NCBI GenBank assembly: GCA_021845725.1
Contig: JAJZVL010000003.1
Span: 1,806-65,805, forward strand
Source: Actinomycetes bacterium
GTDB lineage: Bacteria > Actinomycetota > Acidimicrobiia > Acidimicrobiales > RAAP-2
DNA: 64,000 bases
Direction: 5' to 3'
Shown here: one piece after another, positions 1-64,000 of the stretch
How positions within the stretch are numbered: position 1 is the first letter of the stretch
Layout: the number at the start of each line of letters is the position of its first letter
Notes under the pieces: model-generated
What the model was told of the DNA's origin: nothing
Database searches by the model: none
The model's input: only the letters and a program-made list of their open reading frames with translations
Made by a program: the position numbers and the translations under genes

Positions 1-1
1 G

Positions 2-766
2 ACGATCTGTGCGACGTCGTCGTTCGCGCTGCTGATTGCCGAAGAGATTGCGTCACGAGGAATGCGCGATTCGCTTCAGCTCCGCCGCGGCATCATCGGC
101 TCGGAGAGATGGGGCTCGGGAATGCGGTCCCGTATCGACGAATTGTTGAACATCGAATCGTTCGATATCTACGGTTTGACCGAGCTCTACGGCCCCGGAG
201 TGGGAATCGACTGTAGCCGTCACGACGGGATCCACGTATGGTCGGACTACTACGTGGTCGAGATCATCGATCCGGAGACTCTCGAACCTCTCCCTGCGGG
301 TCAGGAAGGCGAGATCGTCGTCACGACCTTGCGAAAGGAGGCGATGCCCCTGATCCGCTACCGGACGCGCGACAGATCCTGGCTGTACGAAGAACCGTGC
401 TCGTGCGGTAGCCCGTTCCCTCGCATCGGTCGAATTCTCGGCCGAACGGACGACGTCGTGAAAGTACGAGGCGTCGCGATCGCTCCGGCGCAGGTGGACT
501 CGGTGCTCTCGACCTTCGAGGAGCTCGGTCCCGAATACCAGATCCGCATTTCGCGGCCCGATGGCAGACGTGACCAGGTGGTCGTGCTGGTCGAAGGAGA
601 CGGTGACGCAAGCGCGGGGACAGTCGTGGCGGAGCGTCTTCGCGAGGCGATGGGGGTGCGCGTGGAAGTGGAGATCGTGAGCTACGGGACGTTACCGCGC
701 AGCGAGGGGAAAAGTCGGCGCGTCGTCGACGAGCGGTCCCCTGAGGACGCTGGAAATGTATCGTGA
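2..766 (+). CDS. paaK: Phenylacetate-CoA ligase family protein (PaaK / coenzyme F390 synthetase-like); 5' end lies outside the window
   Basis: The frame is open from the window edge. C-terminal half motifs FDIYGLTELYGPGVGIDC, EGEIVVTTL, PLIRYRTRD and GRTDDVVKVRG are typical of PaaK-type adenylate-forming ligases. Confidence 0.8.
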   Translation, partial: TICATSSFALLIAEEIASRGMRDSLQLRRGIIGSERWGSGMRSRIDELLNIESFDIYGLTELYGPGVGIDCSRHDGIHVWSDYYVVEIIDPETLEPLPAGQEGEIVVTTLRKEAMPLIRYRTRDRSWLYEEPCSCGSPFPRIGRILGRTDDVVKVRGVAIAPAQVDSVLSTFEELGPEYQIRISRPDGRRDQVVVLVEGDGDASAGTVVAERLREAMGVRVEVEIVSYGTLPRSEGKSRRVVDERSPEDAGNVS

Positions 767-891
767 CGGAGCCGTGTGATGTGCATGCGATCACCGCATG
801 AGCACGACTCCGGGTGGTGTTCCTCCGCGAGGATAGGGACGAGCACACTGCGCACAGGAGCGCGAGCGGCCGCGCACTGGTCTGGGCGCCC

Positions 892-1824
892 ATGATGGAT
901 TGGATGCCGACGTTCTTTGCGACCGGCATCGGTCAACTCCCAGAGACCCTGGTGAGCGGCATCGTCAACGGCTGCATCTACGCCTTGGCGGCCGTGAGCC
1001 TGCTCGTCGTCTACAACGTCACCGGCGTCATCAACTTCGCCGTCGGGGACTTCCTCATGGCGGGCGCGATGCTCACGCTCCTGTTCGCCGGCCCGAACGG
1101 TGATCCGCATCGGCTGCCACTCGCGCTGGCCGTGCTCTTGGCGGTGGTCATCGTGACGGCTCTGGGAGGACTGCTCGAGCTCCTCGTGATCCATCCCCGC
1201 CGCCGGTACGGGACCATCTTCCTGCTCATCCTCACGATCGGGATCTCGTCGGTGCTCGAGGGCGGTGCGCTCATCCCTACGGGCTCCCTCACCTACGGGC
1301 TCCGCCCGTTCACGTCCGGGCCCGCACTGTCGGTCGCCGGCGTCCTGATCCCACGGCAGGATTTCTGGATCGTCGGGTCCACCCTGATCGTGATGGGTCT
1401 GCTCTGGTACGGAGCAACTCGGACGAGGATTGGCAAGGCGTTGCGGGCGTGCGAGGTCAACCCGACCGCGGCTCGACTCGTCGGGATCCGGGTTGACAGG
1501 TACTGGACCATCGCATTCGCGCTCGGGGCTCTCCTGGCGGCCTTTGCGGGAGCGATCCTGGTTCCCGTGACGTATGCCACCTACAACATGGGAATTCCGA
1601 TCACGTTGAAAGCCTTCGTCGCGTGGATCCTGGGCGGCGCGGAGTCGCCGCTCGGCGCGGTGGCGGGCGGCGTGGGCTTCGGCGTGCTCGAGGCAGTGGT
1701 GCTCGGGTACTCCCCGGCATCAGTGGCGAACTACGGAGACGCCGTGCCACTCCTGCTGCTGATCGTGGCTCTCGTCATCCGTCGGCGTGGCTTGACTCGC
1801 CAGATGGCGGTGACGCGCGTATGA
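892..1824 (+). CDS. livH: Branched-chain amino acid type ABC transporter permease (LivH family)
   Basis: Multi-TM protein starting MMDWMPTFFATGIGQLPETLVSGIVNGCIYALAAVSLLVVYNVTGVINFAVGDF. The stop overlaps the next start (ATGA at 1821-1824). The ORF-track start at 814 looks like an N-terminal over-extension. Confidence 0.85.
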   Translation: MMDWMPTFFATGIGQLPETLVSGIVNGCIYALAAVSLLVVYNVTGVINFAVGDFLMAGAMLTLLFAGPNGDPHRLPLALAVLLAVVIVTALGGLLELLVIHPRRRYGTIFLLILTIGISSVLEGGALIPTGSLTYGLRPFTSGPALSVAGVLIPRQDFWIVGSTLIVMGLLWYGATRTRIGKALRACEVNPTAARLVGIRVDRYWTIAFALGALLAAFAGAILVPVTYATYNMGIPITLKAFVAWILGGAESPLGAVAGGVGFGVLEAVVLGYSPASVANYGDAVPLLLLIVALVIRRRGLTRQMAVTRV

Positions 1825-3884
1825 GCACGGTCGGTCTGCCAGCCTTGGATCGGCTGCGATCGAGAGCTGCCGCTCCAGTGTCTGTGCTGCTGGCGGACCG
1901 GTGGTGGGCGCCGGTCGGCGGTCTGGCGCTGGTGGGGGCCATGTTCTTCACGATGCCGATGTGGATGCCGGCCCTGGGCTTCCTGTCGGTCGAGGACGGA
2001 GTCACGGTCACCATCTACACCATGCTCGCCCTGGGGATGGTCCTCGTGCTCGGGTACTGCGGACAGCTCATGCTCGCCACGAACGCGGTGTTCGGAGTCG
2101 GGGCGTATGGGTTGGCGATTCTCGCGCTCCACGACGGCCTGAACCCGTGGGCAGGCATGGCCGTCTCGGCCGCTGCAGCCGGTGCCGGGGCGGCGCTCAT
2201 CGGCATCATGGTCTTCCGTTTGACCGGCCACCTCCTCGGCCTCGTCACGCTCGCCATCGGCTACATTGCGTTCATCGTCTTCGAGACGTCATCTCTCACC
2301 GGCGGTGCGAGCGGCATCAGCGTCGGGCCCAGCTTGGCGATCGGCAGTGCGGTCTTCTCCGGCGGAGAGAACAGCTTCTTCTACCTCTGCGCTGCAGCCG
2401 CGTTGATCTCGATCGTCGTCGCCCGGAACCTCGTGGTGAGCCGCACGGGAAGGGCACTGAGAGCCGTCGAAGCGAATGAAGCGGCTGCAGGCTCCGCTGG
2501 TGTCAATGCCACCCACTACAAGGTCGTCGCATTCGTCGTGGGGGCGGTCATCGCCAGCGTCGCGGGAAGCCTGTACGCCAACTACGTCGGCGTGGTCGGC
2601 GCCTCGTCGTTCACAATTCTCGTGACCATCGAGGTCCTTCTCATGGCAGTCGTCGGAGGGCTGCGCTCGATCTGGGGGGTTCCGTTCGGGGTCCTGGCCG
2701 TAGTGGTCTTCGAGGCGGCGCTTCAGTCATACGGTCCGGACTTGATCCACATCAACTCGTCCTACTTCACCACCATCGGCTTCGGCGTAGTGCTCATCCT
2801 CGTGCTCCTGCTGCTGCCCGGCGGGCTCGGGAGCGTCGGCGACAGGCTTGCTCGCATGGTCGGGTCTTCGAGATCCGATCCTGACGATGCGAACGTGGGA
2901 ACCTCGGCGGCGCGGTCCGTCGCCGCTTCGCTCGCGGGTCCCGGAGAGCCGTCAGCCAGCGGGCAGCCCGCGGTGGCGGTCGGGCTGAGGAAGGGGGCCT
3001 CGGGTCACACGAGGGGTCGAGTCGATCCGGATCCCCAGGCTCTTCTCGAAGCCGTCGCGGTGACGTGCCACTTCGAAGGACTGACCGCATTGGACGGGGT
3101 GAGCCTGGAGCTGCACGCGGGAGAGGTGGTCGGGCTGATTGGACCGAACGGAGCCGGCAAGACCACCTTCTTCAACTGCCTGTCGGGGCATGTGCAACCG
3201 TCTTCGGGCGTGGTGCGCCTCGGAGGCACCGACGTCACGGGCTTGCCCCCATATCGGATCGCCCGTCATGGGCTTGCGAGGACCTTCCAGAACATCGAGC
3301 TGTTCCCGGACATGTCGGTGCTCGAGAACGTCATGGTCGGAGCGCATCTCTGCGCGCACGCCGGAGCGGTCTCGGCCATCCTTCGCCTTCCCGGACATTG
3401 GCATGACGAGCGCGTTCTGGCTGAACGGGCGACGCACGCCCTCCAGCGCGTGGACATGGAACGACATGCGCCGCGCGCTGCCGGTACGCTCCCCTATGGC
3501 CAGCAGCGCCGAGTCGAGATCGCCAGGGCGTTGGCTGCGGAGCCCCATGTGCTGCTCCTCGATGAACCTGCTGCTGGGCTCAGCGCGTCGGAAGCGCAGG
3601 AGCTCGTCGAGCTCGTGCGAGCGCTGGCCAGCGAATCGCTGGGGATCGTCATGGTCGAGCACAACATGCGGGCGCTCATGAACGTGGCAGATCGAGTGAC
3701 CGTGCTCGACTCGGGCCGGCAGCTCCTGACGGCGCTCCCTGAGGAGGTCCGCAAGGATCCCGTCGTGATCGCGTCGTACCTTGGCACGAGCCATCTCGAC
3801 ATTTCCCACGCGCGTGCTCCCAGTGCTCCCGGTGCGAGCCCTCGGTCCGAAGACGTCTCGTACGTGCCGCAGGGCGACTCGTGA
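1821..3884 (+). CDS. Fused LivM-type permease and LivG-type ATP-binding protein in one ORF
   Basis: The N-terminal approximately 400 aa is a hydrophobic LivM-like permease. A low-complexity linker of approximately 60 aa follows, then an ABC ATPase with Walker A GPNGAGKTT, signature-like AAGLSASE and Walker B LLLDEPAAG. No stop codon separates the two halves. ATG 1821 overlaps the livH stop. Confidence 0.85.
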   Translation: MSTVGLPALDRLRSRAAAPVSVLLADRWWAPVGGLALVGAMFFTMPMWMPALGFLSVEDGVTVTIYTMLALGMVLVLGYCGQLMLATNAVFGVGAYGLAILALHDGLNPWAGMAVSAAAAGAGAALIGIMVFRLTGHLLGLVTLAIGYIAFIVFETSSLTGGASGISVGPSLAIGSAVFSGGENSFFYLCAAAALISIVVARNLVVSRTGRALRAVEANEAAAGSAGVNATHYKVVAFVVGAVIASVAGSLYANYVGVVGASSFTILVTIEVLLMAVVGGLRSIWGVPFGVLAVVVFEAALQSYGPDLIHINSSYFTTIGFGVVLILVLLLLPGGLGSVGDRLARMVGSSRSDPDDANVGTSAARSVAASLAGPGEPSASGQPAVAVGLRKGASGHTRGRVDPDPQALLEAVAVTCHFEGLTALDGVSLELHAGEVVGLIGPNGAGKTTFFNCLSGHVQPSSGVVRLGGTDVTGLPPYRIARHGLARTFQNIELFPDMSVLENVMVGAHLCAHAGAVSAILRLPGHWHDERVLAERATHALQRVDMERHAPRAAGTLPYGQQRRVEIARALAAEPHVLLLDEPAAGLSASEAQELVELVRALASESLGIVMVEHNMRALMNVADRVTVLDSGRQLLTALPEEVRKDPVVIASYLGTSHLDISHARAPSAPGASPRSEDVSYVPQGDS

Positions 3885-4678
3885 CCATGACCACCGCGAA
3901 CGATCAGCCTCTGGCGCTGAAGGTCGACGATCTCTCCGTGGCGTACGGGGCGGTCCGCGCGGTTCGCGGCGTGTCGCTCTCGCTCCGACAAGGTGAGTGC
4001 CTGGGCGTCGTCGGTGCGAACGGAGCGGGGAAGACGAGCCTGCTCGCCGGAATCTGCGGACTTGTTCGTCCCTCTGGTGGGAGGGTCTCGCTCGACGACA
4101 TCGCCATCGGGGGATTGAAAGTCGAAGAGACCGTTCGGCGGGGTCTCGTGCTGGTCCCCGAGCGGCGACAGCTCTTCGCCTCGATGTCGGTTCGCGACAA
4201 CTTGCTTCTCGGAAGCTACGTGCTCGGCCGGGAGCGGAAGGTGCCGGAGCAGCTGGAACGGGTCGAGGAGCTGTTCCCGATGCTGGCCCAGCGACGGGAG
4301 CAACGGGCTGGCACGCTCTCAGGCGGAGAGCAGCAGATGGTTGCGATCGCCCGCGGGCTCATGAGCTCGCCGCGGGTGCTAATGGTCGACGAGCCGTCCC
4401 TCGGTCTTGCCCCTGTCGTCGTCGACGCAGTGGTCGACGCACTGCGTGAACTGCGCCGACAAGGCATGACTCTGCTGATCGTGGAGCAGAACGTTCGCCT
4501 CGCCATGGCACTTGCCGACCGCCTTCTCGTGATGGAGCAGGGCGCTGTCGTGCGCCAGACGGCCGCCGATGCCGAGTTGGACGAAGAGACGCTGGTTGCG
4601 GCCTACCTCGGCGGACCCGCGGACTCAGAGTCGGATCGGCAGGCGGCCGACGAAGAAGAGGTGAGCAGGTTCGTGTGA
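3881..4678 (+). CDS. livF: ABC transporter ATP-binding protein (LivF family)
   Basis: Walker A GANGAGKTS, signature LSGGEQQMVAIARGL and Walker B LMVDEPSLGLAP. GTGA overlap with the upstream ORF. Confidence 0.9.
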   Translation: MTMTTANDQPLALKVDDLSVAYGAVRAVRGVSLSLRQGECLGVVGANGAGKTSLLAGICGLVRPSGGRVSLDDIAIGGLKVEETVRRGLVLVPERRQLFASMSVRDNLLLGSYVLGRERKVPEQLERVEELFPMLAQRREQRAGTLSGGEQQMVAIARGLMSSPRVLMVDEPSLGLAPVVVDAVVDALRELRRQGMTLLIVEQNVRLAMALADRLLVMEQGAVVRQTAADAELDEETLVAAYLGGPADSESDRQAADEEEVSRFV

Positions 4679-4739
4679 CCAAGCAGCGCCGCATCGGATC
4701 GATGGAGTCGAAGAAAACAACTAGGGCTAGGGAGGGTAC

Positions 4740-5963
4740 ATGAGCAAAGGCAAATTGAAGGCATCGCTGGCGGTCGCAACGGCATTCACGACGGCAGCGC
4801 TGACGACGCTGGCTCTGGGCGCGGGCGTGGCAGATGCGAGCGGGAAATCCTCGTCCAAAGGACCGATCATCATCGGAGTGCCGGTGGCTCTGTCTGGTGC
4901 CGAGGCGCCGATCGGGCAGGCGGACGAGAAGCTGGCTGTGGACTACGCCAAGCAGATCAATGCGCACGGTGGTATCCACGGGCGGAAGATCGAGCTGAAG
5001 ATCATGGACACGAAGACCAGCCCGACAACCGGTCTGCTCGACGCCCGTCAGATGATCAGCCAAGACCACGCAGTGGCGCTGCTCGGGATCAGCACCACGA
5101 CACTGGGCGAAGCTCTGCTGCCTCTCGTCAAGCAGGACAAGATCCCGACGCTGGCAGACATCGGTGGGGGGACATTCAACCATCCGGTCGCCCCCTACTT
5201 TTTCAAGATACCCGAGTCGGCTACAAGCGTCGCGGAGATCATGCTCGACTACATGAAGGAGCATGGCATCAGGAAGATCGCCTGGTTGGGGGTGGACTCG
5301 GCATTCGGCCAAGCGGGTCTGCCGGTGTTCGAGAAGGTCGCGAAGAAGAATGGCCAGAAGCTCCTCGACACCCTCATGTACCCGGCGACATCGACGAATT
5401 TGACGTCGTACCTGGAACGTGTGAAGGCCCTCCCTGGAGAGCAAGCGCTCCTCGTCTATGGGATTCCTCCGGGTGCGTTCATCATCCAAGGCGAGCTGGC
5501 GGCAGCCGGGATCAAGGTCCCGGTGTTCCAAGGGAACGGCGTTGCGCTCGCGACATTTCCGAAGGCCGTCGGAGCGGCGGCGAACGGGGCGATCGTCGTC
5601 GGGGGGAACCTGAACGTGTACCAGGATCTGCCAGCACGTGACCGCCAGGTCGCAGTGATCAAGTCCTTCTTGAAGCTCTATGGGAGCGCGAACAGGTTCG
5701 CCGGGGACATGTACGACTGCATGACGTTGCTGGTGAAAGCGATGAGAGCCGTGGGAACCAGTGGCCCCGCGATCGAGCGGTACCTGCAGACGAAGGTCGT
5801 GCGGGTGCCGGGCGTGACGGGAGTCTTCAGCTTCGGCCCGAAGGTCCACGGAGGAGTCCTGTCGTCCTCGCTGTCGGTGATGAAGGTCGAGGGGGGCAGA
5901 TTCAAGCTGGTTGAGACCGGGACGAAGGTGCTCAGCGCCGCCCGGCGTGGCGCAGGCAGCTGA
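4740..5963 (+). CDS. Periplasmic-type substrate-binding protein of the Liv/amide-urea cluster (LivK/LivJ-like), secreted
   Basis: N-terminal signal-like segment MSKGKLKASLAVATAFTTAALTTLALGAGVADA. Body motifs IIIGVPVALSGAEAPIGQ and KIAWLGVDSAFGQ. SD sequence GGAGGG lies 5 nt upstream of the ATG. Confidence 0.85.
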   Translation: MSKGKLKASLAVATAFTTAALTTLALGAGVADASGKSSSKGPIIIGVPVALSGAEAPIGQADEKLAVDYAKQINAHGGIHGRKIELKIMDTKTSPTTGLLDARQMISQDHAVALLGISTTTLGEALLPLVKQDKIPTLADIGGGTFNHPVAPYFFKIPESATSVAEIMLDYMKEHGIRKIAWLGVDSAFGQAGLPVFEKVAKKNGQKLLDTLMYPATSTNLTSYLERVKALPGEQALLVYGIPPGAFIIQGELAAAGIKVPVFQGNGVALATFPKAVGAAANGAIVVGGNLNVYQDLPARDRQVAVIKSFLKLYGSANRFAGDMYDCMTLLVKAMRAVGTSGPAIERYLQTKVVRVPGVTGVFSFGPKVHGGVLSSSLSVMKVEGGRFKLVETGTKVLSAARRGAGS

Positions 5964-5981
5964 GCGTCATCGAGCGCAGCC

Positions 5982-6013
5982 GGAGGCGGCGGGGCAGCGA
6001 CCTCGCCGCCTCC
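5982..6013. terminator. GC-rich hairpin between convergent genes; candidate bidirectional terminator
   Basis: Perfect 10-bp arms GGAGGCGGCG (5982-5991) and CGCCGCCTCC (6004-6013) with a 12-nt loop. It sits between the binding-protein stop (5963) and the oxidase stop (6044). There is no clear U-tract. Confidence 0.45.
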
Positions 6014-6043
6014 GTGCGGTCGCCCGCAGGTTCGTCGGATCTC

Positions 6044-7519
6044 TCAGGACAGATCGACCGCTCCGAGAATTCTTCGGGGGTCGAAGAGCGCCTTGAGTGC
6101 CGCCTGGGCATCTCGGACGTCAGGACTGGATCGTCGGAAAGCCGATTCGTTCTCCGGGCCGAGACCGTGCTCCGCGCTGAACGCGCCGTCCGCGGCCGCG
6201 ATGAGATGGTACATCGCGTCACGTAGACGGTCTTGCTCGTCGTCACGTCGTTCGGCATGCATCTCTTGGGGCCAGATGACGATGGAGTGGATCCCCCCGT
6301 CGCCGACATGCCCGAAGTCGGCATATCGGGCATGCGGCGCGCTGCCTGCCACCAACGCGATGATCTGGTCACGCGTCTCGAACAGCTGCGAGCGCGGTAC
6401 CGAAAGATCGAACGCCACCATGGGTCCCTCCTGATGAAGGGCGGTGATCGCTGCGTGGCGAAGAGCCCAGAGTGTGGCGGGACGCCCGAACCATGCGTCG
6501 GTCACCCAGCCCAGCGCTGATCCCTCGCCGACGAGCGTCGTCAAGTCGTCTTCGAGGGTCTGATGACGGTCGTTCGCGGAGTCGGAAGTGCTCAGCTCTA
6601 CGAGGATGAGGAAGGGCGGAAGGTCGGAGGTGCGCGAGGGTTCGAAGGGCCACCGAATTCCAGAAGGAAGATGCTTGGCAATGGCCTCGAGCGTCGGCCG
6701 CGACAGCATCTCGTACGCGGCGAGATGCTCCATGGCTCTTGCTTCGAGCAAGGTCAAGAAGCGCAGCACGTCGTCGCCGTCGTGCACGGCGACCAGCGCG
6801 GTGGCAACGTGCCGCGCCAAGGGGTCCACGCTGAGCACCGCCGCCGTGACGATGCCGAGCGTGCCGCTGCTGCCGATGAAGAGGTGCTTCAGGTCTGGAC
6901 CACGGTTGTCCTTGCGGAGGCGCCGGAGCAAGGGCAGCACCGTGGCATGCGCGTCCGGCAGCACCACTTCCAAGCCGAGCACATGACGCCGAACGTCGCC
7001 GTGACGGATGAGGCGGGCCCCCCCGGTGTTCGCTGCAACCATTCCTCCCACCGACGGATTGGCTCCGAGGTCGATCGGCAGGGTGAGGCCATTGCGCGCC
7101 AATAGAACATTCAGGCTGTCGAGATCGACACCGGCACTGGCCGTCACCGTCCTGTTCGGCACATCGATCTCGATCATCGAGCGACAGAGCTCCATCGAGA
7201 CGACGCCTTGATGGCGGCCGGCTCGTGGGACTCCGGCGAGAACCGGACCGGTATTCGCGCCTTGGACGACGAACTCGGCGCGCTCGGCGTATGCCCAACG
7301 GACGATCGAGCGCACGTCCTCGAGGCCCTTGGGGCGAGCTACCCAGGAGGCCGGAGAGCGGCGACCCAGCACGTCCGTGTCATACCGGATGGTGTCGTCG
7401 CGGCCCGCGATGAGCACCTGCCCCGGACCGAGGAGCTCGTCGAGACGGCCCAGGGCTTCCGCCGTCGGAGCAGAGCCGGATGCACCCGGCTCGCTCGAGA
7501 CCGGAGAAGCACCAGCCAC
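6044..7519 (-). CDS. FAD-linked oxidase (GlcD / D-lactate dehydrogenase family)
   Basis: FAD_binding_4-like N-terminus (PKGLEDVRSIVRWAYAERAEFVVQGANTG, GANPSVGGMVAANTGG) and an FAD-oxidase C-terminal domain (AEHGLG). I chose the GTG at 7519 as start because the longer ORF (to 7660) would overlap the divergent paaX-like gene. Confidence 0.8.
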   Translation of the reverse strand: MAGASPVSSEPGASGSAPTAEALGRLDELLGPGQVLIAGRDDTIRYDTDVLGRRSPASWVARPKGLEDVRSIVRWAYAERAEFVVQGANTGPVLAGVPRAGRHQGVVSMELCRSMIEIDVPNRTVTASAGVDLDSLNVLLARNGLTLPIDLGANPSVGGMVAANTGGARLIRHGDVRRHVLGLEVVLPDAHATVLPLLRRLRKDNRGPDLKHLFIGSSGTLGIVTAAVLSVDPLARHVATALVAVHDGDDVLRFLTLLEARAMEHLAAYEMLSRPTLEAIAKHLPSGIRWPFEPSRTSDLPPFLILVELSTSDSANDRHQTLEDDLTTLVGEGSALGWVTDAWFGRPATLWALRHAAITALHQEGPMVAFDLSVPRSQLFETRDQIIALVAGSAPHARYADFGHVGDGGIHSIVIWPQEMHAERRDDEQDRLRDAMYHLIAAADGAFSAEHGLGPENESAFRRSSPDVRDAQAALKALFDPRRILGAVDLS

Positions 7520-7622
7520 AAGCCTATGGTATCCGCAGAGACGACCCGCCGACTGGTGCGTTGTCCGTCCAGTGCGATGCTCGACAGGGTCTGGTGCCAG
7601 GGTCGGAAAGGAGCTGGCGAGA

Positions 7623-8444
7623 GTGGTCGCGCAGCAACCGAAGTCGATGGTTCTGAACATCTACGGCGCGTACGGTCGGCGACTCGGCGGCTGGATCTCC
7701 ATCGCGGGGCTCGTGGCGCTCCTCGGGGATCTCGGCGTCGACGAACGGGCCGCCCGTTCGGCGGTGTCCCGCATGAAGCAACGCGACCTGCTCGTGCCGG
7801 AGCGACGACAGGGCCGGATCGGATATGCGCTCACGGACTATGCGAAGGACATCCTCGAGGAGGGGGACGAGCGGATCTTCGCGAGACGACCGCCCGCCAA
7901 GCTGGAGGACGGATGGGTCGTTGCGGTCTTCTCGGTCCCGGAGTCCAAACGCGGCGAACGCCATCTCTTGAGGTCCCGGCTCGCCTGGCAGGGTTTCGGC
8001 AACGTCTCCCCCGGCGTGTGGATCGCGCCCTGGCGCCTGGCCGATGGAGCGAGACGTCTCGTCCTGCGGCTCGGCATGGACGGCTACGTCGACCTGTTCC
8101 GTGCCGACCACGAGGGGTTCGAGACGACCGCAGCACGCGTCGCTCGCTGGTGGAACCTCGATCGGTTGGGCGCCGAGTACGCCCAGTTCGCAGAGGAGCA
8201 CTCGGCCACTGCGGCGCGCTGGCGCAGGAGCGGCGGTGACGGGAGGGCCGCATTCGTCGACTACCTGCGGGTGGTGTCGGCCTGGCAACGTTTTCCCTAC
8301 CTCGATCCGGGCTTGCCTTCCGAGCTCCTTCCCCCCGCGTGGGAGGGAGAGAGGGCCGCCGAGATCTTCTTCGACCTCGTCGACCTGCTCTCCGGCCTGG
8401 GCGAGCGCTACGTCTCCACTGTGCTGAGCCGCTATTCGGCCTGA
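7623..8444 (+). CDS. paaX: PaaX-family transcriptional repressor
   Basis: Winged-helix N-terminus (MVLNIYGAYGRRLGGWISIAGLVALLGDLGVDERAARSAVSRMKQRDLL) and PaaX C-terminal signature (WQRFPYLDPGLPSELLPPAWEG). SD GGAAAGGAG lies upstream of GTG 7623. ATG 7647 is an alternative start. Confidence 0.8.
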   Translation: MVAQQPKSMVLNIYGAYGRRLGGWISIAGLVALLGDLGVDERAARSAVSRMKQRDLLVPERRQGRIGYALTDYAKDILEEGDERIFARRPPAKLEDGWVVAVFSVPESKRGERHLLRSRLAWQGFGNVSPGVWIAPWRLADGARRLVLRLGMDGYVDLFRADHEGFETTAARVARWWNLDRLGAEYAQFAEEHSATAARWRRSGGDGRAAFVDYLRVVSAWQRFPYLDPGLPSELLPPAWEGERAAEIFFDLVDLLSGLGERYVSTVLSRYSA

Positions 8445-8462
8445 GGTGCGTCCCGGCAGCCG

Positions 8463-8489
8463 ATATGGCATATTGGTGACGGTCGTCAC
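8463..8489 (+). promoter_or_regulatory. Two adjacent short palindromes just upstream of a TTGACA box; candidate operator for the Mo-hydroxylase operon
   Basis: ATATG-G-CATAT at 8463-8473 and GTGACG-GT-CGTCAC at 8476-8489. TTGACA follows at 8496-8501. All lie in a locally AT-richer patch 60-100 nt upstream of ATG 8560. Confidence 0.3.
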
Positions 8490-8559
8490 AAGAGCTTGAC
8501 ATCTGCTGGTCCCGGTGGCAGGCTCGAGGTCGAAGCGACCAGGACAGGAGCGTGCAGGT

Positions 8560-10890
8560 ATGCCAGCGGTTCGGGCGAGTGAACTGCAGGTGGTCGGGCG
8601 CCGGATTCCGAAGCTCGACGCGCCCGAGAAGGTGACGGGCCAGATCGCCTACGCGGACGACCTGCGCATGTCGGGTCTGCTGGAAGGGGCCATTCTGCGA
8701 AGTCCGCATCCCCACGCGCGGATCCTGTCGATCGACGTTTCAGATGCTGAACGTCTGCCCGGAGTGCGGGCGGTGATCCATGCAGGGAACGTGCAGCAGG
8801 GCTGCTTCGGGTACGGGAACGACAATGTTCCGCTCAAGGGTGACAAGGTCCGCTTCATCGGCGACGAAGTGGCGGCGGTCGCGGCGGTCGACGAAGAAGT
8901 CGCGAAGAGGGCACTCGAGCTGATCCGCGTCGAGTACGAGGTGCTCCCTGCTGTGTTCGATCCTTTCGAAGCCCTGGAAGACTCGTCGCCCTCCATTCAC
9001 GACGAGCTCCCAGACGTCGATGGCAACGTCTCCATGCGCTGGGACTTCGACCACGGGGACGTCGATGCCGTCGCCGATCGCGCTGCAGCGATCGTCGAGG
9101 GTCGCTACTCCGCACCTCAGGCTGCACCAGCTCCCATCGAGACCCATGTGGTCATAGCTTCGTTCAGTCCTTCGGGCCATTTGACGGTATGGAGCCCGGT
9201 CCACATGGTGTTCATGTACCGTAAGGCACTCGCGGACGTTCTTGGTCTCGACTGGAGAAAGATCACGGTCATCCAGCCCCCGGTAGGTGGGAGCTTCGGA
9301 GGAAAGATCGACATCGACACCCATGATTTCATCGCCGTGATGTTGGCGAGGCACGCGAGGCGGCCGGTTCGCTTGGTGATGAGCAGGGAGGAGGAGTTCA
9401 TCGGGACGCGCACTCGTCAGCCGATCCACTTCACGCTGCGCACCGGGGCTGATGCCGATGGGAACCTGCTCTTCCGCGATGCGGAGGTCGTGTCCGACAA
9501 CGGTGCGTACAACGCCTGGGGATCCCACGCGATGCTCGTCGCGATGAACACGATCACCTCGATGTACCGGGTGCCGAACAGCCGCATTCGCTGTGCTGTC
9601 GTGTACACGAACAAGAATTACGGCGGATCGGTGCGGGGTTTCGGCAATCCTCAGGCGACCTTCGCTGTCGAGCAGCAGATGGAGGAGCTCGCCGACGCGC
9701 TCGGCATGGATCCCATGGACCTCAGGCTGCGCAATGCCAACCAGTCCGGCGACGTGACGCCTCAGGGCATGGAGATCACGTCCTGCGGACTGAGCCAGTG
9801 CCTGGACATCGTGCGCGAGCAGTCAGGATGGGACAGGCGCCGTGGCAAGATGCGCGACCGCCACCGGGGCCTCGGAGCGGCGGCGTTCATCCATGTCGGC
9901 GGGGGCGCGCGCATCTACGGGTCCGACGGATGCGGCGCCATCGTCAAGGTGGACGAATCTGGGCAGGTGACCCTGATCTCGGGTTCCTCGGAGCTGGGTC
10001 AGGGCTCGGAGACCGCGCTCGCCATGATCGTGGCCGAGGAGATGGGCGTGCCGATCGAATCGGTGCACGTGGTGAATTCCAACACGGACATCAAGCCCTG
10101 GGACGTCGGCGTGCATGCGAGTCGCACGACGTTCGTTGCCGGCAATGCCGCCCGCATGGCCGCTGCAGCGGCTCGCGACAAGATCCTCGAGGCAGCAGCC
10201 GACCTCCTCGACGCGCGCGCTGGCGACCTGCGGATTCGAGAAGGCGTCGTCGAAGTCGCCGGAGAACCTGACCGACAGATCGAGTTCGGCCGGGCCGTCC
10301 GGCGTCGTCTCCTGCGAGAAGAGGGCAGCGTAGTGATGGCGACCGCCTTCTACGACCCGCCCACTCACCATCAGGACAAGGACTACCGTGGCAATATCTC
10401 CGCGGCATATGGCTTCGGCGCCCATGTGGCCGAAGTGGAGGTCGATCCCGGCACGGGCATGGTGCGCCTGCTCAATCTCTGGACGGCGCACGACGTGGGG
10501 CGGGCGATCAATCCCATGTCGTGCGAAGGGCAGATCGAGGGCGGAGCGGCGATGGGGGTGGGTCTCGCGTTGTCAGAGGAGCTCGTGATGTTCGACGGCC
10601 AGATCGCTGCACCGAACTTCCATGACTACGGCCTGCCGACTGCCGTGGACGTCCCGCGGACCGTGGTGAACCTCGTCGAGACCATCGATCCTCTCGGACC
10701 GTTCGGGGCGAAAGGCGTCGGCGAAGGAGGGATCATCCCGCCGCCTGCTGCCATCGCAAACGCGATTGCAGATGCAACGGGCGTCCGGCCGCGCGAGTAC
10801 CCGATGCGACCCTGGAAGGTGAAGCACTGGATTGACTCGGGGGAGCGTTCGCACGTGGTCGCGGGAAAGGAGGCATCCGAGCATGGCTGA
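8560..10890 (+). CDS. Molybdopterin-binding large subunit of a xanthine dehydrogenase / aldehyde oxidase family hydroxylase (CoxL-like)
   Basis: N-terminus VGRRIPKLDAPEKVTGQIAYADDL, then SPHPHARILSIDVS, GGSFGGK and GELGQGSETALAMIVAEEMG. Approximately 776 aa. The stop overlaps the next start. Confidence 0.9.
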   Translation: MPAVRASELQVVGRRIPKLDAPEKVTGQIAYADDLRMSGLLEGAILRSPHPHARILSIDVSDAERLPGVRAVIHAGNVQQGCFGYGNDNVPLKGDKVRFIGDEVAAVAAVDEEVAKRALELIRVEYEVLPAVFDPFEALEDSSPSIHDELPDVDGNVSMRWDFDHGDVDAVADRAAAIVEGRYSAPQAAPAPIETHVVIASFSPSGHLTVWSPVHMVFMYRKALADVLGLDWRKITVIQPPVGGSFGGKIDIDTHDFIAVMLARHARRPVRLVMSREEEFIGTRTRQPIHFTLRTGADADGNLLFRDAEVVSDNGAYNAWGSHAMLVAMNTITSMYRVPNSRIRCAVVYTNKNYGGSVRGFGNPQATFAVEQQMEELADALGMDPMDLRLRNANQSGDVTPQGMEITSCGLSQCLDIVREQSGWDRRRGKMRDRHRGLGAAAFIHVGGGARIYGSDGCGAIVKVDESGQVTLISGSSELGQGSETALAMIVAEEMGVPIESVHVVNSNTDIKPWDVGVHASRTTFVAGNAARMAAAAARDKILEAAADLLDARAGDLRIREGVVEVAGEPDRQIEFGRAVRRRLLREEGSVVMATAFYDPPTHHQDKDYRGNISAAYGFGAHVAEVEVDPGTGMVRLLNLWTAHDVGRAINPMSCEGQIEGGAAMGVGLALSEELVMFDGQIAAPNFHDYGLPTAVDVPRTVVNLVETIDPLGPFGAKGVGEGGIIPPPAAIANAIADATGVRPREYPMRPWKVKHWIDSGERSHVVAGKEASEHG

Positions 10891-11791
10891 TGTCTTCATC
10901 CCCGGCTCCTTGGAGGAAGCGGTGGACTTTCTCGCAGATCATCCGACCACAGCGATGCCGATCGCAGGCGGCACCGATCTCCTCGTCGATGCCCGGACCG
11001 GCCGATCCCGTCCGGAGCGGTTGGTCGACCTCAGCGGACTTCGCGGGATCGAGGGCTTCGAGCTCGACGGGGAGCTGTTGCGGGTCGGTGCGCTCACCCG
11101 CATCCGGTCCATCGAGCTGGACGCCGAGCTGGGGAGGCGGGCGACTGCGCTCGTCGAAGCGGCGAGGGTCTTGGGCTCGGTGCAGATCCGGACCATGGCG
11201 ACCGTCGGGGGAAATCTCTGCCACGGAACGCCTTCGGCGGAGATGCCCCCTTCCCTGCTCGTCCACGACGCGGTCGCCGAGATCACCGGGAAGGGTGGGC
11301 AGTACTCGGTCCCGTTGGCCGCCTTCTTCGTCGCGCCGGGCCGAACCGTTCTGGCACCCGGAGATCTGCTCACCTCGGTCCGAGCCCGAGTGCCCTCCTC
11401 GGCAGCTGGCTCGTGCTACCTGCGCCAGACCGTCCGCTGGTCGATGGACCTGGCGGGTGTCGGCGTGGCCGCGTCGGTGCACGTGGAGGGGGGAGCCGTA
11501 TCGAACGCCCGCGTCGCGCTCTGCGCCGTCGCACCTGTTCCCATGGTGGTGACCGGGGCGGAGAACGCCGTCATGGGCACGAGCCTGGCGCCTGACGCCC
11601 TCGCGGAGGCGGGAAGGCGGGCTGCGGAAGCGTGCTCTCCCATCAGCGATGCGAGGGGAACGGCTGAGTACCGGCGTCAAGTCGTGTCCGTGCTGGTCCC
11701 CAGAGCCCTGCGTATCGCGTGGCTGCGGGCGACGGGGTCTTGGCCGGAAGGTTCGCCGGCGCCGGTGAACGGCGTATGGACAAGGGAGTAG
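10883..11791 (+). CDS. FAD-binding medium subunit of the Mo hydroxylase (CoxM-like)
   Basis: MADVFIPGSLEEAVDFLADHPTTAMPIAGGTDLLVD, TVGGNLCHGTPSAEM and C-terminal SDARGTAEYRRQV. It overlaps the large-subunit stop by 8 nt. Confidence 0.85.
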   Translation: MADVFIPGSLEEAVDFLADHPTTAMPIAGGTDLLVDARTGRSRPERLVDLSGLRGIEGFELDGELLRVGALTRIRSIELDAELGRRATALVEAARVLGSVQIRTMATVGGNLCHGTPSAEMPPSLLVHDAVAEITGKGGQYSVPLAAFFVAPGRTVLAPGDLLTSVRARVPSSAAGSCYLRQTVRWSMDLAGVGVAASVHVEGGAVSNARVALCAVAPVPMVVTGAENAVMGTSLAPDALAEAGRRAAEACSPISDARGTAEYRRQVVSVLVPRALRIAWLRATGSWPEGSPAPVNGVWTRE

Positions 11792-11793
11792 CG

Positions 11794-12288
11794 ATGAGGG
11801 TGGCGCTCGAGATCAACGGTGACGACTATGCGCGCGACGTGGAACCGGACCTGACGCTGCTCTCGTTCCTGCGAGACGTCCTGGGTCTCACCGGGACGAA
11901 GTGGGGGTGTCTCACGGGCGACTGCGGGGCGTGCACCGTGCTCGTCGACGGCAAGCCCGTGGTCTCCTGCCTCCAACTGGCATGCCAGGCCCAAGGACGG
12001 GAGGTCACCACGGTCGAGGGCCTGGAGACTCCGGGCGGGCTCGACGAGGTGCAGGCCGCCTTCGTCTCGAACGGCGCCACCCAGTGCGGGTTCTGCACCC
12101 CGGGCATGGTCATGTCGGTCGAGGCGCTGCTTCGCACCAACCCGTCGCCCAACGAAGCCGAGATCAGAGAAGCTCTGGCAGGAAACCTCTGCCGCTGCAC
12201 CGGGTACAGCAAGATCGTGGACGCGGTGCTCCAAGCCGCGGCGGAACGACGTTCTGCGGTGGGCAGCCCTGCGGCCGATGTCTCGTGA
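11794..12288 (+). CDS. [2Fe-2S] small subunit of the Mo hydroxylase (CoxS-like)
   Basis: Two cluster motifs: GCLTGDCGACTVLVDG and QCGFCTPGMVMS...NLCRCTGY. ATG 11794 lies 2 nt after the TAG of the FAD subunit. Confidence 0.9.
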   Translation: MRVALEINGDDYARDVEPDLTLLSFLRDVLGLTGTKWGCLTGDCGACTVLVDGKPVVSCLQLACQAQGREVTTVEGLETPGGLDEVQAAFVSNGATQCGFCTPGMVMSVEALLRTNPSPNEAEIREALAGNLCRCTGYSKIVDAVLQAAAERRSAVGSPAADVS

Positions 12289-12351
12289 CGGCCGACGACC
12301 CGCCGGCCTTCCTCGGCGCGCTCCGAGCGCCCCTCATCCAGGAGGTTCCTG

Positions 12352-13515
12352 ATGGATTTCGACTACGACGAGGACCAGATCGCACTTCGCGAGCTGGCGA
12401 TGGACGTTGCCAAGAGCGTCGACGACGCCTACTGGCAGGAAGTCGACGAGCATCACCGCTTCCCACGTGAGTTCTGGGAGACGCTGGCCAAGCGCGAGCT
12501 GCTGGGCGTCTCTGTGCCCGAAGAGTTCGGCGGGAGCGGCAAGGGGCTCCTCGACATGGCCGTCGCGGTGGAAGCGCTCGCCGAAGGCGGCGCAGGCATG
12601 GAGGGAGGCTCACTGTTCGTCAGTGGTCCGGTGTTCGGTGGATGCCTGCTGACCCGCCACGGAAGCCGGAAGCAGCAGGAGGCGTACTTGCCCGGTCTCA
12701 CCTCGGGCGACCTGTGGGCCGGAGCGTTCACCGAACCTGATTCTGGCTCGAACATCACGACCATCCGCACGAATGCGACGCTCTCCGGGGAGACCTACCG
12801 GATCAATGGACAGAAGATGTTCATTTCGCTCGTCGGGAACGCGAACCGTATCGTCGTGATGGCGAGGACCTCTCCGTACGATCCGTCGCGACGCACCCGG
12901 GGCATCTCCCTCCTTCTCGGAGAGCTTCCGGACCCGGCGGTCGAGGCAAGGCCGTTCCGGAAGATGGGCAACAATTTCATGGACACGAACGCCGTGTACT
13001 TCACCGACTATGAGGTCCCAGCCGAGAACATCGTGGGGGAAGAGGGCGGAGCCTGGAAAGCGCTCTACGACGTACTGAACCCTGAGCGGATCATCCTGGC
13101 CGCGACCGAGATCGGCACCGGTGCTCTCGCATTGAGGAAGGCGATCGACTACGCGATGGGGCGGCAGGTCTGGGGAGTGCCGATCGCCGCGCACCAGGCG
13201 ATCCAGTTCCCTCTGGCGGAGGCGCGGGTGAACCTGGCTGCGGCGCGCTTGCAAGTGTACGAAGCGGCGTGGCTCTACGACCAGGGGCGCGATTGCGGGG
13301 TTTCGGCTGCGTTGGCGAAGTACGCAGCCACCCACGCGGCCCTTGCCGCTGCTGACGCTGCCATCCAGACGTTGGGAGGGGCGGGCTACATCGCCGAATC
13401 TGGCGTCGAACGTCATTGGCGCAATCTCCGCCTCTACCGGATCACTCCAGTGTCGGATGAAATGACGTTGAACTACCTGGCTCAGCACGACCTGGGTATG
13501 CCCCGTTCCTATTGA
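12352..13515 (+). CDS. Acyl-CoA dehydrogenase
   Basis: MDFDYDEDQIALRELA..., FTEPDSGSN and C-terminal QTLGGAGYIAESGVERHWRNLRLYRI. SD AGGAGG lies upstream. Confidence 0.9.
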   Translation: MDFDYDEDQIALRELAMDVAKSVDDAYWQEVDEHHRFPREFWETLAKRELLGVSVPEEFGGSGKGLLDMAVAVEALAEGGAGMEGGSLFVSGPVFGGCLLTRHGSRKQQEAYLPGLTSGDLWAGAFTEPDSGSNITTIRTNATLSGETYRINGQKMFISLVGNANRIVVMARTSPYDPSRRTRGISLLLGELPDPAVEARPFRKMGNNFMDTNAVYFTDYEVPAENIVGEEGGAWKALYDVLNPERIILAATEIGTGALALRKAIDYAMGRQVWGVPIAAHQAIQFPLAEARVNLAAARLQVYEAAWLYDQGRDCGVSAALAKYAATHAALAAADAAIQTLGGAGYIAESGVERHWRNLRLYRITPVSDEMTLNYLAQHDLGMPRSY

Positions 13516-13546
13516 GATCGCGAGCATCTTGACGTGCGAGGAGCGT

Positions 13547-14539
13547 ATGGCCGCTGACCGATCGCCTGGGTTCGAGACGCCCGAAGAGCTTCCCGTCGAG
13601 ATGACGGCCGTGCGCGTGCATCGTTTCGGAGCAGCTCCACAGTTGGATCGGCTCCCGTTGCCCGAAGTCGGTGAGGGCGAGGTGCTGGTCAAGATGGCAG
13701 CAAGCGTCGTGAGCCACCACGACCTGACGGTCGCGGGGGGGCGGTTCGCCGTTCGCCCCGCGGTCCCCTACATTCCCGGCCTCGAAGGTGCCGGGACGGT
13801 GGTCAGGGTCGGGGCGGGAGTCGATCCCAAGGTTGCGCCGGGATCGCTTGTCCGTCTCTATGGCGGCGGTCTGGGCGCGTCCAGGCCGGGTACCTGGGCG
13901 GAGTACGTGGCTGCGCCTGAGAGGGTCGTGGTGGAAGTTCCGCCCTCGTTGGATGTCGAGGTGGCGGCCGCGTGCGGTTCGGTCGCCCTCACTGCATGGA
14001 TCGCGCTTTTCGAGGTCGGCGAGATGCAGCGAGGAGAACGTGTGGGGGTCGCGGGTGCGAGCGGGGCCGTCGGCTCGCTCGTCGTGCAGCTGGCACTGCG
14101 ACACGGAGCTGGGGCGGTCGTCGCGCTGGTGCGCGACAGGGAGCGAGGAGGAGCTCTCCCGCCGGGGGCCGAGGTCGTTGTCGGTGACGACGGGATCGAG
14201 ACGCCCGTGGACCTCCTCGTCGACACCGTCGGAGGGCCTCGGCTCTCTTCCCGTGTCGGAATGGTCGAGCCGGGGGGGCGCATCGCGTACCTCGGTTACA
14301 CTGCCGGGCAGGAAGCGTGTTTCACACTCCCGAACCTTCTGGCGCGAGATGTGCGGCTTCTGCCTGTCAACATGATGAGAAGGAGGTCCCCGCGAGACCT
14401 CGAGGGTCGCTTGGTCGCTCAGTTCGCGACCGGAGAGCTCCAGGTGGCGACCGTCGGCGTCGAGGCGCGACGATTGACGACAGCGGTCGAGCAGTTGCGA
14501 GCTGGCCGTGCACGAGGGCGGGTCGTGGTCCGTTGGTGA
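13547..14539 (+). CDS. Zinc-type alcohol dehydrogenase / quinone oxidoreductase (MDR superfamily)
   Basis: EGEVLVKMAASVVSHHD, PYIPGLEGAGTVVRVG and nucleotide fold GVAGASGAVGSLVVQLA. I chose ATG 13547 because GAGGAG lies 5 nt upstream. The ORF-track start is 13529. Confidence 0.8.
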   Translation: MAADRSPGFETPEELPVEMTAVRVHRFGAAPQLDRLPLPEVGEGEVLVKMAASVVSHHDLTVAGGRFAVRPAVPYIPGLEGAGTVVRVGAGVDPKVAPGSLVRLYGGGLGASRPGTWAEYVAAPERVVVEVPPSLDVEVAAACGSVALTAWIALFEVGEMQRGERVGVAGASGAVGSLVVQLALRHGAGAVVALVRDRERGGALPPGAEVVVGDDGIETPVDLLVDTVGGPRLSSRVGMVEPGGRIAYLGYTAGQEACFTLPNLLARDVRLLPVNMMRRRSPRDLEGRLVAQFATGELQVATVGVEARRLTTAVEQLRAGRARGRVVVRW

Positions 14540-14549
14540 GCTCGACCCC

Positions 14550-14570
14550 GCCGCTTGAACAAGAAGCGGC
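14550..14570 (+). terminator. Short hairpin directly after the oxidoreductase stop; weak intrinsic-terminator candidate
   Basis: GCCGCTT (14550-14556), 7-nt loop, AAGCGGC (14564-14570), followed by TCTTCTCC. It lies at the start of a 110-nt AT-richer intergenic region that also contains TTGACA at 14631-14636. Confidence 0.35.
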
Positions 14571-14652
14571 TCTTCTCCCCGGCAGGGGAGCGTTTTCCTC
14601 CCGACATCAGGTCCATCTCACATTTCATCATTGACATCCATTATCGAGAAAG

Positions 14653-15447
14653 GTGCATCGATTGGATTCGACGAACAGCAGCGCGGTGGAGGTCGAGCGC
14701 GCGGACAGTGGAGTGGCCACGTTCTGGCTGGATCATCCCCCGGTGAATGCCATGACCCCGGAGCTGATCGACGGCATCATCGGGGCCATCGACGAGGTCG
14801 CGGTCGACCCAGCCGTTCGGGCCGTGCTCATTCGAGGGCGACGCGACAGGTTCTGCGCGGGTGCCGACATCGAGATCATGAGCGACCACTCGCGTCAGAC
14901 GTACAGGAAGATGCGCCGGGAAGTGGAAGCCGAGGACGCGCTGGAGCGTCTCGAGAAGCCCGTCGTTTGCGCCATCGAGCGCTTTGCGCTTGGCGGTGGT
15001 GCCGAGCTGGCGCTCGCGTGCGACGTCCGGATCATGGGTGCCGGGGCGTTGTTCGGCTTCCCTGAAGCCGCGCTGGGCCTGTTCCCGGGGGCCGGTGGCA
15101 CCCAGAGGCTCACGCGCCTCGTGGGTACTGCGCGTGCGTTCTGGCTGATGGCGACGGGGCAGCGTCTCGATGCGCAGGAGGCGCTCCGGTTCGGGCTCGT
15201 GAACGAGGTCGTTGCCGATGATGAAGTGGTTGCTCGGGCGACCGAGGTCGCGTCGCAGCTGGCAGGCGGGCCGACCCTTGCGATCGGGAAGATGAAGCGC
15301 TTGGTCTACGAGTGCTGGGGAAGAGAGCTGCCGGCCGGACTGGACCGGGAGGGCGACGCGGTCTTCGCCCTTCTCGAGAGCGCGGATATTCGGGAAGGGT
15401 TTGCAGCCTTTCGGGAGAAACGTGAGGCGCGTTTCAGTGGAATGTGA
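14653..15447 (+). CDS. Enoyl-CoA hydratase/isomerase (crotonase family)
   Basis: VATFWLDHPPVNAM, FCAGADI, ALGGGAELALACDVRI, and PEAALGLFPGAGGTQRL. Confidence 0.9.
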   Translation: MHRLDSTNSSAVEVERADSGVATFWLDHPPVNAMTPELIDGIIGAIDEVAVDPAVRAVLIRGRRDRFCAGADIEIMSDHSRQTYRKMRREVEAEDALERLEKPVVCAIERFALGGGAELALACDVRIMGAGALFGFPEAALGLFPGAGGTQRLTRLVGTARAFWLMATGQRLDAQEALRFGLVNEVVADDEVVARATEVASQLAGGPTLAIGKMKRLVYECWGRELPAGLDREGDAVFALLESADIREGFAAFREKREARFSGM

Positions 15448-15483
15448 TCGGTTTCAGGAAATGTCTGGAAGAAGGAGGTTCAT

Positions 15484-15561
15484 GTGAGCGCCGAACGCGC
15501 TACCTGCGTCATCCATGACGGACCGTGCCTCGATCAGGGGGCCTTGGGGGGCACCCCGTGA
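15484..15561 (+). CDS. Candidate 25-codon upstream ORF (VSAERATCVIHDGPCLDQGALGGTP) coupled to the thiolase-like gene
   Basis: It has the strongest SD of this region (AAGGAGG, 15472-15478), 5 nt upstream of GTG 15484. Its TGA (15559-15561) overlaps GTG 15558 of the downstream gene. There is no homology evidence. Confidence 0.25.
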   Translation: MSAERATCVIHDGPCLDQGALGGTP

Positions 15562-16694
15562 GCGGCATGCCGGAGGTTCGGATCGTCGGCGCGGCAGAAG
15601 TGCCCTACACCAGGCACCCTGCAGACGATGTCTCTACCGAGTCGCTGCTCGCCGACGCCTTCGTACGAGTGCTCGCCGATGCCGGGATCGAGCGCAGCGC
15701 AGTCGACGGTCTCGGGGTCGCGTCCTTCATGCTCCCCCCCGACCGGGCAATCGATCTTGCCTGGAAGATCGGCGTGCGGGCACGTTGGCTCATGGATGAC
15801 GGGAATGGGGGCGTGTCCGGCATCCAGTTGCTGCAGCATGCCGCCCGGGCGATCGAGTCAGGAGACGCGACGACGATCGTGCTGCTTTCGGGTGACCACT
15901 TCGACGCGGGCGGCTTTCGCCAGATGGTGGACCGCTACAACATCGTCACCGAGCAGTATCTGGCCAAGATCCCTACCGGCGGTCCGAACCCGCTCTTCGC
16001 GATGATCACCCGTAAGCAGATGGACGAACGGGGCCTCACGCGCGAGGACTATGGCCGCCTGGTGGTCGCTCAACGCCGCTGGGCGACGCTCAATCCTGGA
16101 GCGGTGTACCGCAGCCCGCTCACCCTGCAGGAGTACCTGGACGCGCCGGCGGTCGCGGAGCCGCTGCATCGGCTCGACTGCGTTCCCGTGGTGAGCGGTG
16201 CCGATGCGTTGGTGGTGTCGGGATCCGGAGACGGCGTGAAGATCCGAGCCCTGCGGTCGCTGTACAACTACGACGGCCAGAGGGGCGACGGACTCCGGAG
16301 CGGGATTGCCGAGATCGCGGACGACCTCTGGCGTGACGCCGGGGTCGGCCCCGAAGACGTCGACGTGATCTCCGTGTACGATGACTACCCCGCGATGGCA
16401 ATTGCCCAGCTCGATGACCTTGGCCTCGTCCCCGACGGTGACATTGCCGGGTTCCTCGAGCATCGTGTAGAAGAGGAGCGCTTGCCCGTCAACACGTCTG
16501 GAGGCCAGCTGTCGGCGGGACAGGCCGGTTGTGCGGGAGGGATGATCGGACTCGTTGAGGCGTTCGCCCAGTTGACGGGCCGGGCAGGCGGCCGCCAGGT
16601 GGAGAACGCGCGCCTCGCAGTGGTGACCGGTTATGGGATGGTCCTGTACCGGTACGGAGGCTGCGCGAACGCTGTCGTGCTGGAGGCGCCATGA
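15558..16694 (+). CDS. Thiolase-like protein of the SCP-x / non-specific lipid-transfer type (partner of DUF35 proteins)
   Basis: MPEVRIVGAAEVPYTR, and C-terminal NTSGGQLSAGQAGCAGGMIGLVEAFAQL. ATGA overlap with the next gene. The start is GTG 15558 or ATG 15567. Confidence 0.85.
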   Translation: MSGMPEVRIVGAAEVPYTRHPADDVSTESLLADAFVRVLADAGIERSAVDGLGVASFMLPPDRAIDLAWKIGVRARWLMDDGNGGVSGIQLLQHAARAIESGDATTIVLLSGDHFDAGGFRQMVDRYNIVTEQYLAKIPTGGPNPLFAMITRKQMDERGLTREDYGRLVVAQRRWATLNPGAVYRSPLTLQEYLDAPAVAEPLHRLDCVPVVSGADALVVSGSGDGVKIRALRSLYNYDGQRGDGLRSGIAEIADDLWRDAGVGPEDVDVISVYDDYPAMAIAQLDDLGLVPDGDIAGFLEHRVEEERLPVNTSGGQLSAGQAGCAGGMIGLVEAFAQLTGRAGGRQVENARLAVVTGYGMVLYRYGGCANAVVLEAP

Positions 16695-16969
16695 GCTTGT
16701 CGATCCCGGTATGTGCCGCCTGCGGGGAGGCGACGTTTCCCCGGCTGTTCCTGTGCCCGTCATGTGCGGGCACCACGTGGCGATACGAGCCCGTGGAACG
16801 TGGCCACGTCGAAGGGAGCACGGTGAACGCCCGCGATGGGGTCCACGTGGGCCTGGTGCGCGTCGCCCTCGGACCGTTGGTGGTCGCCCGCATCGAGGGC
16901 CCTGCCCAGGTGGGGGACGAGGTCGCGTTGGACCAAGACGGCCTGGTTCCTGTGGCGCGCCCCATCTGA
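16691..16969 (+). CDS. DUF35-type zinc-ribbon/OB-fold protein (acyl-CoA-associated)
   Basis: The 92-aa protein carries CAACGEATFPRLFLCPSCAG (a C-x2-C...C-x2-C ribbon) followed by an OB-like segment. Its position after an SCP-x thiolase is canonical. Confidence 0.8.
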   Translation: MSLSIPVCAACGEATFPRLFLCPSCAGTTWRYEPVERGHVEGSTVNARDGVHVGLVRVALGPLVVARIEGPAQVGDEVALDQDGLVPVARPI

Positions 16970-17229
16970 CACGGAGACAGAAGCAAGCGCCAGCCAGCTC
17001 GCAGAGAGGATCTGGGAGCTCTGGGAGCAAGGACGTCACGGCGAGCGCCGCGATGGCCGCCCCACCTTGACTGTGACGGAACCATGACATATCGTTGATC
17101 AGACGTACATCGAGGTGCGTCCATCACGGGTCGGTGACCGCGGCAGGGGGGAGGCGTGACGCTGATGCAGGTTTCCAAGCGCATTGATGCGAGGTTGCTC
17201 TGCGCCGAGCATCGGGCGGGGGCACGGCC

Positions 17230-17925
17230 GTGAGAGTGGTCGACTGCTCGCACTACTACGACAACGCGATGCCGCTGATGGAGGGCATCGCGCCGCCCGA
17301 GCTCACCGAGCTCGCGACCGTCGAGCGAGACGGCTACGCCATGTCTCGCTACGCTTTCACGAACCACAGTGGCACGCACATCGACGCCCCGGCACATCAG
17401 ATCGACGGAGGAGCCACCCTCGACGAGATCCCGCTGACCCGCTTGGTCACCGAAGCGGCGGTGCTCGATGTCCGTTCGCACGCGCCGGGTCCCATCCCCC
17501 TTCAGGATCTCCACGAGGGCATCGCGGACGTGAGGCCGAACGATCTCGTCCTGTTCTGCTCGGGCAACGACCGGAACTGGGGGACCGCCGCGTACTGGAA
17601 GCAGTGGTGCTACCCGGACGCCGAGGCCTCTCGGGCGCTCATCGCCCGCGGGGTGTCGGGGGTCGGCTTCGACGGGCCGTCGGCCGACCCGGTCGACAGC
17701 GTCACCTACGAGCTGCACCGGATCTGGCTCTCCGCAGGACGTGTGATCCTCGAGAACCTGCGTTCCCTGTCCGCGCTTCCGGCCAGATGCCGTATCGTCT
17801 GTGCGCCGCTGAAGGTGCGCAAGGCGAACGGCGGGCCGGCGCGGGTCCTCGCGTTGGTCGACGAGGACGAGGTCAGCGAGGGGCAGTCCTTCGGAAGCTC
17901 CCCTGCCGCCGGGGTCGCGTCATGA
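17230..17925 (+). CDS. Cyclase-family protein (kynurenine formamidase-like metal hydrolase)
   Basis: HSGTHIDAPAH motif (H-x-G-T-H-x-D-x-P-x-H), approximately 230 aa. ATGA overlap with the next gene. Confidence 0.85.
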   Translation: MRVVDCSHYYDNAMPLMEGIAPPELTELATVERDGYAMSRYAFTNHSGTHIDAPAHQIDGGATLDEIPLTRLVTEAAVLDVRSHAPGPIPLQDLHEGIADVRPNDLVLFCSGNDRNWGTAAYWKQWCYPDAEASRALIARGVSGVGFDGPSADPVDSVTYELHRIWLSAGRVILENLRSLSALPARCRIVCAPLKVRKANGGPARVLALVDEDEVSEGQSFGSSPAAGVAS

Positions 17926-19412
17926 GCGTGGGGACCTCCGAGGGCACGCACGGCGGGCTCCGCCGCGGCGTATTGGGCAGCGCCGACGCGGTCGCCCAGT
18001 CACTCGCGCTCCTCGCGCTGGCCTTCGGTGTCTCGGCCGCGCCGGCCGGTGTTGCCGCGTCGGCCGGGTTCGCAACGCCCTGGGCGTACCTCATCGCCGG
18101 GGTGGGCAGCCTCTGCCTGGCATCGGTGATCGTGCGGTTCACGAAGCGCATCGCGCACGCCGGGGGACTGTACGCGTACACGGTGCGAGGGCTGGGTCCC
18201 CAGACCGGGTTCGTCGCGGGCTGGCTGTACGCGATCGCCTACGCGGTCGGGATCTCGTTCGTGCTCATCATCTCGAGCGACTTCCTGGCGACAGTGCTCG
18301 ACTCGAACACGAGCATCCACCTGAGCTGGTTCACGTGGTACGTGGTGCTGCTCGCGATCATCGTCGTGCTGGCGATGGTCGACATCCGGGTGTCCACGAG
18401 GGTCCAGTTGGTGTTCGCCGTGATCGGCGTTGGTGCCATCGTCTCTTTGTGCGTGGCCATCCTGGCGCACGGGGGAGCGAGCGGTGTGTCGGCCGAGCCG
18501 CTCAATCCTTCCAGGGGACCGTCGATCCACGGGCTCTTCCTCGGTGGCGTGCTCGCCTTCACCGGGTTCATCGGCTTCGAGGCGGCAGCCGTCCTGGGAG
18601 AGGAAGCGGCGAGGCCGCTACGCGTGATCCCCCGCGCCATCCTGGGCACGGTGATCGTCGCGACCGTCTACTACGTCTTCGTCACCTGGGCCATGGCGAT
18701 CGGGTTCGGATCGCACCACATCGGGCAGTGGGTATCGGACGCCACGGCACTGTCGACGCTGTCAGATCGCTACGTGAACCACGGGTTCGCCACCTTCCTC
18801 GACGTCGTCGTCGTGGTGGACGCGTTCGTCGCCGCGCTCGCCGGCGTCCAGCTGACCGCGCGCACGCTGTTCGCACTGGGGCGTGACCGAGGGATCCCCA
18901 CGCTGTTCTCGCTCACGACGCCGCGGTTCAAGAGCCCGTTCGTCGGCATCACGATCTCGGTGCTGCTCACGCTGGTCCTCGGGGCGACGCTCGGCCGCCA
19001 CTACGGCGTGTTCACGTACTTCGCCATGATGGCGACGACGGGGTCCCTTGGCATCCTCTTCGTGTACGTGCTCGTCGCGCTTTCGGGCATGGTGTACTTC
19101 TGGCGCCTTCGCAGCCGCCAGGCACACACGTACAACGTGCTGCTGGATCTGGTGTTCCCCTTGGGGGCGGTGGCCATCTGCGGCTACACGATCTACTCCT
19201 CGATCACCCCGGCGCCGCCTGCGCCCATCAGCTACTCCGTGTGGATCGCCTTGGCGTGGTTGGTGGCGGGGCTCGTCGTCGTCGGGGTCCTGCTCGTCAC
19301 GCGACCCGAGGCAGTGAAGAAGTTCGGGCGGGCGTTCGCTCCCGCACACGAAGGCGACGACGCCACGCCGTCCGCTTCCACGACACCGCCGCTTGCCGAG
19401 GTGCGTGGGTGA
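17922..19412 (+). CDS. APC-superfamily amino acid/polyamine permease
   Basis: 496 aa with approximately 12 TM segments. It starts MSVGTSEGTHGGLRRGVLGSADAVAQSL... The ORF-track start at 17184 is an out-of-context extension that overlaps the cyclase gene. Confidence 0.9.
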   Translation: MSVGTSEGTHGGLRRGVLGSADAVAQSLALLALAFGVSAAPAGVAASAGFATPWAYLIAGVGSLCLASVIVRFTKRIAHAGGLYAYTVRGLGPQTGFVAGWLYAIAYAVGISFVLIISSDFLATVLDSNTSIHLSWFTWYVVLLAIIVVLAMVDIRVSTRVQLVFAVIGVGAIVSLCVAILAHGGASGVSAEPLNPSRGPSIHGLFLGGVLAFTGFIGFEAAAVLGEEAARPLRVIPRAILGTVIVATVYYVFVTWAMAIGFGSHHIGQWVSDATALSTLSDRYVNHGFATFLDVVVVVDAFVAALAGVQLTARTLFALGRDRGIPTLFSLTTPRFKSPFVGITISVLLTLVLGATLGRHYGVFTYFAMMATTGSLGILFVYVLVALSGMVYFWRLRSRQAHTYNVLLDLVFPLGAVAICGYTIYSSITPAPPAPISYSVWIALAWLVAGLVVVGVLLVTRPEAVKKFGRAFAPAHEGDDATPSASTTPPLAEVRG

Positions 19413-20650
19413 ACGATCAAGAGCTCGATTCAATGCCTGATCCCGAGAGGGAGTCGGCAAGGAGGTTGTCCGTGTTCGACATCGACCGAGTCCGCAGCCA
19501 GTTCTCGTCGTTGAGCCAAGGCTTCGTGTTCCTCGACGCCCCGGGCGGCACGCAGGTGCCCGACTCGGTCGGCGCCGCCGTCGCGCAGAACTTTCGGGAA
19601 GCGAGCGGCAACATCGGCTTCCCCTATGAGACGAGCCAGCGGATCGGCGCATTGGTCGACGAGGCCCGGGAACGTTCCTCAGCGTTGCTCGGTTGCAGCG
19701 CTGAGGAGATCGTCTTCGGCGCGAACATGACCTCGCTCAACTTCATGATGTCGCGCACGATCGGCCGGGACCTGTCGCCCGGTGACGAGATCCTGGTCAC
19801 GCGACTCGACCACGACGCCAACGTCGCGCCGTGGCTGGAGCTGGCGCACGACCGTGATCTGATCGTGCGCGAGGTCGACATCCATGACGACACGACCTTG
19901 GACATGGAGGATCTCGAGCGGCTCCTGGGACCGAAGACCAAGGTGGTGGCTTTCCCGCTGGCGTCCAACGCGGTCGGCACCACCGTGGACGCCGCCCAGG
20001 TGGTAGCGCTCGCCCACGCGGCCGGCGCGTTGGCGTGGGTCGACGCGGTGCAGTACGCGCCGCACTTCCCCATCGACGTGCGGGCCCTCGACGCCGACGT
20101 GCTCCTGTGCTCGTCGTACAAGTTCTGCGGTCCGCACCTGGGGATCGCATACGGGCGACGCGAGCTGCTCGAGTCGTGGCGCCCCTACAAGGCTCGGCCG
20201 GTGGGCAACGATCCGGTGGGGCACCGCTTCGAGACGGGAACGCTCCCCTACGAGCTGCTGGCCGCCCTGGTGGCCACCTACGACTACCTCGAAGGGATCG
20301 GGGGGATCGCGGAGGTGGCGGCATGGGAGCGCGAGCTGGGCGAGCGTCTGCTCTCCGGTCTGCCCGAGGGCGCGACGCTCTTCGGATCTCCCACGATGGA
20401 CCACCGGGTCCCCACGTTCCTCGTCAACTTCGAGGGTGTGTCGTCGGATGACCTCTCGGTCGCACTGGCGAAAGAGGGTTTCGGGGTGTGGAGCGGTGAC
20501 AACTACTACGCGCTGGGCCTTTACGACCGGATGGCGTGGGGCTCCGCCCTGCGTATCGGGCTTGCCCACTACAACTCGCTCGAGGAGATCGACCGGTTCA
20601 ACGATGCCCTCGCCGCGCTCGTGAAGAACGGGGTCGGTCGACGGAGCTGA
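19409..20650 (+). CDS. Class-V PLP-dependent aminotransferase, cysteine desulfurase-like
   Basis: FLDAPGGTQVP, TRLDHDANVAPW, CSSYKFCGPHLG (PLP-lysine region) and RIGLAHYNSLEEIDRF. GTG 19409 overlaps the permease stop. ATG 19433 is an alternative start. Confidence 0.85.
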   Translation: MNDQELDSMPDPERESARRLSVFDIDRVRSQFSSLSQGFVFLDAPGGTQVPDSVGAAVAQNFREASGNIGFPYETSQRIGALVDEARERSSALLGCSAEEIVFGANMTSLNFMMSRTIGRDLSPGDEILVTRLDHDANVAPWLELAHDRDLIVREVDIHDDTTLDMEDLERLLGPKTKVVAFPLASNAVGTTVDAAQVVALAHAAGALAWVDAVQYAPHFPIDVRALDADVLLCSSYKFCGPHLGIAYGRRELLESWRPYKARPVGNDPVGHRFETGTLPYELLAALVATYDYLEGIGGIAEVAAWERELGERLLSGLPEGATLFGSPTMDHRVPTFLVNFEGVSSDDLSVALAKEGFGVWSGDNYYALGLYDRMAWGSALRIGLAHYNSLEEIDRFNDALAALVKNGVGRRS

Positions 20651-20694
20651 GCGGAAGCTCAGCGGACATCGACTGCACGGCCACTGGCGTCGAC

Positions 20695-21963
20695 ATGGAG
20701 CGAGACACGAGCGTGCGCCTCTTCGGAGATCCGGCGAAGACGATCGGCGCGCGGGCAGCCGGGCGGACCGTCCTGCGCGCACGGACGGTGGTTGCGGGCG
20801 CCGCGCTGAAGCCCTTGCACGACGCCGTGGTCGTGATCGACGACGGTCTTGTCTCCGCTGTAGAGCCAGCGGGACCTGAGCACGCCGTCGACGTCGATCT
20901 GGGGGATGCGACGCTGGTCCCCGGCCTGATCGACGCCCATGTGCATCTCGCCAGCGACTCGGGCCCGAGGTTCGGCGGGGTTCCCGACGAGTCGCGCCTG
21001 CTCCTGCTCGCGATATCGAACGCCCAGCGTTTCCTGCGTGCGGGCGTGACCACGGTTCGCGACCTCGGGTCTCCCTTCGCAGTGGGCTCTGGCCTGCGCG
21101 ATGGGATCGACACGGGACTGGTGATCGGCCCGAGGGTGCTGGCCGCCAACCGCGTGATCACGATCACCGGTGGTCATGGTCATCACATGGGCCTCGAGTG
21201 TGACGACATCGGCGAGCTCCGGCGCGCCGTGCGGCAGCTTGCGAAGGACGGGTCGGACTGGGTCAAGGTCATGGCATCCGGCGGCTTCGTCCACGCCCGT
21301 CGGTCAGAGGGCGACGCCCCTTTCTTCCCGCTCTTCGATCTGACTGAGATGCGGATGATCGTCGAGGAGGCCCATCGCTTCGGGATGCGCGTGGCGGCCC
21401 ACTGCCAGAACCGCGACGCCATTGCCGTGGCATTCGAGGGCGGCGTCGATACCATCGAGCACTGCACGTTCGCCGCCAAGCCTCAGGCGGTGCTCGACGA
21501 GGCGCTCGTGCGCGCCATTGCCGAGCGTGGGACCTTCGTGGTGCCGACCACGAACAACTACTGGCTCACGGTGGGGGTGCCCTGGGCTCCGAAGGACGTC
21601 GCGCTCGCCAATCTGCGTCGGCTCTACGACCTCGGCGTACGGCTCGTGGCCGGGACCGATGCAGGGATCCCGACCACGACGCCGGACCTGTACGCCGAAG
21701 GGCTCCGGGTGTTTGCCGAGATCGGGATGCCCCTGACCGAGGTCCTGGCCGCCGCGACCACGCTGGCGGCTGAGGCGGTCGGCATCTCCGACGTCACCGG
21801 TTCGATCACCCCTGGCCTCTCAGCCGATCTCGTGGCGTTGGACGGGGACCCGCTCACCGACGTCGACGCGTACAACCGGCCGCGCGCCGTGGTCGTCCGC
21901 GGCGTCCTCGTGCCCCTCGGTCCTGGATGGCAGAGGGCTCCGGGACGGGGGGCCGGTCAGTGA
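20695..21963 (+). CDS. Amidohydrolase (imidazolonepropionase-like metal-dependent hydrolase)
   Basis: LVPGLIDAHVHL, VKVMASGG, AAHCQN and LVAGTDAG. Confidence 0.85.
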   Translation: MERDTSVRLFGDPAKTIGARAAGRTVLRARTVVAGAALKPLHDAVVVIDDGLVSAVEPAGPEHAVDVDLGDATLVPGLIDAHVHLASDSGPRFGGVPDESRLLLLAISNAQRFLRAGVTTVRDLGSPFAVGSGLRDGIDTGLVIGPRVLAANRVITITGGHGHHMGLECDDIGELRRAVRQLAKDGSDWVKVMASGGFVHARRSEGDAPFFPLFDLTEMRMIVEEAHRFGMRVAAHCQNRDAIAVAFEGGVDTIEHCTFAAKPQAVLDEALVRAIAERGTFVVPTTNNYWLTVGVPWAPKDVALANLRRLYDLGVRLVAGTDAGIPTTTPDLYAEGLRVFAEIGMPLTEVLAAATTLAAEAVGISDVTGSITPGLSADLVALDGDPLTDVDAYNRPRAVVVRGVLVPLGPGWQRAPGRGAGQ

Positions 21964-23345
21964 CGCTCGTGCTGCGAGACGTGACCGTCGTCGATCTTCA
22001 CGCCCGCCGTACGGTACGGGGCTGCTCGGTGCACGTCCACGGAGACAGGATCATGAAGGTCACCGGCCCGGGATTCGGCGGGGACCTTGCCGGCACGGGC
22101 ACAGGTCCCGCGGGAGAGGACGGCGCGCATGTCGACATCGTCGACTGCGGCGGCCGCTACCTCCTTCCCGGGCTGACGGACGTGCACGTGCACCTGCGGG
22201 CCGCGCCGCACGAGGGACCGCACTCCGATCCTCGCCAGCTGGTTGGTCGCAGCGTACCCAGCGTCGGTGACCTCCTACCGGTGCTCCACGGCTACCTCTT
22301 CTGCGGCGTGACGTCACTCTTCGACGCGGGGAACTTCGGCACCCTGATGTGGCCGCTGCGCGAGGAGGAGCGGAGCGGCCGGCTGCTCTCGCCCCGTATC
22401 CATTGTGCCGGCCCCTTCGTGACGTGCACGGGAGGTCACGGGTCGGAGCTGGCCGAGAGCGTGCCGGTCGACGCCCTCCCAGGCGACGAGCCGCAGCTGC
22501 GGGCCCACCTCGGCCACCGGCCCGATCTGGTGAAGATCACCTACGACGAGCACAACTGGGGTATCCGTCCCCTCATCGCGATCCTGCCGCCGGAGGTCCT
22601 CGGGGGGATCATCGAGATCGTCCATGACGCGGGCCTTCGAGCGACGGTCCACGTGTCCAACGAGCTCCGAGCCCGCGAGGCCGTCGACCGCGGTGCCGAT
22701 GCGCTGGCGCATCCCGTGATCCAGTCCCCGGTCACCGAGGAATTCGCCGCTCGTCTGGCGCTCCAGCAGGTCCCGATCGCCAGCACGCTGGCCATCGGAG
22801 AGCGCTACGTGCGCCTGGCCGACCATCCGGACTTCGTCGACTCCGCCATGTACGTCCATTGCCTCTCTCCCGCCGAGCGCGAGCGTCTCAGGACCGTCGA
22901 GCACCAGACGCAGCGAACGAACCGGTGGGCCGATTGGATGCGCGTCATGACCCCGGTCGCTCAGGAGAACGTGCGCAGGGTGGTGGAGGCCGGCGGCATC
23001 GTCGCATCCGGGTCGGACCTCTCCTTGGGCCCTGACCTGCTCCACGAGCTCGAGCTGTTGCAGGACGCGGGGATCGATCCATGGGACGTCCTGGCGAGCG
23101 CGACGACGAGCGCGGCGCGCTACCTGGGCGTAGAGGAGCACCTGGGAACGGTCGAGGCCGGCAAGTTGGCCGACCTCGTCCTGGTCGACCGAGACCCGAC
23201 CACCGACGTCTCTCGGTTGACGGAGATCTCGATGGTCGTGAAGGGAGGGCAGATCGTCGACCCCTCATCTCTCTTTCTCGCGGGGGAACCGCCGATGCGA
23301 TCCGCCGCACCGGGGCGGCCGTCGGCGAGCAACGTGGCGACGTAA
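21960..23345 (+). CDS. Amidohydrolase, second paralogous-type copy
   Basis: LLPGLTDVHVHL, DLVKITYDE, RATVHVSN and VASGSDLS. GTGA overlap with the preceding amidohydrolase. Confidence 0.85.
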   Translation: MTLVLRDVTVVDLHARRTVRGCSVHVHGDRIMKVTGPGFGGDLAGTGTGPAGEDGAHVDIVDCGGRYLLPGLTDVHVHLRAAPHEGPHSDPRQLVGRSVPSVGDLLPVLHGYLFCGVTSLFDAGNFGTLMWPLREEERSGRLLSPRIHCAGPFVTCTGGHGSELAESVPVDALPGDEPQLRAHLGHRPDLVKITYDEHNWGIRPLIAILPPEVLGGIIEIVHDAGLRATVHVSNELRAREAVDRGADALAHPVIQSPVTEEFAARLALQQVPIASTLAIGERYVRLADHPDFVDSAMYVHCLSPAERERLRTVEHQTQRTNRWADWMRVMTPVAQENVRRVVEAGGIVASGSDLSLGPDLLHELELLQDAGIDPWDVLASATTSAARYLGVEEHLGTVEAGKLADLVLVDRDPTTDVSRLTEISMVVKGGQIVDPSSLFLAGEPPMRSAAPGRPSASNVAT

Positions 23346-23408
23346 CGACGCAGCGACTCGATGCAGGTTGATCACGAAACGACATCACGAAGAGAGGAAG
23401 GACTACCC

Positions 23409-25244
23409 ATGAAGCCAATGTTCTGCCGATGGAAGTCGTGGCTCGGGCCGAGCGCGGCGACCGCGATCACCGTGTCACTGGTGGCCGCCATGTCGGTGGC
23501 CGACGCGACGGGAGCATCCGCGGCGACCAGGAAGCACGCGACAGCCTCCAAAGGGGCGGTTGTCACCATGGCCGAGGGTGCGCAGGGGACCCCGAACAAC
23601 ATCATGCCGTTCGTGTCCGGCGCCAACAACTCGCAGGCCAACACGAACCTGCAGGAGCAGATGTGGCCCACGCTGTACACGATCGGCACGGCGAGAAACG
23701 TCAACGCGATCAACGGACCCTTGAGCCTGGCCGAGCCGCCCGTCTACAGCAATGGAGACACCCAGGTGAGCGTCACGCTCAAGCCCTACAAGTGGTCGGA
23801 CGGCACCTCGCTCACGGCCCGGGACGTCACGTTCTTCATGAACATCCTGAAGGCGAACAAGACAAGCTGGGCGCACTACACGCCGGGCGATATGCCGACA
23901 AACGTGGTCAGTTGGACGGCAAAGGGTGCCAATACCGTTGTATTCAAGCTGAACCGGGCATACAACCCGACCTGGTTCACCGATGACGAGCTCGCGTACA
24001 TCGTCCCGATGCCCCAGCAGGCGTGGGACAAGGAATCGGCTGCAGGGGCAGTCGGCACATACGACCTCACGACCGCGGGGGCAAAGGCCGTCTACAACTT
24101 CTTGAACACGCAAGGCGAGAACACTGCGACCTACGGTTCGAACCCGCTGTGGCAGGTGGTGGACGGAGCTTGGAAGATCAAGCAGTACACAAGCAACGGG
24201 TTCGTCGCTCTCGTGCCGAACACGGCGTACTCCGGCCCCGACAAGCCGAAGATCGCCAAGTTCGAAGAGGAGCCGTTCACGTCCTCGACAGCCGAATTCA
24301 ACGCGCTGCTGGGCGGAAACTTGGACATCGGCTACGTGCCTCTCAATGACCTTGCAGAGAAGGCGCGGGTCCAGGGTGCCGGGTACCGTCCGGTGCGTTC
24401 CGAGCTCGTCGCGGTGAACATGCTCTCGCTCAACTACTCCAGTCCGGTCGTCGGGCCGCTGGTCGAGCAGCTCTACATCCGCAAGGCGCTGAACGACGTG
24501 ATGGACCAGCCCGCGCAGATCTCGGCCATCTTGCACGGGTCGGGCGGGTACGTGGACTACGGTCCGATCCCGACCGTGCCGAAGACCCCGTACATGGCGG
24601 CGATCCAGAAGAAGAGCCCGTTCGACATCGCCGCTGCGCGAAAGCTGCTCATTTCCCACGGATGGAAGATCCCTTCGAACGGAGCAGCCGAATGCGTTCG
24701 CCCGGGGACGGGACCTTCGGAGTGTGGCGCCGGGATCGCCAAAGGTAAGACCTTGACCTTTTCGCTCGTCTATGTGAGCGGCAGTGGTTACCTGACAGCG
24801 ACCATGGAGAACTACAAGAGTGACGCGAGCGAGGCCGGTATCGTGCTGAACCTCTCGCAGCAGCCGTTCAACTCCATCGTCGGGGACATCTGCGGCACGC
24901 CGACATGCGACAGTCCCGGGTGGCAGATCGCCAACTGGGGCGCAGGGTTCTCGTGGAACTTCGGCTCGCCTTACCCGGTTGGAGCGACCATGTTCGAGGG
25001 GCATGTCGGGCTGGACTACCCGGTCCCGAAGAAGCTCGAGTCGCTCATCACCGCCACGGAGACCGCTCCGGTGTCCAAGACGGCGACGGCGATGAAGGCC
25101 TATGACTCTTGGGTGATCAAGAACGACCCCGAGGTCTGGCAGATCGAGACGTACACCTTGAATGCCGTGTCGAACAAGCTGAAGGGAGTCACGTTCTACC
25201 CGGTGACGGGGAACGTCTTCCCGCAGGACTTCGCAGTGAAGTAG
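23409..25244 (+). CDS. ABC transporter substrate-binding protein, family 5 (peptide/nickel/opine type)
   Basis: Signal-like N-terminus MKPMFCRWKSWLGPSAATAITVSLVAAMSVADA. Approximately 610 aa with a family-5 body (KWSDGTSLTARDVTFF). SD GAGGAAGG lies upstream of ATG 23409. Confidence 0.9.
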   Translation: MKPMFCRWKSWLGPSAATAITVSLVAAMSVADATGASAATRKHATASKGAVVTMAEGAQGTPNNIMPFVSGANNSQANTNLQEQMWPTLYTIGTARNVNAINGPLSLAEPPVYSNGDTQVSVTLKPYKWSDGTSLTARDVTFFMNILKANKTSWAHYTPGDMPTNVVSWTAKGANTVVFKLNRAYNPTWFTDDELAYIVPMPQQAWDKESAAGAVGTYDLTTAGAKAVYNFLNTQGENTATYGSNPLWQVVDGAWKIKQYTSNGFVALVPNTAYSGPDKPKIAKFEEEPFTSSTAEFNALLGGNLDIGYVPLNDLAEKARVQGAGYRPVRSELVAVNMLSLNYSSPVVGPLVEQLYIRKALNDVMDQPAQISAILHGSGGYVDYGPIPTVPKTPYMAAIQKKSPFDIAAARKLLISHGWKIPSNGAAECVRPGTGPSECGAGIAKGKTLTFSLVYVSGSGYLTATMENYKSDASEAGIVLNLSQQPFNSIVGDICGTPTCDSPGWQIANWGAGFSWNFGSPYPVGATMFEGHVGLDYPVPKKLESLITATETAPVSKTATAMKAYDSWVIKNDPEVWQIETYTLNAVSNKLKGVTFYPVTGNVFPQDFAVK

Positions 25245-25287
25245 AGTACGGCTCTTGGTCCGCATGGAACTTGGGCCCGCATTCTTC

Positions 25288-25323
25288 GGCGTGGGTCGCC
25301 ATCGGCTGGTGGCGACCCACGCC
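25288..25323 (+). terminator. Perfect 14-bp-stem hairpin between the binding-protein gene and the permease genes; partial terminator or mRNA-stabilising element
   Basis: GGCGTGGGTCGCCA (25288-25301), loop TCGGCTGG, TGGCGACCCACGCC (25310-25323), followed by ACGTCTTCGGTCTGTT. Confidence 0.55.
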
Positions 25324-25396
25324 ACGTCTTCGGTCTGTTGCCCTCACGTGCCGGAACCCAGGGTGTCTGGGAACGCTGGAATCGAAAGAGCAGGTC

Positions 25397-26347
25397 ATGA
25401 TCGCGTTCCTCATTAGGCGAGTCGGTCAAGCGTGCATCGTCGTGGTGGGGGTCTCGCTCATCGTCTTTCTGATCACGCACATGCTGCCCGGCAGCCCAGC
25501 CCGGGCGATCCTGGGGATCCAGGCCACGCCCGAGGCAGTCCGGAAGTTCAACGAAGCCAACGGGTACGACAAGCCGATCTTCATCCAGTTCGTCGTGTAC
25601 TGGCAGCATCTTCTCAGTGGCAATCTCGGCTTCTCGTACAAGAAGGACCTTCCGGTCCGGACCCTGATCGCCGACGACGCCCCGAAGACCCTGCTCCTCG
25701 TCGGGCTCGGCTTCTTCTTCGCGTTCTTGGTGGGGATCCCGATCGGACTTTGGCAGGCGGTCCGCCGCAACAGGCTCGACGATCACTTCTTGACGTCGCT
25801 CTCCTTCGTCGGCTATTCGATGCCGGTGTTCTGGCTGGGCATGCTGCTGATCTGGCTGCTCGCAGTCTCGCACCACGTGTTCCCGGCCGAGTCGCCTCCA
25901 GCCGCGACGGTAGGGCAGGTGCTCGCTCATCCGGTCAGCCTGGTGCTGCCGGTTGCCACCCTGAGCGTCGTCGAGGCACCGGGGGTGATCCGGTTCATGC
26001 GCTCGGCAGCGATCGAGAACCTGGCCGAGGACTACGTGAGGACCGCGACGGCCAAAGGGGCTCCCAGGGTACGGATCGTGCTGGTCCACGTGCTGCGCAA
26101 CTCGCTCCTGCCGGTGATCACCCTGATCGGCCTCACGCTGCCATTGGTGCTGTCAGGGTCGATCGTCGTGGAGACCGTCTTCAACTATCCGGGAATGGGG
26201 CTGCTCATGTGGACAGCGGCCCAGTCGCGCGACTACCCGACGTTGCTGGGCGGCGCGATCGTGATCGGCATCGCGACCGTCGTGGGCTCATTGCTCGCCG
26301 ATGTGCTCTACGCCATCGTGGACCCGAGAGTGAGGCTCACGCGATGA
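25397..26347 (+). CDS. ABC transporter permease (DppB/OppB type)
   Basis: MIAFLIRRVGQACIVVVGVSLIVFLITHMLPGSPA and EDYVRTATAKGAPR (EAA loop). ATGA overlap with the next gene. Confidence 0.9.
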   Translation: MIAFLIRRVGQACIVVVGVSLIVFLITHMLPGSPARAILGIQATPEAVRKFNEANGYDKPIFIQFVVYWQHLLSGNLGFSYKKDLPVRTLIADDAPKTLLLVGLGFFFAFLVGIPIGLWQAVRRNRLDDHFLTSLSFVGYSMPVFWLGMLLIWLLAVSHHVFPAESPPAATVGQVLAHPVSLVLPVATLSVVEAPGVIRFMRSAAIENLAEDYVRTATAKGAPRVRIVLVHVLRNSLLPVITLIGLTLPLVLSGSIVVETVFNYPGMGLLMWTAAQSRDYPTLLGGAIVIGIATVVGSLLADVLYAIVDPRVRLTR

Positions 26348-27270
26348 GCCAGGCGACGGCCCTCACGCCCAGCGACGTCTCCGGGGCCCCGCGGTCGGCG
26401 ACCACGCCTGTACGTGTCCGTGCAGCAAGGCTGCTGCGGGTGATCGGCCGGTGGTGCCGGTCTCACAAGCTGGGTTTCGCAGGTCTGGTGGTCATCGTGC
26501 TCCTGACGCTCTTCAGCTTCGTGGGTCCGCTCATCTACCACACCGACCAGGTGCACACGCACCTGACGGAGGTGAACCTGCCGCCGAGCGCAATCCATCC
26601 GCTCGGCACGGACAACGTCGGGTATGACATCCTCGGGCGGCTCATGGAAGGCGGGCAGTCCTCCCTGGAGGTCGGGTTCGCTGCGGCCCTGCTGGCCAGC
26701 TGCATCGGGACCCTGTGGGGGGCGATCTCCGGGTATGTCGGGGGCTGGGTGGACGCACTGATGATGCGCGTCGTCGACTCGGCCTTTGCGATCCCTCCAC
26801 TCCTTCTGCTGCTCTTGCTCGGGACGATCTTCACCCCGTCGGTGCCGGAGCTGATCGTCGTGCTGGGCCTGGTGTCGTGGCTGATCACCGCCCGGCTGGT
26901 TCGGGGCGATTCGCTATCGCTGCGGACCAGGGAGTACGTCCAGGCGGCGATGTCCGCGGGCGCCAAGCGGCCTCGCGTCGTGGTGCGCCACGTCATCCCG
27001 AACGCGCTGGGCACCATCGTGGTGCAGAGCACGTTCGAGGTGGCGAACGCCATCCTCCTCCTTGCGTCCCTCAGCTTCCTGGGCCTGGGTCCGGCACCGC
27101 CGGCGGCGAACTGGGGAGCGATGCTCAGCAACGGGCTGAACTACATCTACGCGGGGTACTGGTGGCAGATCTATCCGGCCGGACTGGCCATCGTGATCAC
27201 CGTGCTGGCCTTCAACATGCTCGCGGAGTCCGTGCGGGACTCGTTCGAGACCCGGCTCGCCCGGGTCTGA
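26344..27270 (+). CDS. ABC transporter permease (DppC/OppC type)
   Basis: HPLGTDNVGYDILGRL and REYVQAAMSAGAKRPRVVVRHVIPN. The ORF-track start at 25432 is an out-of-frame-context extension. Confidence 0.9.
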   Translation: MSQATALTPSDVSGAPRSATTPVRVRAARLLRVIGRWCRSHKLGFAGLVVIVLLTLFSFVGPLIYHTDQVHTHLTEVNLPPSAIHPLGTDNVGYDILGRLMEGGQSSLEVGFAAALLASCIGTLWGAISGYVGGWVDALMMRVVDSAFAIPPLLLLLLLGTIFTPSVPELIVVLGLVSWLITARLVRGDSLSLRTREYVQAAMSAGAKRPRVVVRHVIPNALGTIVVQSTFEVANAILLLASLSFLGLGPAPPAANWGAMLSNGLNYIYAGYWWQIYPAGLAIVITVLAFNMLAESVRDSFETRLARV

Positions 27271-27291
27271 GACCACCTGATCCAGCGTGCC

Positions 27292-39203: not shown

Positions 39204-40759
39204 GCCACGGCTCCCTCGGAGAGGATCCGGTCGAGCGCCCTGAGGTCGAGGTGCGTCTCGAGGGTGTCGGCCAATCGGTCGATCCGCTGCTCGCGGGCGG
39301 CCGCGAACGATCCCGCGCACGCCACCTGCTTTCCCGCCTTCACTGCGACCCGTTCGAGGAAGGCCGCCCGTGCCGGGTCGGCCTCGAGCAGGCCGTGCAG
39401 CGTGGTGCCCCATACCGTGCCCCCGGCCGGGGTGGTGCCGATCGCGCCGTCTGCGGTTCCGTCGTCGAGGCTGACGAGGGCCCGCCCCGACGCGGCGACG
39501 ACGCCGTGGTGGATCTGGTACCCGCTCGCTCGCCGTCCGAACAGGAGCCCGCGCCGCCGAAGGGTGACCTTGTCGGGACCGAAGGTCGTCACCGCATCCA
39601 GGAGGCCAAGACCTTCGACGGACTTCTCCGACGACTCCACGCCGTCGGGGTCGGTGATCGTGCGGCCGAGCATCTGGTAGCCGGCACAGATCCCGAGCAC
39701 CGTGCCGTGGACCCCCGCGACGGCGCGGTCCAACCCGCGGCCCCGCAGCCAGGCCAGGTCGTCGGCGGTGCGCTTGGACCCGGGGATGACGAGGAGGTCC
39801 GGCTGCCCGACGTCGCGGGCGTCGGCGACCCAGCGCAGCCGCACTCCCGGCTCCAGCCGGAGCGGGTCGATGTCGGTGAAGTTGGCGATGTGGGGCAGCC
39901 GCACGACGGCGACGTCGAGCAGGTCCCCGGGCCCGGGCAGCAGGTTGCGATCGGGAAAGAGGTGAACCGCGACGCCATCCTCGTCTCCGGGGAGCACCTG
40001 GAGCGGACGCGCGAGGGCGAGCGAGTCCTCGCTGTCCGTCTCGGCTTCCTCCAGCCACGGCACGATCCCGAGGGTCGGCACGCCGGCACGCGCCTCGAGC
40101 CCGTCCGTCCCGCCGGAGAGGAGAGCCGGATCGCCGCGGAACTTGTTGATCACGAAGCCCTTCACCCGGCGGCGGTACTCGTCGGGCAGGAGGGCGACGG
40201 TCCCGAAGAGCGCGGCGAACACGCCGCCCAGGTCGATGTCGCCCACGACGACGGCCGGGAGGTCGGCCTCGTGGGCCAGTCGGAGGTTGACGATGTCGGT
40301 GTCGAGCAGGTTGATCTCGGCCGGGCTCCCCGCTCCTTCGAGGATCACCACGTCGTAGCGTGCGCGCAGCTCGGCGAGCGCCCCGAGGACCAGGCCGAAG
40401 AGCTCCGGCTTGAGCCGGTGGTACTCCGCAGCCGTCATCGTGCCGAGCGGTCGACCCATCACGACCACTTGACAGCGGTTGTCCCCCATGGGTTTGACCA
40501 GCACCGGGTTCATCGCGACCTCGGTTTCGATGCCGGCTGCCATTGCCTGCCAGGCCTGTGCCCGAGCGATCTCGTGACCCGATGGCGTGACCGTCGAGTT
40601 GTTCGACATGTTCTGCGCCTTGAACGGCGCCACCCGGGCCCCCTGCCGTGCGTAGTGGCGGCACAGGCCCGCCGTGATCGTGCTCTTTCCGGCATTCGAC
40701 GTGGCGCCGCACACCATGACTGCGCCTGATGAGGGAGCCGATCCCGCCCGATGGTGCAC
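39200..40759 (-). CDS. cobQ: Cobyric acid synthase
   Basis: VCGATSNAGKSTITAGLCR and GATase domain GICAGYQMLG...LHGL. The start is uncertain: GTG 40759 with GGGAGA 8 nt upstream, or ATG 40717. Confidence 0.9.
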   Translation of the reverse strand: MHHRAGSAPSSGAVMVCGATSNAGKSTITAGLCRHYARQGARVAPFKAQNMSNNSTVTPSGHEIARAQAWQAMAAGIETEVAMNPVLVKPMGDNRCQVVVMGRPLGTMTAAEYHRLKPELFGLVLGALAELRARYDVVILEGAGSPAEINLLDTDIVNLRLAHEADLPAVVVGDIDLGGVFAALFGTVALLPDEYRRRVKGFVINKFRGDPALLSGGTDGLEARAGVPTLGIVPWLEEAETDSEDSLALARPLQVLPGDEDGVAVHLFPDRNLLPGPGDLLDVAVVRLPHIANFTDIDPLRLEPGVRLRWVADARDVGQPDLLVIPGSKRTADDLAWLRGRGLDRAVAGVHGTVLGICAGYQMLGRTITDPDGVESSEKSVEGLGLLDAVTTFGPDKVTLRRRGLLFGRRASGYQIHHGVVAASGRALVSLDDGTADGAIGTTPAGGTVWGTTLHGLLEADPARAAFLERVAVKAGKQVACAGSFAAAREQRIDRLADTLETHLDLRALDRILSEGAVA

Positions 40760-40784
40760 CCTTGACGTCTCCCGCGTCGAGCTT

Positions 40785-40935
40785 TCCGCCGGCACAGGTG
40801 TCCTGGCTCCCGGATCGACGCTCTCCCCGGCCTTCCAATCCCGATGGACCGTGGCCTCAGCTGGGGGTTGCTCCCCGGTTACAGTTGCGGGACAGCCCCG
40901 GATTCTCACCGGCGTTCCCTGTAGCCGCCCCGGAC
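40785..40935 (-). promoter_or_regulatory. Cobalamin (B12) riboswitch leading the cobQ operon
   Basis: The minus strand reads GGGAACGCCGGTGAGAATCCGGGGCTGTCCCGCAACTGTAACCGGGGAGC ... GAAGGCCGGGG ... AGCCAGGACACC (B12-box-like, 40797-40808). Closing-helix candidate is CGGCTACAG / CTGTGCCGG. Confidence 0.85.
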
Positions 40936-40985
40936 GTTACCAGCCCTCGGTCGAACCCGCGAAACCGCTCTCACCTCCCGCCGCC

Positions 40986-41831
40986 GTGACCACCCCGCTT
41001 CGCGTGCTGCTGCTCGGGGGGACGACCGAGGCCAGCGGTCTGGCCGAGGCGCTGTCCGCACGCGACGACGTGTCGGTCGTGACCTCGTTGGCGGGACGGA
41101 CGGCAGCGCCCACCGCCCTGCCCGGACACCGACGGATCGGCGGGTTCGGCGGCCCTGGCGGCCTGGTCGCGTACCTCAGGTCGGAGCGCATCACAGCGGT
41201 CGTGGACGCCACGCACCCCTTCGCCGAGGCGATGCACCAGGAGGCGTACGACGCCTGTCGCGAGGCCGGGGTACCGAGGCTCCGCCTTGAACGGCCTCGG
41301 TGGCAGGCGCAGGGGGGGGACCGCTGGACGGTGGTTGCCGACGTGGCAGCTGCCGCGGCCGCCATCTCGGCTGGTCCAGCGCGGCGGGTGTTCCTCACCA
41401 CCGGTCGAGGCGACCTGGCTGCCTTCGTCCCCGGGGTCGACGGGCAACGCTGGTGGCTGGTTCGCTCGATCGATCCGCCGACGCGACTGCCGCTGCACCC
41501 TGCAGAGGTGATCCTCTCCCGTGGCCCGTTCAGCGTCGAAGGTGAGGCAGAGCTCATGGAGCTCCACCGGATCGACCTCGTCGTCACCAAGAACAGCGGC
41601 GGCGACGCCACCGTCGCCAAGCTCCATGCAGCTCGCCACCTGGATGTTGCCGTCCTCGTGATCGACCGGCCTCCTTCACCGCCCGGCCCGTCGGCTGCGA
41701 CCGTCTCTGATGCGCTCGAGTGGCTGTGGGCCTCGCTCGGCCTCCGACCGGCCGATGAGGGACGGCCTCGGCCCGCGCTCAGGAACGGCTGGCGTCTCCG
41801 GCGGCGACCTCCGCGACGCCTCGACCGCTGA
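40986..41831 (+). CDS. cobK: Precorrin-6A / cobalt-precorrin-6A reductase
   Basis: LRVLLLGGTTEASGLAEAL, IGGFGG, VDATHPFAEAM and VVTKNSGG. GTG start at 40986. The C-terminal approximately 30 aa are Arg-rich and overlap the convergent gene. Confidence 0.85.
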   Translation: MTTPLRVLLLGGTTEASGLAEALSARDDVSVVTSLAGRTAAPTALPGHRRIGGFGGPGGLVAYLRSERITAVVDATHPFAEAMHQEAYDACREAGVPRLRLERPRWQAQGGDRWTVVADVAAAAAAISAGPARRVFLTTGRGDLAAFVPGVDGQRWWLVRSIDPPTRLPLHPAEVILSRGPFSVEGEAELMELHRIDLVVTKNSGGDATVAKLHAARHLDVAVLVIDRPPSPPGPSAATVSDALEWLWASLGLRPADEGRPRPALRNGWRLRRRPPRRLDR

Positions 41832-44277
41832 CGGCGGCGGCGACCGCCTCGAGGGTCGGGCCGCTTGCGCCGCCGCGACTCTCGGTGGACAGCGCCGCAG
41901 CCACGTTGGCGAGGCGGGCGGCGGCCATCACGTCGTCTCCGGCCGCGAGCCGCGCCAGCATGGCGCCGACGTGGACGTCGCCGGCGCCGGTCGTGTCGAC
42001 GGCGGCGGCTCGGTGCCCGGGCACGTGCGCGGGTGCCATCCCCTGACGGGCGACCCAGCAGCCACCAGGTCCGACCCGCACCACGGCGACGCCGCCGGGG
42101 GCGAGCTGCTCGGCGAGCGCTGCTGCCGCTGCCGCAGGCGTGCGCGCCCCGGTACGCACGGCAGCCTCGCGCTCGCTGGCGCTGAAGAGGTTCACGCGCC
42201 CGAGCACCGCCCCGACGGGGTCTCCGGGGGACCCCCCGAGCGGTCCGGGGTCCACGGCCAGGAGGTGCTCAGGGTCCAGTCCGCGCAGCCATGACGCGAT
42301 CGCGGGTCCGGCGATGGGGTAGAGGAGGTCGTAGCCCGAGACGTAGACCGCGTCGCCGGCCTCCAGGACGACCTGCCGGAGGGAGCCGGCGTCGAGCCGC
42401 GACTCGATCCCGGGGGCGGTCACGAACGTGCGCTCACCGTCGGCTTCGACGATGCCGACGGTGAACCCCGTGTCTTCACCGGCGGCCGGCGGGATGAGGG
42501 CACGGATGCCGGAGAACTCGAGGTCTCGCGCCACTTGGCGCCCGAAGGCGCCGTCTCCGATCAGCCCTGCGTACGCACTGGGCAGGCCGAGGCGTGACGC
42601 CGCGCTCAGGACGTTGAACCCTCCGCCGCTGGCCAGGGTGCGGTCGTCGGCGATCACGTCACCGCCTCGCGTCGGCAGCGCGTCCACATGCACGAGGATG
42701 TCGAGGAGGATGCTGCCCACCAGTACCAGCCGGCTGACGGGAGCGGAGGCGGGGACGTACGCCTCCGGCGCGGGGCTCGCGGCCGGCGTTACGGCCGTCG
42801 CATCGTTGCAGGTGCTCGGAGGCGTCGGGGCCGACCAGCTCCGCCGCCGGCGTGCGATCGCGGTCAGCTCCCACCCGGCGATCGACACGGCTGCAGCCAC
42901 CGCGAGCCCGAGCCCGAACCCGAAGCTCCCGTCGCCCACCAGCCCGCCGGCGAGCGGCCCGGTGTAGAGCGGCGACGAAGTGGTCACGAGCGCCACCGCT
43001 GAGCCGGCGGCGAAACCGGCCAGTCCCGGCACATCCACGGCCCGGGCGGCATCCACGGCTCGGGTGGCATCCACGGCCCGGGCGGCATGCACGGCCCGGG
43101 CGGCCACCGTGCCGGCAGGGGAGCGCCGGGCGGATGCTCGCGTGGTGCTGACCATGTCGGCCAGCACCACTCCGGCCCAGGCGCTGAGCGCGGTCGCGAG
43201 CAGCGTCAGGAAGCTCTCGAACGGGCCGAGGAACCCGGAGCGGCCGATCATGAGCCACAGCCCGGCTCCGCACACCACGACGCCGTCGACCAGGACGGTG
43301 CGGCTGCGGCGGATCCGGACGCCGAGCGCGAGCAGCGTCAGGCCCGACGAGTAGCAGGCCAAGTCGGACTCGGCGAGCATGCCGCCGGCCGCGACCAGCA
43401 GGAAGGGCGTGGAGATCCACGCGGGGAGCGCCGCTCCGATCGGCCCGACCGGATCGAGGGCGGTTGCCAGGCCGTGGACCTTCGTGCTGAGGAGGTAGCC
43501 GGTGACGACCAGCACCGCGGTCGGCAGCGCCGCACCGCTCGTGACCCAGCCGACGACCGATCGGGCCCGCTCGTCCAGCGGCAGGTAGCGGCTGTAGTCG
43601 GGGGCGAGGTTGACCCAGCTGATGCCGGTCCCCGCTGCCAGGATCCCGCCGGCCACCAGCACGGTTCGCAGCGACGCCGGGTGTCCCGCGGCCAGCCGGC
43701 CGACGTCGACGTGCACCAGGAGCACGGGGAGAACGGCGACGGTGAGGAGGCCGAACCCGATGGCCGCGAGCCGCTGGAAGCGCAGGATCGCGCCGTGGCC
43801 GAGCACGCCGAGGACGAGTGACGCGCCGATCATGACGCCGAGCGCCGACGCGTCCACGACCGCTCCGGCCTGCACGTCGAAGACCGCGTGCGCTGCAGCG
43901 ACCAGAGCCCACGCGCCGATGACCGACGTCACCACCTCCCAGCCCAGCACGCTCACCCAGCCCACTGCCGCCGCGACGAGGTTGCCGGTCCGCCCCATTG
44001 CTCGGCGCGAGAGCACGAGGGCCGGCATCCCGGCGCGCTGGCCGGCCACCGACACCGCTCCGACCAAGAGGAACGACACCGTCGTCGCTGCGGCCGCGGT
44101 CACCAGCGCCTGGACCAGGTCGAGGCCCATCGCAGCGAGGATCGCGCCGAAGACGACCCCGAGGATCCCGAGGTTCGCGGCGAACCAGACTGCGAAGAGG
44201 CTCCTGGCGCGTCCATGGCGCTCGTCGGGGGGCACCGCCTGGATGCCACGCTGCTCGATCCAGGCGTGTCCCGTCAC
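41779..44277 (-). CDS. Single-ORF fusion of an NCS1-family (purine-cytosine type) permease with a C-terminal PfkB/ribokinase-family kinase
   Basis: Residues 1 to approximately 475 are NCS1-like (WIEQRGIQAVPPDERHGRARSLFAVWFAANLGI, multi-TM). A Pro/Ala/Ser/Thr linker follows. From residue approximately 514 the protein is a PfkB kinase (LVLVGSILLDILVHVDALPTRGGD, GGGFNVLSAASRLG, DTTGAGDVHVGAML). No stop codon occurs in 832 codons. Confidence 0.8.
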   Translation of the reverse strand: MTGHAWIEQRGIQAVPPDERHGRARSLFAVWFAANLGILGVVFGAILAAMGLDLVQALVTAAAATTVSFLLVGAVSVAGQRAGMPALVLSRRAMGRTGNLVAAAVGWVSVLGWEVVTSVIGAWALVAAAHAVFDVQAGAVVDASALGVMIGASLVLGVLGHGAILRFQRLAAIGFGLLTVAVLPVLLVHVDVGRLAAGHPASLRTVLVAGGILAAGTGISWVNLAPDYSRYLPLDERARSVVGWVTSGAALPTAVLVVTGYLLSTKVHGLATALDPVGPIGAALPAWISTPFLLVAAGGMLAESDLACYSSGLTLLALGVRIRRSRTVLVDGVVVCGAGLWLMIGRSGFLGPFESFLTLLATALSAWAGVVLADMVSTTRASARRSPAGTVAARAVHAARAVDATRAVDAARAVDVPGLAGFAAGSAVALVTTSSPLYTGPLAGGLVGDGSFGFGLGLAVAAAVSIAGWELTAIARRRRSWSAPTPPSTCNDATAVTPAASPAPEAYVPASAPVSRLVLVGSILLDILVHVDALPTRGGDVIADDRTLASGGGFNVLSAASRLGLPSAYAGLIGDGAFGRQVARDLEFSGIRALIPPAAGEDTGFTVGIVEADGERTFVTAPGIESRLDAGSLRQVVLEAGDAVYVSGYDLLYPIAGPAIASWLRGLDPEHLLAVDPGPLGGSPGDPVGAVLGRVNLFSASEREAAVRTGARTPAAAAAALAEQLAPGGVAVVRVGPGGCWVARQGMAPAHVPGHRAAAVDTTGAGDVHVGAMLARLAAGDDVMAAARLANVAAALSTESRGGASGPTLEAVAAAVSGRGVAEVAAGDASRS
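43032..43103 (-). repeat. 18-bp tandem repeat, 4 copies, in frame within the permease part of the NCS1-PfkB gene
   Basis: CATCCACGGCCCGGGCGG / CATCCACGGCTCGGGTGG / CATCCACGGCCCGGGCGG / CATGCACGGCCCGGGCGG on the plus strand. It encodes the A-R-A-V-(H/D)-A hexapeptide repeats (ARAVHAARAVDATRAVDAARAVD). Confidence 0.9.
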
Positions 44278-44348
44278 CGGCGGCGCACTGTAGCGCGACC
44301 TTCCGTCGCCGGGCGGGGGTGCTCCCGGTGGGCTGCGCTACCATCATG

Positions 44349-44495
44349 GCGCTGCAGTGCTCGGGAAGCCGGTGCGAGCCCGGCGCGGTCCCGCCACTGT
44401 GACCGGGGAGCGCCCCCCACGACGCCACTGGACCCGCCGGGCCTGGGAAGGCGGGGTGCGCGCCGATCCGGGAGCCAGGAGACCGGCTGCAGCGG
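44349..44495 (+). promoter_or_regulatory. Cobalamin (B12) riboswitch leading the cobI operon
   Basis: P1 candidate is GCTGCAG (44351-44357) with CTGCAGC (approximately 44487-44493). Core is GGGAAGCCGGTGCGAGCCCGGCGCGGTCCCGCCACTGTGACCGGGGAGC, then GCCACTGG and CTGGGAAGGCGGGG. B12-box-like AGCCAGGAGACC is at 44473-44484. ATG 44523 follows after GGGAGATGG. Confidence 0.9.
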
Positions 44496-44522
44496 TAAGG
44501 TGCCTCGTTCCACGGGAGATGG

Positions 44523-45302
44523 ATGATGGGCTCGGCGCTGGTCGGTGTCGGGGTAGGTCCCGGCGATCCCGGCTTGATCACGATCAAGGCCCTGTCGGAG
44601 CTACGTGCTGCCGGCCGCGTGTTCGGGCCGAGCATGGCGGTCGACGTCGTCGGGCGTGCCGAGTCGATCGTGCGGCAGGCTGCCCCCGACGTCGTGGTGG
44701 AGCGGCTGGTGTTCGCCATCGTGGAGGACGCCGTCGCTCGTCGTGCCGCCCACGAGCGTGCGGCCGACCGCGTCGCCGAGTGCCTCGCAGCCGGCGAGCG
44801 CGTCGCGTTCGTGACCCTCGGTGACCCGAACGTCTACAGCACCTTCCACCACCTGGCCGCCCGGGTGCTCGAGCGGAGCCCCGGAACGCCGGTGGTGACC
44901 GTGCCGGGGATCTGCGCGTTCCAGGACCTCGCGGCGCGCAGCGGCACCGTGCTGGTCGATGGCGTGGAGCGGCTCCACCTGGTCAGCGCCGTCGCCGGGC
45001 CCGAGGCCGTCGAGGCCCCGCTCGCCGATCCCGAGGCCGCGGTCGTGGTGTACAAGGGCGGTCGGCACCTCCCCGCCTTGGCCGAGCGCCTGCGTGCGGC
45101 GGGTCGCCTCGACGGCGCGGTGGTCGGCGAGCTCCTCGGCCTGCCCGGGGAGCGGGTGGAGTCGCTCGCTCTCGTTGCAGCCGCCCCGGGTGCCTACCTT
45201 TCCTCCATCCTCGTGCCACCACGTCGCGAGGGCATCGGCGAGGCGGCTGGCACCGAGACGGGCATCGGCGAGGCGGCTGGCACCGAGGCGGGCGAGCCGT
45301 GA
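44523..45302 (+). CDS. cobI: Precorrin-2 / cobalt-factor-II C20-methyltransferase
   Basis: LVGVGVGPGDPGLITIKAL, FVTLGDPNVYSTF. Confidence 0.9.
   Translation: MMGSALVGVGVGPGDPGLITIKALSELRAAGRVFGPSMAVDVVGRAESIVRQAAPDVVVERLVFAIVEDAVARRAAHERAADRVAECLAAGERVAFVTLGDPNVYSTFHHLAARVLERSPGTPVVTVPGICAFQDLAARSGTVLVDGVERLHLVSAVAGPEAVEAPLADPEAAVVVYKGGRHLPALAERLRAAGRLDGAVVGELLGLPGERVESLALVAAAPGAYLSSILVPPRREGIGEAAGTETGIGEAAGTEAGEP
45231..45290 (+). repeat. 30-bp tandem duplication (2 copies, 1 mismatch) at the 3' end of cobI
   Basis: GGCATCGGCGAGGCGGCTGGCACCGAGACG followed by GGCATCGGCGAGGCGGCTGGCACCGAGGCG. This encodes GIGEAAGTET GIGEAAGTEA. Confidence 0.9.
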
Positions 45303-46087
45303 TCTCGTTCGTCGGCGCCGGGCCCGGTGCGCCGGACCTCATCACCCTGCGCGGGCGTGACCGCCTCGCGGCTGCCGACGTCGTGATCTGGGCCTCGTCT
45401 CTGGTTCCCGAAGCCGTTCTGGCGCACGCCCGGCCGGACGCCGCCGTGCACGACTCCAAGACCATGACGCTCGAGGACGTCCTGGCCGTCTACGCGGCCA
45501 ACGCCGACGCGGCGGTGGTCCGGCTGCACTCCGGCGATCCGTCGATCTACGGGGCCATCCAAGAGCAGATCGACTGGTGCGTGGCCCAGGGGCGGGATTT
45601 CGAGATCGTGCCCGGGGTCAGCTCCCTCGGCGCCGCTGCGGCCGCGGTCGGACGGGAGCTGACCATTCCCGGCGTCGCCCAGAGCGTGGTGCTCACGCGC
45701 CTCGCAGGACGGACCGCCGCCAGCATGCCGAGGCGCGAGCACGTCGCCGCGTTCGCCGCCGCGGGCCCGACCCTCGCGGTGTTCCTGTCGGCGGCCCGGC
45801 CGGTCGAGCTGCAGCGCGAGCTGCTGGCCGCCGGCTCCGCCTACGAGCCCGCTACGCCTGCCGCCGTGGTGGTGCGGGCGACGTGGCCCGACGAGCAGGT
45901 GGTGCTGACGACGGTCGGAGCGCTGCCCGAGGCCATCGCGAGCACCGGCGCCCGCACGACGGTGCTCGTGCTGGTGGGGCCGGCGCTCGAGGGCGCCGGA
46001 GCGCGGAGCCGTCTCTACTCGCCGTCGTTCGCCCACGCCCACCGCCGCCGCTCCGCTCCAGGGACCACGACGGGTCGTCCCGCGTGA
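45299..46087 (+). CDS. cobM: Precorrin-4 / cobalt-precorrin-4 C11-methyltransferase
   Basis: ISFVGAGPGAPDLITLRG, RLHSGDPSIYGA. GTGA overlaps on both sides. Confidence 0.9.
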   Translation: MISFVGAGPGAPDLITLRGRDRLAAADVVIWASSLVPEAVLAHARPDAAVHDSKTMTLEDVLAVYAANADAAVVRLHSGDPSIYGAIQEQIDWCVAQGRDFEIVPGVSSLGAAAAAVGRELTIPGVAQSVVLTRLAGRTAASMPRREHVAAFAAAGPTLAVFLSAARPVELQRELLAAGSAYEPATPAAVVVRATWPDEQVVLTTVGALPEAIASTGARTTVLVLVGPALEGAGARSRLYSPSFAHAHRRRSAPGTTTGRPA

Positions 46088-47772
46088 CCCGGCCGCGAAC
46101 CGCCCAGCGCCGGCTCAACGGCACCGTGGCGTGCGTGTCGGTCACCGAGGCGGGCCGGATGATCGCCGGGCGGCTGCCGTTCCCTCACCACCACGGCGAC
46201 GCAGCCGGGACGATTCGCCGACTGTGGGCAGAGGTCGACGGCCTCGTCCTGCTGCTGGCAGCGGGTGCGGCCGTGCGCATCGTGGCGCCGCTGCTCTCGG
46301 GGAAGGGGGAAGACCCTGCGGTGGTCTGCGTGGACGAGTCGGCGCGCTGGGCCGTGGCGCTCGTCGGCGGCCACGGCGGTGCCAACGCGCTGGCCCGCGA
46401 GGTCGCCTCCTTGCTCGGTGCCGAGGCGGTCGTCACCACCGCGACCGATGCCACGGGGACTCCGGCGCTCGACCTGATCCCCGGCTTCCGAGCAGCGGGC
46501 GACGTCGCCGGAGTGACCGCCGCCCTGCTGGACGGGCGTTCGCCCGTGGTGGAGGTGGCCCTGCCCGGGTGGCCCGGCCCGGCCGCGCTCGCCGGCGGTG
46601 CAGGCCCCGAGCGGGTCATCGTGACCGACGCGGTGCACCCCGCCGAGGCAGGGGTGGCCGTGCTGCACCCCCCGTCGCTGGTGGTCGGGGTGGGGTGCTC
46701 CGCGAGGGCCGATCCCGCCGACGTCGACGCGCTCGTCGAGCGTGCCCTCGGGGGTGCAGGACTGGCCAGGGCCAGCGTCGGGTCGGTGGCGACCATCGAC
46801 CGGCGTCGCGACCACCCGGCAGTCGCCTCTCTCGGCCTCGAGGTACAGGCGTTCTCGGCGACGGAGCTCGGCGTTGTCGCGGTGCCGAACCCGAGCGCCG
46901 CCGTCGCCGACGCGGTCGGCACCCCGAGCGTCGCCGAGGCAGCCGCCCTGCTCGCCGCCGGCCCTGGCGCGTCGCTGGTGGTGGCAAAGCAGCGATCGGC
47001 GGTCGGGACCGTGGCCGTAGCCCGGCGCGCGACGCCGGCCGGCCGTCTGTCGGTGGTGGGGATCGGCCCTGGCGGTGCCGCGCATCGGACCCCGGCCGCG
47101 GTTGCCGCCGTGCGCCACGCCGAGGTCGTCGTCGGCTACGGGCCGTACCTCGACCAGGTCGGCGACCTGCTGACGGCGTCGCAGGCCGTGGTCCGCTCCC
47201 CGATCGGCAGCGAGGCGCCCCGTGCGCGCCTGGCGCTGGCCCAGGCTGCCGCCGGTCGGCAGGTCGCCCTCGTCTGCTCCGGCGACGCGGGCGTCTACGG
47301 CATGGCGTCGCTCGTCGTCGAGCTGGCCGGCGCCGAGGCGCCAGGTGTGCAGGTCGACGTGGTGCCCGGGGTCACCGCCGCGCTCGCCACCTCGGCCTTG
47401 CTCGGAGCGCCGCTCGGCCACGATCACGTCGCGATCAGCCTGTCGGACCTCCTCACGCCGTGGGAGGTGATCGAGCGGCGGCTGCGCGCCGCGGCCGAGG
47501 CGGACCTGGTGGTCGTCCTGTACAACCCGCGCTCGACCGGCCGCACCTGGCAGCTGCCTGCCGCGCTCGACATCCTGCGGGGACACCGGCCGCCGGCGAC
47601 GCCGGTGGGGCTCGTCACCGACGCCACCCGACCCAGCCAACGCGTGGTGTGCACCACGCTCGCCGAGGTCGACCCGGAAGATGTCGGGATGACGACCTGT
47701 GTCCTGGTCGGATCCACCACCACTACGACCGTTGCGGGGCGTATGGTCACCCCCCGGGGGTATCGGACGTGA
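46084..47772 (+). CDS. cobJ: Fusion of full-length CbiG-like protein (cobalt-precorrin-5A hydrolase family) with precorrin-3B C17-methyltransferase (CobJ/CbiH)
   Basis: CbiG N-terminal part: AVRIVAPLLSGKGEDPAVVCVDESARWAVALVGGHGGANALA. CbiG C-terminal part: VGVGCSARA...TPSVAEAAALLAAG. This is followed by the methylase LSVVGIGPGG...VCSGDAGVYGMAS. Confidence 0.85.
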   Translation: MTRPRTAQRRLNGTVACVSVTEAGRMIAGRLPFPHHHGDAAGTIRRLWAEVDGLVLLLAAGAAVRIVAPLLSGKGEDPAVVCVDESARWAVALVGGHGGANALAREVASLLGAEAVVTTATDATGTPALDLIPGFRAAGDVAGVTAALLDGRSPVVEVALPGWPGPAALAGGAGPERVIVTDAVHPAEAGVAVLHPPSLVVGVGCSARADPADVDALVERALGGAGLARASVGSVATIDRRRDHPAVASLGLEVQAFSATELGVVAVPNPSAAVADAVGTPSVAEAAALLAAGPGASLVVAKQRSAVGTVAVARRATPAGRLSVVGIGPGGAAHRTPAAVAAVRHAEVVVGYGPYLDQVGDLLTASQAVVRSPIGSEAPRARLALAQAAAGRQVALVCSGDAGVYGMASLVVELAGAEAPGVQVDVVPGVTAALATSALLGAPLGHDHVAISLSDLLTPWEVIERRLRAAAEADLVVVLYNPRSTGRTWQLPAALDILRGHRPPATPVGLVTDATRPSQRVVCTTLAEVDPEDVGMTTCVLVGSTTTTTVAGRMVTPRGYRT

Positions 47773-48395
47773 TCGCCCACCCCATCGAGCAGGAGAGCTA
47801 TCGGATCCTCGCCGAACGTCTCGACCTGTCCGGCCTGGCGCCGATCAGCCGGGCGGTCGTCGCCCGCGTGGTGCACGCCACCGCCGACGTCGCGCTGGCC
47901 GCCACCATGGTGCTCGACGAGGCGCAGCTGCGCTCGGCGGTCGCGATGCTGCGCGACGGCGCCCCGGTGGTCTCCGACGTGACGATGGTGGCGGCCGGGA
48001 TCACCGGCCGCGACGCCCGCTGCTTCCTCGACCGGGTACCTCCCTCCGGCGCGCTCGACGCGCCGGCGGTCGTCGGCGGAGCAGCGCCGGCGACCCGAAG
48101 CGCCCGGGCGATGCGCCTCGCGGCGGCGGCGCATCCGGACGGGGCGGTCTTCGTCGTCGGCTGCGCACCGACGGCGCTGGTCGAGCTGATCGCCCTCTCG
48201 GCAGCAGGAAGGCTCGATCCCGGGCTCGTCATCGCCCTGCCGGTGGGGTTCGTGGGGGCGGCGGAGTCCAAGGCGGCCCTGCGGGCCAGCGGGCTGCCGG
48301 CGATCAGCAACGTCGGTGAGCGGGGCGGATCGGCAGCTGCGGCGGCGGCCTGCAACGCGCTCATCCGGGTTGCCGAGGAAGGCCGCAGTGCCTGA
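47769..48395 (+). CDS. cobH: Precorrin-8X methylmutase
   Basis: HPIEQESYRIL..., VVHATADV, VVGCAPTAL and GFVGAAESK. GTGA overlap upstream. Confidence 0.9.
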   Translation: MIAHPIEQESYRILAERLDLSGLAPISRAVVARVVHATADVALAATMVLDEAQLRSAVAMLRDGAPVVSDVTMVAAGITGRDARCFLDRVPPSGALDAPAVVGGAAPATRSARAMRLAAAAHPDGAVFVVGCAPTALVELIALSAAGRLDPGLVIALPVGFVGAAESKAALRASGLPAISNVGERGGSAAAAAACNALIRVAEEGRSA

Positions 48396-49359
48396 GGCCG
48401 TGCTGCTCGTGGCCCATGGGTCGCGGTCGTCCGCGGGGCGCGACGAGCTGCTCGCGCTGGCGGGCGGTGTCGCCGCGGCGCGCGCGGGCACGCAGGTGCG
48501 TACCGGTTTCCTCGAGATGAGCGACCCGCCGGCGTCGAGGGTGCTCGACGAGCTTCTCGACGGCGGTGCTCACGACGTGACCGTGGTTCCGCTCATGCTC
48601 TTCGCCGCCGGGCACGCCAAGTCCGACGTGCCCGCGCTCGTCCTGGACGCGCGGGCCCACCATCGGGGAGCACGCATCGTCTACGGTCGCCCGCTGGGGG
48701 TCGACCACGCGCTCTTGGCGCTGGCGCGGCGACGGCTCCAGGCTGTCGGTGCCCAGGGCCTTCCTCTGGCGATGCTGGCTCGGGGCACCTCGGACCCCGA
48801 TGCGAACGCCGAGGCCTGGCGAGCCAGCCGGTTGTTGGCTGACATGAGCGAGACGCAGCTGGTCGTGACCGGCTTCTCGGGGCTGACGTGGCCGACCGTC
48901 ACCGGTGCGCTCGAGCAGCTGCGACGGCTGGGCGCTCGGCGCATCGCCGTGTTCTCCTGGTTCCTCGCGACCGGCGTCCTGCTGGACCGCATGCGTGACG
49001 AGTGGGAGGCGTTCGCATCGGCGACCGGCGTCGGAGTGCTCGACGCCGGGTACTTCGGCGTCGAGCCGGAGCTGGTCTCGCTGGTATGGGCGCGCGTCGA
49101 CGAGGCCGCTGCGGGCGCAGTCGTGGTGAACTGCGACGTCTGCGCGTACCGACGGCCGTTCCCCGGCGTGTCCGATCGCGTCGGGATGCCGCTCGGCGTC
49201 GGCCACTCGCACCTTGCCGCCGAGCACCGCCACCACGCCGGCGACCACTCCGGCGACCACGCCGGCCACGACTCCGGCGACCACGCCGGCCACGACTCCG
49301 GCGACCACGCCGGCCAGGAGCTGCGGCGACCACGCCGGCCAGGAGCTGCGGCGTGCTGA
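48388..49359 (+). CDS. cbiX: CbiX-long type sirohydrochlorin chelatase (cobalto- or ferrochelatase) with a Cys motif and a His-rich repeat tail
   Basis: Two CbiX half-domains (LLVAHGSRSSAG...PLMLFAAGH and LLARGTSDPDAN...FSWFLATG). NCDVCAY (C-x2-C). The tail is HSHLAAEHRHHAGDHSGDHAGHDSGDHAGHDSGDHAG. Confidence 0.8.
   Translation: MPEAVLLVAHGSRSSAGRDELLALAGGVAAARAGTQVRTGFLEMSDPPASRVLDELLDGGAHDVTVVPLMLFAAGHAKSDVPALVLDARAHHRGARIVYGRPLGVDHALLALARRRLQAVGAQGLPLAMLARGTSDPDANAEAWRASRLLADMSETQLVVTGFSGLTWPTVTGALEQLRRLGARRIAVFSWFLATGVLLDRMRDEWEAFASATGVGVLDAGYFGVEPELVSLVWARVDEAAAGAVVVNCDVCAYRRPFPGVSDRVGMPLGVGHSHLAAEHRHHAGDHSGDHAGHDSGDHAGHDSGDHAGQELRRPRRPGAAAC
49240..49349 (+). repeat. Tandem repeat array at the 3' end of cbiX: a 12-nt partial unit, 24 bp x2, then 25 bp x2
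   Basis: GGCGACCACGCCGGCCACGACTCC occurs at 49252-49275 and 49276-49299. GGCGACCACGCCGGCCAGGAGCTGC occurs at 49300-49324 and 49325-49349. Confidence 0.95.
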
Positions 49360-49439
49360 CGAGGGCTTCACAGAGGCATAGCGCGCGAGGCCGAACACGC
49401 CAGGATCGGCGCGATCCGTCGGGCGCTACTGTCGCGCCC

Positions 49440-49961
49440 GTGCCGCAGCCGTCACGGCTCCTCGTGAACACCGGTCAGGGGAAGGGCAAGAGCTCCGCCG
49501 CGTTCGGGGTGATGGGTCGGGCCTGGGCGAGGGGCTGGACGGTGGGCGTCGTCCAGTTCGTGAAGAGCGACAAGTGGCAGGTCGGCGAGCGCAAGCTCGC
49601 GGCCCATCTCGGGATCGACTGGCATACCCTGGGCGACGGGTTCACCTGGGAGTCCGAGGACCTCGGCGCGACCGAGGCCAGGGGCCGGCACGCGTGGGGC
49701 GTGGCTGCCGAGATGATCTCCTCGGGCCGCTACGACCTGGTGATCCTCGACGAGGTCACCTACATCGTGACCTACGGCTGGGTACCGGTTGCCGATGTCG
49801 TGGCGGTTCTCGCCTCGCGGCCGGAGCGGACCAATGTGATCGTCACCGGGCGCGGCGCCCCTGAGGAGATCGTGGCGCTGGCGGACACGGTGACCGAGAT
49901 GGTCAAGGTGAAGCACGCGTTCGACCAGCACATTCGCGCTCGCAAGGGGATCGAGTATTGA
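49440..49961 (+). CDS. cobO: Cob(I)yrinic acid a,c-diamide adenosyltransferase
   Basis: LLVNTGQGKGKSSAAFG, VVQFVK, LVILDEVTY, and VTEMVKVKH. GTG 49440 is chosen as the start. Confidence 0.85.
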   Translation: MPQPSRLLVNTGQGKGKSSAAFGVMGRAWARGWTVGVVQFVKSDKWQVGERKLAAHLGIDWHTLGDGFTWESEDLGATEARGRHAWGVAAEMISSGRYDLVILDEVTYIVTYGWVPVADVVAVLASRPERTNVIVTGRGAPEEIVALADTVTEMVKVKHAFDQHIRARKGIEY

Positions 49962-51340
49962 CCGTCCTCGGCCCGCGCCTCGTCGTGGCGGGCACGCATT
50001 CGGGCGTGGGGAAGACCGCGGTGGCGACCGGCCTGATGGCGGCGTTCCGTCGGCGCGGTTGGCAGGCCGCGTCCGCCAAGGTCGGTCCGGACTTCATCGA
50101 CCCCGGCTACCACTCGATCGCGACGGGCCGCCCGGCGCGCAACCTCGACCCGTGGATCTGCGGCACGGAGCTGATGGGTCCGCTCGCGGCCAGGGCCGGC
50201 GAGGGTGCCGACCTGCTGGTCGTCGAAGGGGTCATGGGCCTGTTCGACGGCGCGGCGGATCGGACCCCTTCCTCGACGGCCGAGGTGGCCAAGTGCATCG
50301 ACGCCCCGGTGGTCCTCGTCGTCGACGCGGCATCGGTGAGCCATTCGGTCGCGGCCCTCGTCCACGGCTATCGCACCTGGGATCCCGCGGTGCGCGTCGC
50401 CGGGGTGATCTTGAACCGGGTGGGGAGCGACGACCATGAGGCGATGCTGCGGGCCGCGCTGGGCGAGTCGGGCGTGCCCGTGTACGGCGCGCTGCGGCGT
50501 GACGACTCGATGCGGTGGCGTAGCCGCTACCTCGGACTGCGGCCGGTCGCCGAGGATCCTGCCGGAGTGCGCTGCGCGCTCGACCGTCTCGCCGCGGCGA
50601 TCGCCGGGAGCTGCGACCTGGAGGGGCTGGTCCGCCTGGCGCGATCGGCTCCTCCGCTGCTCGCTGCCCCGCCGCCCGAGCCTCGGCGCGTCGTGGGCGA
50701 GAAGGGCTCGCCTCGGGTGGCGGTCGCCGCCGGCGCCGCCTTCAGCTTCTCCTACCCGGACAACCTCGAGGCGCTTGGTGCCGCCGGGGCGGAGCTGGTC
50801 AGCTTCGACCCCTGCCTCGACGAAGGGCTGCCGGCGGGAACGTCTGCGGTGCTCGCCGGCGGCGGGTTCCCCGAGCTGTACGCCGAAGCCCTGGCCGACA
50901 ACCTGCCGATGCTCGGGTCCATGGCCGACCACCATCGCCGCGGCGGGGTGACCTGGGCCGAGTGCGGCGGGCTCCTGTGGCTGGCTCGCAGCCTCGACGG
51001 GTCCGCGATGGCCGGGGTGGTCGACGCGGACGCGACCATGGGCGGCGGGCGCGTTCTCGGCTACCGTTCGGCGACGACGACCTGCCGGTCCCCGCTGGGC
51101 CCGGCAGGCACGGAGATCCGGGGGCACGAGTTCCACTACTCCGCGACCGACCCAGACGGCGACGCCATGGTGCTCACCGGCCGGCACGGGACGACGACCG
51201 GGGGGTTCGCCACCCCGAGCTTGCTCGCTTCCTACCTGCACGTGCACCTCGCTGCCTACCCGGCCATCGCCGAGGCGTTCGTGTCGGCCGCCGCCCGGTC
51301 CTCGCCAGGCTTCGAACAGGCGTCGTCGGCCCAGCGATGA
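49958..51340 (+). CDS. cobB: Cobyrinic / hydrogenobyrinic acid a,c-diamide synthase
   Basis: VVAGTHSGVGKTAVATGLMAAFRRRG, and GATase part AECGGLLWL...GHEFHYS. TTGA overlap upstream and ATGA overlap downstream. Confidence 0.9.
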   Translation: MTVLGPRLVVAGTHSGVGKTAVATGLMAAFRRRGWQAASAKVGPDFIDPGYHSIATGRPARNLDPWICGTELMGPLAARAGEGADLLVVEGVMGLFDGAADRTPSSTAEVAKCIDAPVVLVVDAASVSHSVAALVHGYRTWDPAVRVAGVILNRVGSDDHEAMLRAALGESGVPVYGALRRDDSMRWRSRYLGLRPVAEDPAGVRCALDRLAAAIAGSCDLEGLVRLARSAPPLLAAPPPEPRRVVGEKGSPRVAVAAGAAFSFSYPDNLEALGAAGAELVSFDPCLDEGLPAGTSAVLAGGGFPELYAEALADNLPMLGSMADHHRRGGVTWAECGGLLWLARSLDGSAMAGVVDADATMGGGRVLGYRSATTTCRSPLGPAGTEIRGHEFHYSATDPDGDAMVLTGRHGTTTGGFATPSLLASYLHVHLAAYPAIAEAFVSAAARSSPGFEQASSAQR

Positions 51341-52602
51341 CCCCTGCGGCCACCCCGCCGCCAGACGACGGCGGGGCACCGATCGCCGTCGTCGGCCTTC
51401 ACGGCGGCCACGCCTTCGGCACCGGCGCCGTCGAAGCCATTGCCGCCGCCGACGTCGTCGTCGGCTCGTCACGCCAGCTCCGCTCGACTGCCCCCCTGCG
51501 CGCACCCGAGGCGGACACCGTCGTCCTGGCAGGATCCATGGATGTAGCGCTCACGCGCGTGACGCACGCAGCACAGGCCGGCAGGAGGGTCTGCGTCCTT
51601 GCGTCCGGCGACCCCGGCTTCTTCGGCATCGTCAGGGTGCTGGCGGCAACGGTGGGGAGCGGGCGCCTTCGCGTGCACCCGGCCCCGAGCTCCGTGTCGC
51701 TCGCGTTCGCGAGGCTGGGTCTCAGCTGGGACGCCGCCGTCGTCGTCTCTGTCCACGGCCGACGGCTCGCCGACGCGGTGGGCGCCGTGCGCTCGTCGGC
51801 TCACCGGCCCGTCGCGGTCCTCACCTCGCCGGACAACCCGCCGCAGACCGTCGCTGCGGCGCTGATTGCGGCTGGAGAACCGACGGGGTCCGAGGGGAGC
51901 GCCGTGGTCGCTTCGCGCCTTGCCGAAGAGGACGAATCGGTCACGGTCGCAGATCTGGCGACGATCGCGAAGGGAGCCTTCGACCCGATGTCCGTGCTGA
52001 TCCTCACCGGTCGGAGCCGTCACCGAGCGGCTCGAAGCCTTGCGTGGGGACTGCCGGAAGCCGATTTCGACCACGCAGCCGGGATGATCACGAAGGCCGA
52101 GGTGCGCGCCGTGGCGCTCGGGAAGCTCGACCTGCCTGCGCACGGGGTGCTGTGGGATGTCGGTGCCGGCAGTGGGTCGGTCGGGATCGAGTGCGCCCGG
52201 CTCCGTCCCGGTCTCGAGGTCTTCGCCGTCGAGCGCGATCCTGCGCAGGCGCAGAGGATCCGGGCGAACGCCGCCCGCCACGCCGTGAGCTTCCCGGTGA
52301 TCGAGGGGAGCGCTCCGGACGCGCTGGCCGGTCTTCCCGACCCCGACCGCGTCTTCGTCGGAGGCGGGGGGATCGAGGTTCTCGACGCTGCCCTCGGCCG
52401 CCTCGGGCCCGCGGGCGTCGTGGTTGCCACCTACACCGTCGTCGACCGAGCCGCGGCGGCTGCGTCGAGGCTCGGCAACCTGGTGCAGCTGGCGGTCAGC
52501 CGGGGGGTGATGATGACGACAGGAGGCCCTGGCGTGCGACTGCGCGCCGAGAACCCGGTGTTCATCTGCTGGGGTCCAGATGCCGGTGCGGCCGAGACAT
52601 GA
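51337..52602 (+). CDS. cobL: Precorrin-6Y C5,15-methyltransferase (decarboxylating), CbiE+CbiT type
   Basis: CbiE-like half (ASGDPGFFGI) and SAM-methylase half (LWDVGAGSGSVGIECARL). Confidence 0.9.
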   Translation: MTPAATPPPDDGGAPIAVVGLHGGHAFGTGAVEAIAAADVVVGSSRQLRSTAPLRAPEADTVVLAGSMDVALTRVTHAAQAGRRVCVLASGDPGFFGIVRVLAATVGSGRLRVHPAPSSVSLAFARLGLSWDAAVVVSVHGRRLADAVGAVRSSAHRPVAVLTSPDNPPQTVAAALIAAGEPTGSEGSAVVASRLAEEDESVTVADLATIAKGAFDPMSVLILTGRSRHRAARSLAWGLPEADFDHAAGMITKAEVRAVALGKLDLPAHGVLWDVGAGSGSVGIECARLRPGLEVFAVERDPAQAQRIRANAARHAVSFPVIEGSAPDALAGLPDPDRVFVGGGGIEVLDAALGRLGPAGVVVATYTVVDRAAAAASRLGNLVQLAVSRGVMMTTGGPGVRLRAENPVFICWGPDAGAAET

Positions 52603-52630
52603 GCACGGCAGCCGCCACCAGGCTCTCGAG

Positions 52631-53380
52631 ATGACCGGCATCGCGGTGATCGGCGTGGGCATGGGCGAGCCCGAGCACCTCACCGGCCAGGCGGTGGCGG
52701 CGCTCAACAGCGTCGACGTCTTCTTCGCTCTCGACAAGGGCTCCGCAGCCGACGAGCTCTTCCATCTTCGCCACGACCTGTGCCGGCGCGTCATCACGTC
52801 GCACCCGTACCGGTTCGTCGACGTGGAGGATCCACGCCGGGATCGCGGCGCCGCCGACTACGGTCGAGCCGTCGCCGACTGGATCGCTGCCAGGGCCACT
52901 GCGCTCGGTGAGGCGATCAGGCGAGAGCTCGGGCCAGGTGAGCGCGGGGGATTGCTTGCCTGGGGGGATCCCGCGTTCTACGACAGCACGCTGCGGGTTC
53001 TCGACGCGCTCCTCGACCCGGTGGACGTCGAGGTGATCCCCGGGCTGAGCAGCATCCAGATGCTGGCCGCTGCCCACCGGATCTCCTTGACGCGGGTCGG
53101 TCGGCCCGTGCAGGTGACGACCGGACGTCGCCTGGCGGCCTGCGGCTTCCCGTCCGACTGCGACGACGTCGTCGTCATGCTCGACCCAGAGTGCTCCTTC
53201 CGTGACGTGGACCACGTCGGCGTGACGATCTACTGGGGTGCCTACCTCGGGAGCGAGCACCAGATCCTGATCTCCGGCGAGCTGGATGCCGTCGCCGACG
53301 AGATCGTGGCGGCGCGGGCAGAGGCCAAGCGCCGCCGGGGTTGGGTGATGGACACCTACCTGCTGCGCCGCAGCTCGTAG
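52631..53380 (+). CDS. cobF: Precorrin-6A synthase (deacetylating)
   Basis: MTGIAVIGVGMGEPEHLTGQAVAALNSVDVFF, LAWGDPAFYDSTLRVL and IPGLSSIQMLAAAH. Length approximately 250 aa. Confidence 0.8.
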   Translation: MTGIAVIGVGMGEPEHLTGQAVAALNSVDVFFALDKGSAADELFHLRHDLCRRVITSHPYRFVDVEDPRRDRGAADYGRAVADWIAARATALGEAIRRELGPGERGGLLAWGDPAFYDSTLRVLDALLDPVDVEVIPGLSSIQMLAAAHRISLTRVGRPVQVTTGRRLAACGFPSDCDDVVVMLDPECSFRDVDHVGVTIYWGAYLGSEHQILISGELDAVADEIVAARAEAKRRRGWVMDTYLLRRSS

Positions 53381-53406
53381 CGCGCGGGGCCCGTCGACTG
53401 CCCGGC

Positions 53407-55131
53407 TCAGGCTCCGTGCTCCCCGACCGCGGCGGTTTCCTTGCGTGCGCGGATGGCCGTCAAGAGCAGCTGGGCGGCCAGGCTGGCACCGACGCCTTCT
53501 CCTGAGCGCAACCGCAGCTGGAGCAGCGGCTCCACCCCGAGCTCGACCAGCACCCGCTCGTGTGCTGCCTCCCGGCTGCGTTGGCCTGCGATCAACGCGC
53601 TGTGGACCGCCGGTTCGAGGCGCATCGCGACCAGCGCGGCCACGGAGGTGACCAGCCCGTCGAGGACCACGGGAACCCGAGCACCGGCGGCGGCCACGGT
53701 GAGCCCTGCGAGGAACGCGAGCTCCGGACCGCCCACCGCGGCGAGGGCCACCTCCGGCCTCGAGAGCCCCTTGCCATGAGCGGACCGGGCGCGCGCCAGC
53801 CCCTTTTCCACGACGTCTCGCTTGCGTCGGAGCATCGCCGAGTCGGATCCCGCGCCCAGCCCGACGGCCTGGTCTGGATCCATCTCCACCAACGCGCACG
53901 CCAGGGCAGCGGCGACGGTCGTATTGCCGATGCCGACCTCCCCCAGGCAGACGAGGCCATCTCGGGCGACCCGCCTCCCGACCTCCTCCCCTGCCTGCAA
54001 CAACGTGGCAACGTCGGAGGGGTCGAGCGCGTCGGTGGTCACGATGTCGCCCGGAGGGCGGGTGGCGGTGGGGTGTGCCGCTTCGACGGCCAGGCCGGCC
54101 GCGCGCGCGGCCGCTGCCCCGAGGGAGACGCCAGCACGAGTGGCTGCGAGGACGTCGGCCGTCACCGACGGGGAGAACGCGGAGATGCCGTACCGCGTCA
54201 CCGGGTGGTCCCCGGCTGCGACCACGAGGGTCCCTGAGCTCGGCGGGTCCGGACGAAGCGCCAGGACCCGGTCGATCGCGAGGTCGAGGACCCCGAGCGA
54301 TCCTGGGACGGTCAAGCGGCGGTCACCCTCGTCACGCGCGGCGACGACCGCTGCCGGGTGGGGACCGGCAAGGTGCGACACCGGCGTCGCGGGTCCGCCG
54401 GTGACAGGCCAGCGCTCCTCGATGACGACATCGTCGAGGGGCAGCCGTTCCGACCAGCCGTGCCGCTCCAGTCCGGGGCTGGGCGGTCGCTCGTCCGGCC
54501 AGCCGATACAGAGCCAGCCCAGCGTCTCGACCCCCTCTGGCAAGCCGAGCAGCCCTGCCAGATCTTCGGGCTGGAAGAGCGTCACCCATCCGAGGCCGAG
54601 CCCGACGGCGCGTGCCGCCAGCCACATGTTCTCGACCGCGCACGCGCAGCTCCACATGTCGGTGTCGGCGAAGCTGGCGCGCCCAAGGACGCCCGCAGCC
54701 GGCACTCGCCGGTCGCAGGCCACGACCACCCCGAGAGGCGCCTCCCGGATGCCGTCGAGCTTCAGGTCGAGAAGCCGGGACCTTCGCTCCTCCGTGAGCA
54801 TGCCGGCCTGCCGGAGCCGCTCGCGGTCGGCGATCTGCGCCGCTCGGTCGCGCGTGGCCTGGTCTCGCACGACGATGAACCGCCACGGCTGGGAGTGCCC
54901 GACGGAGGGAGCCTGATGTCCCGCGGTGAGGATCCGGCGCAGGATGTCGGAGGGTACCTCGTCGGGACGGAAGCGGCGCACATCCCGACGCGCCGCGACC
55001 ACCTTGTGCAAGGCCTCCACCGTCGACGCATCGAAGGACCATCCTCGAGGGTGCGCCGCGCGCTCGGCCGCAGACGTCGGATCACCGATCAAGGGGACCG
55101 GGCGCGGCCACACGGCTCCGTCCATGCGCAC
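53407..55131 (-). CDS. Fusion of BluB (5,6-dimethylbenzimidazole synthase, nitroreductase fold) with CobT (nicotinate-nucleotide:DMB phosphoribosyltransferase)
   Basis: N-terminal RRDVRRFRPDEVPSDILRRILTAGHQAPSVGHSQPWRFIVV. C-terminal CobT motifs VVAAGDHPV and GEVGIGNTTVAAALACAL. Confidence 0.85.
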   Translation of the reverse strand: MRMDGAVWPRPVPLIGDPTSAAERAAHPRGWSFDASTVEALHKVVAARRDVRRFRPDEVPSDILRRILTAGHQAPSVGHSQPWRFIVVRDQATRDRAAQIADRERLRQAGMLTEERRSRLLDLKLDGIREAPLGVVVACDRRVPAAGVLGRASFADTDMWSCACAVENMWLAARAVGLGLGWVTLFQPEDLAGLLGLPEGVETLGWLCIGWPDERPPSPGLERHGWSERLPLDDVVIEERWPVTGGPATPVSHLAGPHPAAVVAARDEGDRRLTVPGSLGVLDLAIDRVLALRPDPPSSGTLVVAAGDHPVTRYGISAFSPSVTADVLAATRAGVSLGAAAARAAGLAVEAAHPTATRPPGDIVTTDALDPSDVATLLQAGEEVGRRVARDGLVCLGEVGIGNTTVAAALACALVEMDPDQAVGLGAGSDSAMLRRKRDVVEKGLARARSAHGKGLSRPEVALAAVGGPELAFLAGLTVAAAGARVPVVLDGLVTSVAALVAMRLEPAVHSALIAGQRSREAAHERVLVELGVEPLLQLRLRSGEGVGASLAAQLLLTAIRARKETAAVGEHGA

Positions 55132-55141
55132 GAGGCTAGAG

Positions 55142-55167
55142 CCACCGCGCGCATGCGGGCGCGGTGG
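55142..55167 (-). other. 9-bp-stem hairpin between the ATPase stop and the bluB-cobT start
   Basis: CCACCGCGC (55142-55150), 8-nt loop GCATGCGG, GCGCGGTGG (55159-55167). There is no U-tract. Confidence 0.35.
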
Positions 55168-55185
55168 ACGACGACGGTGCCCCGG

Positions 55186-57543
55186 TCACCGTGGATCAGG
55201 ACCTGGACCCGATCGGTGCTCCTGAGCGGCGCTCTCCTCACCGAGCGAGAGGTAGCTCTCGTCTTCTTGAGCCGTGTGCAGCCGCAGGACGGCGTAGAGG
55301 CCGTAGAGCAGCCCGCGAAGCTCGACGGTGTCCTCCTCGTCGAGACCCTCGGCGCCGACCTCGTCCAAGAGCTGGCCGAGGCGTCGCACCTGGTGGGCGA
55401 TCTCCACGTGCTCACGGCTCATCGGTCCGGTCGGGTTCGCGCCGCCGATCGCCCGGTCGAGCGCGGGGTAGAGCTCCCGGTCCTCTGCCTCCTCGTGGGG
55501 GAGGACCTCGTCGACCAGCAGCCGGTACACCTGGCGCGCCTGCGCCAGGGCAGCGGAGGCGTCGACCGTTCCGAGCGTGTCGGCGACCGCCCGCAGGCGC
55601 TCGGTCACCGCCCGGATGGACGCGTGCTCCTCGCGGAAGCGGCGAGCCAACGCCGAGCCTTCCTCGTCGAGGCGTCCGGGCTCGGGCCCGGGCCGCAGCG
55701 CCCGGAGCGCGTTCAGGATGACCGTCACGTCGATCCCCTCTTGCAAGAGGGCTCCCCACACCGCTGGCAGCCGCCCCAGGCCGGCGGCCGCCATCGCTGC
55801 CAGCGACATGGCCATGCCAGTGACGACGCTCTGGAGGGCGATTCGCCGGGTCCGCGCGGCGATCGAGCGCACCTGGGCGAGCCGGTCGAGCCGGTCGGTC
55901 ATGAGCACCATGTCGGCTGCTTCCGAGCTGACGGTCGCGCCGCGCGCCCCGACCGCCACCCCTACGTCGGCCAGCGCCAGCGCCGGAGCATCGTTGATGC
56001 CGTCGCCGACCATGACGGTTGGCGCGTGCCGCCGTTCCTCACGCACCACGTCGAGCTTCTCGACCGGAGAGCGCTCGGCCATGACCTCGTCCACCCCGAT
56101 CACGGCGCCGACCGTCTCGGCGACCTCGTGGCGGTCGCCGGTCACCATCACGATGCGGTCGATGCCGGCTTGTCGCAGGGCCCGGACCGTCCGGGCCGCA
56201 TCCGTTCTGATCGGGTCCTCGAGGATGAGGACGCCGGCCGGTTCTTCGTCGACCGAGACGAAGACGGTCATGGTGCCGTCGAGCCGGGCTCGGCGGCGCG
56301 CAGCCTTGGCCCACGACGGATTGCCCGTGATGCCCACCCACGCTGCCTTGCCGACCGCGACCGAGCGGTCGCCGACCTTGCCGCGGATGCCCTGTCCCGC
56401 CACCTCCTCGACCGCCTCGGGCAGCACGAGCGGCAGTGCTCGCGCTTCGGCCGCTTTGACCACCGCGCTTGCCAGGACGTGGGGCGACATCTGGTCGAGG
56501 GACGCGGCGAACCCCAGCACTGCGTCGGCGGTGTGGGTCTCGGCCGCGACGACCGACGCCACCTCGGGCCGGCCGGCGGTGAGCGTGCCGGTCTTGTCGA
56601 ACAGCAGGGTCGTGCACGACGCCAGCCGTTCGAGGACACCGCCACCTTTTACGACGATGCCCCGGCGTGCGGCCTGGGAAAGCCCTCCGACCAGGGCGAC
56701 CGGCGCGGCCAGGATGAGCGGGCAGGGAGTGGCGACCACGAGGACCGCGACGGCTCGGACCGCTCCCCCGGCAGCCCAGGCGATCCCGGAGCCGGCCAGG
56801 GTGAGCCCGAGGAACCAGAGCGCATAGCGGTCGGCGAGCCGGACGAACGGCGGCTGTGCCGCCTCGGCTTGCTGGACCAGCCGGACGATCCCCGAGTACG
56901 TGCTCTCTGCAGCGGTCGCGGTTGCCCGGAGATCGAAGGGCGGACCTGCGTTGGCCGACCCGCTACGGACGGGCTCGCGCGCCTCGCGCTCGACAGGGAT
57001 CGACTCGCCGGTCAGGGCCGACTCGTCCAGGACCGCTGCCGACTCGAGGTTCCCGTCGACCGGCACGAGCTCACCAGAGCCGACCATGACCCGGTCTCCG
57101 ACCGTGATCCGCTCGAGGGGAACCGTCTCGAGCCCCGAGCTCGTGTAGCGGTGGGCGATCCGCGGCGAGCGCTCGAGCAGGGCCCGCAGGTCGTGCCGGG
57201 CCCGCCCCGCCGCCCAGGACTCCAGGGCCCGGCCGGTCACGAGCATGGTGCTCACCACTGCCGCGGCCAGTCCCTCCCCGGTCCCAAGGGTTCCGACGAG
57301 GGCGAGCAGGGCGATGAGGTCCACCCCGATCCGCGCTCGTCGCAGGCTGTCGATCATCGTCCACAGGGAGTAGACCGCGCCGAACGCACCCGTGGCGTCC
57401 CACGCCACGTCGCCTCCTGCGGGAAGGCCGGCCATGTGCAGTGCCCCGCCGACCGCCAGCCCGGCCAAAGTCGCTCCCAGGAGCGCGACCGGGTAGCGCT
57501 GGACGAGCGCGGCGCAGCGTGGCCCGATCGAAGGAGTGCTCAC
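55186..57543 (-). CDS. P1B-5 type heavy-metal P-type ATPase with a C-terminal hemerythrin-like domain
   Basis: TPCP in the transmembrane region (VVATPCPLILAAP), DKTGTLT, VTGDRHEVAE, VGDGINDAPALA, and QEGIDVTVILNA in the last TM. No N-terminal CxxC domain. The C-terminal approximately 145 aa carry HHE-type repeats (FREEHASI, LPHEEAEDRELYP, SREHVEIAH, LHTAQEDES). Confidence 0.9.
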   Translation of the reverse strand: MSTPSIGPRCAALVQRYPVALLGATLAGLAVGGALHMAGLPAGGDVAWDATGAFGAVYSLWTMIDSLRRARIGVDLIALLALVGTLGTGEGLAAAVVSTMLVTGRALESWAAGRARHDLRALLERSPRIAHRYTSSGLETVPLERITVGDRVMVGSGELVPVDGNLESAAVLDESALTGESIPVEREAREPVRSGSANAGPPFDLRATATAAESTYSGIVRLVQQAEAAQPPFVRLADRYALWFLGLTLAGSGIAWAAGGAVRAVAVLVVATPCPLILAAPVALVGGLSQAARRGIVVKGGGVLERLASCTTLLFDKTGTLTAGRPEVASVVAAETHTADAVLGFAASLDQMSPHVLASAVVKAAEARALPLVLPEAVEEVAGQGIRGKVGDRSVAVGKAAWVGITGNPSWAKAARRRARLDGTMTVFVSVDEEPAGVLILEDPIRTDAARTVRALRQAGIDRIVMVTGDRHEVAETVGAVIGVDEVMAERSPVEKLDVVREERRHAPTVMVGDGINDAPALALADVGVAVGARGATVSSEAADMVLMTDRLDRLAQVRSIAARTRRIALQSVVTGMAMSLAAMAAAGLGRLPAVWGALLQEGIDVTVILNALRALRPGPEPGRLDEEGSALARRFREEHASIRAVTERLRAVADTLGTVDASAALAQARQVYRLLVDEVLPHEEAEDRELYPALDRAIGGANPTGPMSREHVEIAHQVRRLGQLLDEVGAEGLDEEDTVELRGLLYGLYAVLRLHTAQEDESYLSLGEESAAQEHRSGPGPDPR

Positions 57544-57617
57544 CTGCCCATCCTGACTTGTCGCGACCTGCTATTGACGGGCGAGCCGTCAGGCGACCCG
57601 CCGAGGTGGTCAGCGGC

Positions 57618-58427
57618 TCAGCTCTGGCCCGTGGGCGTGCGCGGTGATCCCTCGAGGTCGATGTGCTGGCGCACCCGGTCCGCGAGCGCTGAGGGGATGA
57701 CGCTATCGGGATCGTGCAAGGAGCCCAGGGAGGTCGTGGCCGCGACGAGCGACCGGTACAGGGGTGGGCACGTGGCGCACCGGGCGAGATGGGCCTCGAG
57801 CGCGGCGCGCTCTGCCGCTTCGAGCTCTCCGTCGACGTAGCTCGACACCTGTCGACGAGCCTCCCAGCAGCTGAGGGGAACGCCAGCGTTCGCCGTTCGC
57901 CGCTGTCCTCCTTGGGCCAGGGCACTCACGAGCATCATCCTTCCTCGTCGGATCCGCTGCTTGGCCGCAGCGACAGAGATGCCGAGCACGCGTGCGACCT
58001 CGTTCGCCGGCCACCCTTCTGCGTCGTGGAGCACCACGGCACTCCGGTAGTGCTGGGGGAGATGGATGAGCGCGTCCCGAAGATCGGCTGCGGACTCCGC
58101 ACGTTCGGCCACGGTCGCGGCGTCGACGCTGTAGCCCTCGTCACGCCAGCGGGTCTCCACGTCTTCGACACTGAGCTCGTGTGCGTGATGGCGAGCCCGG
58201 TCGATCGCCAAATGGTAGAGGACCTGGTGAAGCCAGGTCCGGATCGTCGCCTCGCCCCTGTACTGCTCGCCTCGCTCGAGGGCCCGCACGACGGCGTCAC
58301 CGACGAGGTCCTCTGCCTCCGCCTCGTTGGCCGTGATCGAGCGTGCGTACCGGTACAGCCCAGGGAGCTCCGCCGCCACTTGGGCGGCGAAGCTCCCGCT
58401 CGGCTCGGACGGTCCGTCGGCGACCAC
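57618..58427 (-). CDS. ECF-type sigma-70 factor with a fused C-terminal ZAS-like (zinc anti-sigma) domain
   Basis: Sigma region 2 (DLVGDAVVRALER...TWLHQVLYHLAIDRAR) and region 4 (LPQHYRSAVVLHDAEGWPANEVARVLGISVAAAKQRIRRGR). A 99-aa extension follows with C187-x25-H213-x3-C217-x2-C220 (SCWEARRQV...EAHLARCATCP, 57768-57869). No TM segment. Confidence 0.8.
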   Translation of the reverse strand: MVADGPSEPSGSFAAQVAAELPGLYRYARSITANEAEAEDLVGDAVVRALERGEQYRGEATIRTWLHQVLYHLAIDRARHHAHELSVEDVETRWRDEGYSVDAATVAERAESAADLRDALIHLPQHYRSAVVLHDAEGWPANEVARVLGISVAAAKQRIRRGRMMLVSALAQGGQRRTANAGVPLSCWEARRQVSSYVDGELEAAERAALEAHLARCATCPPLYRSLVAATTSLGSLHDPDSVIPSALADRVRQHIDLEGSPRTPTGQS

Positions 58428-58443
58428 GCGGCCAGTCTTGCGC

Positions 58444-58695
58444 TCAGGCTGCCCGGTGCAAGTGCGAGATCCGGCGCCCTTCGGCGTCGGTGTCCCGAGC
58501 CCCGGTCGTCCGGATCCTCAGAAGGCTGTAGAGGGGGCAGTACCCGCTGGCCGAGGTCACGACCATCACGGCCGCCACTGCGAGCAACACGATGCCCCAG
58601 GCCGTCGTGAAGCCCAGCACACCACTGCCTGCAACCGCCCCTGCTGCCACGACCACCCGGAGGGCTCGGTCCGTCGTTCCCATGTTCCTCTTCAT
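58444..58695 (-). CDS. DUF2892 (YgaP-like) small membrane protein
   Basis: 83 aa. DRALRVVVAAGAV..., two TM segments, and GYCPLYSLL motif. SD AAAGGAG lies upstream of the ATG. Confidence 0.75.
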   Translation of the reverse strand: MKRNMGTTDRALRVVVAAGAVAGSGVLGFTTAWGIVLLAVAAVMVVTSASGYCPLYSLLRIRTTGARDTDAEGRRISHLHRAA

Positions 58696-58742
58696 GGCTT
58701 GCTCCTTTGCTCGAAACGCTCAGAACCAACAACTCATAGACG

Positions 58743-58769
58743 AACGAGCCATGAAAAGAGATACATCCC
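58743..58769 (-). promoter_or_regulatory. Weak candidate ECF (SigR/SigH-like) promoter upstream of the DUF2892-sigma-ATPase genes
   Basis: The minus strand reads GGGAT-N19-GTT in an AT-richer patch approximately 48 nt upstream of ATG 58695. The spacer is 1 nt longer than the classical GGAAT-N18-GTT. Confidence 0.2.
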
Positions 58770-58796
58770 CTCCTCCTGCCCGGCGTCTCCGCCGGC

Positions 58797-60008
58797 TCAC
58801 TCCACCCGCTCGAACACCGCGGCGATCCCCTGTCCGCCGCCGATGCACATCGTCTCGAGCCCGAAGCGAGCCTGTCGGCGGTCCATCTCTCGCAGGAGCG
58901 TGGTGAGGATGCGGCAGCCCGTCGCGCCGATCGGATGACCGAGGGAGATGCCCGAGCCGTGCACGTTCAGGCGCTCGAGCTCGTCGTCGGAGAGCTTCCA
59001 CTCGCGCAAGACGGCAAGCACCTGAGCTGCGAACGCCTCGTTCAGCTCGATCAGGTCCATGTCGGCGAGGGACAATCCTGCGCGGCCGAGCGCCTTGGCG
59101 CTTGCCGGCACGGGCCCGATGCCCATGCGCTCGGGCTCGACGCCGGCGACGGCCCACGAGACGAGGCGACCGAGGGGTCGCAGGCCGAGCTCTTCGGCGA
59201 GGTCTGGATGCGTCACGACGCACACGGCCGCTCCGTCGTTCTGCCCCGAGGCGTTGCCCGCCGTCACGGTCGCCTCGGGATCCTGGCGCTGCAGCACCGG
59301 GCGCAACGCGCCGAGGGCGTCGAGGGTCGTGTCGCCACGCGGATGCTCGTCGGTGTCGACGAGGATCTCCTCGCGACCACGCCGCACCGTCATCGGGACG
59401 ATCTCCTCGGCGAAGATCCCCGCCTTCTGCGCCGCGACGGCGCGTTCGTGGGAACCCAGCGCGAGCTCGTCCTGCTCTCGCCGGCCGATGCCGTACTCGC
59501 GGCGCAGGTTCTCTGCCGTCTCGATCATCCCGCCGGGGATCGGATGGCGAGCCCCTCCGGCCGTCGCTCGGCCGCGAGCCAGGCGGTCGAGCAGCTCCAC
59601 GTTGCCTGCTCTCGATCCCCAGCGCATGGCGGTCGTGTAGTACTCCGCTTGGCTCATGCTCTCCACCCCCCCGGCGAGCACGAGGTCTGCGGCGCCGGTC
59701 TGGACCTCCATCGCCGCATACGCGACGGCTTGGAGACCTGAGCCGCACCGGCGGTCGAGCTGCATGCCGGCCGTCTCGATCGGCAACCCGGCGTCGAGCG
59801 CCGCGAGCCGCCCGATGGCGGGGGACTCGCCGTTCGGGTAGGACTGGCCGAGCACCACATCGTCGACGAGCGCCGGCGGGATCCCGGTGCGTGCCATGAC
59901 GGCGCTGACGACGGCGGTCGCGAGCTCGGCCGGCGGGGTGTCACGGAACGCTCCGCCGAAGGCACCCACGGCCGTGCGCAAGGGCTCGCAGATCACCGCG
60001 TCTCGCAT
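58797..60008 (-). CDS. Acetyl-CoA C-acyltransferase (degradative thiolase, PaaJ/FadA-like)
   Basis: MRDAVICEPLRTAVGAFGG, RRCGSGLQA, NASGQNDGAA, NEAFAAQ, GHPIGATGCRI and CIGGGQGIA. An alternative ATG lies at 60026. Confidence 0.9.
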   Translation of the reverse strand: MRDAVICEPLRTAVGAFGGAFRDTPPAELATAVVSAVMARTGIPPALVDDVVLGQSYPNGESPAIGRLAALDAGLPIETAGMQLDRRCGSGLQAVAYAAMEVQTGAADLVLAGGVESMSQAEYYTTAMRWGSRAGNVELLDRLARGRATAGGARHPIPGGMIETAENLRREYGIGRREQDELALGSHERAVAAQKAGIFAEEIVPMTVRRGREEILVDTDEHPRGDTTLDALGALRPVLQRQDPEATVTAGNASGQNDGAAVCVVTHPDLAEELGLRPLGRLVSWAVAGVEPERMGIGPVPASAKALGRAGLSLADMDLIELNEAFAAQVLAVLREWKLSDDELERLNVHGSGISLGHPIGATGCRILTTLLREMDRRQARFGLETMCIGGGQGIAAVFERVE

Positions 60009-60109
60009 CGTGTCTCCGTGCTGCATGGGATGTTGCTCTCCTCGCTGAATGGGATGGACATGGAAATACCGGTGAGCGCTTGGCTCCTTGGACCATAACC
60101 CCGACGGCC

Positions 60110-62218
60110 TTACGCGGCGCGACGCAGCAGCGCGAGCTCGAACGAAGCCACGACGAGCTCGGCTCCGGCCTCGAGGGGCTGGTTGCCGGGCTCCGGGCCC
60201 CCCGGTGCGGTGGTCCGCAGCTCCTCGACCCAGCTCCTTGCCCAGCGTTGGCCCGGAAGGACGAAGGTCACCTCGACGTCGGCTGCGTTCAAGAGCACGT
60301 AGTAGGTGTCGTCACGGATCCGCTCTCCTCGTGGACCGGGATCGGGGATGGCGTCGCCGTCGAGGAGCATCCCGAGCGCCCGCGCGTAGCCGACCGTCCA
60401 GTCGCTCTCCGCCATCTCCGCCCCGTCAGGGCGGAACCACGCGATGTCGGTCAGCTGGCCACCTCGGATGGCCCGGCCGTGGAAGAAACGACGGCGCCGG
60501 AACACAGGATGGTCGAGGCGCAGACGCACCAGCCGCGCGACGAAGGCGAGCAGCTCGGCGTCGACGTGCTCCCAGTCGAACCACGACAGGGCGTTGTCCT
60601 GGCAGAACGCATTGTTGTTGCCCTGCTGCGTGCGGCCGATCTCGTCTCCGCCGCAGAGCATGGGGACCCCCTGGGAGAGCAGGACCGTGGCCAGGAAGTT
60701 GCGCTGCTGGCGCCGGCGAAGCGACTGGACTTGCGCGTCGTCGGTCGGACCCTCTGCCCCGCAGTTCCAGGAGCGGTTGTCGTCGGTCCCGTCGCGGTTG
60801 TCGAAGCCGTTGGCTTCGTTGTGCTTGCGCTCGTAGCTGACCAGGTCCCTCAGGGTGAACCCGTCATGTGAGGTCACGAAATTGATGCTCGCGTACGGTC
60901 GTCGGCTCTGGGACTCGTAGAGGTCAGAGCTCCCGGTGAGCCGGTAGGCGAGGTCGCCGAGCACGCCGCCGGCCCCGCGCCAGTAGTCGCGCACCGCGTC
61001 TCGGTACTTCCCGTTCCATTCCGACCACAGCGGCGGGAAGTTGCCTACCTGGTAGCCACCGGAGCCCAGGTCCCAGGGTTCTGCGATGAGCTTCAGCTGG
61101 CTCACCACCGGATCGCATTGGATCAGGTCGAAGAAGGCCGAGAGCCGGTCCACCTCGTGGAACTGGCGTGCAAGGCTTGCCGCCAGATCGAACCGAAACC
61201 CGTCGACGTGCATGTCGAGGGCCCAGTAGCGCAACGAGTCCATGATGAGCTGGAGCACGTGGGGGTGGCGCATGTTGAGCGTGTTGCCGGTGCCGGTCGT
61301 GTCGACGTAGTAGCGCGGTTCGCGTTCGTCGAGCCGGTAGTAGGCGGCGTTGTCGATCCCCTTGAAGGAGAAGACGGGCCCGAGGTGGTTGCCCTCGGCG
61401 GTGTGGTTGTAGACGACGTCGAGGATGACCTCGATGCCAGCTTCGTGGAGCGCCTTGACCATGGCCTTGAACTCCTGCACGGCCAAGGTCGGGTCCTTCG
61501 AAGAGCGGTACCCGTTGTGCGGGGCCAGGTAGCCGACCGTGTCGTACCCCCAGTAGTTCGTCAGCCCGCGGTTCACGAGCTCGTGGTCGTCCACGTGCTG
61601 GTGCACCGGGAGCAGCTCGACCGCCGTGACGCCCAGTCTGTGCAGGTACCCGATGGCGGCAGGGTGGGCGAGCCCGGCGTAGGTGCCGCGTAGCTCGGGA
61701 GGGACGTCCGGGTGCGCAGCGGTGAAGCCCTTCACGTGGACCTCGTAGATGACCGTCTCGTGCAAAGGTCGCGCAAGCGGGGCGTCGCGGCCCCAGTCGA
61801 AGTACGGGCTCGTGATCACGGCCTTCGGCATGTACGGCGCAGAGTCGGTGTCGTCGCGGGCGAGATCGTCACCCCCGAACGGATAGGGGTAGAGGGCCGA
61901 GTGCCAGGTCACCGAGCCGTCCACGGCCTTGGCATAGGGATCGAGCAGCAGCTTCGCCGGGTTGCAGCGCACGCCGGAGGCTGCGTCATAGGGCCCGTGG
62001 ACCCTGAAGCCGTAGCGCTGCCCGGGACCTACGCCCGGCAGGTAGCCATGCCAGCAGAACGCGTCCGCCTCGGAGAGCCCGATCCGCGTCTCGACGCCGT
62101 CGGGGTCGAAGATGCACAGCTCGACCGACTCTGCCGCCTCACTGAACAGGGAGAAGTTCGTGCCGGAGCCGTCGTAGGTAGCGCCGAGCGGGTAGGGTGC
62201 CCCGGGCCAGACTTCCAC
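60110..62218 (-). CDS. glgX: Glycogen debranching enzyme
   Basis: VWPGAPYPLGATYDGSGTNFSLFSE, IEVILDVVYNHTAEG, DGFRFDLA, EPWD and FVTSHDGFTLRD. The start is taken as GTG 62218. The 874-aa track ORF is over-extended. Confidence 0.9.
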   Translation of the reverse strand: MEVWPGAPYPLGATYDGSGTNFSLFSEAAESVELCIFDPDGVETRIGLSEADAFCWHGYLPGVGPGQRYGFRVHGPYDAASGVRCNPAKLLLDPYAKAVDGSVTWHSALYPYPFGGDDLARDDTDSAPYMPKAVITSPYFDWGRDAPLARPLHETVIYEVHVKGFTAAHPDVPPELRGTYAGLAHPAAIGYLHRLGVTAVELLPVHQHVDDHELVNRGLTNYWGYDTVGYLAPHNGYRSSKDPTLAVQEFKAMVKALHEAGIEVILDVVYNHTAEGNHLGPVFSFKGIDNAAYYRLDEREPRYYVDTTGTGNTLNMRHPHVLQLIMDSLRYWALDMHVDGFRFDLAASLARQFHEVDRLSAFFDLIQCDPVVSQLKLIAEPWDLGSGGYQVGNFPPLWSEWNGKYRDAVRDYWRGAGGVLGDLAYRLTGSSDLYESQSRRPYASINFVTSHDGFTLRDLVSYERKHNEANGFDNRDGTDDNRSWNCGAEGPTDDAQVQSLRRRQQRNFLATVLLSQGVPMLCGGDEIGRTQQGNNNAFCQDNALSWFDWEHVDAELLAFVARLVRLRLDHPVFRRRRFFHGRAIRGGQLTDIAWFRPDGAEMAESDWTVGYARALGMLLDGDAIPDPGPRGERIRDDTYYVLLNAADVEVTFVLPGQRWARSWVEELRTTAPGGPEPGNQPLEAGAELVVASFELALLRRAA

Positions 62219-62279
62219 GCGTCGCAGCCTAGGAAATTCCCTCCTGCTGCGTCCGGGTGCGAGGTGTGCGTACGCCCTC

Positions 62280-64000
62280 TCACATGAAGAGCTTCTCCTG
62301 GAGGATGCCGACGAGCTCGAGCCGTGCCTTGTCGACGCAAGCCGCGGGGCTGCGCTCGTCGATGGTCTCCTCGATCGCAGCGAGGCGTGCCGCGAGCGGC
62401 CAGTCGTGGAGCACGTCGCCGACCCACCGCGAGAAGTCGTGGCGTGGACAGTGGTGACGGAGCACCGATGGGTCGCAACGGCTGAGCACGTCCACGAGGT
62501 CCGCCAAGCTCCGAGCCACTGTGCCGGTGCGCTCGGACACGCCGCTGCGGAAGTGGAAGCCGCGATCGAGATCGAGCGGATGGCTGGCGTACTTGTGTGT
62601 GTGGCGCAGGTGCGCCGTGCTGCGGCCTCCGACTTCGAAGAGCTGCGCACGGCAGGGAAGGTCGCGCCTCGTGAGGACGCCGTACCCGACGTCGCTTCGC
62701 AGGAGGCGAGCCACCTCGTCCCGCGGCGCCTCACCGATTGCCGCCGCCAGGTTCACGACCACCTCCGACGTCTCCTCGGAGCTCAGCGCGACGACGGCGT
62801 CGAGCGTGGCGATCGCCTCGGCGGAGAGGTCTTCGGGTCGCCACGTGACGAGGCAGTACCCGCTCTGTCCGGGTTCGAGGACCCGAAGCGGTGCTGTCAC
62901 CCGTCCGACGGTGCGGTCCGCCTCGTCGATCACCACCCAATGGGGGAGCCCGGTGCGCTCGCGGTGCGCCTCGACGCGGGTGAGCAGCGCAGTCTGGTAT
63001 GTCCGGCTTCGCTCGGGAGACAGGGTGCTCAGGTCGACGACCACCGACGCGTACCGGTGCCGGAGGAGCCGGAGCACCTCGTCGGGGGCCGGGAGGCGCT
63101 CCCTGCCGCCCACCAGGAGGACCCCTTCGAGCTCGTGGCTGAGCCCTACGTGGTCCCCTTCGGGGTCGATCACGAGCACCGAGTAGCTGGCGTCGACCAG
63201 CTGCTCGGTGAGCAACCCAGCGACGTACGACTTGCCCGAACCGGTGCTGCCGGTGATGAGCACGTTCGTCTGCGAGGCGGGGAGCACGACGGGTCGCCCC
63301 TCGGCGGAGACCCCGAGCCGGAGCGTCCAGCGCTTCGAGTGGACCTTCCGGCGACCTCGGACGACGTCGCCGGAGAAGAACGTCGCGACGCCCGAACCGT
63401 CGGGATCTGCCAGGACGATGTCGGCCCGCTCCTTCAGCGGCTCCACGGCGTTGCGCACCGCGACCGCGAGCTCGCTGCGGTCGTAGAGGGGCAGGTCGTT
63501 CTCGGCGTCACCGACGGCGATCGTGTTGTGGAACGACAGCCCCAGGTGACCCAAGGCATGGTAGAGCCCGGTGCCCTTGGACACCCCCGCTGGCAGCACC
63601 ATCAGCTCGGTCCGGTTCGCCACGGTCTGGCAGCCGAGCTCGAGGACCCTGATGCACGCCACGATCGAAGGCTCGTGGGCCACCTTGGCGGCGAGGAGCA
63701 CTTCCCCGCGGACGAACGGCACCCCTCGAGCAGCCAGGGCGTCGTCGAGGCGGCGGTCCACTGGGTCGGCGAGCAGGTGGTGCCATTCACCGGCGACGAG
63801 CACCGCACCGTTCTCGGCGATGACACAGTCGACCGACTCGTGGACGGTCGGCCAGACATCCTCGAGCTGGCCGAGGATGCGGCCCGTGACCAGAACGACC
63901 CGAAGACCCGACGCTCGCGCGGCCGAGAGCGCGTCGAGGACCTCTGGCGCCGGAGCGGCTCCACCCTCGCTGAGGGTGCCGTCGAAGTCGACTGCGAGAA
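62280..64000 (-). CDS. HAD-family (Cof/IIB-like) phosphatase fused to a P-loop ATPase (HerA/FtsK-like) with an uncharacterised C-terminal domain; 5' end just beyond the window
   Basis: The frame stays open to the window edge. HAD motif I DFDGTL is encoded at 63971-63991, and GDAENDL later. Then Walker A GSTGSGKS and Walker B HWVVIDEADR. The last approximately 130 aa are unassigned (CDPSVLRHHCPRHDFSRW). Confidence 0.75.
   Translation of the reverse strand, partial: LAVDFDGTLSEGGAAPAPEVLDALSAARASGLRVVLVTGRILGQLEDVWPTVHESVDCVIAENGAVLVAGEWHHLLADPVDRRLDDALAARGVPFVRGEVLLAAKVAHEPSIVACIRVLELGCQTVANRTELMVLPAGVSKGTGLYHALGHLGLSFHNTIAVGDAENDLPLYDRSELAVAVRNAVEPLKERADIVLADPDGSGVATFFSGDVVRGRRKVHSKRWTLRLGVSAEGRPVVLPASQTNVLITGSTGSGKSYVAGLLTEQLVDASYSVLVIDPEGDHVGLSHELEGVLLVGGRERLPAPDEVLRLLRHRYASVVVDLSTLSPERSRTYQTALLTRVEAHRERTGLPHWVVIDEADRTVGRVTAPLRVLEPGQSGYCLVTWRPEDLSAEAIATLDAVVALSSEETSEVVVNLAAAIGEAPRDEVARLLRSDVGYGVLTRRDLPCRAQLFEVGGRSTAHLRHTHKYASHPLDLDRGFHFRSGVSERTGTVARSLADLVDVLSRCDPSVLRHHCPRHDFSRWVGDVLHDWPLAARLAAIEETIDERSPAACVDKARLELVGILQEKLFM

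Follow-up and report, generated by a model that had tools for sequence, protein, structure and literature searches.

Why does a gene for a membrane transporter joined to a kinase lie in the middle of a cobalamin (B12) biosynthesis locus, and what might its product handle there? We addressed this question in a 64-kb window (the whole stretch of DNA analysed, 64,000 nucleotides) and at related loci.

A transporter-kinase fusion in a cobalamin locus

The gene occupies positions 41779..44277 of the minus strand (GTG start at 44277, stop at 41779-41781) and is a single open reading frame of 832 amino acids. Pfam searches place two domains in that one frame. Transp_cyt_pur covers aa 15-383 (142 bits, E 3e-41), and PfkB covers aa 516-805 (115 bits, E 6e-33). 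They are separated by a linker rich in Pro, Ala, Ser and Thr (aa 480-514; 42736..42840, minus strand), whose length and sequence both differ among the 22 fusions in our family alignment and which is predicted by AlphaFold to be disordered (pLDDT <50 at aa 484-508). The DNA has a GC content of 73%, at which long spurious open reading frames are common, and third-position composition is therefore an important check. GC3 remains at 0.84-0.90 throughout residues 451-550, showing a coding signal that is unbroken across the linker. Relatives with 51-97% identity, grouped in about 31 protein clusters, retain the architecture with a variable linker, ruling out a frameshift or assembly artefact. The AlphaFold model (mean pLDDT 85.8) consists of two folded domains joined by the disordered linker. 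Thus, the gene and its NCS1-PfkB fusion are real, and the 832-codon frame of permease, linker and intact kinase described in a sequence-only reading of this DNA is borne out by the ORF list, Pfam and GC3.

On one side, the fusion gene is convergent with cobK (CbiJ; approximately 41001..41831, plus strand; Pfam PF02571, 241 bits), and the two genes share about 53 nt at their 3' ends. On the other side lies the cobalamin riboswitch of the divergent cobI operon (44338..44505, plus strand; Rfam RF00174, 90.3 bits; 130 bits with our own covariance model), 60 nt from the fusion start. The same arrangement, with the fusion between the cobI operon and cobK, is found at loci L081 and L082. The sequence-only reading was thus correct about the position between cobK and the riboswitch, but the riboswitch is on the opposite strand and serves cobI. 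An Rfam search of the fusion gene's own strand gave no cobalamin riboswitch upstream of it. The riboswitch is therefore context and does not regulate the fusion mRNA, and the promoter of the fusion gene must lie in or beside the riboswitch DNA. The window also encodes CobS, CobU, CbiB and a BluB-CobT fusion.

Transporter and kinase domains

The permease domain (aa 1-479; 42841..44277, minus strand) matches PF02133 at 142 bits against a cut-off of 23.5. Hydropathy analysis predicts 12 transmembrane helices between aa 37 and 474, followed by an RRRR motif at aa 476-479, and AlphaFold models aa 26-482 as a helical bundle with pLDDT mostly >90. Based on the positive-inside rule and the known topology of NCS1 proteins, both termini, and thus the kinase, are predicted to be cytoplasmic. 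The transporter domain has no sequence match among solved structures, and the best 50 of 796 Foldseek matches are all to the kinase domain. The NCBIfam models for ncs1 (TIGR00800, 65 bits versus 353.1) and for the HMP transporter CytX (TIGR02358, 52 bits versus 309.85) were not reached. The domain shares its Pfam family, 12 transmembrane helices and TM3, TM6 and TM8 motifs with the NCS1 permeases CodB, Mhp1, CytX and fungal Fui1/Nrt1, but differs from them in its C-terminal kinase, in clade-specific substitutions and in a link to B12 rather than TPP or purine control. The transporter holds most of the clade-specific changes (31 substitutions, several beside the conserved TM3, TM6 and TM8 motifs); those in the kinase are few and peripheral. 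An in-frame tandem repeat (43032..43104, minus strand; 18 nt x 4.1 copies, TRF score 125) encodes repeats of the (A)ARAVD type within the variable loop between TM10 and TM11, the length of which differs among relatives; AlphaFold confidence is low at aa 404-406.

The kinase domain (aa 515-832; 41779..42735, minus strand) is a YegV-like PfkB protein of ribokinase fold. It matches PF00294 at 114.8 bits against a cut-off of 25.8, is 29% identical to E. coli YegV from end to end (E 4e-32), and is structurally similar to RbsK and YihV (1rkd, 1rk2 and 7ag6; Foldseek probability 1.00, TM 0.82-0.84). It falls below every NCBIfam equivalog cut-off, including those for RbsK (TIGR02152, 92.3 bits versus 299.65; NF008353, 82.9 versus 341). 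Alignments by HMMER and across the family show that the pocket retains the equivalents of RbsK D16, G41-G42, N46, E190 and D255. The GGGFN motif (aa 551-555; 42613..42627, minus strand), aligned to 1gqt, corresponds to G41-G42 and N46 with K43 deleted and does not vary among the fusions. The anion-hole and catalytic-base motif DTTGAGD, noted earlier from the sequence, is confirmed at aa 761-767 (41977..41997, minus strand), where it aligns to D255 and is followed by a family-specific His769. G551-G552 and D761-D767 are invariant in the 22 fusions, and the catalytic site is thus intact.

We take the GG motif and N46 of RbsK to form the ribose 2',3'-diol site, D16 to bind both the 2'-OH and the 3'-OH, N14 and K43 to be ligands of free ribose, and D255 to be catalytic. 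In the family, N14 is replaced by Leu or Val (L524 in the window protein) and K43 is deleted, as would be expected for a ribose substituted at C1. The kinase therefore resembles RbsK in fold and in most pocket residues, but differs in these two positions, in its fusion to a transporter and in its subthreshold equivalog scores.

Origin from an ADP-ribosylglycohydrolase cassette

Both domains descend from a cassette family that comprises NCS1, isochorismatase, GntR, ADP-ribosylglycohydrolase (ARH) and PfkB genes. The NCS1 tree and the kinase tree (neighbor joining, rooted on RbsK) agree in placing the window's clade as sister to ARH-linked fusions, nested within ARH-adjacent YegV-like kinases. 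ARH and GntR genes are present at the sister fusions L008-L011, L013, L015 and L018 and in unfused cassettes, and this kinase family is also found fused to ARH (P0128, P0169 and others). The fusions of Ktedonobacteria, Thermobaculum, Sulfobacillus and other Bacillota adjoin GntR and ARH genes, and neither cob genes nor riboswitches were found at their loci. In the window and at every locus of its clade, ARH and GntR were absent by tblastn, and the isochorismatase gene is likewise absent from the clade. We conclude that the window's clade lost ARH.

In actinobacteria, the cassette corresponds to yegTUVW, an orphan operon of E. coli that encodes the transporter YegT, the ADP-ribosylglycohydrolase YegU, the PfkB kinase YegV and the GntR repressor YegW/GgaR. 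Both combine a transporter, ARH, kinase and GntR regulator, and the cassette ARH is 35% identical to YegU. The two differ in that YegT, a nucleoside:H+ symporter, belongs to the MFS and not to NCS1, and the window's clade, with no ARH or GntR gene nearby, is found instead in B12 contexts. The biochemical function of yegTUV is itself still orphan (PMC10819704).

Association with cobalamin genes and riboswitches

Beyond the cobI-cobK arrangement, members of the clade occur in several types of cob operon. At L001, the gene order is chelatase, NicO, fusion, CobO-like and CobB, with 4-nt stop/start overlaps that indicate translational coupling. At L087, L004, L173 and L177, the fusion is the terminal gene of CobQ-CobN-chelatase(-NicO) operons. 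A GHMP-like kinase gene lies beside the fusion in the last two of these loci.

Other members are controlled by riboswitches and have no cob genes nearby. A same-strand cobalamin riboswitch is located directly upstream of the fusion at L024 (105 bits) and directly upstream of a standalone NCS1 gene without a kinase, from a Spirochaetia MAG, at L027 (93.5 bits). At L089, a same-strand riboswitch (51.7 bits) came to precede the fusion through deletion of cobQ, and is a relic of that gene. When 98 loci (1.63 Mb) were scanned with a covariance model, cobalamin riboswitches came up at clade loci alone. Overall, a B12 signal is present at 11 of 18 informative clade loci and at none of 82 loci outside the clade (Fisher p = 2e-10, a value that ignores kinship among loci). 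Seven of the 18 (L003/L088, L084, L090, L174, L175, L176 and L005) have no cob gene or riboswitch within reach in permissive Rfam and covariance-model searches.

The cob-operon cases may stem from one ancestral insertion. Given this and the relic at L089, the firmly independent signals are few, namely the cob-locus group, L024 and L027. The several cob-operon arrangements and the two independent riboswitch lineages nonetheless make chance placement in the B12 locus, raised as an alternative in the sequence-only reading, unlikely. The expectation that the fusion architecture would co-localize with B12 genes applies to the window's own clade but not to the architecture as a whole, which elsewhere has GntR and ARH neighbors. 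These results support the assignment of the clade to the B12 regulon.

Predicted function

As relatives recur in B12 operons and behind B12 riboswitches, the fusion probably scavenges and phosphorylates a building block of B12. We propose that the NCS1 carrier would bring in a small riboside and that the tethered cytoplasmic kinase would phosphorylate its 5'-OH on entry, trapping it and handing the 5'-phosphate straight to metabolism. The likeliest cargo would be alpha-ribazole, in which 5,6-dimethylbenzimidazole is joined to ribose in alpha linkage, or a related riboside of a lower ligand. Phosphorylation would yield alpha-ribazole-5'-phosphate, the substrate of the CobS encoded in the same locus, and so provide a salvage shortcut alongside the BluB-CobT route. 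We give this function, in which the substrate is chosen by genomic context, about an even chance. The clade context thus sustains the earlier idea of a B12-related trapping device, and we infer the riboside nature of the substrate, its identity as alpha-ribazole and the trapping mechanism.

Alpha-ribazole-phosphate is an alpha-N-riboside 5'-phosphate. ARH enzymes are stereospecific for alpha-ribosyl linkages, including that of alpha-NAD+ (PMC9738213), and the alpha-ribosyl specificity of the ancestral partner counts in favor of an alpha-riboside cargo. Free alpha-ribazole occurs in microbial communities (PMC6461909). The host makes alpha-ribazole-phosphate de novo via BluB-CobT, so salvage would be redundant.

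We also offer, as a tentative and rather doubtful extension, that the whole YegV/YegU-type family constitutes a pathway for alpha-anomeric ribosides. YegV-like kinases would phosphorylate alpha-ribosides (alpha-ribazole, other cobamide lower-ligand ribosides or alpha-nicotinamide riboside), after which the ARH partner would split the resulting 5'-phosphate at its alpha-N-glycosidic bond. The B12 clade, recruited from this family to supply CobS, would have dropped the ARH step, remodeled the transporter binding site and joined the B12 regulon.

The kinase pocket is nearly identical to that of ARH-linked sister fusions outside B12 contexts, so that the kinase by itself gives no indication of alpha-ribazole as the substrate. 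This similarity, the nesting of both domains in a cassette family without B12 context and the seven clade loci without a B12 signal would fit generic riboside or nucleoside salvage or catabolism of the YegTUV/ARH type, with the cob position reflecting the hitch-hiking of a single insertion. We consider this unlikely, as it leaves unexplained the riboswitches immediately preceding two distant members of the clade (L024 and L027), the translational coupling within the cob operon of L001, the differing cob arrangements, the L089 fusion still behind a riboswitch after the loss of cobQ, the consistent absence of adjacent ARH genes in the clade, and the lack of any B12 signal among the 82 non-clade loci.

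A B12-related role with another cargo is distinctly unlikely. Nicotinate mononucleotide (NaMN) is the ribosyl donor of CobT, and BluB uses FMN. The cargo could accordingly be nicotinate or nicotinamide riboside, riboflavin, or free dimethylbenzimidazole, in which case the kinase would act on a riboside inside the cell. The same B12-regulon evidence fits this reading, NCS1 proteins are annotated as base permeases, fungal members carry nicotinamide riboside and uridine, the ancestral cassette includes an isochorismatase (nicotinamidase-superfamily) gene, and the L027 permease stands alone, without a kinase. However, NaMN and FMN come from housekeeping routes with their own kinases, for which the expected control would be by NAD or FMN and not by a B12 riboswitch. 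The fused kinase would find no hydroxyl to act on in a free base, and the isochorismatase, missing from the B12 clade, gave no match to a nicotinamidase equivalog.

Riboswitch-OFF control in B12 regulons extends to B12-independent back-up functions, and the riboswitch-controlled L024, L027 and L089, away from cob genes, would suit such logic equally well. When B12 is scarce, the fusion might then import and phosphorylate (deoxy)nucleosides to make up for an enzyme that depends on B12, for instance class II ribonucleotide reductase, and its gene would share the regulation of the cob genes but have no biosynthetic role. We find this very improbable, since the conserved D16 equivalent disfavors deoxyribosides, the ancestral ARH partner indicates alpha-ribosides, and the gene is embedded with 4-nt overlaps in biosynthetic operons of B12 producers. 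To our knowledge, the known deoxynucleoside kinases all belong to families other than the PfkB kinase found here. Finally, the idea that the kinase supplies the L-threonine kinase step (PduX/BluE function) missing from the aminopropanol branch, prompted by a CobC/D-type aminotransferase-fold gene in the locus and the absence of a PduX-like gene from the 64-kb window by tblastn, can be set aside as extremely unlikely, because the fold, motifs and conserved ribose-diol residues fit a sugar or riboside kinase, fusion to a transporter would make no sense for an intracellular amino acid, and a GHMP-kinase-like gene (the PduX fold) adjoins the fusion in L173 and L177.

Comparison with known salvage systems

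The proposed import and phosphorylation of alpha-ribazole has a parallel in CblT, an ECF-type S component, and CblS, a ThiM-like kinase. In Listeria innocua and other Firmicutes, CblT and CblS import alpha-ribazole and phosphorylate it at the 5' position for CobS (PMC6461909). They are the only known alpha-ribazole salvage system, largely restricted to Firmicutes and present in 363 species (3.2%) (PMC6461909). The fusion resembles CblT/CblS in its linkage to B12 genes or to their regulation and, by analogy, in its putative activity, but the protein families are unrelated (PF02133 and PF00294 are the sole Pfam families found in the fusion), transport and kinase functions are covalently joined, and the taxa are Acidimicrobiia-like Actinomycetota and, in the case of the standalone permease, a Spirochaetia MAG. 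The trapping concept is also shared with PnuC/NadR-type systems. There, facilitated uptake of vitamin ribosides is coupled to cytoplasmic phosphorylation by separate proteins of other families, rather than within one polypeptide.

Implications

A salvage route with a fused importer-kinase has probably not been described before. If our proposal is correct, the fusion would be a rare natural case of a secondary carrier covalently joined to the kinase that traps its cargo, and would bring an NCS1 protein into the B12 regulon. Members of microbial communities exchange cobamide lower ligands as well as activated forms of these. The fusion would extend lower-ligand salvage to another phylum, as the first alpha-ribazole salvage system in Actinomycetota, and would change genome-based predictions of which organisms can use environmental alpha-ribazole; the riboswitch-controlled permease of the Spirochaetia MAG suggests that the reach may be wider still. 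The ancestry also ties the fusion to the uncharacterized ARH cassette of yegTUV type, suggesting a testable chemistry for yegTUV, in which an alpha-riboside would be phosphorylated and then cleaved by ARH.

Gene structure

The fusion gene (41779-44277, minus strand; 832 codons, GTG start) encodes a Transp_cyt_pur/NCS1 domain (residues 15-383, 142 bits) and a PfkB domain (residues 516-805, 115 bits), both identified by Pfam in the same frame. Because the window is GC-rich (~73% from 30 kb onward), long open frames alone are no proof of a gene. The linker has a GC3 of 0.84-0.90 with no break in the coding signal, and the same two-domain protein occurs in ~31 clusters (51-97% identity), all conserving both domains around a linker of variable length and sequence. 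These observations rule out a frameshift or assembly artefact. The ORF is a real gene, and the one-frame NCS1-linker-PfkB fusion recognized in the sequence-only reading is confirmed.

Hydropathy analysis places 12 transmembrane (TM) segments in the permease (residues 37-474), followed by an RRRR motif. An AlphaFold model (mean pLDDT 85.8, from an alignment of 59 sequences) comprises a helical bundle, a disordered linker (residues 484-508) and an alpha/beta kinase domain that superposes on ribokinase and YihV (TM 0.82-0.84). The Foldseek matches listed (50 of 796) are kinases throughout; a sequence search of the NCS1 half against solved structures gave no match. The model supports two folded domains, and the cytoplasmic kinase that had been anticipated is predicted from the 12-TM/RRRR layout, the positive-inside rule and known NCS1 topology. 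Within the permease, the TM10-TM11 loop includes ARAVD-like repeats, encoded by an in-frame 18-nt tandem repeat of 4.1 copies (43032-43104, minus strand). The protein representative P0001, 97% identical to the window fusion, is 12 residues shorter, and different repeats occur in further relatives, such as ARRAS in P0007, so the copy number of the repeat underlies the variation of this loop. A simple search for promoters and terminators near the gene returned nothing usable.

Genomic context

The gene sits inside a large B12 locus, between cobK and the cobI riboswitch, as first placed. cobK (plus strand) is convergent with the fusion, with a 3'-end overlap of ~53 nt between the two genes. The cobI-side riboswitch (44338-44505, plus strand) heads a rightward operon encoding CobI, CobM, CbiG-CobJ, CobH, CbiX, CobO and CobB; the fusion is divergent from it and therefore has no same-strand riboswitch ahead of it. 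The leftward operon begins with a riboswitch (40776-40965, minus strand), followed by CobQ, a 242-aa conserved protein, CobN, a chelatase subunit, CobU, CobS, CbiB, a CobC/D-type aminotransferase and a methylase. Two plus-strand ORFs called from GC3 at 33047-34564 were rejected, as tblastn identifies this region as the chelatase subunit on the minus strand.

The ~240-aa protein between cobQ and cobN is present in the window (38481-39203, minus strand) and in the related loci L081 (15044-15772; 85% identical to that of the window) and L082 (15085-15801). It has no Pfam match and is an uncharacterised candidate B12-pathway gene; a 1403-aa ORF listed as CobN overlaps it in another frame. A single ORF (53407-55131, minus strand) carries a BluB-like nitroreductase domain and a DBI_PRT (CobT) domain, and would join the DMB synthase to the DMB-activating phosphoribosyltransferase. 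Adjoining the locus are genes for a P-type ATPase with a C-terminal hemerythrin domain (55186-57543, minus strand) and then an ECF sigma factor fused to a zf-HC2 anti-sigma domain (57618-58427, minus strand). GC content steps from ~0.65-0.68 (1-30000) to 0.72-0.76 (30000-60000) near 30 kb and returns to ~0.67-0.70 after 60 kb (60000-64000). The high-GC block coincides with the B12 locus; it may have been acquired horizontally, or the MAG contig may be chimeric.

Phylogeny and gene neighbourhoods

The NCS1 and kinase domains gave concordant neighbour-joining trees: in both, the window fusion and its closest relatives form a clade that is sister to fusions linked to ADP-ribosylglycohydrolase (ARH). 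No ARH gene was found near members of this clade. The fusions of L081 and L082 occupy the same cobI/cobK slot as that of the window (78-100% identity to the window, the window itself included). At L001 (~80%), the order is chelatase, NicO, fusion, CobO-like and CobB, the fusion overlapping each neighbour by 4 nt at the stop/start codons. In L087, L004, L173 and L177 (59-66%), the fusion stands on the same strand at the end of (CobC/D)-CobQ-CobN-chelatase(-NicO) operons; the intergenic distance is 30-150 nt in L173 and L087, and a GHMP-like gene intervenes in L177. An AdoCbl riboswitch lies upstream on the same strand at L089 (56%). Cobalamin riboswitches also precede the NCS1 gene of L024 (Acidimicrobiaceae; 46%; 105 bits, ~120-145 nt upstream), within which the contig stops, and a standalone 488-aa NCS1 at L027 (Spirochaetia; 35%; 93.5 bits, ~160 nt upstream). 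Beyond these clade loci, a covariance model purpose-built for this analysis found no riboswitch (98 loci, 1.63 Mb).

Overall, 11 of the 18 informative clade loci carry a B12 signal versus 0 of 82 outside the clade (Fisher p = 2e-10, ignoring the kinship of loci); because clade loci are related, there are fewer independent events, the minimum being the cob-locus group plus L024 and L027. Clade loci L003/L088, L084, L090, L174, L175, L176 and the unfused L005 have no B12 signal. The co-localisation with B12 genes proposed from sequence alone therefore holds within the window's clade (11/18) but does not extend to the architecture at large (0/82 outside it); the B12 hypothesis stands to the same extent, and for the substrate we rely on inference.

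Several of these signals need qualification. Part of the cobQ N-terminus (57% over 35 aa) survives in the L089 leader. The riboswitch there is therefore that of a former cobQ operon, left after deletion, and we downgraded this locus as an independent riboswitch gain. The same leader (9560-10000) holds a 23-codon ORF with a strong GAGGAGG ribosome-binding site beside the degraded cobQ fragment, and looks like a deletion scar in which cob genes were removed and the fusion stayed under B12 control. L002, whose fusion is 91% identical to that of the window, was dropped as uninformative: a TnpB-like (IS200/IS605-family OrfB) ORF (103-1299, minus strand) lies immediately upstream, and homology to the window stops 37 nt before the start codon, from where the riboswitch-cobI spacer is replaced. 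Homologues of the window's 90-bit cobI-side riboswitch in L081 (9637-9819, minus strand) and L082 (9477-9662, minus strand), 74-78% identical to it, were detected weakly by blastn and by a covariance model built from their own relatives (33-43 bits). Rfam missed the former with fast and with permissive filters and the latter at the gathering threshold, the only setting used there; these aptamers may be degenerating or divergent.

A NicO-family Ni/Co transporter gene directly precedes the fusion in L001 (1772-2935), L173 (6907-7971) and L177 (5724-6749), so that a putative cobalt importer and the transporter-kinase share one operon; none occurs within the window's 64 kb. Beside the fusion and near the cob operon, L177 (6940-7650, minus strand) and L173 (10380-11249, minus strand) carry a GHMP-kinase-like gene with a weak Pfam GHMP_kinases_N match and weak thrB and IspE similarity. 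It is possibly a PduX-type L-threonine kinase; no homologue of it was found in the window.

Our scan of GTDB species genomes and metagenomes showed that the NCS1-PfkB architecture extends beyond the window's lineage, with full fusions (34-41% identity) in other Actinomycetes, Ktedonobacteria/Thermogemmatispora, Thermobaculum, Sulfobacillus and other Bacillota. It is nevertheless rare, as full fusions account for only ~3-5 representatives at 50% clustering of 1.84 billion proteins. Several distant fusions have a GntR/UTRA regulator and an ARH gene directly upstream, and the neighbourhoods of these distant fusions are in every case without a cob gene or riboswitch. Many actinobacterial isolates (Leifsonia, Kutzneria, Planotetraspora and others) encode an unfused NCS1-isochorismatase-(GntR)-ARH-PfkB operon (L039, 9941-13996; L049 and L056, 10001-14540; also L030, L031, L033, L038, L053, L060, L074, L076 and L080), whose kinases are 42-48% identical to the window kinase. 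ARH-PfkB fusions of the same kinase family also occur (P0128, P0169, P0175, P0196, P0185 and P0162). E. coli YegV can be aligned with the window kinase over the full length (29%, E 4e-32), and YegU shares 35% identity with the ARH of the cassette; the cassette is therefore of the yegTUVW type, except that its carrier is an NCS1 protein and YegT belongs to the MFS. No function has yet been assigned to yegTUV (PMC10819704). The fusion could accordingly be a generic YegTUV-type riboside module that hitch-hikes in cob loci; we consider this rather unlikely.

Predicted substrate and function

The kinase falls below all NCBIfam equivalog cut-offs, the best being ribokinase (92 bits versus 300). Aligned to E. 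coli RbsK, with residue roles as assigned in structural work on ribokinase, it keeps D16 (D526), G41-G42 (G551-G552) and N46 (N555), which bind the ribose 2',3'-diol, as well as E190 of the NxxE motif (E704) and D255 of GAGD (D767), the phosphate/Mg site and the catalytic base. N14 is replaced by L524 and K43 is deleted; in RbsK both contact the anomeric region of free ribose. This pattern fits a 5'-OH kinase of C1-substituted ribose, that is, a riboside kinase. A true ribokinase is ruled out by the low equivalog score and the two missing residues. HMP/thiamine salvage (CytX plus a ThiD-like kinase) was likewise dismissed: the CytX score of 52 bits falls far short of the 310-bit cut-off, the kinase matches PfkB only, and no TPP riboswitch was found in any Rfam-scanned locus.

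ARH, found in NCS1/ARH/PfkB cassettes and ARH-PfkB fusions, is the ancestral partner of this kinase family. ARH enzymes are stereospecific for alpha-ribosyl linkages (PMC9738213). Alpha-ribosides are therefore plausible substrates of the YegV-like kinases, and the same specificity suggests them as the substrate of the unfused cassette. Alpha-ribazole is the best-known natural alpha-N-riboside.

Comparison of the B12 clade with its relatives revealed 13 clade-specific positions in the kinase, mostly peripheral and thus no signal of a substrate switch, versus 31 in the permease, common even to L024 and L027. Some of the latter adjoin universal motifs: S220 before W221, A307 (Asp elsewhere) before Y309-S310-S311, and L111 before G112-W113-E114; E303 and W123 are further examples. 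This would place the functional shift in the permease, which is expected to recognise the aglycone. Another B12 precursor as cargo, such as NaR/NR or riboflavin, is unlikely, and B12-sparing nucleoside salvage is highly improbable. The suggestion of an L-threonine kinase is rejected with hardly any residual probability, as this is a PfkB-type enzyme with ribose-diol residues.

Some B12-related function for the fusion is probable. In the best-supported model, in which our confidence is about evenly balanced, the cargo is alpha-ribazole or a close lower-ligand riboside. The fusion would import the riboside, most likely alpha-ribazole, and the tethered kinase would at once phosphorylate it at the 5' position, trapping it; the resulting alpha-ribazole-phosphate would feed CobS, encoded in the same locus. 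The transporter/kinase pair CblT/CblS is the only described alpha-ribazole salvage route, mostly in Firmicutes (PMC6461909). The fusion would be its functional analogue, built from unrelated families. In the literature searched, we found no prior link between NCS1 or PfkB proteins and alpha-ribazole or cobalamin riboswitches. The fusion would represent precursor salvage by transport and kinase trapping, an already known principle, of relevance to B12 biology and as a lead on the orphan yegTUV cassette.

Follow-up and report, generated by a model that had tools for sequence, protein, structure and literature searches.

A soluble single-chain ECF sigma factor with a fused ZAS-type anti-sigma domain and a conserved DUF2892 partner gene in Actinomycetota: probably a self-contained thiol-stress switch

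The locus described here lies in the window, that is, the whole 64-kb stretch of DNA that was analysed, and mine tailings and mine drainage are the source of its organism. A promoter-like site, a small DUF2892 gene, a sigma factor gene and a metal ATPase gene follow one another on the same strand, with the following features:

58734..58765, minus strand: ECF-type promoter-like site TGTATC-N17-CGTCTATGA, ending 43 nt upstream of the DUF2892 start codon
58444..58695, minus strand: YgaP-like (DUF2892) gene, 83 aa, first gene of the predicted operon (Pfam PF11127, E 2.1e-18)
57618..58427, minus strand: sigma gene, an ECF sigma factor with a fused ZAS-type anti-sigma domain in one 269-aa ORF with a GTG start
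58182..58376, minus strand: sigma region 2, residues 18-82 (Pfam Sigma70_r2, E 9.9e-13)
57930..58085, minus strand: sigma region 4, residues 115-166 (Pfam Sigma70_r4_2, E 1.4e-14)
57870..57929, minus strand: conserved fixed-length linker, residues 167-186, family consensus ERRxANxGVPLS-C
57651..57869, minus strand: anti-sigma domain, residues 187-259, with putative Zn ligands C187, H213, C217 and C220
55186..57543, minus strand: P1B-type ATPase with a C-terminal hemerythrin domain (Pfam E1-E2_ATPase, Hydrolase and Hemerythrin; TIGR01525, 505 bits)

The sigma gene starts 16 nt past the stop codon of the DUF2892 gene. Its product belongs to the ECF (group 4) sigma-70 factors: of the sigma regions it has just 2 and 4, and its scores lie well above the cut-offs of the family models (Sigma70_r2, 48.1 bits against 24; Sigma70_r4_2, 53.9 against 25.7; the ECF superfamily model TIGR02937, 75.7 against 42.9). 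None of the NCBIfam equivalog models attained its cut-off with the 269-aa protein. For region 2, the closest solved sigmas are SigE and SigH of M. tuberculosis and SigW of B. subtilis. The chain is extended at its C-terminus by 99 aa, in which Pfam recognises zf-HC2 at residues 189-220 (E 2.9e-10); the score of 40.5 bits against a curated cut-off of 22.2 places the motif far beyond chance. The ligand pattern is C187-x25-H213-x3-C217-x2-C220, with H213 between the cysteines, and conforms to class-I ZAS domains, which have HxxxCxxC across helices 2-3 and, about 25 residues before it, an upstream Cys or His ligand. The extension contains three Cys in all, every one within the zf-HC2 domain, and the protein has no others, residues 1-186 being free of Cys. 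A sequence-only reading of this DNA had proposed such a sigma/ZAS chain, and sigma2, sigma4 and zf-HC2 are indeed found on one 269-aa ORF. The ligand positions and spacing that it gave are correct, the C187-H213 offset of 26 being that of C11 and H37 in RsrA (PMC3177212). It was also right about a soluble protein without a separate inhibitor gene: no TM helix is seen in the sigma protein (the top 19-residue Kyte-Doolittle mean is 0.68), and a Pfam scan of the locus revealed no separate zf-HC2 or RskA-type anti-sigma gene, the neighbours of the sigma gene being the P-type ATPase downstream and the YgaP-like TM protein upstream.

That sequencing or assembly error joined a sigma gene to an anti-sigma gene has a practically negligible probability. 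A stop separating two ORFs had been named beforehand as the observation that would speak against the fusion, and the independent assemblies contain neither a stop nor a frameshift. The ORF is covered without gaps by contigs from four independent metagenome runs, the identical 269-aa product is called on 15 independent contigs, and more than 200 homologues carry the same fusion with a linker of fixed length. In a minor strain variant, a +1/-1 pair of indels separated by 3 nt leaves the frame intact. Metagenome errors do occur and a few database relatives seem frameshifted, while in this ORF no support for an artefact was found; the tiling by separate runs, the 15 contigs and the conservation across 248 fusions refute it. 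Some relatives appear to be unfused (P0128, P0133, P0135 and others), but these look like frameshifted gene calls and not true sigma-only forms. The locus is transcribed in a mine-drainage metatranscriptome: one contig (57817-58056) crosses the junction between region 4 and the extension, another RNA-derived contig covers 58422-58687 in the DUF2892 gene, and contigs cross the DUF2892/sigma junction as well.

The sigma-ZAS architecture is shared by more than 1000 database proteins and at least 150 species-level genomes of Actinomycetota. Sigma2, sigma4 and zf-HC2 are present together in all of the best 120 homologues, and 150 genome loci have been confirmed in Acidimicrobiia, Micrococcales, Nocardioidaceae, Gaiellaceae and Nanopelagicales. 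Cultured carriers are known in Pengzhenrongella (P. phosphoraccumulans M0-14) and Ornithinimicrobium (sp. LYQ121). Family members are 243-334 aa long. C187, H213, C217 and C220 are invariant in the family alignment (A1); among full-length fusions, down to 22% identity, the four ligands are kept in 245-247 of 248, with the C-to-H spacing fixed at 26. The linker and the extension are as conserved as the sigma core, whereas the C-terminal tail is not conserved and family proteins end soon after helix 4. A second genome scan with the remote-family alignment yielded mostly generic ECF sigmas and was informative only for six loci (L081-L086). In one remote relative the sigma-ZAS protein is fused to a pyridine-nucleotide-disulfide oxidoreductase.

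Two independent AF2 runs predict four helices in the extension (187-198, 204-216, 221-236 and 246-259), with pLDDT values of 85-93 across helices 1-2, a predicted layout which is that of class-I anti-sigma domains. The nearest solved anti-sigma domain by sequence is that of RslA, the partner of SigL in Mycobacterium tuberculosis (PDB 3HUG, chain 3hug_B; profile match E 1.2e-3), aligned over HLAxCxxC and helix 3; the identity is low and extends over about 48 residues only. RslA binds Zn, which is released when its CXXC is oxidized to a disulfide (PMC2877774), and differs from the fused domain in being a separate, membrane-anchored protein. A sequence search with the extension gave no match to RsrA, even at E values up to 10. 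In RsrA, redox sensitivity is associated with acidic residues before the first Cys and with Leu and a charged residue after the second (PMC3177212). This signature is absent from the fused domain: the CxxC is embedded in H-L-A-R-C-A-T-C-P-P (family consensus HL[AGS]xC[AV]TCPP), so that A-R and P-P flank it where RsrA has E-E and L-E. The ZAS motif alone is insufficient proof of redox sensing, because RsiW carries it and is no redox sensor (PMC7406223).

In class-I anti-sigma domains, sigma4 is bound by helix 1 and sigma2 by helix 4 (PMC7406223). In the linker that leads to the extension, R176, A179, N180, V183 and L185 show almost no variation. R163 and C187 are 24 residues apart in every one of the 171 sequences with an identity of 50% or more, and the spacing is 20-24 in most of the remote fusions. 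Fixed length and conserved sequence together fit a geometric constraint on folding back, and the fixed length may be taken as indirect support for an extension that inhibits sigma in cis. The AF2 pTM is only 0.53 for the full length and 0.61 for sigma4 plus extension. In a Foldseek search of the PDB the full-length model matched sigma chains only; its sigma2/sigma4 arrangement corresponds to no solved anti-sigma-bound sigma, with an rmsd of at least 13 Å across both domains. The truncated model matched only sigma-4 domains, at 1-2 Å. Mean-field DCA on the 248 fusions (Meff 132) returned plausible intradomain pairs, and couplings of helix 1 to sigma4, of helix 4 to sigma2 or of the extension to the core in general were not enriched.

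The conserved partner of the sigma gene is the DUF2892 gene and not the adjacent metal pump. A DUF2892 homologue adjoins the sigma gene in 79 of 80 loci, 76 times upstream and three times downstream, always on the same strand, and ORF clustering of these 80 loci gave no other neighbour cluster in more than eight. In many loci the two genes seem to overlap or abut, with gaps estimated from alignment starts and not from start codons. The protein has two hydrophobic helices and an invariant C53-P54-x-Y56; D9, R13, G28, T47, C53, P54 and Y56 are invariant across 68 DUF2892 sequences, and the Acidimicrobiia proteins have a His-rich tail ending in -AA. Upstream of the gene, the promoter-like site has a -35-like GTATC at 58764-58760 and a -10-like CGTC at 58742-58739. 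The motif GTATC-N17-CGTC was found in 62 of 67 regions upstream of DUF2892 genes in related loci (shuffled sequences gave at most 4), and it precedes the DUF2892 gene in 76 of 79 loci. With a PWM the site at 58734-58765 scores 45.5 bits and the next best in the 64-kb window 11.6, leaving a single site there; in 740 kb of related loci, sites occur exclusively upstream of DUF2892 genes. The promoter stays with the DUF2892 gene where this lies downstream of the sigma gene (L016, L024, L025) or, in L162, on the other strand. Such co-occurrence suggests that the sigma factor uses the GTATC/CGTC promoter of its own operon. Neither terminators nor sigma-70 promoters were found in a scan of 55000-59000, and an Rfam scan of 57300-59000 gave no match. 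The DUF2892 partner and the conserved promoter had both been overlooked in the sequence-only reading.

Genes of thiol and sulfur metabolism accompany part of the family. Twenty of the 80 loci have, beside the cassette, thioredoxin (13), a CsoR-family C-N-C (CstR-like) repressor (12), rhodanese (10) or TauE (8), and L162 carries a rhodanese-YgaP fusion; in the 64-kb window there are no sulfur-related neighbours. It has been reported that a DUF2892 gene of Azospira is induced about 10-fold by H2S (PMC5358917) and that one of Bradyrhizobium shares an operon with trxC (PMC6710368).

These observations point, with moderate probability, to an autoregulated duf2892-sigma operon whose sigma factor is held off in cis by the Zn-bound domain and freed by thiol-reactive stress. 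At rest, the Zn-loaded four-helix extension (C187, H213, C217, C220) would bend back through the short linker of fixed length and cover regions 4 and 2 within its own chain, in the way that a free ZAS protein acts in trans. Thiol-reactive stress would then attack the Zn-thiolates; oxidants, electrophiles, reactive sulfur species and, in a mine-drainage host, possibly soft metals are candidate signals. With loss of Zn the domain would let go, and sigma would bind core RNA polymerase and recognise the GTATC-N17-CGTC promoter, which would drive the DUF2892 gene and then the sigma gene itself. A positive feedback loop would result, with the DUF2892 protein as the main output. In the source organism only, the downstream P1B-5-type ATPase is perhaps also expressed by read-through. 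Taken as a whole, the module is probably a self-contained switch for thiol stress, and its general kind is known.

A different role for this ATPase had been suggested in the sequence-only reading, which compared the protein with CorE and envisaged a sigma factor with direct metal sensing and with the neighbouring P1B ATPase under its control. Soft metals are able to attack Zn-thiolate sites, which counts for this idea, as do the mine tailings and mine drainage from which the host comes and the position of the ATPase, whose gene follows that of sigma on the same strand after 74 nt free of terminator-like sites. It nevertheless seems improbable. CorE-like sigmas (ECF44/ECF238) are defined by a CxC in the sigma2-sigma4 linker and by a Cys-rich C-terminal tail which, far from being an anti-sigma domain, is required for activity (PMC6851896). 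Here the CxC is missing, and in place of a Cys-rich domain (CRD) of 21-50 residues there are 99 aa with a predicted anti-sigma fold. A conserved metal-related neighbourhood is lacking too: the ATPase adjoins the sigma gene solely in L001-L003 (at least 95% identity), 3 of 80 loci, and is already missing from L004, at 90% identity, as it is from the 76 remaining loci. No family promoter precedes it, the 74-nt gap containing a -10-like half-site, CTCGCCCGTCAATAG, without a properly spaced GTATC. As weak evidence, the single metatranscriptome covering the sigma gene yielded no RNA contig from this organism on the ATPase. The ATPase is lineage-specific cargo outside the conserved module, which the operon may reach by read-through.

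The Zn site could instead be structural, the fused domain being removed or displaced by regulated proteolysis or by binding of the DUF2892 protein, which would then serve as sensor or tether. This deserves some weight, although it appears unlikely. The RsrA-type redox determinants are missing (PMC3177212), many anti-sigma domains with a zinc motif do not act as sensors (PMC7406223), and proteolysis is the mechanism expected for the fused ZAS extensions of ECF48, ECF52 and ECF53 (PMC8999054). The 16-nt distance between the DUF2892 and sigma genes and their apparent overlap elsewhere form a pattern typical of interacting partners, and the invariant Cys of the DUF2892 protein and its His-rich -AA tail in Acidimicrobiia would suit such a role. 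On the other hand, no TM helix would bring the extension to a membrane protease, no conserved protease gene occurs in the neighbourhood across the 80 loci, the C-terminal tail of sigma is unconserved, and the promoter tracks DUF2892 as a target, which fits an output as well as a regulator. It is very unlikely that sigma needs the extension as an activator, for its activity or for recognising promoters, in the manner of ECF41/ECF42 and CorE: several fused C-terminal extensions do activate (PMC8999054, PMC6851896) and the linker and extension are conserved as strongly as the core, yet the extension is homologous to anti-sigma domains with a known inhibitory role (PMC2877774, PMC7406223). A bolder and rather doubtful idea is that the DUF2892 protein, besides being the output, is the missing half of a split membrane sensor. 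Its invariant Cys at the membrane edge (C-P-x-Y) and its His-rich tail would be linked to the fused ZAS domain by a metal that both share or by a mixed disulfide/persulfide, and sigma would stay at the membrane for as long as neither reactive sulfur species nor thiophilic metals had broken this contact. If true, sigma, anti-sigma and sensor would be split in a manner not described before, and the widespread DUF2892 family would receive its first function.

The cis-inhibited thiol switch preferred here has known relatives in SigR-RsrA and SigH-RshA, two-chain thiol-redox switches which likewise have a soluble C-x25-H-x3-C-x2-C ZAS protein, an actinobacterial host and an autoregulated operon (predicted in the present case). 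It differs from them in that sigma and ZAS are on one chain here and that the family promoter has a -35-like GTATC, whereas SigR/SigH-type promoters are GGAAT/GTT. Fused forms are also known: ECF48, ECF52 (SCO4117 of Streptomyces coelicolor), ECF53 and some ECF270 are actinobacterial ECF sigmas with zf-HC2 after region 4 and without a separate anti-sigma gene (PMC8999054, PMC5826349). As described, these groups have one or two TM helices, extensions of up to 400 residues and an expected proteolytic activation. The present family shares the C-terminal zinc finger and lacks the TM helices that follow it in ECF48/ECF52/ECF53 (PMC8999054); being soluble, with a 99-aa extension that is the anti-sigma domain alone, it is set apart from them by their descriptions. 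No mention of the DUF2892 partner or of the GTATC/CGTC promoter was found in the literature searched. CorE and CorE2 of Myxococcus xanthus (ECF44, now in ECF238) resemble the family in having Cys in a C-terminal extension and no separate anti-sigma factor; CorE controls P1B ATPases. YgaP of Escherichia coli combines a rhodanese with a DUF2892 TM domain of the same family, PF11127, and rhodanese or rhodanese-YgaP genes lie near some cassettes; here, in contrast, DUF2892 forms a protein of its own (about 70-100 aa), whose gene is coupled to that of sigma.

ECF sigmas with fused regulatory extensions are regarded as the one-component systems of the sigma world, and for fused zinc anti-sigma domains no experimentally shown mechanism was found in the literature searched. 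The sigma-ZAS family represents a minimal soluble form with a clear read-out, namely one conserved promoter and one small target gene; given also the cultured relatives, the question of a thiol switch in cis is directly testable. For annotation, the adjacent metal ATPase should not be taken as the conserved regulon of this sigma factor. Through this family the DUF2892/YgaP-like domain is also linked with a dedicated stress regulator and, for some of the members, with genes for persulfide and thiol handling.

The sigma and ZAS-like domains lie on one polypeptide, as the sequence-only reading had proposed, within these features:

57618-58427, minus strand: ECF sigma-ZAS open reading frame, GTG start, 269 aa
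Residues 18-82, minus strand: Sigma70_r2 (Pfam)
Residues 115-166, minus strand: Sigma70_r4_2 (Pfam)
Residues 189-220, minus strand: zf-HC2, zinc anti-sigma finger (Pfam, 40.5 bits vs curated cut-off 22.2)

The protein passes the cut-off of the ECF superfamily model TIGR02937 and reaches no NCBIfam equivalog cut-off. Its three cysteines (C187, C217, and C220) form with H213 the motif C-x25-H-x3-C-x2-C, whose offset is identical to that of the RsrA Zn ligands C11, H37, C41, and C44 (PMC3177212); the RsrA spacing claimed earlier is borne out by the sequence. The predicted lack of a TM segment and of a separate anti-sigma gene downstream also held: hydropathy gives no TM helix (maximum 0.68), and Pfam finds no separate anti-sigma factor in either neighbour gene, the downstream one coding for a P-type ATPase and the upstream one for a YgaP-like TM protein. 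An assembly artefact joining sigma and anti-sigma is ruled out by gap-free tiling of the frame by contigs of four independent runs (mine tailings, mine drainage, and sediment), by 15 contigs whose gene calls yield an identical product, and by one RNA-derived contig spanning the region-4/extension boundary; a check of independent assemblies for a stop splitting the frame upheld the fusion. A strain variant co-occurring in run X2 differs at 27 positions of 57682-57973, and its +1 insertion at 57851 and 1-nt deletion at 57854 jointly keep the reading frame.

A word-indexed search returned 1085 related proteins (E of 1e-5 or better), and the best 120 of them all combine sigma2, sigma4, and zf-HC2 in 226-334 aa. 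Searched exhaustively with a profile, 1.84 billion representatives yielded 96 matches at E of 1e-30 or better, along with more distant sigma-ZAS fusions that are soluble and 250-290 aa long. An alignment of 50 sequences shows C187, H213, C217, C220, and P221 to be invariant, while R176, A179, N180, V183, and L185 of the linker and D239, P240, D241, V243, and P245 of a motif past helix 3 are invariant or nearly so. The four ligand positions are retained in 245-247 of 248 full-length fusions, at identities down to 22%, and nearly all of them show a Cys-to-His spacing of 26. Measured from R163 to the first Cys, the linker spans exactly 24 residues in 171/171 sequences of at least 50% identity. 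A genome scan that took one genome per species confirmed 150 sigma-ZAS loci. The 80 retained belong to Acidimicrobiia, Micrococcales (Pengzhenrongella, Ornithinimicrobium, Phycicoccus, and Dermatophilaceae), Nocardioidaceae, Gaiellaceae, and Nanopelagicales.

The conserved neighbour of the fused sigma is a DUF2892 gene, not the P1B ATPase. The adjoining features are as follows:

58444-58695, minus strand: YgaP-like/DUF2892 gene, conserved upstream neighbour of the sigma gene
58734-58765, minus strand: family promoter site (position weight matrix, PWM; 45.5 bits, single site in the window)
55186-57543, minus strand: P1B-type heavy-metal ATPase, 785 aa, with a hemerythrin domain (Pfam PF01814, residues 634-765)

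Tblastn, ORF reading, and a family HMM place the DUF2892 gene next to the sigma gene in 79/80 loci, 76 times upstream and 3 times downstream, and in every case on the sigma strand; any other gene family near the cassette is shared by at most 8 of the 80. In the window 16 nt separate the two genes, and at many of the other loci they seem to abut or overlap, as estimated from alignment starts rather than mapped start codons. Among 68 DUF2892 sequences, D9, R13, G28, T47, C53, P54, and Y56 are invariant. The cytoplasmic tails are His-rich, for example, HRISHLHRAA and ERHHRGASAH (58444-58500, minus strand; homologues L001-L044), and those of Acidimicrobiia end in -AA, which recalls the C-terminal degrons of the ClpXP type. 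Two or more paralogous cassettes occur in several genomes (L047 + L067; L002 + L008; L055 + L061; L060), including the complete Pengzhenrongella phosphoraccumulans genome; in L060 both copies lie on a single contig.

When the 150 nt 5′ of DUF2892 genes were searched without bias for bipartite words, GTATC-N17-CGTC emerged in 62/67 sequences (maximum in shuffles, 4). The aligned consensus, tGTATCc.T...cTCGtgCGTCtATG, stops 28-80 nt short of the start codon. This promoter was found in 76/79 loci, and in 740 kb of related loci its sites occur only ahead of DUF2892 genes; it stays with the DUF2892 gene even where that gene is downstream of sigma (L016, L024, and L025). The second-highest PWM score in the 64 kb is 11.6 bits, against 45.5 bits at 58734-58765. 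That match (24744-24775, plus strand, GGTAAG...CTCGTCTATGT) is probably due to chance, because its -10-like half is good but its -35 is poor. The arrangement of the -35 and -10 elements and the CGTC at -10 are typical of ECF promoters, and by analogy with autoregulated ECF operons we infer that the fused sigma uses this promoter.

The P1B ATPase had been regarded as a parallel gene context, which did not survive comparison: only in L001-L003, all at least 95% identical, does it come directly after the sigma gene, and it is absent from this position in L004 (90% identity) and all other loci. Its membrane part contains a TPCP motif, and P1B-5 ATPases have been described with this combination of TPCP and a C-terminal hemerythrin domain (PMC9388753). 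The PWM scan of the window found no family promoter before it. The sigma-ATPase gap (57544-57617, minus strand) holds CTCGCCCGTCAATAG, which looks like the family promoter's -10 half but has no GTATC at the right distance. The ATPase is best regarded as a recent, lineage-specific passenger. It may be expressed by read-through from the sigma operon, since no terminator-like site lies in the 74-nt gap of the window; L001 has the same gap length, and L002 and L003 have one of about 150 nt. Further along (53407-55131, minus strand), a 574-aa fusion of nitroreductase (BluB-like) and DBI_PRT (CobT-type phosphoribosyltransferase) domains adjoins TP_methylase genes and looks like a cobalamin lower-ligand module.

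Sulfur or thiol genes stand beside the cassette in 20/80 loci (thioredoxin in 13, CsoR-family repressor in 12, rhodanese in 10, and TauE sulfite-exporter homologue in 8); none of these four occurs near the cassette within the window. The CsoR-family repressor has C36, N61, and C65 at the CsoR Cu-ligand positions and no His ligand, the pattern of the persulfide sensor CstR. A cst-like set of repressor, thioredoxin, rhodanese, and TauE exporter lies 1-6 kb from the cassette in Micrococcales loci L047, L055, L058, L059, and L074. Locus L162 contributes two further features:

L162 3435-4388 and 6105-6680, minus strand: family promoter with DUF2892 and methyltransferase genes; rhodanese-YgaP fusion

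The fusion gene is just downstream of the sigma gene, and the promoter precedes the DUF2892 and methyltransferase genes on the strand opposite sigma. L161 and a few further loci likewise have a TehB-like methyltransferase after the sigma gene. In a remote relative, P0246 (616 aa), three modules are fused: sigma2-sigma4, zf-HC2, and a pyridine-nucleotide-disulfide oxidoreductase. Remote fusions from Thermoleophilia and from a Nocardia MAG also have a YgaP-like TM gene alongside, and two of these fusions come with the family promoter. It has been reported that a DUF2892 gene of Azospira is induced about 10-fold by H2S (PMC5358917) and that one of Bradyrhizobium is co-transcribed with trxC (PMC6710368). 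Because of these neighbour genes, fusions, and literature together, the evidence points to thiol or reactive-sulfur stress, not a specific metal, as the signal.

The best-supported reading is that the autoregulated duf2892-sigma(ZAS) module acts as a one-component thiol-stress switch, in which the fused sigma would drive the promoter of its own operon and the extension would fold back on its own sigma. AF2 predicts that the extension has four helices, as class-I anti-sigma domains do, with moderate pTM (0.53 and 0.61); in such domains helix 1 packs on sigma4 and helix 4 on sigma2 (PMC7406223). The fixed-length, conserved linker is what would be expected from such folding back. Foldseek with the AF2 models recognised the sigma domains alone, and DCA at a Meff of 132 gave no enrichment of extension-core couplings. 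By sequence, the nearest solved relative of the extension is RslA (3hug_B, profile E 1.2e-3), a Zn-binding anti-sigma domain in which CXXC oxidation releases Zn and weakens the hold on SigL (PMC2877774). The main rival is that Zn is structural and that the fused domain is released via proteolysis or the DUF2892 partner. It owes this standing to the CxxC flanks, A-R and P-P, which lack the acidic/Leu-charged signature of redox sensitivity set by mutagenesis in RsrA (PMC3177212) and so would count against RsrA-like high sensitivity, and to the existence of purely structural zinc-motif anti-sigma domains (PMC7406223).

ECF48, ECF52 (SCO4117), ECF53, and some ECF270 members are already known to carry fused zinc-finger extensions; ECF48, ECF52, and ECF53 are described as having TM helices and long extensions, with activation by proteolysis expected (PMC8999054, PMC5826349), whereas the family found here is soluble and minimal. 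Of the sequence-only reading, the fusion and the ZAS motif stand, but the parallel to CorE, like that to the ATPase, does not: CorE has a CxC linker motif and a Cys-rich tail, both absent here, and its tail is required for activity, not inhibitory (PMC6851896). The family may already lie within the published ECF classification, because cultured Micrococcales carry it; the searchable literature texts make no mention of the DUF2892-sigma coupling or the GTATC/CGTC promoter. As a small system open to testing, the duf2892-sigma(ZAS) module can serve as a model of anti-sigma domains that act in cis, and it gives a first regulatory handle on DUF2892 proteins.
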